A stretch of DNA of 56,552 nucleotides, filler included, from Sluysia triapertura (taxonomy: Eukaryota), in NCBI GenBank assembly GCA_046118255.1. It is 4 parts of 4 records of this genome, joined end to end, with 100 filler letters (N's around TTAATTAATTAA, not from the genome) between each part and the next. Parts side by side here need not be neighbours in the genome. Positions count along the whole stretch, not along the records: positions 24,608 to 43,340 come from JBJNIA010121972.1; 3 more parts are not named here. The stretch is one strand, 5' to 3'. A program made the translations under genes and the position numbers. A model generated the notes under the pieces. It was given only the letters and a program-made list of their open reading frames with translations, was not told the origin of the DNA and did no database searches. Numbering within the stretch: the first letter of the stretch is position 1; every line of letters begins with the position of its first letter. This document shows positions 1 to 56,552 of this stretch, piece after piece.

Positions 1-3000
1 TACATAGTGATAAAAATATTTACAATTTCAGATCCTAATGATTCAAGCTTATCAATAATTATAAAACGGAAATTAAAGTAATAAGAAAATAATAACTGCA
101 TTTCTTATAGTAATTTTCTCATTTCTTACATTTGTTCATGAAAGGCATAATAGATTAAATAATAAACAATCTTTGTTTATAGAAAAAGATAGATTTACAC
201 ATGGAAGAAAATATTTTTAATTAATTATAAAGCAGTTATTAAATCAGTTCACTATTTTTATAGATAATTATAAAATTAAAAAAATTGGTTTATCAAGCTT
301 ATGAGGCGCATAATCATAACAGAATATTAATTTGTCTAAATATGTGCTATTTTTTAAATATGTAGCATCAATTATTTGATATTCCTCATTGTTATTGGTA
401 CATTTATGATTGACAAATTTTTAAGACAAATTTAGTACTGATATAAAACTTTAGTTTTGTAGAAAAATAACTATTCTTTTATTTGTTTCTAGAATTTACA
501 GAAATTCTAATATGTTTTGGTTATTTCCTTATCGTTTCACAAAGATTATACTCTTTTATAAATCCATAAAGGTATTGTTACAGCACTGAACATTAACTTA
601 ATAAATTAATTTTTCACATTTCGTTAAAAAATAATCGAGAAAATTTGATAATTAGTTGATAGTTATAGTGGTTAGTACGGAGGTTGATTGAACTTCACGA
701 TGGTTAATTTAGAAACTGGGTTTAATAATATTTAATAAAATAATAAGAACCATTCTATTAACAAATAATGGCTATTTCATAGATGTACATATTTTATACA
801 TATTTTACATTTCTTTATGGTTCTTATAAAAGTTCTTAGTACTTCAGTAAACAGTACGCCTATTATCGAACAATCCACAAAGATTTTTAACTAATGAGTT
901 AAATATTAATAATAATTAAAATAGTTAAAATATTTTAATTTTTAAATAAAAATCAATAAGTAAATAAATAAATAAGTAAACCATTTTAAAAACTTAATAT
1001 TCAATAAGCTTTTTCATCAGTATTATATTGATCAAAACAATAATGTCAATAAATTGATCAAAGGTTTTTGCATTAGTTTATAAAACAATTAAATGTTAGT
1101 ATGGCTCCTAAAAACAATTTCGTTTTTAAATACATACATATTATAATTTATATATGCATAAGTTTAATTGACTGAGAAAAATATTTCATTAAAATTATAT
1201 TTTAATGACGAAAATTAGCCAAACAAGACGTCATGAAATTATCATTATTATTATCTAGAAGTGTAACTGAAATCATCAACAAACATATTTAAAATATAAT
1301 TTTAATACGACTAATTTCCTTCTAATCAATGATTATTGTAACTTATAAGTTCATCCCATGGATTCATAATAGTAACAGTCTTATGAGTTTTTCAAGTTAC
1401 ATAAACGAGAATGTTTCATGTTCAAGAAAATCTACTAGATTTATTCACAATTCATTCCAAAATTTAGCATCAGTTGTTTTATTTCATCTGTTCATATTTC
1501 CTAGACATTCTATATTTTGTTATGATAACTATATTATAATAACATAAAAATGGTATCATACGACCATAGTAGAACATTTAATTAAAATAGAGATGAGAAA
1601 AAGATATAAAATGGAATCGAAATATTTGACTGTCATATTATTCACAAATAATAACATTTGGTTAATTTAGGAAAATATAAACAATGTCTTTTATAGGTAA
1701 AATTATGTGTATATAGTTTTAACCAATAAAACTGTTATTAAAACGATCGAAACATAAATATTCATGTTAATAAAAAATAAATAAATATTTATGATAAAAT
1801 AATATAGTGCATTTCATTAATTTTTATTAATTAGTGATACATTTATTTACATTTTAATTAATTTTATTAATTTAATTTAATTTTTAAATGAACGATATCG
1901 TCAGAAACACTTCTTTAAATTTTATGATTATTTTAGTAATTGTAAGATTTCTTAAATTAAAACTACAATTTTTACGTTATTTAAGCCGAAATATTTATTT
2001 ATATTAAAGTTTTAATTTTAATTATTATTAAACAAATTTAATTATACTTAATCGATATAGCTTAAATTTTGATTGATAACGTCTTGTGCATCTTAAAATT
2101 ATGAAATATTTAAAGAAACATATAAATAATAGAATATTGTAACTAAAAGTAAGGTATAACTTTTTTTAATAAATGTACAATTATATTTTTTATTGAACTA
2201 AAATTCATTTTTATTTTATTTTTATTTTAATATTCAAATATTTAAAAAGTTGATAATATTAATGTGTAATATATTTAAATGTTTTATTTATGAAGCCTAA
2301 AATTATTATTATTATTGTTAATATGTACAAAATATTTTTATATTTTATTTATTTAAAAAATTATTATTGTAAAAGTGTATAAATATTTTTATATTTTGTT
2401 TTTAAATTATCATTTAAAAAATTATTATTCAAATTATATTAAAATTATTATTACTTTAAAAAAATAACACAAAGAGAAGCTTCGAGAAATTAAATTGTTT
2501 TATCAAATCAAAATTTTAAATATGTATACAAAAAATATAAAAAGGAAACATAAATAAAGAAAGATGTCATTATTTAAATGAAGAAGCCATTTGTTAAACA
2601 GATAAAGTTTAATCACTGTCGACATTTCTAGGTCCATTACGGTTAATTTGCATGTTCCACATTCCGACAATTCTCCAATTCATCTTTCAAGTTATTATGT
2701 AAATCCCGCACATTCGATTAGAGGGATAACACTTTCTAAGCATCAGTGGTACAATCTGTCAAGTCTAATTCGAACAATTTTATTAATTAAATTAGTAAGT
2801 TCGTTATATCTAGACTGAATACTCATTTTTGAGTTAAAATCTGCACGTAAAATATTAAATGTCACGGTTGGTCCTTAAGGCCAATCATAAAATCAATCTA
2901 AAATATAAATTCCCTGATCTTTAGTTGGCTAGACCTTTATTATAGTTCAATTTTTATCGTTAAAATTTGGATTTTGTCAGATATTAGTTCATAATAATAA

Positions 3001-3220
3001 TTTTAATATTGAATTTATAATATAAGTTTATATTTTTAAAACAATTTTAAAACAAATAAACTATTATAAGAGACACTCTAATTATAGTGCAAACTTGTTA
3101 GTTTCATAGAACGATTTCAAAAAATCTAGCAATTAGTATAATAATACTTAATAAAGAGTTAAAGTTAAAAGTGTAATATATTTTTAACTTTATTTTTTAC
3201 ATAAATTCAAATATTACTGG

Positions 3221-3402
3221 CGCTAGCTTTGGTCGTAATTATTTGTTAAGCGATTTTGCCCACTATTGTTAGGTTAAGGCAAAGAGTATTTTTATACAAT
3301 TAATCTTAATAATTCTTTTCACGTAATTTTACAGGTACGCCATTAGTAATTCATATACTGTGAACGGACTCGGAATAATAAATTATTTGCTGTAAAACCT
3401 AG

Positions 3403-3470
<68 letters not shown>
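3221..3470 (+). mobile_element. 3' end of a non-LTR retroelement-like repeat ending in an (ATT)n tail, copy 1
   Basis: Shares TTTTACAGGTA(C/G)GCCATTAGTAA..TATACTGT(G/A)AACGGACTCG with 11315-11530. Runs directly into (ATT)~22 at 3404-3470. Confidence 0.55.
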
Positions 3471-3471
<1 letters not shown>

Positions 3472-6239
3472 TGAAAGTAGAAACTTACTACCACTCATAA
3501 GTAAATATTAAACTGTTTATTTTTTATTAGCAGAAAATTATTTATTTTTTAATTATATGTTAAAACATTAAAATTATTAAATTCGATTTATTATCACTTA
3601 GTAATTTTATTACTATTTTAAATGGTAACTGCATTTATGTAATAAAAGTGTAATTAATTTAATTTTATTAAAAAATTAATGGTAAAATGAATGTTATGAA
3701 TGTACAAATATTTGTATTAATATAATATAATACTATAATAGTTTAATTACAACCAGTGGTCCTATTTGAGTAGTGTGATATCGCCAAAACTTAATAAATT
3801 ATTTAAATAATGATTGTATTTCGTAATTTAAGTAATATTAATAGTCAATTGTAAATTAAATTTTAGCTCATTTATGTGTATACATGTACATTAGTGTGTG
3901 TACATGTATAATGAAATTACATTACTATTTATTTGATAATACTATACTATTTATTTCAGGTATTACATTACCCGCTAATCTGTATTTCGATAAATATTTT
4001 GTTTTTGTGATAATTTATTTTAATTATAACATAATATTTAAAAAATTTTTAAATTAATATTTAATTCAAATTATAAATCGAAAACAATATGTTTGATGAA
4101 ATAAAAAATAATATAATTTTGTAGAAGGTATACTCAGTAAAATCGGTTAAACAATGTACATAAAATTTGCTTATAAGATTAAATGAAACGCGTTTTAAAA
4201 TAAGATCATCGATAAAGGTAAAATATTGCTTTTTTACTTATAACAGAATATGGAAAATGTTAATATTTTTGCTCAAAAATTCCGGATTTAGGATCCGGAT
4301 TGAGTTCCAATATTTGATCTACTATATTTTGTATTAAATCGATTATCTTCCATTTATCATTAAGGTCTCAACCAGCTCTAAACTAACAACTGTATTTATC
4401 TAATATAAACTTTATATTATGAAATTAAATATTAAAACAGCTAAGTAAAAAATATTTACTACAATATTTAAATTATTCAAATATATATTTAATTAGAATT
4501 TAAATATTTATATTCAATTAATTAAACAAAACTAATATATGAAATATTTTAAATGCTACTACTGCAACAATTATTTATTTATCTATTTTATTTAATTTCT
4601 AAATAAATTAATTTAATTAAATAATTAATGAATTAATATATAACAACGAAAAAAGAAAATGAATTTAATAAATAAGTGTAAGCTTGTACATTGATTATTA
4701 TTTCAAGTGTACAAACAATCAATAAAAATGTAAACGATAGCATCATTTCTATTTAATATTTGTTTTTTTGCATACATTTCTGTAGTTACTAAAAACGTAT
4801 TTCGTGCATAATTAAAGCCAAGAAAAAATAATTGTCTGTTAAGATATATTTTATTTATCATTTGGAAATAATTATAAATTTAATTAAAATATTACATAAA
4901 AAATTAAATAAATTATGAATATTTTCGGATGTTTCTTTAAATGAAACAAAAAAAACGATGAAATAAATTTGTCAAATTTATAAATTAAATATTATTTGTC
5001 CAAAGTAAAATGCTGTTACATTTTAATAGCAACTATTCAAACCTTAAATCTAAAAGACTAAATAATATTTTCGTATTACATACATTAATAAATTATTATT
5101 TTTAAAAATGTAAATAAAATATTAGAAAGTTAAATGTTCAAAAAAATATTATTATTAATGTTAGTTAATAAATATTAAATAAATGAAAATATTTTGTTCT
5201 GTTTCTTTTTTTAAATATATATAGATATTTAAAAAATAATTATTTTAGATAATTATACAGTATCTAAAGGCAATTTATTTTTTTGAATGTATAAATGTCT
5301 GAATAATTTCCATAACTAATTAAGAGTGCACTTGATGATTGTTAATAATTTTAAATACCATATTTTTCTTTGCACAGCCTGCACATACACAAAATATTAT
5401 ATAAGGAATTAGTAAGTGATGTACGATTTTTAGACATTAATTTGAGTCCGACTTTGAATTGAAGATATATAAAAATTATACTTCGGTCGGCTAAAGCCAA
5501 AGTAATAGAATAATTAGCAATTTAAATTAGTAATCAATAGAAATAAGTTTTTATATAAGAGATTCGTAAAGGTTAAAAACTAAATTAAAACATGTACTAT
5601 AAGAAATATGGTAAGATAATTATGAAGAAGTAATACGATGAACTCAATCCCAAAACATAATTACAATAAACAAATTCATAGACAAACTTCAACTAAACCT
5701 AACATAACCAATAAAAAATTTCTGTGGTTTTTCTAACTCTTAACCTACGGCAAAATAGTAAACGCCTTATGTCGTAAAAAGGGTGTTCCTATAACTATAT
5801 AAGCTAATATTTTATCTGAATATAAATGTTTTGTAGTTAGGGTCTTTAACAAATGCTCAAATGATGAAATTATAATAATTTATTCTACATATTTTAATAA
5901 TTAAATAAACGCAAAAATATCAACTTTATTCACTAAGCACAAAAAATCTTAGAGTGTTAATAATAATAATAAAAGAAAAGAGAATACAGTAATAAAAGTT
6001 ATTTTACAGATTAAAGCTCTGAGAGCAGTTAATCTATATCTAAAATAATTTGAGTGTATATTACCCCTCAATATATCGATGACTAAGGTTGAAATTGAAC
6101 TTAAAAATATTTACTTTTCCAATAAATGGAATGAATTTGAATAGCTGTGGTCCTATGTTTCAAGTTTTGAAATGACTAGAATTGTGTACAGTTACAAAAA
6201 TATCACAATTCCTCCAACAATGACGGTGCAAAATGGTAT

Positions 6240-6480
6240 TAAACGAAAAATGGTGGATTAACAAATTGACGATTCTCATTAAACTGATGCTAGTTTGTAT
6301 ACTAGTAATCAGCCAATGGGAATCGATGGAATGTTCTAGAACATAATATTTTTAGAAGCGAATTTTCTTTTTCGAAAAATAATTTTTTTGGAAAATAAGA
6401 TTTTAATTGATTTTAAAGTGTCATTATGACATTTTTAGTGATTTTATAGGGTTGTGATGAGAAAAAACAAAATCAACAAA
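6240..6480 (+). repeat. Dispersed repeat family with a CCAAT/TATA-like core (promoter sense on the minus strand), copy 1
   Basis: CTGATGCTAGTTT.TATACTA.T.ATCAGCCAATG..AATCGATGGAATGTTCTAGA is found reverse-complemented at ~37955-38015. A short copy lies at 24270-24301. Confidence 0.75.
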
Positions 6481-7069
6481 TTATATATAAAAATCGGAAA
6501 CATACAACTCAGAATTCAGCAATAATAACAATGATAACAATACTTCCATAACGTTTTCATTTAATTACAATATAAAATTTAATATTATTATTATAATTTA
6601 AAACTTTATTATTGTCTACTTATTATTCTTCCATTTTTGTTATTTTCCAATATTATTACTTCCAGTTGTTATATATTGATTGTTATAGCAGCTTTATAGT
6701 TCATGTTGATATTGGGTTTTTAATATGTTTCATTTTCCCAAATTTTAATTACAACCACCAATAGCAACATTGATTTTATATTTGTATATGTTATAAATTT
6801 GTACATTGATTATTCTGTGTTAATAACTATTTATTATTGATAATAACTGTCTATATTTGTTAGTTATTGATTTGCACATTTTATTATTGGAATTGTTTTC
6901 AAATTTAAAAAAAAGGATTAATTAAATATTTTTAAGGTTATTTTTTACTTATTTAAATTTATTATTAAATTTATAAAACTGTAAATTATAAATAATAAAT
7001 TATAAATTACAAAAAACTGTAAACTATAAGTAAAATTTAAAATTTTTCATAAATAAATATTAGTTTTGT

Positions 7070-7685
7070 TTTAGTCTGACGAAAAGTTTAACTAGCCGAC
7101 GATTTAGAATATTATCTTTTATTTCGATTGTACAGTTAGTTTATTTTTTATAAGATTGGGCATCAATTAGATATCATCCGTAAAATCTTACGCAAAATCT
7201 TTTTAAATTATATATAGATTCAAAGGTAAAAACTAATTTAAAATTTAACAAATTAGAAGAATTGTTTCTTGACTAATTATCCACGTAACCTGTATATAAT
7301 TATAACTATAATTGTTGTACATTTTTTAATAATATATTACTAATTTAAATTTTTCTTTGTTATCTAACTTTTATAACTATAAAATAAATTAAAGTCATAA
7401 ACACTAGTCAGAGAATGTTTGGTTAGAATATAATTCCGCAACATTATTATTCTGATCCTATTTCATAGGATCCAACGTAAAATCCCATATAAACTTTTAA
7501 ATAACTTATAATTAATATAATAATTAAATCAATTAGTCTAAATAACTTGTAATTATTAATAGTTGAGTCAATTAGCTTATACTTAAGACATCTAGCAAGC
7601 TTTCTTAACCCCCATTACTTTTATCTTACCAAATCCAACGGCTGGCCCTCGCTGGTAAGTCCAGTGCGTTGGTGAACTCACAGCT
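7070..7685 (-). repeat. Dispersed ~600-bp repeat with a conserved 55-nt GC-rich hairpin head, copy 1
   Basis: The reverse complement of 7630-7681 (GTGAGTTCACCAACGCACTGGACTTACCAGCGAGGGCCAGCCGTTGGATTT) matches 20317-20367 and 38162-38212. Patchy similarity continues downstream. Confidence 0.7.
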
Positions 7686-9751
7686 TTAAATTAACCTTTA
7701 TTCTAACTTTCTCACAATTATTATATATTCGTTAATATGAAATTTATCTATAATTTACAACACCTCTTGAAAAAGGTTGTTCAAAATTAAATAATGATTT
7801 TTAGTAAGATGTTACAATCTTAAATTAAAAAGACTACACTTAAATAAATTAAACTAGCGAATTAAGAATAGAAACAGAGCGATAAAGAAAATCCTTAATG
7901 TGGCAGAAATCCAATGGTGATGTATAGTATGAATTAGTTCCAACGAGAGAGTATGGATTGGTTCCAAGTAACAAAATCTTTCCACCAAAAAACTTCAATA
8001 ACGTCTAAACCATTAACATTATTGTGGGTTTTTTGCATATTTTAAGCATATATATATATATATATATTAACATTCTAGTAACCTAGAAAACTGATATAGA
8101 TGAAGAATTAAGATTATTTTATTTTTTTAGTTTTAAAATTTTATTTTCGATTATAATAATATTTAATAATTTCGGTTATAATAATAATAATAATACCGAA
8201 TCGATAATAATAATAATCAATAATACTTAATGCCATTTATATTATTTTAAAATTGTATTAATATATTTAACATAAAATCGATAATACATATACAATAAAT
8301 AAAATCTATTATTATTTACACAATACAACTAATAATAATAATCAATAATACTTAAAATTTATTTTTAGATGTTTATAAAATCTATTTTTAGCTATCTTTT
8401 TATGTTTACATAGAATAATTTGTATTGTCGTTGTTGTAAAGAATATCTTTTATCTTTTAGTTGTAATTTTGTGATAATTCAAAGAATATATCGAGATTCT
8501 GAATTTGTTTAATTATTGAGTTTTTAAATGATAATTTGTAAAACAAAAAAATTATAAAATACAACAAATTATTGTCACGAAAAAAAGACGTCATACTTAA
8601 ACTAGTCGAAAAATTTATAAAATTTAAGTAGAATCTTAATTCTTCCTTTAAAGAATAAAAACATAAAAACTACTTCAAACATAGAAAGTCTAGGTAATGT
8701 AGACATTTGTTTCTTCGATTTCCTCGATAAATATACTTTTCAATATACAATAATTACATTTTAAATAGCTCGATATGTAAGTACTCTTTGTATTTTGAAT
8801 TGTTTTATTAAAGTGTCCTTAAATATTTTTTTCTAAAAATTAATTTGAAAAAACAAAAATTATTTACTACGTACAATTATTAATAAATCAAACAAAAGTT
8901 ATTTACGCATAATTGAATTGTTAAAAATAAGTCATAAAACTGTTAGAATTAAATTACTTTTTGATAAACATAAAAATAAAAATTTTATTATTCTAGTTAT
9001 GAAATTTATTATGTATACGATCTAATTATCACAATTTTTATTACAAATTTATATATTAATTAATTAAATATATATTAATTAAATTAATTAAGTATTTATT
9101 AATTAAATATGATGGAAATGTTGTTTCATTATCGGATGCTTAAAGTTTTAAACAATTTTAGTTTTTGAGCAATTTAAACTTAAATCCAAGATTCCGAAGG
9201 TAATGTATTATGCAAAAAATTGTTTATAAAAATCATGAGATCCGTAATGTGTTAAAGTAAACATAACAAATTGTTTTAAATTTTCATAATTTTGTTGTAA
9301 TTGTACAACTATTAATAGTGCAAGTAAAGAATTGGATAAATTCATAATGACTTGATGTAAAATATTATTTCAAGGTTGTTCGTGAAGACTCCAACATCTG
9401 AAATTGTTTCGTAATCGACATTATTAAAGAAACCTTCGAGCATTTTGAAATCCTGTCATTCCTCATCGGTTCATTAAAAAAGTTAAGTTCAAGGCACCAC
9501 ATAAGTCTGACATTACAAGACATTACCCACGAAACAATTACAATAATTATCCAAAGCTATTTTCAATTGAATTGAATTTTCGAAAGAGCGGAAAATTAAA
9601 TAATTTATATTAAGCTGTCTGGTACCTTAATGTGTATACAACGAAAACTACTCGTTGATAATAATCAACGGATTCAAAACACCCTACATTATTCATTTAA
9701 AATGTAAAAGTTTTATTTCATTCAAATACAATTAACGAAATATTAATATAT

Positions 9752-10564
9752 TCAATTCTTCAAACAGGACAATAAACCTGAACTGTTAATCAATTCATTC
9801 ATTGCATTTGGATTTATTTTCGATTTTAAACCATTATTACTATTCACATTTATCTTATTACTACTCTTATTTTTAGCAGTAGCATTTGTTTTAGATTTGA
9901 TAGGTGCAACATTATTAATATTATTTGATTTTGGTTTTTTATGCTTCAAAATTTCACCACCAATACTTTTTGTTTTATTACTTTTCACTTTTCCATCATT
10001 TCGCTTAAACTTTTTTCGAGGCACTTCATTATTGCCTTCTTCGGCTTTTTGTAATTTGCGTTCCTGTTTTATTAATAAAGTTTTCTCGCGAACTTTACGA
10101 ACTGATTTGTCTCTAAATTACAAAATTAACATTTATTTTACTATTCAAAGTTTCAGTTTGTATGTTTAACAATAATTATTTTGAAAATAATTTAATATTG
10201 TTTAGTATTCTTGCTATTATTGGTAAATATTATTATTACAGAAAAATCCGATCATCGGAAATGGCACGATACAAACATAAAAATGAGTATTAAAAAAATA
10301 TCCATGTAAAAAAATTTACGAATGGAACGTATTTACGAATGGAACGTATTTTCGAATAACCAGAATAAACTGTAATTTTTTATCTTTTATCTTTTGTTAA
10401 AAATTCGCAAATTATAGTAAAACTCAAATAAACATACTTATATATAAGATCTTTCAGATTAATTTCCCTAGCTTGAAATGCACTAGTATCCATATGTGCG
10501 ATATCATTCATCTTTGGAATACGTAATAATCCAAAACTGTTCGCTAGTTGACCAATGTTTAATT
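9752..10564 (-). CDS. DDX55: ATP-dependent RNA helicase DDX55/Spb4, last two exons (10564-10438 and 10112-9752); upstream exons not found
   Basis: Canonical AG/GT sites with consistent phase. The spliced peptide ELNIGQLANSFGLLRIPKMNDI...INLKDLIYK|DKSVRKVREKTLL matches the DDX55 C-terminal motif (LDxxxLAxGFxLLRMPKMPEL...IPFKDKxREKQR), followed by a Lys-rich tail. Confidence 0.85.
10309..10356. repeat. 17-bp tandem duplication (TTTACGAATGGAACGTA) in the DDX55 intron
   Basis: Directly visible, about 2.5 copies. Confidence 0.8.
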
Positions 10565-10818
10565 CTAAAATCAATTTAAAGTATCATTAAAACAGAGTAA
10601 TGGCAAATAAGATACTTATGATTTAGTTGAAATTATATATACACATTATAATTATATTTGTTTTTTTGTTTAGAATAAAACATATATTACAATAGAGATG
10701 TTTTCATTTTGATTTTACAGCATTGAATATTTTTAACAGTTACTGGAACGGATTAACGACGTAAATTTTAAACCGATGATGATACTGCTGAAAAATATCA
10801 CACACTAAGAAGGGATTG

Positions 10819-10875
10819 TCAAGTATAATAGAGATAGTCAAGTATATAGAGATTATCAAGTATAATGGAGATACG
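10819..10875. repeat. ~19-bp tandem repeat TCAAGTATAATAGAGATA, three copies
   Basis: Directly visible. Confidence 0.8.
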
Positions 10876-11314
10876 GAATATCAAGCACAGAGCTGACACT
10901 CAAAGCGTCATAATTTTTGGAAGACTTTACAATTTAATCAAAATATTTAAAATATTTTATTATATAAATTCTTACATATGTCAATTAGACTGATATGGTT
11001 AAAGATGGATCATTGATCAAAGACCTTTGCGGAGTTTAATGTGTAATGGTAGATTCAATGATGACAATAAAATATCGTCGAGATGCATCATTAGAATATG
11101 TAAATAATACAGGGTTTTAACCCACATTTTGAATTTTTAAACATCAATTTTGAACAAAATCTCTTATGAATGTAAAGGTGTAAAAAATTTTATTGTACTT
11201 AATATTTTCAAAAATTGTAAAAAGATATTAACAATTATAAAAATAAAATTATTATTTAAATAATTATAAAAATTATAAATTATAAATTAAAAAGAATGTT
11301 CCAGAACAGGGAAG

Positions 11315-11530
11315 TGCTTTAACGAAGTCGACATAACCGACGATTTTTGTTTATTATTGTTTAAGTTAAGGTGATGAGCATTTTTTATACGATTATTCTT
11401 AAGAATTGTTTTACAGGTAGGCCATTAGTAAGTCGTATACTGTAAACGGACTCGAATAATAATTATTTATTTTTCTGCTAGTTATTAAGAAAATACCCAG
11501 CATGAATAATAAGTTTTATTATTATTACGA
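11315..11530 (+). mobile_element. 3' end of a non-LTR retroelement-like repeat, copy 2
   Basis: Homologous to 3221-3470 and ends in a short (ATT)n. Confidence 0.5.
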
Positions 11531-11943
11531 TTTTAACCCTTTAATTAATGTTCAGCGAATGATTTTTGTTTTCCGAATCCACCATGTTGATACAGGAATT
11601 AATGGATGAAACGTCGAAGTAAGTTAATTTCAAATTGCTCTTCGATATGTTCGCTGTATGAAGTAGTTGATCTAAGAATTTTGCATGCATCGAGTTTTAA
11701 AGCGAAAGCTCACAAACGATTTCCATTGTAGGAGTCCGTGAATATAGCTTGTTTAAATGGTTAGACAAAGGATGTTCAAAAGCACGATACAATTTGTCAT
11801 ACAGAATTTTAAAATTGATGCTATATTGGTGACGATTATGTTACCGTTTTATGCGAAATTTTTACACCTTAAAATATCAAAAAAACTTAAAATATTATCG
11901 CATCCTATGTAAAAATTTAAAATAAAATCAGAATTCTAGAGTA

Positions 11944-12043
11944 NNNNNNNNNNNNNNNNNNNNNNNNNNNNNNNNNNNNNNNNNNNNTTAATTAATTAAN
12001 NNNNNNNNNNNNNNNNNNNNNNNNNNNNNNNNNNNNNNNNNNN
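11944..12043. other. Assembly gap linker (N44-TTAATTAATTAA-N44)
   Basis: 100-bp N run with a six-frame stop insert, identical to the other two gaps. Confidence 0.98.
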
Positions 12044-12120
12044 TGGCAACCAATGTAATTCTTTGAGATAGGGTGTTATATGAGATCTTCTTCCAACTTG
12101 GAGAATTAATCTTGCTGCTT
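12044..12120 (-). mobile_element. L2/CR1-group LINE ORF2 fragment in inverted orientation
   Basis: Translates to AARLILQVGRRSHITPYLKELHWLP, the typical post-RT motif of L2/Crack ORF2. Confidence 0.85.
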
Positions 12121-12260
12121 AATATATAAACAATGTTAAAGAGAATGTCAAATTACTGGAAGATTATGAAATATTTAAAACGACAAAGTTCTTTTAATAT
12201 CAAAAATATTAAAATGAATGTTATGTTCTAAACGTCATATAAATTAAAAAATTATTATTG
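12121..12260 (+). mobile_element. L2-type LINE extreme 3' end (degenerate)
   Basis: AGAATGTCAAATTACTGGAAGATTATGAAATATTTAA is nearly identical to 35472-35508 (NVKLLEDYEIFK). Confidence 0.7.
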
Positions 12261-15200
12261 TAATTTAAAAATCAATGTTTATAATTAATTTTAGAATATT
12301 AAAACATTCTACTATCCGTTATTATACGTTTGACAATAAAGGATAAAAAAATTAAAAATTTAGGCATAAAGTTTGTTTATAAATTTATTATTGTGTATAA
12401 AAATTAATCGATTCAGTTACATTATTTTTAAAGAAGCATTTAAAATGTTATTTATAACATTTAATTTATGACTTATTTAAAAATAGATAAAATTATTGAA
12501 AATATATTTTCCCATTGTGTAAATATATCTATAAATACTCGTATATAATAAAACATTAATTAAGGTGTATCAAAGTTTAAAATACCTTATTTGCTGTCAC
12601 GTAAAATTAAAAAAAGGTTTTTCATCATACAAAATTTAATCTATTAATACATCTCTAAGTTAAATTGTAAATAAAATCTTAATTATATTTACATTTTTTA
12701 TTTATTAAAATTTTTATTTAATCTTTGTTTTATAATATTTTTAAAATAAATTAAAAATATTAAAAAGCATAGTATTTATTTATTTATTTTACTGATAAAA
12801 TGTATGTAAAAAATACATATTATATTTGCATTCATTTACGTTTTTAACTATTTATTATTAGTTTATGCTATTGTTAACCTTTCTGGTCAAGAAATTATCC
12901 GAAATGTAAAATTTATAATAATAACAATAAATAAATAAATAAATAATATGTGATCCATAGATAAAATTTAACAAATACCATAATTTATAACTATCAAATT
13001 ACAAAAAAATTGATTTTTTAAAAATAACTTCAAAACACGCAAAAGTATAATATTCATTTGAAATTTATTTAATTTTCATTAAATCTATTTAAATTAAAAT
13101 TTTTAAAAAGAATTTAATTTAAATAATTTATAAAAATTATTCACTCGATATTTTTAAATAAATAAATGAAATTGTGATAAAAAAATTCCGTTTCCCTAAA
13201 TTCTATTATCATGACAAAGTATTATTATTTTATGTAACTATTTTTATGTAACAAAATTAAATCAGCAATTATTAAAGCAGCTTTTCACAAAATAATTTTT
13301 TTGTATTTATTCATAGATTCATACTTTTATAAGTTTTGTATGTTAGCTTTGTAAAAAAAGATAACGTAGTAAAACCAGGATATAGAGACTATTTTATTTG
13401 TTATAAATACACTTTGATATAAATTTATTTTGAAATAATAAATAGCAATAAATAAATTTTTAATAATAATCATATTATTATTGCGAAAAATTGAACATGT
13501 TTTGCAATATAAACCAACAAATAAATAAGTATAATCAGATAAATATTTGAATAATAAATTAAATATATTAATCATTAATTAATATTTTGTAACAGCTTTC
13601 ACATTTGTTTAATTTTTTTCTACATCATCAATTTTAAATCTCCTGTTTTATGGCATTCTTTATTTCCATGATATAAAAATATTTTTCAGTTATTATTTAC
13701 AATTATTTATGTTATATAATATTTCAAAATTTATAATTATATTATTTTTTTGCGATATTCTTAATCGTTTTAATTAATAAATATGTAGTTGTTTCGTTAT
13801 CTTTTTTCAATAATTGTTGCAATTTATGTAGATCTAGAAACCAATCAAATTAATAATGTATTAGTTAACATATTCTTAACAAACATAACTAAATAAAATC
13901 GATTACAATAAATGGTAATATATAATATTACAATGATGACATTAATATAAATGAAAGTAATTTATCGAATAATTAATTTTATTATGTTCTTAATAAAACG
14001 TTAAACGATTATTTATAAAATAATTATCGGTAGATTTTAACGAACATTTTAAATGTAAAACATATTTTATAAAAATTAGATTTAAATAAATATTTTTTAA
14101 ATGACAGTTTTCAGATAGATGATAAGGATTTAAATCGAAAATTTAAATTTAAATCGAAAGTTTGTAAATTTAAATCGAATATTAATACAGTGTGATACAA
14201 CAATCAATGAATCAATCAGTGTTTTTGAAATTCTTATATAAATTGAAATTAAAGCACTGGTAAAGAAACGAGAAACTGTTCGAATAAATATGACTTTTTT
14301 GAGTAGAGATTTTGGTAATATTATGATACAATGGCCTTAAAAATCAATTACTTAATATTATTCACTTGTTAAAATTGAATCAATTCGCATTTGTAAAGAA
14401 TTGATCGCGAAGATATGCTTTGTTCAAAGCAGCATTATAATATTTAATTACTTTTAAATCCATAATTCTATTGTCGAGAATTACAGAATGAAATTTATGA
14501 CGATTTTTTCAATTTGAAATACAAATCTTTCTTTACATTGAACGCGTAATTGTTAAATTTTTCCAAATTATTGTTTAACATTTTTGACTCTAAATCGGAC
14601 CAGTAAAAGCATCCTTAAAGTTGTTATTGCTTCAAAATCATCGAATTTTTAGAGCGTATTTCAAAACTTTTATCTTTTACATTGACATTTACTAATTTTC
14701 TGTTCTTCTTTTCTTTCGTAATATATTATTCCTTATATTTATTTAATTACATTCTTTTCTCTACATTTATTCATTAAATAATTTCTATATTATTAATTAA
14801 TTGCACTTAATTATTTAATTTACTTGATTAATTTGCTTGATTAATTTTATAGACATTCTTTTATTTATTTAATTTTTAAACATTATTCTATATTATTATT
14901 TAAAAGTTTTGTTTTGTATTTTTAATTTCAAATAAATAAGCAATTTATTTTAATTTATTACGAGACTAAATTAAATCAATTGTTTTATATTTTGTGAAAT
15001 TATATTTAAAAACATTCATATAATTTAAGCGCCATGTCAACATTGTAATATTTATATATTTCAAGATTTGATTTGATGAAAATAATTAAGTATGGCCCTA
15101 TCAACGTTTACTAATTTACCCATAGCTCCTAACTTATTTTCATGAATGAAACTGGACCTATTAATATTTTAATCTTTTGAATAACTTTAATTGCAGTATT

Positions 15201-15507
15201 TTTGTTAACATCGATATTTTGTAACATTAAAAATTGTGCTTGCACAATCTAACTAAAATTTTAAATACTCTTAAAAATTTAATATTTAAATTATCTAAGT
15301 TATTTTCAAATAGGAGTTAATTTATTGTCACAAGACTTAACAATCGCATATAAAATACGTCGAAATAAATTAATTGATTCGATATTATTATATGCGAATC
15401 TTCAAGTAACCTTTGATTGAAATATAACAAAATAAATTTTGGTAGTCAAGAATCACAAAAAATTTATTTAACCTTTTGGTATATTATATATTACAAGTAT
15501 GGTCTGC

Positions 15508-15511
15508 ATAA

Positions 15512-15560
<49 letters not shown>
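15508..15560. repeat. (AAT)n microsatellite
   Basis: Directly visible. Confidence 0.9.
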
Positions 15561-16319
15561 TGCGTTTATGTATTTGTAGGCTGAATTTATGACCAAATAA
15601 TATTGCCCCAAACATAATTTTGAATCAATCAAAATAACTTTGCAATCATTTACTTTAGCAGATACAGAGTGAAAACTTTATTCATTCTTTGTAATTTCAG
15701 TAAATATGTTTACCCGAAATCAAGTATTTTGGTTTATCGCAAAATTCAACAACAATGGACCTCATTTTGCATATTTTAAAGTTTTTTCAATCTGTTTTAA
15801 CTGTATCGTATTAACTTCAGAAAAAATTAGAATACTTTCAGTTATTGATTTCTGATATAAATACAATTTCTATCGTCAATTTGAGTATTGCGAAATGATA
15901 AAATCAACTATTAAAATTAACTATTGGTAAATAAGTGTTAATGAATCCAAGGAGAAAGAAGCGCGCAAAGAATCCACTTTTTGATTTAAAAATTTCAAAC
16001 TATATAAATTCAAAAAGGCAATAAATTTACAAACAAAATTGTTAATTTATTGGTACATTACTGCAAATTGTGGCTGGTGAATTAGTAAGTCAGGATGGAA
16101 ATTAACAATTATGGAACATTTATAATAAGTCTGGATTAAGAAGTATTTAGTTTATCGAATATAAATTTCAATATAAAATCTGATTGTTGCAATGGAAGAT
16201 CAAAAGAGTAATACAACGTTGATGAGAATAGGATTCAATCCAAAACATTCAGTTGGTTAGATAGAAATAGAATATCTAGCAAAAAAAGACAAGGATCCAG
16301 TATGACCAAATAAATTATA

Positions 16320-16830
16320 GAAATCTGATTTAATAGCATATTCAAAAGCACATTTTAAGGTTTTCAGGGGCAGTATCAGTTAAATCAAAGAATGATAAAG
16401 ATATTATTAAGACAGTAACAAAGATGATTAAAAACAACAATCCCATAAATTTTCAAACTGATTTAAGCAAAGAGTTTTAGAATAACCATGTGAAAAACGG
16501 ATTAGAAGAATATTGAATTATTCATTGTTCAGTGTTTAGTCAATATATAATCTTGCATAGGAGATAGATTAAAAAGTATTCCAAAGAACAAGGTAAAAAA
16601 TTGATTGATGTATTACCTAGTGCAATTGATTCACATAAGCACAATAAGCATCGAGAAACTGATAGACTTAAAACTAATTCAAATAATTTTAATACAATAT
16701 GGCAGAAACGTAATTTGGCAGAAAACAATCAAAAAATAAAAATATAAAGTTGGTGACTATGTAAGAATATCAAAAGTTTCAACAACTCTATTCACAAAAA
16801 ACTTTTATAACAATTGGCGTTCTGAGGAAA
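16320..16830 (+). pseudogene. Polinton/Maverick (adintovirus-type) retroviral-like integrase remnant
   Basis: Reading through stops and frameshifts gives KSDLIAYSK...AVSVKSKNDKDII...NPINFQTDLSKEF*N...KLIDVLPSAI...H...KYKVGDYVRISK. This matches the Polinton INT pattern QADL...AVPLKxK...PxxLQTDxGKEFYN...WIDVLP...KFKVGDxVRISK. Confidence 0.75.
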
Positions 16831-17689
16831 ATGGATTAACTGAGGTGAAGTACACTTAACGAGTCCGATTCATATTTAGTGATAAAAGAAGGTTTGGTAT
16901 TTCTGCTAAAAGGTTACTTTTATTTTAAAATAGGAAACTATTTATACATAAATTAATTAACTAAATTCTCAATGTTTATTTACAAAAAATGAAAACTAAA
17001 ATGGTTTAAAATCGAGATTGTTTAGAATAATAAAATAATAGTTAAAAGATATTAATGACTCTTAATATCTAAATATGATTTTAGTCAGATTTTGAGACTA
17101 TCGTTAAAATAGTCGTATAAATAATAAGATTTTTCGTCGAATTTTACCCATTCCTTTATAAGTTTTTAAAAAACTTATTAAAAATGATCTTACGCATGCA
17201 AGTAGATCCTCGAATGCTGGTACATATTAGATGGTTACAAGTGGTACAACCCATGATTAGTATTTTGTGTTATTGAAAAAGTGACTATTAACTTAGGATG
17301 GCATGCGTTAAAATAACATAATACAATATTAATAATACAATTATATAATATAAATTTATAAACCAAAAGCAAAATACTACTTCCAATTTACTGACAATAA
17401 TTCAAATTTTAATAAATAAGCACCCTCTCATCAAAAATTACGAAAACCGAATACACTGCAATCAACCAATCATATCGTTCAAAAATTTTATCCTCACTAA
17501 ACCGCTTTGTTCCAACCAATAAACGAATTGTAAACAATTTAAACCATACATTCAACCTAAGCCAGTCCGGAGCTGGGCATAGTTTGACGTGGACATATGG
17601 AACTACTTAAGCAAAACTGTTCAGAGCACAATGAAATCAATAAATAGTTTGAATAAAATGCTTTAATTAGTTTTCATTTTTTTGAGAAT

Positions 17690-17714
17690 GATACACTATT
17701 TCTGGGACATCCTA
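17690..17714. repeat. Degenerate Tc1/mariner-type TIR end
   Basis: ACACTATTTCTGGGACATCCT resembles TATATTTTGGGACACCCTG at 33041-33059. Confidence 0.35.
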
Positions 17715-18114
17715 ATAATGAACTAGAAATACTTTAGTAAAAAATTTATTATTAAAAATAAATATTTTAATCTGAATTAAACATATTTATATAATAAAAT
17801 TAAAAGTTTTCTTTTTCTAAAGCGCTGCCATTACATTTTATATTAGTGTTATAATAATTTACAGTTTTATCTGGGAAAGATATTTAATATTTTTCAAATA
17901 TTTCTTCTATAATATTCATTTAATAAGATAAAGAAAATTGCTTCAAGTTATTGAGATTTAATTTTAATACATTTTATAAAAAAATAATCTATTAAAACTA
18001 TTACATTGCAATCTAAATAAATATTTATATTAAAATGTATTTTTCATAACCAAATTATTATCAAGTAGCAAAATATAAATTAAAGGTAATTATAAAATAA
18101 GATTAATACTAACA

Positions 18115-19521
18115 TTATTTTTTGAATATTTTCTTAAACCAATTTCGAATAGATACTGACGACTTTTCAGTTTTTGAAGAATTAACATTAATATTTGAAT
18201 TTGTTAATACTGAATTATCAGCTGCAACTATAATATAATATAATATTATTATTATTATTATTAATGATGATGACGATGATATAAATCATAGTTTGTAAAT
18301 CTGAAATAATATCTACATTATTTTAACTTCCTATTTTAAAGCCATCCTTACAGATACTGCTAGTTAGATTACTCAAATTAGATTCATAATAAATAGAATG
18401 TGGGCGAAGCAAATGTTATATTAATTGTGTCTAATTTCAATTTATAATTCTTTATTACCAAAATTAGAATTACATTGCTTTGTTGTCTGAAGTTTCTTGC
18501 AAGTTTCGTGACTTTAGATAAAGCATGATGCATCAACACTTCAACCATAAAGCCTTGAAGTTAACTTTGGTGCTTTTGGGATGCTATGATAACATGAATT
18601 TATAAAGCATCCAGAAAAATTGCATAAGATATATAACGCATAACTTTATTAAACATAAATCACTCAAATGGCACATAAGAAACTTTCCTATTTCAACCAT
18701 TACCACGATTTACTAATACGTCGAACGTAAACACTCGTAAGAAAAAAATAACAGTAGATATTACTCAAAATCATTTCAACAATGAGTTAGGAAGTACTGC
18801 AGGTGGTGAATCTTTGATTCGTATTAATTTCGTCCAGTATCACGCAGCTCCAAACCATCTCCTCTGATTATGGATCATAATCAACATGCACATAAGAATT
18901 ATTATCACCTAAATGCCTATGTCAAATGCCAATAATTATAGTTCACCAGTTCAATCGGTTTCATTTAATACCATTAATCCCAGCCTATGTCATTCACTGT
19001 TCAACCAAACATGCACTCCGAACATCTTTTGGAATATTAGTATCGACTCCATTTATCGCTTCTCTGCCCCAGTCCCAGTTGCTATGCCACCGACTGAAAC
19101 TACTTTCGCAATAGGTATGACCTATTTCTTCACTCAGAATAGCAGTGCTAGAAATATCGTCATTTTCGGCCGAAGATCGTTTTGAATTAAATAATTTTTA
19201 AAAAATTTAACTGACATTAATTCTAAAATTATATTTATCAAAACGAGTATTGCTCTTATTAATCTTACTAGCTTCTAAATTTTGAAACATTGTATCAATA
19301 TGGTGCTAAGTGGTCTTGAAAACATGTAATTCGACTAAGGTTGTTGACAAATCTGAAAACTGACTAATTTCATTTATTATTAGAGATACTTGTATTAATA
19401 TACAAAGAATTATTAATTTATTAAAATAAATACCTGTCAAACTGGCACCAGAGCTGTCTACGTCTAAAATAATAATGATAATAATAATTATTATTAAAAA
19501 ATACAAATAAGGATTTGCACC
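18115..19521 (-). CDS. Possible 3' exons of an unknown micro-exon gene (19521-19505, 19463-19434, 18227-18115)
   Basis: AG/GT-bounded, phase-compatible small exons give VQILIYVDSSGASLTVAADNSVLTNSN...RNWFKKIFKK*. No homology recognised and no start found. Confidence 0.25.
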
Positions 19522-20316
19522 CTTAAAAAAATAAAAAGAAAAATAAATATGGATGTATACTATGTAACGGCTAAATAGGTTATTTGAAGGTCAAAATAAG
19601 AGATTCGACGAGATAAAAATCTGCATTTGATACTTCATTTGTAGAGTAACTATATGTTTATTTAATTTGGACTATATTCATCTTAACTATATCCAATCAA
19701 CTATCTTCCCTTGGGGAATTAATTTAGACTAAATCCTCATTTATTCCTTATCCAAAAATTCTTATCTGTCGCATAATCTTTCAGAAATAAGTCGTCACTT
19801 ACTTATGTATAAGTTTTATGTATAAGAGTTAAAATAAAATTTAAAAGTTATTATTATTTTCGGCTAGAATTACTGCAGCTTTAAAATCTTTATAAATTTT
19901 GAGTACCTTAAGGTATTCAATTAAGGTACCTTAATTTTTAAAGTATTCATATTCCTGTGAAGTCTAAAAATAAGTTATGTAAATAGTTAAAGAATTCTAA
20001 AAACAGTTATAGTTGAAGTCTAAAAGTAATCATGTAAAATAAAATTGTAATATATGAGTCTAAAAATAGTTAAATTGTATTTGGTGTTATTATTGTTATT
20101 ATTATTTTTATTTTATTATTGTTTTTATTAGTGTTATATTTTTAAAATCATTTTCGGTATTATTATTCAATTATAAAATTTAATTCTTTTAATTCCTTTC
20201 TTTAAACACTGTGAAATATATATATATAACTTAAAAACACAAGACATACACACATAATTTTGAATTGTGGGGTTTTGAAAAGTAGTATGACTTATAGAAT
20301 AAAGTAAGATTTTAAT

Positions 20317-20830
20317 GTGAGTCCACCAACGTACTACGCTTACCAGTTAGGGCTAGCTGTTGGATTTTTGCAATTAAAAATATAACTAAATGTTTGCCTA
20401 AATGCTTGGTGAAGTTAAGTTAAGTTCTGGAAGTATTTTAAAGAATGAGAGTAAATTCAAATATTTTCGTAAATCATATGAAATGGATTTGTAATAAATG
20501 ATTTTACGTGATCAGAATTAAATTCTGATAAATCTTTAACGCACGGGTGATTTTATGATTTTTAAACTATGTAAATTATTTAGTATTCAAATATTTATAT
20601 AACAAGACATTTTCCTTAAATATGTATTAATAAATGTACTTGTACAAAAATTTAATAATTATAGTTAAGTAATAAAACGTTACGTGAATTAACTACCAGA
20701 GATAATATTAATGTAACAGATTTTAATTTGATTTTTCGTAGGAAGCGTTAAAAAGTTCCGTATATCTTTAAAAAATAGATTTTAAGTAGATTATAAATAT
20801 CGAATCCTACAAAAATAAACTAATGTTTTC
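20317..20830 (+). repeat. Dispersed repeat with 55-nt hairpin head, copy 2
   Basis: GTGAGTCCACCAACGTACTACGCTTACCAGTTAGGGCTAGCTGTTGGATTT, plus downstream shared words (GATTTTACGT, AATTATAGTTA, GTTACGTG, AAAAATAAACTAA). Confidence 0.7.
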
Positions 20831-22219
20831 TTTTAAATTAGTCAATCGTTAAACAAAAGTTCTCTGGTCAGTTGGGTGTTCTTTGCCAAGTGAGAAGTGT
20901 TTCTTGCAATTATACAATGTAATTCTATGATAGTTTAAAAATATTAAATGAGAAGAAATTTTCATTAGGTTTGACAATATGTTCTTGACCAACGAGAGCT
21001 GTAAAATTTTTTCATGTGTATTTATGTGTATTTTGTAGTGTCCTTGACCAAAGTAATTTAAACCAAAACTATTTAAATTTAAAAATGAAATTATTTAAAA
21101 CTATTTAGTTAATATTAATAAATTATTTTTATAAATTAATGATCACTTACGTTAGTTTATTTTCCGAAAATCATTTATTTCTTTAAAAAGAATTATTTTC
21201 CAAAAATCGAATAATATTGTAAATCAATTGTTAAAAATACAGAATAAAAACTAAACATAATAATGACGTACACCAATAATAAATCAATAGTAATATTAAA
21301 ACTAAAACGTTCCACCATTATTTACATTAAAACGTTCATCATTATTTATAATCATACGTCGTCATAATCAGAACACTTTTTGTTAAACACTATTAATTGG
21401 ATACCATTTATTTGACAAAATTTATAACGCGAGTTACAATAATTCATTCGTTCAAGTTTTTTTAGAAACACCACTCAATTCGCGCCAGTCAATTCAAATT
21501 TACGTTTTAAATATTTTGAATAAATCAAGCAAAAATTATAAAATTATTTTAATATTTTATTTATTTATTATTGAATTAATACATTTAAATTTTTTTATTT
21601 TGCTTTTTAATTTATTAAATTATTTAACGATTTATTTAGTATAATAAAATATAAAATTTTTAACAAATAATTAATCATAATTAAAACAAAAAAATTATGA
21701 AAATTATCAACTTAACAGCATTGTTTTACTTAAATTTTTATATACTAATTTCGTTTTGAAATACATCTTCGTATTTATTTGGTTTTACTAAATTATCAGA
21801 TAGTATTTTAAAGTTAGAATTGAATTATTATTAGATTAAACATAAGTTTAATTTTGATATAAGCATGGCGTGAAGATCATTCAGCTAATATTAAAGATTT
21901 AGAAGTAACTAGAGATCCTCAAAATGACATAAGTTTGTACTACATGGATCGCTGAAACTACGTTTTCCAAAAAAATAGGATATAAAGTGTCGAATACAGA
22001 TTAACCCGAAAAAACCAATATTCACTGATATATTCAATTAAAGCATTTACTTTATTATGATCTTGCCACAGATGACGTCAGGTCTTCCATAATTTGTACT
22101 CAATAAGTTTACATAAATTCAAAATAACCAACCTGATAAAATCTCAACCTTACTGAATTCTCAAAAATATACCAAGCAATTCTTGAAACACTCTGCCTGA
22201 AATAATTCATGTCTAATGT

Positions 22220-22315
22220 TATGTTGCGTCTTTAAAATTACTAGCTATTACGACTCAATATTGACTTTGTTAGCTTAAAGAAACCTTAATAATTTAAATA
22301 GTCAGTATATCGAGT
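22220..22315 (+). repeat. Diverged ~95-bp direct repeat (partner at 24415-24507)
   Basis: ATGTTGCGTCTTTA...CTTAATAATTT.AATAGT.AGTATA is present in both. Confidence 0.6.
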
Positions 22316-22620
22316 ATATTTTTGCAGTAATCTTTTATAATATTAATAACTATTATCCTCAAATTTATATATTTGACAATCAAAATCAAAAATAAGACAA
22401 AAATGTACTATTAAACAAAAATTCGTAACACAATTTATTGTCAATAAAAATCTTTACTAAATGCTAAGAATCACTAAAATGACAAAATAATAATAATGTT
22501 TATAATAAAATTAAAGACACTACAATCTAATTAAGACAAAACAACCAGAAGTAACGCAACAACCACAAAAAAATGAATATCCAGAAAGTTCAGAATAGTA
22601 ATGATAATTAAAAATATTTT

Positions 22621-22730
22621 AAAATAAATTGGGCAGAGTGTCTCCCTCTAGAATTATCTTTTAATGAGCTAAAAATCAAACGGATAATTCAAAAAACTTT
22701 AAAAATAAATTGGGCAGAGTGTCTTCCCTT
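22621..22730. repeat. Local direct repeat AAAATAAATTGGGCAGAGTGTCT, two copies
   Basis: Copies at ~22621 and ~22702. Confidence 0.85.
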
Positions 22731-24507
22731 AAACAATAATAAAATCTCTTAAAAAGAAAACTTTAATATTAACAAACTTAATATTTTTAAAATAAAACTA
22801 TTATTTTAATAATAAATAAATTAATAAAATTAAAGACCTTACCCTAAGCATGGATTTTCATATCTATCATCATCATTGTCATGGCTATTATTTTGTTATT
22901 GTATTATTGTGTTGTAGAAATTTTGAAATCTTTATTTTATACTCTCTCATCATCCAATCAATTCACAATCTCACAACCAAACACTCTTCCACACAAATAA
23001 TCCTAACCTCTTTGAAAATCAAACCGACAATGACAACTCTGACATCTACATGGTACGGTCTGTCAAACTTTATTAGGTACAAAATATAGAAATCTGATTA
23101 TTATCAGCCATCATTTCCTTTTACTCTACTCAGTCTATTTTTACTTCAATTACTTCTCACACTAAAATAACAATCAGCAATACTGTTAACATACATAAAA
23201 ATAATGAATTTAATTTCACATTCTATTTTTAAATTAATTTTCTATTTTTCACACCCAATTTTCTAATGAAAAATGTTTTAAGGTTCTTATTCTCAAACGA
23301 ATCTTTTTACAAAAACTTCGAACTCACTTACAGATTCTCCTTTTCCATAGCAATCACCTCTTATTCCATTCATCACATTTGCATCATTCTAAGTATTAAA
23401 AATTCAACATTCCATAAATAAAAATTAATTAAAATTTGACTTTGCTCAATATTAAGGATTTCCTTTCAGTCAAACCATACCTTCATCGAAAGGTCTTTTC
23501 AAAACAAATATATACACAGTTTCAAACTTAACGTAGCAATCCGCATTCAAAAGTTATTCACAAAAACGTACTTTTTCTTAATTAAGTTAATTACGATTTT
23601 TAATTAATTAATCTATTTTTAGACTTAATCTTATTCTATGTTTAAAGGTTTTATTAAGGTCCTAAAGTCCCTTGTCTACTTCTTTATGTAAATTATTATT
23701 CTTCATACCAATAACAATGATTTTATTTCTCAAATATTTTAAAGATTTTAAATACTTTATAAGGATATCAAAGGATCTTAAATGTTTATGTAGGGTTTAA
23801 AGTTTAGTTAACCACTTCGTTGCTCTACACCTATATATTCGTAAAAATAATATGTCTCACATGCTCAAAGCATGTATTTTCGCATCATGTTTTAAAGTGG
23901 TTTCCTGCTCAACACGACTATTTACGCCATATATTGCAAGCGGATGGAAATCTAAGAGCCCTGCATATTTGATATTTTGCACCTTTTGAAAAACTTTCAC
24001 AAAATTTCAAAACGTGTTGCGCAGCGAAAGGGTAAAAGTCAATAAGGTCTTAAATGATCTAAAAGTTCAAGGTTTTAGGAGGTTTTATAATGTTTCTGGA
24101 GGTTTTATAAACCCGTCTCAAGCTACCACAAAGTCTTATATAGGTCTTTGGAACTCCAAGGTATTCTTTAACTATTATAGATGTCTTTTCATTTGCATGA
24201 TTCTTACTCCAACAGTGTTTATAATATTCTATCAGCCCGGTAATAGCAACATATATATTGTTGAAATTTTGCTAGTTTATATACCAATTACCAGTCATTG
24301 GTATTCAACCACGTTTTATTCATTTTGAATTTTAGTACTTACACTAATAAGTAACTACAATAAAAAATTGTTTTTGTTGTCTACTCATTTTAATGAATAT
24401 GTTGCGATTAGCTAAATGTTGCGTCTTTAGAACTTGTTAAATATTAAATTCACTATTAAAGTCTTATTCAGTTAAAATCTTAATAATTTCAATAGTTAGT
24501 ATACTGA

Positions 24508-24607
24508 NNNNNNNNNNNNNNNNNNNNNNNNNNNNNNNNNNNNNNNNNNNNTTAATTAATTAANNNNNNNNNNNNNNNNNNNNNNNNNNNNNNNNNNNNN
24601 NNNNNNN
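24508..24607. other. Assembly gap linker
   Basis: N44-TTAATTAATTAA-N44. Confidence 0.98.
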
Positions 24608-24785
24608 TCGTAATCACTTGTACTTTAAAGTAGATTACGTAATAGTGTAACATAAAAATTAGTAATTGTTAGTAACGATTAGTGGAAATCGGTGCATGCT
24701 GATCTAACTACTAAACGTCACCCAATCAGAGAACAGAACTACGAAATGCTAATTTTTAACTCTTCAACGATCTGATTGGGTGGAC
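24608..24785 (+). other. Cluster of three stem-loops upstream of an orphan ORF (unit C)
   Basis: CGTAATC/GATTACG; TTAGTA..GATTAG/CTGATC..TACTAA; and CACCCAATCAGA (24719-24730)/TCTGATTGGGTG (24771-24782). The last is related to hairpin 2 of units A and B. Confidence 0.6.
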
Positions 24786-24876
24786 AGAATCATACACTAG
24801 GAGAGAAAAAGTAAATTGACGGCCAGATTGGTTAAAAATCAGACAGAGAAGTAAAAATAGACACAAGAGAAAAAGT

Positions 24877-26437
24877 TTGATTAAAAAAAAATTCAAGATG
24901 GTTGACAGCCAAAAAACAATAAATTTTCTCAAAGGCAAATTAACAATTAAAAAGTTGGACCAAAAAAATGAACTTCAAATAATGATGATGAACAACAGTA
25001 TCAATATTAATAATTCCGTAAAATTGAGTAGTACCATTAATGATTTAAATTATAACAACAATGTTTGTTCTGTTGCTAATAGAATTAGATTTTTCGAATC
25101 ACGAAATGATGATAATGATCGAATTAGGCAACCGGCAATACGAATTAATTCAATGAATCAATCAGACAGTTTAAGTTCAGTAGGAATACAATCTCAGAGA
25201 CAGAGTGCAAACGATGTAATTAGTGCAAAGCAGAATGCAAACGATGTAATTAGTGCAAGGTAGAATGCAAACGATGTAAATAGTATAAAACAGAATGGGA
25301 ACGATGTAATTAGTTCAAAGCAGAATGAAAACGATGTAATTAGTGTAAAGCAGAGCGCAAACGATGTAATTAGTGTAAAGCAAAATGCGAGCAATGTAAT
25401 TAGTGTAAAGCAGAGTGTAAATGATGTTATTAATGTAGAGCAGAATGTAAATGATTTTAGTAACGCAAAGCAGAGTAGATGACGCTAGATACGATCCTGA
25501 GATGTTGACTAATGAGACGAAAGATGCTTACCAGAATTCAGATTTTACTCATCATGCCACCCATGAGGAACCAGCTTGGTACTCGCCGGAGAACTCTCAC
25601 CAGATTTTGAATCTCGCCATTGGCGCAATTTATGAAGAATCGCATTGGTATAGGTCATACGATGCTCGTTAGGTTTTGGAGAACATTATTAATACCATAT
25701 TCGAAGTGCACAGCTTCAGCAATAATCAGAACATTAAAAGTAACAATTTAATTTTAAATTTTATGTATACTTTCGTTCATAGTTGCCATCATTACATTAT
25801 TTATTTTAGGTTATTTGCTTTCCCTACAAACGAAAATGGATCCAGAAATGAAGGAGTGTGGCTTTCACTAAAAACAATGTTTATAACAGTGCAAAATTTA
25901 TATAGTTTAATATATTATAACCTTATTTGTGTTAAATCTTTACTTCTATATGATAATCATAAAATTCAAAATGAAACTAAGTTAAATAACAATAAAACTC
26001 TAAAAGTTGTTAAGACCAACGATCGAACAGTTCTAAACTATTTCAGATGATACAATAAAAGAAGGTTCAATAATTTGACTCATGAAGTTATGTATAGTAA
26101 CCACCTAGAGGAATTTGAAGACCATACTCATCAAGTAGAGAACGAACCTTTATACTTAAAATTGAATTTTAACTACATTAATGCATGTACTGCATACAGA
26201 TTCGGATTTTACGAAATTTTAAAAGTCTTCTAATCGTTTCTACAGAATAATACATTACGTAATCGTTCAATTCTTGACAATGATGTAAGCAAATATTATG
26301 CTCTTGATCTTGAACCTTATCAACGTTTTTCCTCTCCATATAAAATCAAGCCCTCGAAACTTCTTTTTATACTAAATCAATCCAATACACTACAAACAAT
26401 ACTTTTCAACCCCATACAGTTTACAAATTTCTTTTAA
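24877..26437 (+). pseudogene. Decayed intronless orphan ORF (~520 codons) with a 10-aa tandem repeat
   Basis: One frameshift (~25475) and in-frame stops at 25261 (TAG), 25670 (TAG), 26048 (TGA) and 26231 (TAA); otherwise open to 26437. Confidence 0.6.
25201..25476 (+). repeat. 30-bp minisatellite, ~9 copies (CAGAATGCAAACGATGTAATTAGTGTAAAG; encodes QNANDVISVK)
   Basis: Directly visible and in frame with ORF 24877. Confidence 0.95.
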
Positions 26438-28009
26438 CTTTATAATTTAAACGATTTAACTGTGTAATTGTTTAATCAACAGTAGTTAAATAGTTAACAA
26501 ATTACATACATACTAGATAGACTACAGAGAAAGAACGATCATGTGGCTAAAGAACTGATAAAAACAAAATTTTAAAATGAGGAGAAATGCAAATTAACCG
26601 TTATCAAAAAGCACAAATATGTACACGGTATGTACGATATTAATTTTAATATATTATAAAGTATTAAAAATTTAAAATTGATTATGAATATTAATATCAA
26701 AAATCTAATTAATTATACAATTAATTTCATTAAACAATTTTATTTGGCTATATAAAAAATTGATATAATATACCTTTAGTAAACTGTGATATAGATAAAT
26801 ATAATATATAACATAGTTGTCTATAATAAATCAAATTCTATTCAAGTTTGGTGAGAATATATTGATTAATAGGTATCACCTGTAATATAGTATGACCAAT
26901 TATACATAATCTTTATGGTCGTAATAGATATGCTATAGAAAAATATCAATGCTAAATCTGCACAAGTTATTGAATGTATATTTAGCTTATTTTGGTCAAA
27001 CATATTTGGTACATTTAGTCAATTATGCGAAGAGATTTGGTGAACTAAGTTTGAAAAAATTTTGAAATGTAGTCTATATTTGTTACTGAATTTAAAATAA
27101 TTATCGAAGACTTGAATTTATAAAATTTCAAAAAAGCCTGTAGAGGTAAATTTTTTCTATTATTATAATGTGTATAAGTTGTTCTGAAACTTCCACATTT
27201 TATATTGCAACCAATTTTGTTTATTTAGGATCGTAATTAAATTATGTTTTTGTAGCATATACAATTTATTCAATTAACCTTATATTTACTTTTGATATAG
27301 TTAAGCTTTATTGTTCTCCATCATAATGATAGATAGAATCCCGACTTTTAATCAATTTAGTATTAAGATTTGTTTGTAAAATTATGAATTTGTACCAAAA
27401 CTATTCAAACTATTTAAGAAATAAATTTAAGATACAAGATATGTGTAAATAATAATAAAATAAAACTTTAATGCTTATTCTTCATTTTAAAATAATGTTC
27501 ATTTTTTATTAAACTCATTTTTAATAAAATAATTGTTAAAATATAATATTTAAACATTCATTTTAATAAGATAATGGTCAAAAGATTATTAAGATTATAA
27601 TGCTTTAGTATTAATTAAAATGAGATTACATATAGTTAATATAAATTTAAAATTTAAATTGAAAATGTAGAAATAATCATTTTAAAGTGACATTCTATAA
27701 ATATAATTTGAAATTAAAATACATAAACATTAAACCTTATTATTATAGCCAATAAATCATCTTAAATTAATAATCAATAACAGCTATATGAAATCAAATT
27801 TTAGAACATAAAATCCGATCAAAATTATCTTAAAAACATGATTTAGAATATATAAGACAAATTATGTATCAGAATTTAAAAGGATTTTATCGAATAAAAT
27901 TACATTAAATTGAAATTAAATAGAAATAGTATGTAACATTATTTTCTAGAAATAATTCTTAATATTTTCTGAACTGTTATAATTTTATATGTAAATTATA
28001 TAATTTTAT

Positions 28010-28190
28010 TTTTATTTGACTGAGCTATTATAATATTTTAATCTATATAATTCGAACTATTATAATTCAAAAGTATTACAAGTTTTGTATCATATCAATT
28101 TCAATTTGTCTGAATTATTATATTTTAATCTGTATAATTTGAACTATTATAATTGAAATGTATTAAAAATTTTGTAAATTATATAATTCG
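28010..28190. repeat. ~88-bp tandem duplication
   Basis: TATTTTAATCT.TATAATT.GAACTATTATAATT.AAA.GTATTA occurs twice. Confidence 0.75.
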
Positions 28191-28417
28191 ATTACGTGAA
28201 ATGTAGTGTAAAAAGGAAGTAGCACAAAAATATCGGGACAATCGCTAAACTACCGATCGAGAAATTATTCTTTCATGAACGTTTTAATGATCAATCTGAA
28301 GGCAAGAAGGCTCAAAAATAAGAATAAAATAGAAATTAAAATTTTATTTATAAATTATAAGTTAAAAAAATAGATTTTGTAATAAGAACTATTTTTATTT
28401 ATAATCTATTTAATAAA

Positions 28418-28610
28418 TGTGGTGGCCCAGCCTACACCTACCTATATATCACATCAATAATATTCATCGACACAAACCTCATTACAAAAAATTACATAAT
28501 AAGTCTCATCTACATCACTTACAACATTACAACACTCATCCTTATAAAATCTCAGATGCCTATAAAATCCTTTTTGCTGTCATTTTTAGATCAAAATAAA
28601 ACACAACTCA
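28418..28610 (+). mobile_element. Short LTR-like, C/A-rich segment starting TGTGGTGGCC
   Basis: Same terminal decamer as 30018, 49868(-) and 50468. G-poor strand with AATAAA near a CA end. No TSD or PBS seen. Confidence 0.4.
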
Positions 28611-28919
28611 TTGTCATCTTGCCATTTTTTATCTGTGTATTACAATCTTATTTTATATTTTTTCGTATTTTATAATTTTTTAAATTTCTTTCTGGCAAAA
28701 ATTAATGCAACAAATATCAAGGAAAAGTCTAAGGCTATCGGCATTACTACAAAAATCAATTGCATGGCCTTGGATTTAAAACAGAAGATTCATATGAATA
28801 CACTAGTTTTACTAACTCACATTTTAAAGATAGTTATTATCATTCACCTAATAAAGTTGTATATACGCAGACAAATAATGACGATTCCTTAAGTGAAAAG
28901 TTAATACATAATTTGACAT

Positions 28920-29185
28920 TAATAGAATCATTACGCAATATAAATGACAGTTCATGTATTGAAGAACGAAATGAACGTAGAAAATGCAAACTTGGCTAGA
29001 AGAGATGTTCTTTTTACAGGAAAAGAAATTATCGTTCGGTTATCAAGCCATACAAATGAAACTGGAGCCCAAGCTGTTGCCAGAACATTTCCTGAGTATG
29101 CCACGACGACTGTAACAGTTCAAGCAACATTTAGGAATTTGAAGGATCTTGTGACAATTGCAGGTATAAATGATTTACAAAATAC
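28920..29185 (+). pseudogene. DDAH: Dimethylarginine dimethylaminohydrolase (DDAH) pseudogene fragment
   Basis: ENANLARRDVLFTGKEIIVRLSSHTNETGAQAVARTFPEY...NLKDLVTIAG versus DDAH [40 protein letters not shown]...HLKSxxSMAG. Key residues are altered (GG to RR, catalytic His to Asn) and the fragment is truncated. Confidence 0.85.
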
Positions 29186-30770
29186 GACTGGCATGACACA
29201 CTAGATGTGATATTACAAATAATGTTTTTTAACCCTAAGAATACCATTGGGTCCACTTGGCCCAGTATTATTTTATAAAACGATTTTTTACTGTAATATA
29301 TTTTTAATTTGATATTTGTTGACTTATTTGTAAAGCACAATAATTATTAAATATATGAAAATCGTCGTATGAATTCTATTGGTATTCTGTGGAAAATATT
29401 TTCCTAGGTTTCTTAGGATTAATACCCTATAATATACGGAAACCTAGAAAAATAAGACAATACGTCAAGAAAATATTTGTATTTTGGTGTATTTTTGGAC
29501 CTTGATATGTACTGGATGTATGAATAATAACGTGGGTTGAAAATAATAAAAATATTAAGTTATCCTCAGTTAACTTTTAAATCAATAAAAATATTAGTAT
29601 GAATCAATAATAATTAGTATGAAGCTATATTTTGAATTAAACTTTAAATAAAATTTTCAGTAATCTGTGTATAATTTATAAACATTTTCCATTTACATTA
29701 TATATTTTTTAATAGTTTTATGTTTTAATAAGATTTTAAGATTGTGACTAAATTATTAAAAGATTTAATTTTTTTAAGTCTTTAAGTTTGACATTGTTTT
29801 TGATTAATAGATTTTCTGTTTGATCTGTGATTTATACGTTTTTTTTATCATATTACTTATTTTCTGTGTTTAATAAGTTTGATTGATTTCATCAATAATA
29901 AAGACAACAATAAAAAATATTTTATTAGTTAATTTAATTATTAATTACAGTAATAAAATTAAGAATTAATATATTCACAATAAATTACAGTTATAATTGC
30001 TATAAAGTAACGATCTTTGTGGTGGCCACCCCTTAATATTATCAAAATTTTATAAAAAGAACCCTTAACATTCTAATAGTCACATATCACCTTTTCTGCA
30101 CTCATAGAACAAATTATCTGTCAACGTTAAAATTTATTCACAATCTTGTAACTTACACTCCACATTTACAACCAATACTACGAATTACATCAACAAATCT
30201 ATCAAAAAACATAACTCGACATTCAAAACAATCACATTTGAAATCATCCACCGTACACCTTCGAATCAATTTAACATTTGTCATTACATAATCATCAACA
30301 GAATGCCTATCACTTAAAAACAACAAATAAATAAATCACATAAAACAATACACATTAACCTTTCAAAAAATAATAAGAATTGTATTGCAATCTATCTTTT
30401 CACATTTATCAAACTACACTCTTCTCAATAGGTTCTTTATTCACGATCTTCCAATATTCAAATATTACTCTCAACCAAAAACATAAGTCAATATCTAAAA
30501 GTTCATTCTCATCTTCTACATTTTTCTGCACTATGTAAGAAATATTATCATACCTAGAGACGTTAACCACATATATAAAATTCATTTAAACTAAGCTTTA
30601 CTTAAAAATTTTTAGTTTCAAAATATGTCTAGAAGTTTTATAAGAATTAGAAAGATCGTGTATCGTTGATCGTTTTAGTGTTAATAATAATAACAATATT
30701 GTTATTGTTATTATTATGAAGTTATTTTATTTATTTTATTAACATAAAATCCATTAAAACATTGTTTATA

Positions 30771-30831
30771 CCATCACCAGTGTTGACATTCTTCATTACT
30801 GTCATCTGATTTTTGTCAACACTGATGATGG
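30771..30831 (+). ncRNA. Conserved hairpin 1, copy A
   Basis: CCATCACCAGTGTTGACA / TGTCAACACTGATGATGG, 17 of 18 positions paired. Function unknown. Confidence 0.5.
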
Positions 30832-30881
30832 CTAATCACTCGGTGTAGTTGTGTTATAAATTTTCTACTCATATTACTAGC

Positions 30882-30934
30882 CATCCAACCAGAGTTGATT
30901 TCATAATATTTAAACGAGCAATTTTGGTTGGATG
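30882..30934 (+). ncRNA. Conserved hairpin 2, copy A
   Basis: CATCCAACCAGAGTTG / CAATTTTGGTTGGATG, 16 bp including two G-U pairs. Confidence 0.5.
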
Positions 30935-31020
30935 ACCAATCAACGATCATCTTACTAAAAATTGTTATTTAGTAAAAATTTATCTTTCACAATTAAAGCT
31001 ACATTAACAGCAAAATCTTC

Positions 31021-32595
31021 ATGCTCATTATGTTTATGGATACAATAATTTTATTATCGGATCAACTCCCAAATGACTTTGATAATCAAATGGAAGTGGA
31101 AAATTTAGCTGAATTAATTTTAAATACTGTTAAAAACGTCTATTCTGGTAAAGTGAACGACAATCTATTTTTAGATATTACCAACAAACATATAGTATTA
31201 TTTGTTATGCCCATTTATTCAGAATACTATAAAGTTTACAAATATACGAATCTTAAATTGATACCTATCTCGAGCACATATTCGTCTATTTATTCTGAGA
31301 ATGAATCAGCTGATTCACTTGATGATTACGAGTTTATTTTAATGTCGCCTTTGGCTTTCATTCGAGATGCCATAGAAAATTTTAGAATAAAATCTAACAC
31401 GATTATTGATAGTGGATTTCAATTTGTAACGATTCAAGATCCAGAATATCATAATTCTACCAATACAATAGAATCTATCTCTCTACTAAATATTCTGCAA
31501 GTTCTAGTCACTGTAATCGATCTGGTACTACAAATTTAAAATTATACTCGTTATGTTGCATCACGAAATTAATGGATAATTTGGTTGAAATATCTAATAA
31601 GCAGATTTCAGTCGAAGATAATGAAATTGATTTTATATTCATTCATTTAACTTTGCATGAAGGAACTGATGTATTCAAACTGTCCAATAATCATGAGTTA
31701 CCTTATTATTTTGTAATTAATTTAGTTTATGTTGAAGTAATTCAGATTCAGAAACAAAAGTCAAAGATTGCTAAATTATTTCAAAACAATGATGATTCTC
31801 TTAGTTAAACTTTTACAAAGAATGTTTAAGAATAAGTTGTTTTGATTTTGTAAAAGAAAACCCTTTAATCATGACATTACATGCAGCATGTATAACAAAG
31901 ATATTTAAATCTATTGTCACATTTCAAAAACGTGCAGAGTTATTCATTAACGTTCGTGGCATTCGATATTTAAGAAGACTATCTCCTATGTGTTCAGTAA
32001 ATTACGATCCAGAAATTTGGTTAGAATTATATCATTGGAATATTCATAATAATAATTACTTAACTGAGGCCAAGGTAAAAGACAAAACTAAGGTTGAAAT
32101 TACACACTTAACTCGAGAGTTACTAAAGGTAATTGAGAAATATTTAATTGACAACGTAATTGGATATGAGATCAGTAACAAACACTCCGCAATTGTAAAT
32201 TTTTCTTTTATCCTAAATTTTTTTATTTAGACGATCTTTCTAAAGCAAAGCTGATTGAAATATAAAGGAATACAGTGGCAATTTTTACAATTCTTAGTTT
32301 AATATCAAATAAAAGTTTTGTAAATATTCACTTTTTGTTTATTTATTTAAATAACGCTTCAATAAATAAATTTCTTAATGTACCTAAATGTTTAATCTTT
32401 ACAGAATATGGCTTTGCTAATTTTAATAAAAGTTACATATTATTTACCTTCAGATTTAAAAGACCTTTTTATAGACTGAGAATAACTCAGGCAATTTACG
32501 GACAGACTTATTTAAATCTAGCTAAGATAAATTATGTAAACTTAAATTTATTGTTTTCAAAGTATAACTTAATCCTAACAAATTGGTGTCAATAG
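31021..32595 (+). pseudogene. Decayed intronless orphan ORF (~520 codons) of element A
   Basis: Four consecutive same-strand ORFs (31021, 31572, 31871, 32275) tile the region in shifting frames and end in NWCQ, as does the ORF of element B. Confidence 0.55.
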
Positions 32596-32683
32596 GTTAA
32601 GTAACATTAAGTTCAAACTTTACCTTACTAAATTGTGGCATCATCAACTCACACCACAAAAAATAATGGTAAACATGGCATCA

Positions 32684-33061
32684 TTAGAATATTATTGATT
32701 TAAAAGCAGTGGAATGGCACACATAATGAAACAATTCTCTTGGTATTTGGCCACATTCATGTTCAATTGCTTCACTCAATTCAGCGACTGTTGCAGGTTT
32801 ATTAGTGTATACTTTGTTTTTTAGGTATCCCCATAAGAAAAAAGCTAGCGTTAAGTCTAGTGAACGGAGAGGATATTCAACAAAACTTCTTCGTCCTATG
32901 CACCTGTATGGCAAGAGTTCATCAAGGAAGGACCTAACATCGAGATGGTAATGTGGGGTGCCCATCTTACTGAAAATAAAACTCTTCATCTTCAGAGTCC
33001 ATTTTGATGCTTGGCATAACAATTATTTTTGATGTGAGTATATATTTTGGGACACCCTGTA
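32684..33061 (-). mobile_element. Internally deleted Tc1/mariner-superfamily DNA transposon (TIR plus catalytic C-terminus)
   Basis: TA-CAGGGTGTCCCAAAA TIR at 33061-33045. FYFQ*DG..PHYHLDVR...IGR...PLRSLDLT..FFLWGYLKNKVY matches QQDGAPPH...WPPRSPDLTPLDFFLWGYLK. Confidence 0.9.
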
Positions 33062-33131
33062 TATATACATTTTGTTTAGTATTATTCAGAACTAATTTCA
33101 TATAATATTTTTCAATCAATTAAATGAATTT

Positions 33132-34538
33132 ATGAATGATGAACAAATTTTAATATTTACTCCATCATCAAATTCACCAATAACCATTATTTCTCATTTA
33201 TTATTAAAACAGTTGATCAAATGCTTAATTAAACCATTTTATTATCACATCAAACCAATTCCAACATCTTCTATTAGTTTAGTCGAATGTTCTGCTGAAT
33301 ATATCGTTAACGTTGAATATTTAATTGTTCATTATCAATTTCAAAAAGTTATGAAGAATCGTTTAGTGCAATTTTGTAAATGTATTAGTGATATATTAAT
33401 AGAACAACCAAAATTAATTTGTGAATTTATGGTACAACCACCAATTGTTAATACTAATAATAATCAACAAAGTATTAATCAAGTATCAGAAGTTGTTGAT
33501 GTTTCACTTTGTAAAATATTCAAAACATTTTTTAAACGTTGGCTTTATATTTTAATAAATGATATTATTGATTCTGCTATGTTTGAGAAAAGAAAAAGCA
33601 AACCAGAAAAACATCACTTAAACTTGCAAAAAACTTCATACAACTTAAAAGATGCTCAATATACATCTGATGAATCAACTTTAATCGAATTTAGACAAAC
33701 AACATCAGAGAGTTCATGTTACAAAAGTTCCACTAAAAAACGAACTAAATCTAATGGTGATACAAAATCTATACGAATTCAAAAAGATCCAGTTCAATTA
33801 AATCGTTTTATAAGAGCTAGTAAATGGATTAACGGTATAAATAACAAAAAGGGTGTTTATTCATCTACCAATAAACTTTCTTCATGTTCATCGTCATCAA
33901 AATTTGCTAAGACTAGTAAACAACGATTTTTATTGAAGAAACTATCTGTTTTAGATAATTCCAATGTTATGAATAGTAAAACTAAAGATTTATCTGCAAT
34001 AAACCTGAAAACAAAGTTCATTGACAAATCAAAACGATATACTATTAAAAAAGTTAGTAAATCAACAATGAAACAAGATAACTGTAAATGTAATTATAAA
34101 AATTCTAAAAGTAACACCAAAATGAAGTTTATTAAAAAAGAAAATAGTTATCTTGGTTTAGAAATGATAGAATTAGCAAAGGAATTAAATATGAAAAGTG
34201 TTATTTATAAAGAAACAGGTGATGCAACAAATAGTTCGAATATGTTACAATGTTCAGAAAGCAATAATTCAAAACATAAATTATTGCTAAATGAAATTAA
34301 GCAACGCTTAAATGTTGGAATTAATATATCAAATACTTTAAGTAATAATATAAAACCGATTAAGAAACAAATAAACGAATCAGTTGCAAAGGAAGTATGT
34401 AATGTACCAAAAGTCACATCTACATGTGACGAAAGCTTTAAAACTGCAATGTCATTTAACAATTATCTAGATGATATTCATGAATTGACTAATGCAATAC
34501 ATTTATTAGCTTGTCAAAAAGTGGAAATGTATAAATAA
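33132..34538 (+). CDS. Hypothetical protein, 468 aa (hydrophobic N-terminal part, Lys/Ser-rich C-terminal part)
   Basis: An uninterrupted 1.4-kb ORF in very AT-rich DNA, with AATAAA signals at and after the stop. No family recognised. Confidence 0.6.
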   Translation: MNDEQILIFTPSSNSPITIISHLLLKQLIKCLIKPFYYHIKPIPTSSISLVECSAEYIVNVEYLIVHYQFQKVMKNRLVQFCKCISDILIEQPKLICEFMVQPPIVNTNNNQQSINQVSEVVDVSLCKIFKTFFKRWLYILINDIIDSAMFEKRKSKPEKHHLNLQKTSYNLKDAQYTSDESTLIEFRQTTSESSCYKSSTKKRTKSNGDTKSIRIQKDPVQLNRFIRASKWINGINNKKGVYSSTNKLSSCSSSSKFAKTSKQRFLLKKLSVLDNSNVMNSKTKDLSAINLKTKFIDKSKRYTIKKVSKSTMKQDNCKCNYKNSKSNTKMKFIKKENSYLGLEMIELAKELNMKSVIYKETGDATNSSNMLQCSESNNSKHKLLLNEIKQRLNVGINISNTLSNNIKPIKKQINESVAKEVCNVPKVTSTCDESFKTAMSFNNYLDDIHELTNAIHLLACQKVEMYK

Positions 34539-35409
34539 ACTATTTTGAATATAATCATGACATTATTATATATACAATTTGAATATATAATAACTTTATT
34601 TTGATGTTTGCTTTTTTTATATTAAATAAAATTATAATTTTTCTAACATAATGTTTATTAATCGAAACAACTTCCATATTAAATAATGATTTATTTCATT
34701 TTTGCGGAAATGTTGAAATTTGATTTATAATTTATTTACAAAGTAAACAATAACAGATAATTGTTCTTCATGTGATAAAAATGAGTAGAAAAAGTACAAA
34801 TTCTCAAAGCAAAATGATTAAATTTTCAAATTTATGAATTTCAATTTTATTAATTACTCAATATTACCGAAACAAAATTAATTTAATGAAAACCAGTTAT
34901 ATTATATAAGTCGAAAACAAAATCTTTATTCTAGTATGATTAATGTGAATAAACAATTGAATTAGTATTATTTCACCTCCATTAATCCACCTTTATATTC
35001 TCGCACAGGAAACCATCGCTTCGAAATTGATTTTGATCTAAATTGTGTAAATATTCATTTACTAAAAAGTGATATTGCTATTTTATTGTTTTGCAAAAAA
35101 ATTTACTTATTTCAGTACAATTAAAATTTTATTGTCCAAAATTAATTGTTTTCAATAAGTTTGAATATTTTTGAAACATTTAAAAATTTTAAATTGAAAT
35201 AAATTGAAATTGTTCTCTTAATTAAAAAAGATAAATTTTAATGATAAATTTAATAATATTATATTTTGAAAATTTAGAAGCACTATTGATATTTTCTAAT
35301 TGCATTTATTGTTATGAATAGAAATATGAAAAAGATGGAGTCTCTTATTCGTTTAAAATTTAACAATTATTGCCAATACGTAATAATCAAGTGACTCGTG
35401 ACACAGTGA

Positions 35410-35624
35410 TAACAAGCTAGGTGATAGGTTGTACACTGTTTATGTCTCAAAAATATACAACCAGTTACAACAGAATGTCAAATTGCTGGAAGATTATGAA
35501 ATATTTAAGAAAAAAGCAAAGTTCTTCCTGTTTCAGAAATATCATGGTGAATGATTTACCTTAAGCGCTTTTGAGTACTTTCGCAGTAGATATGAGTGCA
35601 ATATAAATAGATATTATTATTTTT
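35410..35624 (+). mobile_element. L2-clade LINE 3' end with characteristic tail
   Basis: LGDRLYTVYVSKIYNQLQQNVKLLEDYEIFKKKAKFFLF* (compare GDRAFSxxAPxLWNSLP...FKxxLKTxLF). It is followed by AAGCGCTTTTGAG...GAGTGCAATATAAAT...TATTATTAT, resembling the L2 tail. Confidence 0.8.
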
Positions 35625-37779
35625 ATTCTTTGTCAATATATAAAATTATAATTTGAGTATCATAAAAATTGTGTATCTTATTCCTAATGAATTTTCGCAG
35701 CAACGTGACATTGTATTTATTCTGCTTCTTTAGGCAAATTTAATCGAATCTTGATTTTCTTATTTGGGTTTTTGTGTCTTAAATATTCGTTTTTCATTAA
35801 AATCATTTTTTAAAAACTATTCTCTTGTATTTGTTGTACTAATATCAAAATTTCAATTAATAAATAAAATAATATTTATTATAATTTAAATAATAAAAAA
35901 TTAGTCATGACACCTCTATTATTTATTAAATATTTTACATTTTAGACGTAACGCCTTGAAATAAAAAATAATTCACAATTTGAGTGTAACAACTTTTAAA
36001 AAAATTTAATGTGTAACACTCATAAAATAAATGCTTAAGTGTAGTACACTCAGTTTGTTTCAACACAAAAATTTTATAAAAAATTTATTAATTGTTTTTG
36101 ACATTAAATTAATTGTCATTATTCGGTGAAATACACGTGTTGGATACAGCTCAGAATTACAATAATTCTTTGTAGATTCTTTGTGGAAGTTCCATCTGGA
36201 AGTTCTTATATCATATAAGAATTAAAATCAAAATTTTAAATTTTATTTCCGCCAGAATAATTCTAATCTTAAAATCATCATAAACTTTCATAGATAAATT
36301 AAATAGGTAAATTAATTTAATTTAAATAGATAAGAAATAAAGCGTCGATTACAAGCGGACCCGTATAATACAATTATATTTGCTAAGTCAAGCGAATACT
36401 AGCATATTTTTAAATGCATTTTATAATCGCTATTGTTGATCAGACTACGAGTTGATTATCTTTATTTTTATTCTGGTTTCGTTGTAATTGTTGCTATATC
36501 TCTGATATTTTTCGTCTTTCTATTAATGTACTCATTATTCGAATATTTACTAGTTTTCGCATTTCTTTTTCTTGTTCATTTCTTAGCCTAAAGTGCCCAG
36601 ATAGTAATATTGACTATTATATCTGTAGTCTCCACATTTCTTACTCTAATATCAATCTCGATAATTTTCTGATACATTATCATAATTGATATAATATTTT
36701 TGTTGCAGATTGCGAATTTAAAATCTAGGAAACTCCTAGCTGTAAAATTATGATAGCTATCATTAAGTTACTCATTAAATGTTGTTACTTATAATTGTAT
36801 CCTAAAACTTTATTTTTCGTGCGGTTTATAATTCCAGGGTCTCTATTTATTACTCGGTTGATATTTTTTCACATATTTCATTTAACTATGTTTATAATCA
36901 TAATTGTTTTGAGTTAATTATGATATATTATATTGATGATTATTGGTGCATTTATTTTATAATTTATATTTTTATCTAAATGTAGAAATTTAGAACGTTG
37001 ACTATACCTTTGAGTATTACTTGTTTCCGCAAGAAGGTTTATTATTAATTTGTTTTTCCAATTCTCTATCTTTTTCCAATGTAATTTTGTATCATTCAAT
37101 ACATATCCATATTGTTATTGATTTTTTCAAGAAAACTTTATTTGTTTTTTTCCCAAATTCCTTTTTTCATTCTTAACTGGTTACCTTTCTTCGTTTTGTC
37201 GCTTTGCTACAAATTTCTAATATCTTCAGTGGCTACACTCAAACCTGCTTTTATGCGATTTTTTATTACTGTTTCTAAAAATAGTTTTGAAACAATGTTA
37301 AAATAATGCACAAAAGAAATCGCACAAATAAAAATTTGCATTAAAAGGACAGCATAAAAACAGGTTTGAGTGTATATTATTTCAATTTTTCTCAATAATA
37401 TTAAAAATGAAGTTCATTCAAGCCAATTCATAATATTTTGCAATAAATATGTGATATTTGTTCCTTCATCTCCAAATTTCTCGAAGGTTAAATTTTGATT
37501 GGGAACGAGCAATTCATTGCAGATCTTAATTCCTGCATTTGTATTTCCGTTCACAATGATTACTTTCTCTATCTATCTAATTTATTCTCCTTTTTTGGTT
37601 TGAGCCAATTAAAATTTCCGTGTAATTTATATTGTTCAGTATGGTATTTCATTTAAATTTTGTGTTTTTTAATTTACTAAACTAAATGTATAAGCTAAAT
37701 AAACATACAAATATTTATTTAAGTAAATATCTTAATATATTAATAAAAATATGCATTTTTGATGGATTGGTTGTGTTAG

Positions 37780-38045
37780 ATTGTCATCACAACTCTTTAA
37801 AATCACAAAAAATATATTAAAATTATTTAAAAATCAATTAAAATGCTTTGTAAATCTTTAAATTCATTTAAAAAATAATTATTTTCCAAAAAAGAAGATA
37901 AAATTTCTTAAAAAGAAAATTAGCTTCTAAAAATAGAACAAAGCCTCTAGACTTCTCTAGAACATTCCATCGATTTTCATTGGCTGATGATTAGTATATA
38001 AACTAGCATCAGTATAATGAAAATCGCCATTTTTGATCCTGCACT
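37780..38045 (-). repeat. CCAAT/TATA-core dispersed repeat, copy 2 (inverted relative to 6240-6480)
   Basis: TCTAGAACATTCCATCGATT..CATTGGCTGAT.A.TAGTATA.AAACTAGCATCAGT is the reverse complement of copy 1. Confidence 0.75.
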
Positions 38046-38161
38046 ATTTTGAGATTTAGCTTGTGAACAATCTTCGAATTATATACAAATTCCATGTTTA
38101 GAGTAATTTATTTTTGCTAGAACTTTTCTTAACTTAAGAAGAGAATAAAAGATTAATTAGA

Positions 38162-38470
38162 GTGAGCCCACCAACGTACTAGACTTACCGGTTAGGGCTA
38201 GCCGTTGGATTTTAGAAACACTTATGTGTAAGAAATCAGATACAAAGGTTGTAATCGAATTAATGCCATTAAGGATTCTCTTTCTTATAATAATTTATCA
38301 AGAAATTAATATTATAATTTTGCGGAAAATCCGTGAAAGAATCAAAATAGTATGTTACAAAGAATCTATTAAAAAGATTCAGAAAATAGTTATTTTATGT
38401 GACTTAAAGTTTACGTGGAATTCATTAAAAGAATTCCGAAATAATATTAGTGTTAATTTTCTTTTATGTT
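38162..38470 (+). repeat. Dispersed repeat with 55-nt hairpin head, copy 3
   Basis: GTGAGCCCACCAACGTACTAGACTTACCGGTTAGGGCTAGCCGTTGGATTT. Confidence 0.7.
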
Positions 38471-38615
38471 AAAATTTTAAATCAAACAATTTTATTAACA
38501 ACACGAAAGTGTATTAGAATAAATATAATGATACTTAAAAAATATGGCAATTAACTTTTAAAATGGTTATTATTAATTCAGTTGTACCTATAATATTGAT
38601 TGTATCTGTATAATT

Positions 38616-38865
38616 AACAGAAGCTAACTCACCTACCACTTTCTGAAATGAAGATTTGGTTCTTTGTTTAAATTTATTCACCGGTCCATAAGAAGCCTTA
38701 AAATACTTTTCCTGAGATTCTTTAGCTCTTTTTAAAGCAGGTCAGGAAATTTGAATCTTGCAGATTCTTAGTTTATCAAATATGTCATTTACTTCACTTT
38801 CTATTTCAAATGTGACATTTTCTTTCTAATAATATTTTCGCATTGAATAATCCATACCTTTTCGA
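38616..38865 (-). pseudogene. pogo/Tigger (CENP-B-type HTH) transposase remnant
   Basis: EIESEVNDIFDKLRICKIQIS*PALKRAKE...FKASYGPVNKFKQRTKSSFQKVVGELASV versus the HTH_Tnp_Tc5 pattern IPISGPILxEKA...FKASxGWLxRFKxRH.I.F..V.GESASV. Confidence 0.7.
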
Positions 38866-39262
38866 TTATTGTTTACGGAAATAAGTAAACATTTATTCTG
38901 ATTATCATTAATTTTTTTCATTTTTAAACGAAATTTGAAGGTAAAATTCAAAATCTCCTTTATATTTTAAAACATCATTCTAAATGGTTACATTTATGAA
39001 AGTTTCACCATTTTAGGTGGTCATTTTTGAGAATGTCTATATTGTGTTGACCTTGTACATTCAGTAGTTCACAAATTATACTGAAGTTTTAATTGAGAAG
39101 AAATTAATTAGAATAAACGGTAAAGAAAAGAAGGAAGAAAAAATAATCATTATTAATGAAAATCACTAGAGTTCAAATGCAGGAAAATTAATGCATGTTG
39201 GGATACAGGCCTAAAGCGCCATGTAATATAATGGACTATAGTAATCTGAAAATTCTTAGACG

Positions 39263-39328
39263 GGACTAATAGCTCAATGGGTAAAGCATCGAACTGTGCA
39301 GGGAGAATTTCGATTCCCGGTCAGTCCA
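39263..39328 (+). mobile_element. tRNA-derived (SINE-head-like) sequence, not a functional tRNA
   Basis: GGACTAA/TCAGTCC acceptor stem (6 of 7 pairs), A box TAGCTCAATGG and B-box-like TTCGATTCC. The anticodon arm is defective. A related inverted copy lies at ~41655-41785. Confidence 0.6.
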
Positions 39329-41410
39329 TTTTATGAATTTGAAAATGTCTCTGAAGAAAATATACTAAATGCATTTAAAATCTTTACAAGGATTAAATTG
39401 TAATTTAGCATTTAAAATATTTATAAATATGCACCAAGATTTCTCACTTTGAACATCAAAGAGTATTAAAACAGTATTACTTTGTGATTTATTATTCAAA
39501 TAATCTTTAAATATATATATTTCCCTTCACTTTATAGAATAACTTTGCTAAGTTCATCGTAATTAATTGTTATATTACTAATACTCGAATTATTGTAAAT
39601 GTTATAAAGTTTTAACGTTAAAATACGATGAGTCATGTTTATTTCATTTAAACTTTATTAAATTTAGATGGAATTGTACATTTTAGAAGTTAAATTAAAT
39701 TAGAATAACGAATCTCTTTCATAAGTTTTGTAAAATAAAAGAAATATGATAGACAAAGTGGATCAAACATAATTATTTATAATTTTATTATTTAAATTAT
39801 AAATATCAATTATTAAAATATCAATTTAGAAACGTGGATAATGTTATTCAAGAATTATTTCAAAAATTTAATATTAGTTTAATTTTATTGTTCATAATTT
39901 CGCGTCATAATTAAATATTAGCAAATTTATTATTATTGCCTATATTTCTATGTATTCTATTTTTCGATGAGATTGTACTACGATCAAAAATTCATCAATT
40001 TATATTATTATGAATTAGTCAATTTCATTCTGTAGGCCATCTTCAATATCTTTCTTTTTATAAAGATACTCATATGAAAATTGTAATGGAACATGTTGCG
40101 ACCTTGTCACTCTCAGTTATATTATTATTATTGTTAGGTTGCCATCGTAACCTTATAAAGTCTTAAAAAAGCATAAAAACAGAATTAATTTTCGAAAAAA
40201 GAAAATAACATTTTCTAAAGGAAGAAATAGAAAATTCTAAAACATGAGCAGTACTTTTAGTATATATATCATTACAACATTACCAAATAACAATCTAGCC
40301 AATCTTTTCAAAACGATTTTTAGAAAAAAAAGTCCAATAAATAATAATATTTTTATAAAATTAATAGGAATTAAAAGATTAAATTTAAAAGATTTTATTT
40401 AAAAGTAAATAAAAAAAGTAAATAAATAAATATAATATTTAATATTTAGTTTTATTTATAAGAATTCGTCTATTTAATTCACTAATAAGTAGAATCAGAA
40501 GCTAATATCTAAAGATGAAGATTTTTCATTGAAATTTTGAGTAATAAAAGTTAAGCATCAAAATATAATATAAGTATGACTTCATAAAAAATTAGAGATT
40601 AATTTTGGAATTTTACAAAAGTTAATGAATAATTGCCATTTATAAACTTATAAAATGTAATTGACATTGTTAATTAAGAGTTAGCGTTTAAAATAATGTA
40701 TAGTAATAATAATCTTAATCATAATAATAATGATAATAATAATAATAATAATAAAATAGTACGCCTATTTGGTTGTGTCACGTAAGTAAATCCATTGCGT
40801 ATAAACAATAAAATTATACATTGTACTATTTATTTAGGATTGCTATTTCGTGTTATAAAGCTCTAAAAATCAAAGATGAAAGTAATAATTTCGGAATAAC
40901 CAAGTTATATAAATATTTCTTTTATTTAATAAATTTGATAAATTGTTATAATTATTTACTAAAAACAGGAAATTATTGTTTTTCTTTTTGTTACTCATTA
41001 TATTGCATTATTTTTTCTGAACAAAATAATAATTAACTCGAAAAAATATTTTAATAAAATAACTAATTAATAATTTTGTAATTACTATTAAATTAATAGT
41101 AAACTAAAAATTTAAATTACGAAAATGCAACGTGCTCACAAAGTCTTACTAAGATTTTTAATAAAAATAAAGCAAAAATTTTAAGAAATAATCAAAATTA
41201 ATTCTGAATTTAGTAAAACAATTTTGATCAATTTTTATGAATGAAATTTCACAACATTATGAAACAACCCAAGAACTTCTTTGAGAACTCAACATTTCAA
41301 AATATTAAGTAAATATTGAAATAAAAATAGAATTACAAATAAATTTTAAAGAATCTGAATAATCTTAAAAGAACATTATAAATAAATCTAAAATTTCTTA
41401 GTAATTTTAA

Positions 41411-41494
41411 TATTACAGACATTATGTTTCTGACATTACGAATTAGATTTGATGATGATAAAAATGGTAATAAAACAATAAAAAATGATGCCAT
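41411..41494 (+). repeat. ~85-bp direct repeat, left copy (partner at 43161-43247)
   Basis: TATTACAGA.ATTATG...CTGACATTACGAATTAGATTTGAT.ATGATAAAAATG is present in both. Confidence 0.9.
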
Positions 41495-41654
41495 TATCAT
41501 CATGACTAACTACTGTCGTTGCCAGTTATTGTTATTTGTAGAATATTTTGAAGTAATATTTATGTCTAGATAAAGGAAAGTTGCAGAAATAGAATTGAGA
41601 GGTGTATTTAATTTACAAGAGATGTGAAATTTAAGAATTTATGTTATAACATAT

Positions 41655-41785
41655 GTTAGACTTCATATAATGGACTGACCGGGACCTCTAACTTCGCAGT
41701 TCTCTAACTTCAGCTCTCTCTAACGATTTTATTTTATTATAGTCAATTTTAGGCCTTTTTACTCCAACACATATAGAGCTTAATG
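41655..41785 (-). mobile_element. Second, deleted copy of the tRNA-like repeat
   Basis: The reverse complement contains TGTTGG..AGGCCTAAA..GACTATA..TTAGA and CCCGGTCAGTCCATT.TATGAA, shared with 39190-39340. Confidence 0.6.
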
Positions 41786-42333
41786 TGTTTAAATTGATTT
41801 TTTACGTGGTTAAATTCTGTTTTATAATCTTAAAATAAAATTATAAGTAAATCTAAAATTTCTGAGTAATTTTAAACGATACATCTTAAATAAAAACGTA
41901 AACGAAAGAAAATGCAATAAATAAATTATTTTATTTGCATAATGTTTGGAAATGACAGTTATCTTATTTTTTTGAGCCTTAAGAACTATTAAATCAACTA
42001 AATAATGTTTTATTAAGGTAAAATTAAAAAATACTTTATTCCTTTCAATCTTAAGAGTTATAAAATGAATTAAATCATATTTCATTGAGATAAAATAAAG
42101 AACGATTAATTTATTCCTTAATATGCAAATCCAAATGACATCAAATTTAAAAACATAAAGAATTTAATTTTTTTGTAAAAAGTTAAAACTCCAATAAAAT
42201 GTTTCAAAACATTAGAGATATCAAAATGAATTTGATGACTAAAATAAAATCGAAATGAATGAGTACGGTAAGTAATAATATGCTGGAAATCAGTGTATGT
42301 ATTTAGATGAGTAGACGTCGACAGAATCTGATT

Positions 42334-42735
42334 GGCAAGTGCACCAGATGCACATGCTTTCAGAGCTGGATTATTATGCTTTAATATTTCAATCAACGGA
42401 GGAATCGTTTCTTCCTTCAAAGCTCTTTCTCTATCTTCATTACTCATACAAACATCGATAATGCTTTTAGGAGATTTGGCACGAATCATTTCATTTTCAT
42501 GATACAACAACTGAGTAAATGTTTTAATTGAATCATTTTCCAAAGCATCTTTACGTCAAACAGAAAACAAAAACGAAGACAATCGAGTATAATAAGTTTT
42601 ATATGATCAGATTGTTCTTGTATTTTAATTAACAATTGTGCCACTAAACCAGTATTAATAATTGCTTCTGCACCAAAATAATGCTCAGAAATCATTTCTA
42701 AAGTCAAATGAACTAATTTTTTTTATTGGTTCTAA
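42334..42735 (-). pseudogene. RSPH14: Radial spoke head 14 (RTDR1, armadillo repeat) pseudogene fragment
   Basis: LTLEMISEHYFGAEAIINTGLVAQLLIKIQ..IILDCLRFCF..V[frameshift]DALENDSI..FTQLLYHENEMIRAKS...EETIPPLIEILKH...KACASGAL matches RSPH14 as recalled (GAQEIISKGLISSLVWKL..ILDTL..EAL..NIRSKA..VIPILVHLLKD..KSNAAGAL). There is a 1-nt frameshift near 42551 and both ends are truncated. Confidence 0.8.
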
Positions 42736-42869
42736 TTTATGGACAAATAATTGGCCAACATTGCAAACTTAAAAAAATCCAATCTTTTCAAAATAGAATT
42801 GAATTGGAGCAATAGTAGAAAGCCATGTTTAAATTAAAACAATTTTTATGTAATATTAACATGACATCA

Positions 42870-42914
42870 TCAAGATCCAGTCTTATTCAAGATCCAGTCT
42901 TATTCAAGATCCAG
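42870..42914. repeat. 17-bp tandem repeat TCAAGATCCAGTCTTAT, ~2.6 copies
   Basis: Directly visible; sits between the two gene fragments. Confidence 0.9.
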
Positions 42915-43138
42915 CATTCTTCATTCATAATACGACTGAGGTCCTTAGAAGAAGCAGTTGCACTTCCACGTTGTGCCGATTTCTGTTGTGAAGGATGTGG
43001 TTTGCAAGCAAATCAATGTAATAATTGAAAAGCAGCAGGTATCTTTTTCTCTTGAAAACCATACAGTTCAGCAAAGAAAGCTGTTGCTGCAAACATAGTA
43101 TCTCGGAGAAGATGAGTAATTCTTGTCCAAGTACATTA
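42915..43138 (-). pseudogene. NDUFAF5: NDUFAF5 (complex I assembly factor) C-terminal pseudogene fragment
   Basis: CTWTRITHLLRDTMFAATAFFAELYGFQEKKIPAAFQLLH*FACKPHPSQQKSAQRGSATASSKDL versus NDUFAF5 NCAWNRKxxLHRDTMLAAAAVYxEMY...VPATYQIYYMIGWK...SQxxPAERGSATVSFxEL. Has an in-frame TGA and is in a frame not shown in the ORF track. Confidence 0.85.
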
Positions 43139-43160
43139 AAAATATACGACAAAATTGAAA

Positions 43161-43247
43161 TATTACAGATATTATGGCACTGACATTACGAATTAGATTT
43201 GATTATGATAAAAATGATAATAAGAAAACAATGAAAAATGATACCAT
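43161..43247 (+). repeat. ~85-bp direct repeat, right copy
   Basis: See 41411-41494. Confidence 0.9.
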
Positions 43248-43340
43248 AAATTCAAAATTATTTAAAGAAGTTATAAAATAATACTAAAAATTTGTAATTA
43301 AAATCTGTAATAAAATCTAGTTTAAAATAATATAAAATCA

Positions 43341-43440
43341 NNNNNNNNNNNNNNNNNNNNNNNNNNNNNNNNNNNNNNNNNNNNTTAATTAATTAANNNN
43401 NNNNNNNNNNNNNNNNNNNNNNNNNNNNNNNNNNNNNNNN
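43341..43440. other. Assembly gap linker
   Basis: N44-TTAATTAATTAA-N44. Confidence 0.98.
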
Positions 43441-43441
43441 A

Positions 43442-43886
43442 CATGATGCACGTTCTGTTAAAGTTTTAGATCTAATTTCTGACAAGTATGATGATATACC
43501 GAGATGGAATAAAGCAGCAACCGGCCATGTTACATTTTTAGATGTTGCAGAAATTTTAGTTAAACAAAGCCAAGCAAGATACGAAAATCGTGAATGTTTA
43601 GTTTCCGCAGATTTCTACTGTATAAAAGGTAATCTCAGCAAGATGTTCAATTGTAAATACTATGTACATAATTTTGAGCGATGTAGATACAATGTTAGTA
43701 TGAGCATGAATCCAGTAATTAGTCTTAATGAAGGTATGTATTTTTCTGAATCTAAATCAAATCTTAATACACTTAATCCTTTTTATAATTATATTATTAT
43801 ATTTTGTTATTCCAGATATTTTAATCTACACCTTACCAAAATTGGATCCTGCAACGAAGAAGGACGATCCGGCTGCACACCACTGA
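43442..43886 (+). CDS. 3' end of an unknown spliced gene (exons <43442-43733 and 43816-43886); weakly like the C-terminus of an extended Tudor domain
   Basis: The frame is open from the contig edge. Donor G|GTATGT and acceptor TTCCAG are phase-consistent: ...FLDVAEILVKQSQARYE...SLNE|DILIYTLPKLDPATKKDDPAAHH*. Confidence 0.5.
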
Positions 43887-46429
43887 ACAAATATATCATG
43901 CTAACAAACATTAATATTTTAATAAATGTTTCTTGTAAAATTCTTAAATTCAATGTGTTTAATAATTGCCATAAAAGATGTAAACTAACTAGTCTTGTAA
44001 ATATTAAAATTTTAATAAATATCTATTTTAAACGACTTAAATGTTTCAAATACTCAGTAGATAATATAAATATGTATGTCAATAACCTTACAAAAAGCCA
44101 TACACTATTCGATCATGATTTTAAATTACGTCTTCCAGTAGGTGTTCTACTCAGCCACATCTATCTTCATACGCAGATCTTGACGCCCTCAAACTTTTCC
44201 ATGTTTCTCATTCTTAATAAGACATTAAAATATACAGCTAATATATCAATAAACTCCATATCGTGATGATATGAACTAAATGTTAAAGAAATTTTAAAAA
44301 ATTCGCTTTGAATTTTATCAGTAGCTTAAAATAAACGAATAGATACCAGATCCAATTTCCAATTATCTGAATCGATCAATAGAATGTATCAACCCAATAG
44401 AAATACCGGAAAAAATCTTTTCCTTATGAGACATACTAGAAAACATCTTTGAACATATAATATAACTAAAACGTATAACATAAAACTACAGTGCACATTT
44501 ATTGTTTATACATAAAATTATGTCTAGAGTATGTATTGTTTATAGTTACAAATTTGAATAAATTATTTTATGATTATAAAACTAACGATTATGGCAAAAC
44601 TACATAAGATTAATATTTTATGTTATATTTAAAATAACGATTGTTTAAATAACAATCGAAAGTATCTAATAGTTTTAGTAAACTTAATTGTAATTTATTT
44701 TCATTTGGTTTTGTTAAAAATATATCTGGATAAGCAATTGTTTTAATTAATCCAACATGTGAACATAATAGATGTTCACATGAATATTTTATCTGGTTGT
44801 TCAAAATTAAGTGTCCGATTACTCAATTTCATAATATTTAATAGTTCAACGATGTTATGTAAAAATAAAATAGTAAACAAATTCATAATACGATTTAAAT
44901 GCAAGAAAACATTTATGTCATAATAAATTTATGATATTCTAATTCTATAATACAAAATCCAAAAATTCAAGTGTATTGTAAATAGTTATCAAGTGGGAAA
45001 CAAACTAGTTTTATTCTTCAGAATTAAACTTTTAGCAATCATCTGTAAACATAACACCACAGATTTAATGATGTTTGAGGTTTCAATTCAAATTATTATA
45101 CTCTGGTCACATTGCATATGAAGTTCCTCTTTCACTTTAGATTTTGTCAGTATGAAGAGAAAGTAAGGATTTTAAAGAATATTCCCATATTTTTATATTA
45201 TTTGTTCTCTTAGTGTTAATTAGTAATTGTTATTTAATAAAATGGTTTTATAGTTACGTTGATTTCAATGGTTAATCAAATCTATAAATTGTTTCTACAT
45301 AATCATTTTTATAATTTAATCAATAAAATTTATTGGAGCCTAAACGAATCTCACAATTACATTGGTAACGTCCCTCAATATAATATTAAAATCAATAACA
45401 CAAAATAAATTTTCCATAAAGTATTAACCCCAAATAGCATCAAAAAATTATCTGGATTGATTAGTAAATATTGTACAGCTAAATATTTTCCTGCCTTTTG
45501 CTTAGCAGACTAAAATTTCTCTTATAACTTCCACATTTGTACATTGAATGTTATCTCATCTAAAGCTTTATTTGTTTTCATCGTATTTAATATTTATATA
45601 TAGGAATTATATTCGTTATTCAAAATAAAATCCATTTAATAAAAATTCTATTCAGCATCAAATTATCTTTTTTATTTATATGCATGTACAGATTTTTAAT
45701 ATTTTTATGATTATTTAAACAAAAACAACTTATCTACATGCTAATATTTACTTTTCTTTCTCTAAAATATTCCATTGATTATTTTATCAATAAGAAGCAC
45801 TTGAATAATCTTTTTACCATTTTTGAATAATTTAAATAATATACTAATTTATTACAGGATATCTAGTATATACAAGATTAGAACCGGATCCAGAAACGAA
45901 AAGACGCAGCAACTTCCAATTTTAGAAAATATATACAAAATTTTAGACAAAATAATTGGTGTAATAAATTCTTGTTTTGAAAGTGTTATAGTGTTTCATT
46001 TATATCATATAAACGTAAACAATAAATTTCATAACCATGAAACTAATAAATATGTGGAGCTAGGTAATGAGCAAAATTTTAATAAAATTTTTCGTCAATG
46101 TAAATATAAGATAGATGTAAAGAAACTCCAAGAACATAATATAGTAATCGAATGTTTAGGAGATAAAATGGCTTTTTATAATAATTATATAATTACTTTA
46201 GATAAATTTCAACATTATAGGGTTATTAAGGTTTTATTCCTGATACAAAGCTACATTACTACACCTAGACTATTAAAGTCTGATTTTATGATAAACATGT
46301 TTAACATTGTAAGGTTTAACTTCTTCAAATATCATCAAGTTTCATTTAATTATAAGCCCTCAAATCATAATAAAAACAAAATTACATCCAATTCAACCTC
46401 CATAGACACAATACATAGAAATGAAGTAT

Positions 46430-48839
46430 CCAAACCTACTGAGGGAAGAGTTTTCAACAGATCACAACTCTACCTCTATCCACTTCATTCAAACAATCCC
46501 AACTGCACCGTGCAAATTACGTCGTCGGGAGATATCTCAAGAAGTCCGCGCACAAACAGAACAATAATTTCTCGACATGGAGAAACAAGGAATTGTGCGC
46601 CGATCTTCTTCATCTTGGGCCGCACCCCTACAAATAGTAAAGAAAAAAGACGGGTCAATCAGGATATGCGGTGACTACCGAATGCTAAATAAAGTCACGA
46701 TCCCTGACGCACATCCTATGCCTTTAATAACAGATATTTTACATCGGTTCTCTGGCTGCAAAATATTCTCTTCAATTGATTTAGCGAAAGCTTACCATCA
46801 AATCCCGGTACACTCAGAGGATATCGCGAAGACCGCAGTTACTACACCTTTCGGCTTATTCGAGTACACAAGAATGCCGTTTGGTCTTCGAAATGCTGCT
46901 CAGACCTTCCAGAGATACATAGATCATATTCTTCAAGGTCTACCATTCGTTGCAGCATATATTGATGATATTCCCATAAACAACATCTCGACCAAGTTTT
47001 AAAACTGCTGGCAGACCACAATTTAATAATCAAATAAAAGAAATGCCAATTCTTTCAATCTAAAATTGCATTTCTTGGCCACGAAATCTCTTCTGACGGC
47101 ATCGAACCATTACCAAGCCGTACAGAAGTAATAAGGAATTTCCCGCAACCAGAAACAGTCACGCAAATGCGGAGTTTCCTTGGCCTAGTCAATTACTGCC
47201 GCAGATTCCTACCAAAACTGTCTGAGATCTTAGCACCACTAACTGCCTTATCATCCGGAAAGAAGACAAGAATAATAAATTGGAATGGAACTTCGTTAGC
47301 TGCATTTCAAGAAATCAAAAATCATATTACCAAAATGCAGAGTCTAGCGTTTCCATTACCAAATGAAAAATTCATATTAACAACTGATGCGTTAAATATA
47401 GCAGTTGGTGCAGTTTTAACCCAATATCACAACGAAGTGCCACGACCAATCGAATTTTACTCACACAAGTTATCCAACCAACAAACACGATATTCTGCTT
47501 TTGATCGTGAACTTTTGGCAATATACCTCGCAGTGAAACATTTCAAATACTTGCTAATGCCAGTGAAATTTACAGTTCAAACAGACCACAAGCATTTGTT
47601 ATTCATCTTTTCGATAATTAACCCTTCTCCAAGGCAACAAAGGCATATCAGCTGTTCAATTTCGATATACAGCATATCCCTGGACAGGAAAACATAGTCG
47701 CTGAAGCCTTATCACGAGTTGGCATCAGTAGCATCGAATTTCAGTCGATATTTTCAATCGAGGATCTAAAAGGTGATCCTCCTTCAGCAGAAGATATATC
47801 GAAGTTTTCTGCTACACCAACGTTACGAGGAGTATATCTTTATCACCAATTGTCAGGAATTTCACGACCAGTTGTTGGCCCAAACTTGAGGATTAAAGCG
47901 TTTGAATTTATTCACAATACAACGCACTCAGGATCCAAATCTACATACGAAATGTTAAAATCCAAGGTGATTTGGCCTTTCTTGCGGAAAGATATTAAAA
48001 ATTGGGCAAAATCATGCCTCACCTGCCAGGCGGTGAAAACACACAAACATACCAAACCAGAAATCCTGCATTTTCCAACCGGTCAACTTTTCGATACAAT
48101 TCATGTGGATATCGTCGGTCCTCTTCCAAATTCCAAAGGATATACATACATCTTGACAATCATAGACCGACATAGTCGTTGGCCGGAAGCGTTTCCAATG
48201 CGCTCCATATCTACTGTAACAATAACTAACATTCTTGTAACGCATTGGATCGCAAGGTTTGGTGTGCCTAAGAGAATAATTACCGATCAAGGCAAACAAT
48301 TCCAATCTGAGCTTTTCAACAGTTTATTAAAACATCTAGGAAGCTCCAGATTAAGAACAACAGCCTATCATCCGCAATCAAATGGAATGATAGAGCGTTT
48401 TCATCGTACACTGAAAAGTTCACTGCGCGCACTTTCAATTAAACATAATTGGTTGGATGCACTACCTCTCATATTACTTGGTTGGAGGAATATTCTACAC
48501 TCATCTACCGGATATTCCCCAGCTCAAATAGTTTTTGGTACAAGTACAATACCACACGAAGAATACGTTTTCTCTAAGCATTTAAGACAATATATAAGCG
48601 AATTAAACAAATCACCGATACATAATAATTCATCGCGTGTATACATATCACAAAATATCACCGATAGTGAATATGTCTGGTTGATCGTAAAAAATCCTCA
48701 TTCGTTGCAGCCAAAATATATAGGCCCGTACAAAGTAATTAATATAAATAAGGAGAACCAAACTGTTATCATCTCAATCGTTGGACAACTGGTGCAACAT
48801 CAAACCAGCGACAATTCTAATCGACAAGAATCAAAATGA
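46430..48839 (+). pseudogene. pol: Ty3/Gypsy pol (RT, RNase H, integrase), CsRn1-like, disrupted; gag/protease and 5' LTR not seen
   Basis: RT: SSSWAAPL..VKKKDG..RICGDYR..MPFGLRNAAQTFQR..YIDD. RNase H: LTTDA..AVGAVL..YSAFDRELLA. Integrase: HHCC zinc finger, HVDIVGP, TDQG, NGMIERFHR and a C-terminal YIGPY. Frameshifts and stops are present. Confidence 0.95.
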
Positions 48840-48969
48840 CCCGAAAAAAGTAATCAAATCAGTCACTTTTGATACCGGAGCTACTATACAATTATTCAAT
48901 AAAAGAACCTGTAACAATCGAAAACGTTAAAAAGGTCTCTTTCACTACACCTTTACGCTCCGCGTCTCT

Positions 48970-48979
48970 AAAGGGGGCT
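48970..48979 (+). other. Polypurine tract of the Gypsy element
   Basis: AAAGGGGGC immediately before TG at 48982. Confidence 0.7.
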
Positions 48980-48981
48980 TA

Positions 48982-49432
48982 TGTGTGGAAATCTCAAAAT
49001 TCATCACACTTCATCACATAAAGACATCACTCACTTACACAGGTCATTAAACAAACTACTAAATTCATTCAAAAAACAAACATAATCATTGCACATAATT
49101 ACCATAAACTACAGCTATTATTATTAAACAATATATATAATAATTATAATCATTAGTGTTATATAATATGATTATCAAATATCTTTTATAATAACTTTAA
49201 CAATAAATTTCATAATAAAATTTCGTAACATCAACAATGCCAGTATTAATAAACATAATAACCACGTTATTGTTATCATTATTATTTCCTTTATCATTAT
49301 TATTTCCTTTATCATTATTATTTCCTTTATCATTAGTATCAATCTTTCTATATATATAAAGTATATAAATATATAAATATAAAGTATATATTTAGCATCT
49401 GTTATAGAATTTGATCTGTTAACAACTCCAAC
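48982..49432 (+). mobile_element. Gypsy 3' LTR (TG...CA; right end approximate), containing an 18-bp tandem repeat at ~49274-49336
   Basis: Begins TGTGTGG after the PPT, is C/A-rich, has TATATAAA boxes and ends ...ACTCCAACA. Confidence 0.6.
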
Positions 49433-49473
49433 AGTACAGAATTTTATCCTACAGTCATACAGTATTATAATAG

Positions 49474-49868
49474 TGTGAGTGTTTTTATGGGTCTTTTTCT
49501 TCTATTTTATTTTTTTATTAAAAAAGTTTAATTTCGTTTATGTTAAATTATTATTCTTTAAAGGCCCTAAGCCTAGTTTATTAATTCATAATTTTAATAG
49601 TTTTTTTAATGGTTTTAAAATTAAACGTTAATTGTTCGTTTATAATTAAATGTTTGACGTTTTCCATTAAAATATAAAGTTAAATACTAATAAATATAAT
49701 TCTTTAACATTTTATAAGCAAAAGTGCCCCACAAAAGAGTATTTAAAATGATATGAAATTTTACGTTTGTCATGTTTGATGGTATTAAGCGTTGTGAAGT
49801 GTTGAGAAGAGTGTTCTTGTTATGTAATGGTAAAATAAAATTGTAAAGGTAATAGGTTGGCCACCACA
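49474..49868 (-). mobile_element. Solo-LTR-like segment TGTGGTGGCC...CACA
   Basis: Shared terminal decamer, C/A-rich strand and TGTG/CACA ends. The TSD is not convincing (AATAG vs ATTAT). Confidence 0.45.
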
Positions 49869-51775
49869 ATTATTCAATCCGTAATTGTCATTTTCTCCAT
49901 TTTTATTATTTGAATTCAAGAATCATTCAGTTACATTAACATAGGTAGGTTCATCAAGACTACAATAATCTGCTTTCGTTAAGAGGTGATGTTTCATAGT
50001 TATCCATCAAGAATCAAGATTCCATTTTTATAGGATCAATAAAAATATTTTTATTAATTAAAACATTAAATTTTTATTAAATATTATTATTTTAAATAGT
50101 ATCTTTTTGATTGGTATCAATGACAAATAATTTGATGGTTTTACACTGAGCACATAACAAAAAGTTGCGATTCTTATCAATATGTATATCCCGAAAGTAA
50201 TTACGGAAATTAATATAAAATGTGTTATGATTATGATACAACACAGTTTCTGGTTGAATTATGAACGTAACTCATTGGATTATCTTCTAGTTATATGTAA
50301 AATGATTTTTGAATGTTGTTCTCATTTCGAAAAGACTGATTATTTTTTCAAATATTTTTTTCTTATTTCTAGTAAAGATGCACCGTAACTGGCAAATGAA
50401 CTCGAATTTGATGATCCGCTAAATAATTGAATATACTTTGACATTCTTTTGTCGACGTCATCATATATGTAGTGGCCAACACTCATAATCATTAGAAAGT
50501 TATAAAAATTTAACATCGAAAATATAATCACACTCAACATTATCAATTTAAAACAGTTAGTTCACAAAAAACATAACATCCAAATCAATCACATTTCACA
50601 CCATCGAATTACATTAACTGATTCATCATAAACAATATTCGACATTTATAGTAATTTAACAACATCTCAAACAATTCATCTATACTCTCAACCATTCACC
50701 TTACACTATATTTTGACAATCCATAACATTCATTCAATATGTTATCTACTCAAACCAAACCACAATCATACTCAACATTATCAATTCACATTAGCTCAAC
50801 TTTCACATAAACTTAACAATAAACTCATTTGAAATAATACATCTAATATTCCCAAACACTTCATCTTACACTACATTTTGGCAATCAATATCTAACATTA
50901 GAGAACATCCATTAATAGCTTATTCTCTTAAACCGAACCACAACCATAGACTTACAACATAAAAACCATAAAACAATGAATACCATTTCACAACATCAAC
51001 AAATATACTTGAATATGGAAAACACTTACTTCACATCTTCGAATCAGGTGCATTTCAAATACACTATTCATCAATGCATAATCATCATTAGCACAGAACA
51101 TCAACACTAAACACCAAAAAAAATAATCACACAAAACATAGCATAATAGCATCCTTAGTATACAAAGAGTTATATTGTAATTCCCCATTCAAATTCAATA
51201 AATTACAACCTTTTCAATAAACCTTTTTTTTCATGATATTTCTATATTTAAACATCGTTTTCAATTATAAACTTCAATTAATACTTAGTACCTTATTCTA
51301 ACATTCTCCATTTCATTTTGCTACTCAGATTAAGTATAATACCTTCAAAGATTAATTATATTTACTAATTCTTTCAAAACAATCTTTACTCAGAAATTAA
51401 ATTTATTTCAATATGTTAAAATTCAATAACGAGATTACCAAAATCTAATACAGCTTTAAAGAATTCATACAATGAAGCAGCAACGATACCTCGTGCACCG
51501 TATACCCCGTTATCGTTGCTCCTTCATACAATATCAGTAATTTTATTTCATTTTATTTCAAATATTAGAAGTAATAAAGATTAAGAGAAAAGATCATGTT
51601 AGATTTATTTAAGAAAAGAAGTTTTATGTGTATTTTTATATTTTTTTCGTTTTATTAATAATAATAATAACAATATTGTTATTGTTATTATTAATACTAT
51701 TGTTGTTATTATTATTATTATTAATAACTAAATAAATTATTATAAAAATTTTTATTCAATACAAAAATTGTTACT

Positions 51776-51838
51776 ACCACCACTAGTGTTGACGTTTTTA
51801 ATCATGACTGTCAGTATCTCGTCAACACTGATGATGGT
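51776..51838 (+). ncRNA. Conserved hairpin 1, copy B
   Basis: ACCACCACTAGTGTTGACG / CGTCAACACTGATGATGGT. The 3' arm GTCAACACTGATGATGG is identical to copy A. Confidence 0.5.
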
Positions 51839-51887
51839 TTTCCACATCTCACTTGCTTTTATATTGCCTTTAATCAACTCTCTATTT

Positions 51888-51947
51888 GTCATCCAATCAG
51901 GCTTAATGTTAATCAACAATAAGCTAGATTAGCACGGATTGGATGAC
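51888..51947 (+). ncRNA. Conserved hairpin 2, copy B
   Basis: GTCATCCAATC / GATTGGATGAC, a perfect 11-bp stem. Confidence 0.5.
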
Positions 51948-52068
51948 CAACTACGTTGAAACAAAACAAAAACTGATCTAAAAATAAAATTTAGAGTCAC
52001 AAATTAATAAATGAGGTGGAGTTCTTTTATTTGCTAACGTAACTAGACGCTACAAATATTAAAAAGTA

Positions 52069-53282
52069 TTGTGGATAGAATCATCATTAAAAATTATGGA
52101 AAATAGATATCTTTTAGTAAATGCAGAATATTATTCACAAGACTTCAAAAAGATCGAAATTACAATAATTAAAGATGATGTTGAACAAATGAAAGTATTG
52201 TCTAAAAACACACTGAACATGATGGGTGACCGTCTCGTTCAAGATGATTTTTTTTAATGATGACTACGATTATTTAATTAAATCTTCAGCATTAGTCAAT
52301 AGTATTGTCGGTAAAATAAGTTTGTTGTATCAATATACGAATGTTACTTTCACTCCTCGATCTACATATATAGTTGGAGTTGATTTTTGGCTAAAATGTA
52401 TAGTTCGAGAATATAATAATAATTCAGATGGTTTATTATTTTAACCTAAAAAGTTACATTTACAATTATGAGATACTGCTAAACAAGAAAGATCGATTAG
52501 ATATGCTCTTATGCCGGGTTTGGAAGAAGTTTCATATTTTGGTAACATCATCAACATCGCAACAATTAAAATTGAAAGTTATCAATTACCGAGTTATGCA
52601 CGCGGCGATTCAATTATCAAAGGTTATTCAATTCATTCGAATGAATTCAATGATTTTTCTAACAATTGGTCGAACTATCATATAATAAGTATAAGTCAAG
52701 GATCAGCAAAGTACAATACGGTCCAGTAATGAATTGCATGAAACTAGTAGAAAACTTAGGACATGATACGAGACCTGTTTTAATATTCAATAAAACGTCT
52801 TTTCTTAAGTTTTATATGTTTTATTGTAATCTTATGAGAAAAATAAACTTTGCGATATTCATAATAAAATCTAGGAAATTTGATGTAACTATAAAACTAT
52901 AATAGATATGAATTTTCGAGTTGTGATTTGATACAACATAAATTTTTCAATAATAATTTTAACTATTTTCTTCATGAGTTAATAATTTCTGGTCTTAACA
53001 ATGTGAAAGTTAAATTTACACATAGTATGTTTTTGATAAATATTAGAACCTTAATAATTAAATTAAGTTTAGTCAAGTTAATCTTTCATTCAACCAATGA
53101 ATACTTGTCGTCTGAGTTTTGTAGTCAAACCTAGAACATCGAATCAACTTGTAAACATTATACAACATACAAACTACTTTCATTCTCTTAATATCGCAAA
53201 TTACTTAAATAAATATTTAGCACCAAAACCTTTTAAACCTCTAAATTGGTGTCAAGAGTTCGAATATAAACTTCTAAATTAA
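52069..53282 (+). pseudogene. Decayed intronless orphan ORF (~400 codons) of element B
   Basis: Tiled same-strand ORFs in shifting frames. DDYDYLI and the terminal NWCQ echo DDYEFIL and NWCQ in the element A ORF. Confidence 0.5.
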
Positions 53283-53849
53283 GATCTTATTTTAAAAATT
53301 TCATTTATTTTATCTAAAGAGCAGAAATTATGCAAAGAATTTATGCCTTTTGATTAACTTTATTCATTATTTCATTATTATATTATTTTTATCATTATTT
53401 TCATTTTTTATTTATTTTATGTTATTATTTTTATTAAATTTTATTTTATTATTCATTATTATTTATTTTATTTTATATTCATTATTATTAGTGTTTTAAT
53501 TATCTTAATATTAACATTATTCTTATTCTTACCAATCATTATTATTAATCAATTACAATTTTAATTAATTATCACTTTTATTAATTTTAACATTATTATA
53601 TTAATTTAATTCCTGTCAATATAGACAAGTTTAATTATACACAAATTAGTTCGACCTCAGTAACCATCAACTTCTAACAGTTGATATTTGTGCAAAAGAT
53701 TAGTGAATCTTTCAACATTAGTTGGTGTTCAATACGTCATTGGCCAACCAATAAAATAAAATCATTCTTATGCTCATAATGCTACTATTCTACTTATTTC
53801 ATTGGCCACCGAATAGTAGTACGTAATAATAAAACATTATTTCTCAGTT

Positions 53850-54800
53850 AACAATATCAATGATAATAGTACACAGTTAGAATAAAATTTATTAATGATT
53901 TTCAGCGATACAAAATTAATAAGTTAATTTAATTTTAGCATTAGTGGCTTAGTTTTTCAATACCTAACAAAAATCAACAAAAATTTATTTAAGCATAACA
54001 ATATTCAAATTAAAAATTAATCTTAAAGATGAAAAGTTAATTTGTTATGATTATAAAGGATTGTTGTTTCATTTTAAATAAGAGCTATCACAAAATTCAT
54101 CTGAGATCAAACAATTAGTAATAAACAGAATAAAAGCGTATTTTGATGATCAACTTGAAATTCGTATCATATCCCCACGTCGACAGGAAACCCAAATAAT
54201 AGATTTGGATCATTATTTTTTAGTAGAAAATAAATTTGATTGAGCTAATGCTGAAAAGTGACAATAATAATGACAATTGTTTGAAACAAATTTAAAATAT
54301 TAATGATGTACGTACTTTAACAAATTCAACTACATATGTTAATACTATGAAATTATGTTGTCAGATAGACTGACCTATAAATTCAACAATAACTATGGTA
54401 GTTTATAGTTAATCGAAATCTACACTCCAATATTTTAATTTGTCCGATTTAGTAATGCCTTCTCGTATCATTTCTCTACTCAAGCGCAAACTAATCAAAA
54501 TATAATTCGAATGAAACCATGTCTGCTAATTCATCAAATACCAATTAATACGAATTAACACTTCATTTAGATCCTCCCAATACCAATTAGAATACAATTT
54601 CATTAAAGGATAATTCAGAAATATCATTAAAGATGTGGAATCTGCTTATGTGCATATTGTTAGATGAAAGATGTTTTAAGTACGGTTTTAAATACAAATA
54701 TTCGTATAGTGTCAACGAAGTGAGACAAGATGAAAGGGAAGAGGCTTCCTTCTATAGCAATACTAAGTGAATCTCAAAACTTATATCTATTTTACAATTT
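53850..54800 (+). pseudogene. Second, more decayed ORF-like segment in element B
   Basis: Coding-like stretch KINLKDEKLICYDYKGLLFHFK*ELSQNSSEIKQLVINRIKAYFDDQLEIRIISPRRQETQIIDLDHYFLVENKFD. Boundaries approximate. Confidence 0.3.
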
Positions 54801-56552
54801 AATCCAAGAACTGTTCTTTCAACAATGTTTTAAGTTTGAAAGTAATTAATTTGTTTTTTATAATGTTCTATAAAATTGGTAACCTTATTACTTTGTTTTT
54901 TAGAGTCATGTATCCAAAATCGCGAATGGACAAGATCGGATTCGAACATAAACAAACTTTTCCATTATAAAAATTTTGCATTTTACAATTTTATCGATGT
55001 ACAATAAAATTTATCGTGTTTATTTCTACGTTGTCTTTCATAAAACTTTTTATAACATAATTATGTTTGTACGGGTCATTAAAGAATTTATTCATCATAA
55101 TTTTTTTAATATTAAGAAATTTTATAATTTTAACTTTAATTTTATTAATAATTTTTATAATTTTAAATTCAAACATAAATCAATATTATATCTCCCACAA
55201 AATTCTCGCTACTGAGATTAATGAGAGTGTAGTTTCGTTAAAGCCAATTAAGTCAATTCTTAATTCGAAAAAAAGGATGATGTAGAGGATTTGTAACGTT
55301 TTCTAATCTTAACGTTGTCTATCTTAAACTTTGACTTCTATTTTCTTCGCAATGCTAATTTTATTTGAATAGAGGAATGGCAGGCTTAAGGCTAGTTTAT
55401 AATGATCTTATTGTTTCATTTAGTGTTAAATTTAATCTAAACTAACCCAAAAATTTAAATTTAATTTAAGATTTTTTTAAAAACTAAATTTAATTTAGGA
55501 TCAAAATTAATGAATAAAATAATAATAAAACCAAAACTGAATTGTACAACAATAAAAATGAATTAACACTTACATACACGCTATATAGATCACTAAAAAG
55601 AAGATTGTAAACCACAAAGTGACATGAGCGTTAGGAATCGTACTGATCTGCCAATTTCCTGTATTCGATGTATTACCAGAACCATGACATACTTTCTAAT
55701 TGTGCAACCGTCGAGAGGGTAATTATTCATTAAATCTTCTCTACTTATCCTTACAACGTTACTCACCCTAGCTACTTATTAATCGGCAATAGTGACAACA
55801 ATTTTATGTATTTGTGTACATTATATGTCTTATCATTACCAATGCATTTAATTCGAGCTTTCATATCATCAATAAGAGCTCGATAAAAAGAACTTTTAAA
55901 CTTTCAGAAGAGTCTACACTACTAGCATCATAAAAATCATTATTTTTAAAATCACAAGTTTTGCGTAAGTTGTTGTTAAGTAATGGCTGACCTTGCTGTC
56001 CTTTTAATTGGAGAGAATTATCTAATCTAACATCATTAAAATCATCATTGTTTCTATTATCAATTTTTAAAATCGCTTACATGTAAATTATAGTTCCTTA
56101 ATTTGCTTTATCATCAGTGATTAATGAATTATCTTGACAACATTTTAACTTGAGACAATTAGCATTACAGTCACTCAAATACTTATTTGTTTTACTGGAT
56201 AGTTGATTAAGACTAATTTCTATTACAATAGATATTTCCATTTTCCGTATTTTATTATTGGTTTCTGTTTTTCTTTATTTTTCCAGCAAAAAATAATAAT
56301 TAAATAAAATACTAAAAAATAATAATAGTAATAAAAATAATAAGCGTAATAACAGTAATAAAATAATAACTATCATAACGGCAATAAAAACAATAATAAT
56401 TAAATGGCAATAGCAACAATAATAAAAATTAATATGTATTTGTTTCATTAATATTAATTTGTATTTATTTTCATATTTTAACGAAATATAAGTTACTATA
56501 CAGATTCACAAGTAAAAATAAAATAAAAAATTAAATATATAGTTAAAAAGCA

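Follow-up and report, generated by a model that had tools for sequence, protein, structure and literature searches.

Sequence analysis of a genomic stretch of Sluysia triapertura (NCBI GenBank assembly GCA_046118255.1) identified a pair of hairpins that are real, conserved inverted repeats of putative function, carried by what is probably a long LTR of gypsy type. The analysed stretch, referred to here as the window, comprises 56,552 nt in four joined parts and has a GC content of approximately 24% (76% AT); the 100-base linkers between its parts (11944-12043, 24508-24607 and 43341-43440), which consist of N runs around a 12-base stop cassette, are artefacts that appear as false repeats. The hairpin pair occurs in copy A at 30771-30936 and in copy B at 51777-51947, the latter being located via a common 17-nt arm and alignment.

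Hairpin 1 shows the same geometry in both copies, with a length of 61 nt, an 18-bp stem and a 25-nt loop (30771-30831 in A, 51777-51837 in B). Hairpin 2 measures 57 nt in A (30880-30936), where an 11-bp core can be extended on the plus strand via G-U pairs and is followed by a CCAAT at 30936, and 60 nt in B (51888-51947), where the 11-bp stem is perfect and each arm contains a CCAAT. The linker between the two hairpins amounts to 48 and 50 nt, respectively, and the pair spans 166-171 nt from first to last stem base. A preliminary description of copy A had given lengths of about 55-63 nt, in agreement with the 61, 57 and 60 nt found here, and had noted G-U pairs in hairpin 2 of A, of which there are two in the longer extension that is absent from B; its end point at 30934 had to be corrected, as the stem runs to 30936. 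Ten folds (five hairpins on both strands) gave z-scores of −3.0 to −7.0, and each surpassed 200 shuffles or came close to doing so. Hairpin 1 of A, which is the most stable 90-nt fold of the whole-window scan, reached −27 kcal/mol (z = −5.4) on the plus strand and −32.7 kcal/mol (z = −7.0) on the minus strand. By z-score, hairpin 1 prefers the minus strand and hairpin 2 the plus strand. Unpaired cells number 1/58 on the minus compared with 4/58 on the plus strand, where a C.A mismatch takes the place of the minus-strand G-U pair, and the strand bias in pairing events (3 vs 1) is not significant.

Two further structures accompany the pair. An AT-rich palindrome of 35 nt (30678-30712) is identical in the alignment of A and B and is followed at about 30738-30749 by a presumed TATA-like AT stretch, and a third hairpin with a 16-17-bp stem (51472-51527) is found 5' of the palindrome in B only. 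The latter lies in a segment (51462-51531) with a flanking 10-bp direct repeat and a GC-rich loop, which could represent a tiny insertion. Where contig depth is low, 560 nt to the left of copy A, a lone AT-rich hairpin of 16 bp was also observed (29397-29454).

Comparison of the two copies revealed that sequence identity is concentrated in the stems. Stem columns agree at 51/58 positions (88%) vs 44/108 (41%) for loops and linker (Fisher p = 1.5e-9, post hoc), the latter comprising 12/25 in loop 1, 18/48 in the linker and 14/35 in loop 2. The stems also exceed the upstream homologous block (240/340; p = 0.006, post hoc), so that, measured against this block, the stems are better conserved than the rest of the repeat and loops and linker less well. 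Among 29 pairs, 23 retain the same standard pair, two show double changes, one shows a one-sided change and three contain an unpaired cell. The double changes consist of the innermost pair of hairpin 1, A-T in A and G-C in B, and one pair of hairpin 2, C-G in A and T-A in B, while one of the three pairs with an unpaired cell is the C.A mismatch at stem position 7 of hairpin 1, which is common to both copies. These substitutions and the retained mismatch had been described before and were confirmed by alignment, as was the invariant 3' arm of hairpin 1, in which 17 nt are identical between A and B. The accompanying statement that the 5' arm and loop differ holds for the loop, whereas the 5' arm differs at just 3 of 18 positions.

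As two copies cannot give significant covariation, the A/B double changes are suggestive only: the covariation score was matched by 130 of 500 shuffles and is not significant, and two restored double changes have a probability of about 0.006 in a crude model of seven independent hits. Double changes in stems could also come from template switching between inverted-repeat arms. Among the 40 of 505 variant rows listed for the window in a contig comparison at 80% likeness (run X1), three fall into the area of hairpin 1, all of them in flank or loop. Two joints in the same run connect the 3' arm regions of hairpins 1 and 2 across unlike sequence, as would be expected if the arms were conserved islands. 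A covariance model built from A and B found nothing above 13 bits in the window, on either strand, other than A and B. A hairpin-1 pattern gave no match in metagenome contigs or in prokaryote genomes; a shorter version matched 24 viral loci, which is about the number estimated to arise by chance, and no BLASTN match to the hairpins was obtained. Likewise, a search of Rfam, as proposed in the preliminary description, returned no matches over the hairpins at E ≤ 5 and four weak matches elsewhere.

A candidate third copy, site C (24717-24784), lies 110 nt right of a linker gap and forms a hairpin-2-like 12-bp stem with inverted CCAAT, for which homology is a candidate explanation only. CCAAT-containing stems occur twice in the window and in none of 300 shuffles, which indicates that site C is non-random. 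There is no hairpin 1 beside it, and it scores 10.6 bits (E = 3.1) with the A/B covariance model, for which reasons we left its double change uncounted. The earlier claim of two independent double changes in hairpin 2 is thus upheld for the change between A and B, whereas the second change depends on the kinship of site C at E = 3.1. An ORF at 24899-25455 starts about 115 nt after site C and reads into a tandem array in which a 30-bp unit is repeated 8.5 times. Another strongly C-rich tract (22800-23700, skew down to −0.62), situated on the left side of the linker gap that precedes site C, is without an LTR start motif and gave no significant alignment to A or B.

Both hairpin pairs are embedded in a longer repeat. 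Copy A covers 986 bp on the plus strand (30018-31003), as delimited by terminal motifs, colinearity with B and contig depth, the right end being less certain, while copy B covers 1587 bp (50468-52054, plus strand) and is likely a solo LTR whose U3-like part contains internal duplications. The copies are colinear from their starts at 30018 and 50468 through a C/A-rich tract, the AT palindrome and both hairpins to a common terminal hexamer at 31003 and 52054. In A, the C/A-rich, U3-like tract occupies 30018-30660 on the plus strand, with a GC skew of −0.56 and 240/340 identical positions to B in one block; this block (A260-620 vs B600-960) scored 193 against a maximum of 104 in 200 shuffles, and the first 120 nt scored 42 against a shuffle maximum of 37.5, falling to chance level without the first 11 nt. 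None of eight frames of the tract (table 9) reached the Pfam cut-off, a single DUF match being at chance level (E = 0.05), and an origin of the C-rich tract as a mitochondrial insertion or coding remnant was rejected on the same result. A candidate poly(A) signal of A, ATTAAA, is located at 30992-30997 (plus strand), 12 nt before the end. In B, an AATAAA (52006-52011, plus strand) is found 49 nt from the end and another at 51983, and A lacks about 41 nt that are present in B between the position of ATTAAA and the terminal motif. Hairpin 1 starts 233-278 nt and hairpin 2 ends 67-107 nt from the LTR end, both of them 5' of the poly(A) signal.

The A/B repeat is a dispersed multi-copy family, as evidenced by sharp depth edges and by the contig counts over A. 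Summed contig depth over copy A (30005-30972) in run X1 amounts to 1,762-15,077, excluding a microsatellite bin (49,902), compared with 126-182 in four bins to the left (29400-29883), 391 in the edge bin and 190 in the bin right of 30972, while single positions of A are covered by 35-63 contigs; summed depth in this run is no copy number, and the run may be non-independent of the window's source. A second run (X2) contributed a small share (0.05) of mostly short, low-depth pieces. The sequence right of A is also multi-copy in X1, with 6-18 contigs at the positions listed within 31129-32263, and one contig of about 82% likeness bridges 30880-31126, from hairpin 2 into this sequence, for which reasons copy A may head a larger non-autonomous unit. 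A chain of plus-strand ORFs right of A (31021-32595) has diverged copies in X1 and could be the interior of a non-autonomous element; its ORF at 31021-31536 matched no Pfam family, none of 1.84 billion representatives and no Atlas entry at ≥ 0.9. Further right, a fragment on the minus strand at 32684-33060 shows raised contig depth in X1 and no Pfam match, and carries a motif by which we take it to be mariner-type transposase-like. No homologue was found for a 480-aa ORF at 33096.

We consider it likely that the A/B repeat is an LTR, and the available sequence features suggest that A and B are probably LTRs of the CsRn1 type within Ty3/gypsy. Terminal motifs of CsRN1 elements are given as TGTGGYG (5') and MSYYAMA (3') in the excerpted Table 3 of PMC3601003. 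On the plus strand, A fits these motifs at 7/7 and 7/7 and B at 6/7 and 7/7 positions, compared with 5/7 and 6/7 (A) and 6/7 and 6/7 (B) in reverse. The 5' motif has two exact plus-strand sites in the window, one of which is A, while the degenerate 3' motif has 136 exact plus-strand matches. A 10-nt matrix derived from 42 distinct starts behind polypurine tracts in 38 of 79 related loci, a few of which are probably not LTR starts, ranked 49868 (minus), 30018 (plus, the start of A, in a tie) and 28418 (plus) first in the window and 50468 (plus) seventh; the only LTR start of the window that is preceded by a polypurine tract (48981) fell outside the top 20. The last 9 nt of B equal the last 9 nt of the LTR of one related locus (L083), where they precede the primer site, and the same 7-nt LTR end occurs in at least five related loci. 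AATAAA is present in 11 of 26 related LTRs, in eight of these 11 at 43-67 nt before the end, and the reverse orientation of B has no AATAAA at this distance. The plus strand of A and B is C-rich (skew −0.36 and −0.41), as are the gypsy pol (−0.15) and the LTR start following its polypurine tract in the window (−0.51) and 18 of the 26 related LTRs. The reverse LTR orientation is less likely with respect to motif fit, AATAAA position and skew.

The related loci were identified through a broken Ty3/gypsy pol in the window (46568-48839), which contains RT, RNase H and integrase families in three frames and is followed by a purine tract (48970-48977) and a TGT with a C-rich stretch at 48981. The 79 loci, which share 35-48% identity with this pol, derive from the best 80 of at least 502 confirmed relatives, and no relative was found in viral contigs. 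Many of the loci show LTRs in pairs, a primer site of the tRNA-Trp type and a duplication of 4 bp in the flanks, all of which are CsRn1 clade features in the portion of PMC2582038 available, and the window pol, placed via its relatives, is likely of the CsRn1-clade type. A second LTR-like start points in the opposite direction from 49868, so that two elements seem to be arranged tail to tail (46568-49868). Another C-rich stretch (28418-28700) opens with the same LTR 5' motif, shows no convincing alignment to A or B beyond this motif, and is followed by short unexplained ORFs at 28733-29204.

A and B thus resemble the LTRs of the CsRn1 clade (CsRn1, PwRn1, AgCR) in their terminal motifs, in the AATAAA about 50 nt before the end (B), in the C-rich sense strand and in sharing a window with a pol that has such relatives. 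They differ in length, since their 986-1587 bp exceed the 137-424 bp of 26 related LTRs by a factor of 2-10 and compare with 146-381 bp in the accessible text of PMC2582038, and in carrying long GC-rich twin stems. None of the 26 related LTRs has a comparable hairpin pair, any stem scoring ≥ 9 occurs in three of them, and the A/B covariance model found no match in the 79 related loci. Neither copy is adjoined by a paired LTR, a primer-binding site or a polypurine tract, features of a complete element that a solo LTR would not be expected to show, and there is no tRNA gene in the window. Flanking 4-mers, read as a target-site duplication, agree at 3/4 positions for B and at 1/4 for A at 31003, while an exact 4-mer follows an alternative end of A at 30949. 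The repeat family may already be catalogued.

Several further features were observed in the vicinity and elsewhere in the window. A decayed Rab27-like sequence (52223-52730; E = 5e-9 to Rab27A) is found about 170 nt right of B and could be a retrocopy beside the LTR. Pieces of host genes on the minus strand (9752-10583 and 42118-42722) comprise the C-terminus of a DEAD-box helicase, presumably like DDX55, and ARM-repeat frames with weak Arm and HEAT matches, presumably like RSPH14; no homologue was found for the ARM-like exon. The pol, the ARM-like exons and the Rab27-like fragment, together with the metazoan range that PMC3601003 gives for the CsRN1 clade, make an animal host likely. Two other dispersed repeat families are present (6263-6445/37830-38033 and 7631-7705/20296-20368/38142-38213), the first with its own long hairpin.

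As the explanation for the hairpin pair we favour, tentatively and at somewhat less than even probability, R-region RNA stem-loops of an unusually long LTR that would act like retroviral TAR and R hairpins. The hairpins would fold in the sense transcript of the element, within the last 230-280 bases of the LTR. A Pol II start approximately 30 nt after the AT/TATA-like stretch would fall at the foot of hairpin 1, which would then form a capped stem-loop at the 5' end, where TAR or the R hairpin of MLV is situated, while hairpin 2 would occupy roughly +110 to +170, followed by the poly(A) signal at about +210 to +235. Given this start, R would comprise about 250 nt with two stem-loops. As genomic RNA carries an R at either end, the pair would modulate transcription, the processing of the RNA and the choice of poly(A) site, and first-strand transfer would copy it. 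In B, a TATAAAA at 51741 lies 36 nt before hairpin 1, while A has just an AT-rich stretch, and because the genome is 76% AT the TATA role of this stretch is weakly indicated.

Selection on pairing would account for the retention of the stems and of the 61-nt length in the face of drift in loops and linker. The C.A mismatch, retained although the inner pair covaries, also speaks for pairing, as wholesale conversion of one arm by the other would erase it. Selection on base pairing in a cis-acting structure borne by the element, as the preliminary description had proposed, is plausible, although that description overlooked the LTR-like repeat context. Stem-loops of the R region are well established in vertebrate retroviruses. 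The excerpted text of PMC3601003 ties residual conservation in long R regions to stem-loops, with both arms favoured, and the available part of PMC2664473 describes a stem-loop just 3' of the start site and two R stem-loops in lentiviruses; an R with two stem-loops is thus known from lentiviral and other retroviral LTRs. In common with the TAR and poly(A) hairpins of HIV-1 and the R stem-loops of MLV and HML, copies A and B have an approximately 60-nt hairpin at the putative start site, another hairpin 5' of the poly(A) signal and conservation of both stem arms (PMC2664473 and PMC3601003, as far as excerpted). Unlike these systems, the loops of A and B are large (25-38 nt) and unconserved, AATAAA lies outside hairpin 2, and the element is a retrotransposon without a known transactivator; the start site is predicted, and no sequence similarity to the retroviral hairpins is claimed.

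Alternatively, and with a probability that we regard as low but substantial, the inverted repeats could be DNA sites in a U3 promoter, with hairpin 2 representing inverted CCAAT boxes of the NF-Y type, hairpin 1 a dyad protein site, the transcription start further downstream, a short R, and the double changes arising via template switching between the arms. CCAAT is found in both arms of hairpin 2 in B and in site C and once right after the stem in A, yet both stem CCAATs of A are lost via one compensating double change. The lack of CCAAT in this stem, which the preliminary description had held against such boxes, is correct but does not dispose of them, as a CCAAT follows directly at 30936. 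Protein binding to DNA would fit the arm spacing of hairpin 1, which stays at 25 nt despite the divergent loop sequence, and the observation that no strand wins, hairpin 2 favouring the plus and hairpin 1 the minus strand. Template switching is described as extending the identity between quasi-palindrome arms in excerpts of PMC3820800, and binding of NF-Y to LTRs is likewise reported in literature available in part. The pairing, at 11-18 bp, reaches well beyond a pentamer, the common C.A mismatch stayed uncorrected and the TATA-like motif of B lies just 5' of hairpin 1, all of which argue against promoter sites. With respect to the CCAAT/NF-Y sites of LTR promoters such as ERV-9/LTR12, the likeness consists of CCAAT within an LTR and 5' of an A-rich stretch, whereas here the boxes form an inverted pair within an 11-12-bp dyad and are gone from the stem of A.

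The strand preference of hairpin 1 also bears on a more doubtful proposal, in which a minus-strand transcript, made by Pol III or Pol II, would be cut so that the invariant arm of hairpin 1 yields a ~22-nt RNA, in the manner of foamy viruses, which release theirs from U3. On the minus strand, this arm becomes the 5p arm, in which A and B agree at positions 2-18, the C.A mismatch turns into a G-U pair and the z-score of hairpin 1 improves, whereas hairpin 2 has the better z-scores on the plus strand. A minus-strand stretch of 195-197 nt without TTTT covers both hairpins in both copies, which is a post hoc observation on non-independent copies (1069 of 11111 windows of 177 nt are free of TTTT), and a run of four to five T follows hairpin 1 after 9-11 nt in both. 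B has a minus-strand TATAAAA 20-26 nt before hairpin 1, but there is no consensus TATA before hairpin 2 and, by general Pol III box patterns, no B box on the minus strand; a lower stem is missing and the stems are just 18 and 11 bp long. The comparison with the Pol III-driven dumbbell pri-miRNA cassettes of foamy viruses (BFV, SFV, FFV) holds for two ~60-nt hairpins in an LTR and, on one of the strands, for a T-run that follows the unit and an invariant 5p arm, but the A/B cassette would be antisense to the LTR, its stems are short, and with its linker of 48-50 nt the unit of about 170-195 nt exceeds the 111-128 nt given for foamy dumbbells in the accessible part of PMC6950176. High copy number and repeat overlap are, in the excerpted PMC12539619, red flags for microRNA calls. 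Still less probable is a neutral origin, in which the hairpins would be by-products of fold-back or template-switch events in reverse transcription with symmetry maintained by mutation bias alone: B does have an extra hairpin and internal duplications absent from A, the AT palindrome is identical as well and the comparison comprises two copies, but homogenisation of arms within a copy leaves the likeness between copies (stems 88% vs 41%) unexplained, as it does the retained hairpin length. We assign a similarly small, marginally lower probability to a mobile element other than an LTR retrotransposon, such as a non-autonomous DNA element or a Helitron-like one, with the hairpins as subterminal ssDNA signals. 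The atypical length, the absence of a clean target-site duplication from A, the multi-copy sequence right of A and the Rab27-like pseudogene right of B would agree with such an element, while the presence at either terminus of motifs specific to the clade, the spacing of AATAAA and the occurrence of the same 5' motif at 28418 (plus) and 49868 (minus), in a window with such a pol, point to an LTR.

Further RNA classes were considered and rejected or disfavoured. A canonical pre-miRNA processed by Drosha and Dicer requires a lower (basal) stem, which was found in none of six hairpins on either strand, as pairing over the 13 adjoining positions does not exceed 6 in total or 5 in a row. Mature and star reads, homogeneous 5' ends and offsets of 2 nt are further criteria given in PMC12539619. 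The pre-miRNA reading of the preliminary description is accordingly disfavoured, the hairpins being repeat-borne, without a lower stem and without an Rfam match, and the plus-strand 3p seed differing between the copies. Hammerhead ribozymes, including those of retrozymes, combine a CUGANGA core with stem II, GAAA and an NUH cleavage triplet. The invariant arm contains CTGATGA, but no GAAA follows within 120 nt 3' in either copy, the bases before stem I are AG, and there is no Rfam match. In self-priming of the Tf1/sushi type, an 11-nt primer site directly after the LTR end pairs with the 5' end of the transcript; here, 67-107 nt separate the 3' arm of hairpin 2 from the terminal motif, on the inner side of the latter, and such a loop was rejected.

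No such pair is described in the literature surveyed on gypsy R-region stem-loops and CsRn1 LTRs, in which subscription sources are thinly covered, or in that on LTR-derived invertebrate microRNAs and Pol III miRNAs of Metaviridae. Should the antisense small-RNA reading prove true, the pair would give a retrotransposon the equivalent of the microRNA cassettes in foamy-virus LTRs, which would be a real surprise, and a small RNA with a fixed seed could act on its own family or on host mRNAs by silencing or tuning them. The many copies of this LTR family make covariation testing cheap, and if selection at the RNA level is true, as in the R-region reading favoured here, the hairpin pair would represent retrovirus-like RNA control in the long LTR family of an invertebrate retrotransposon.
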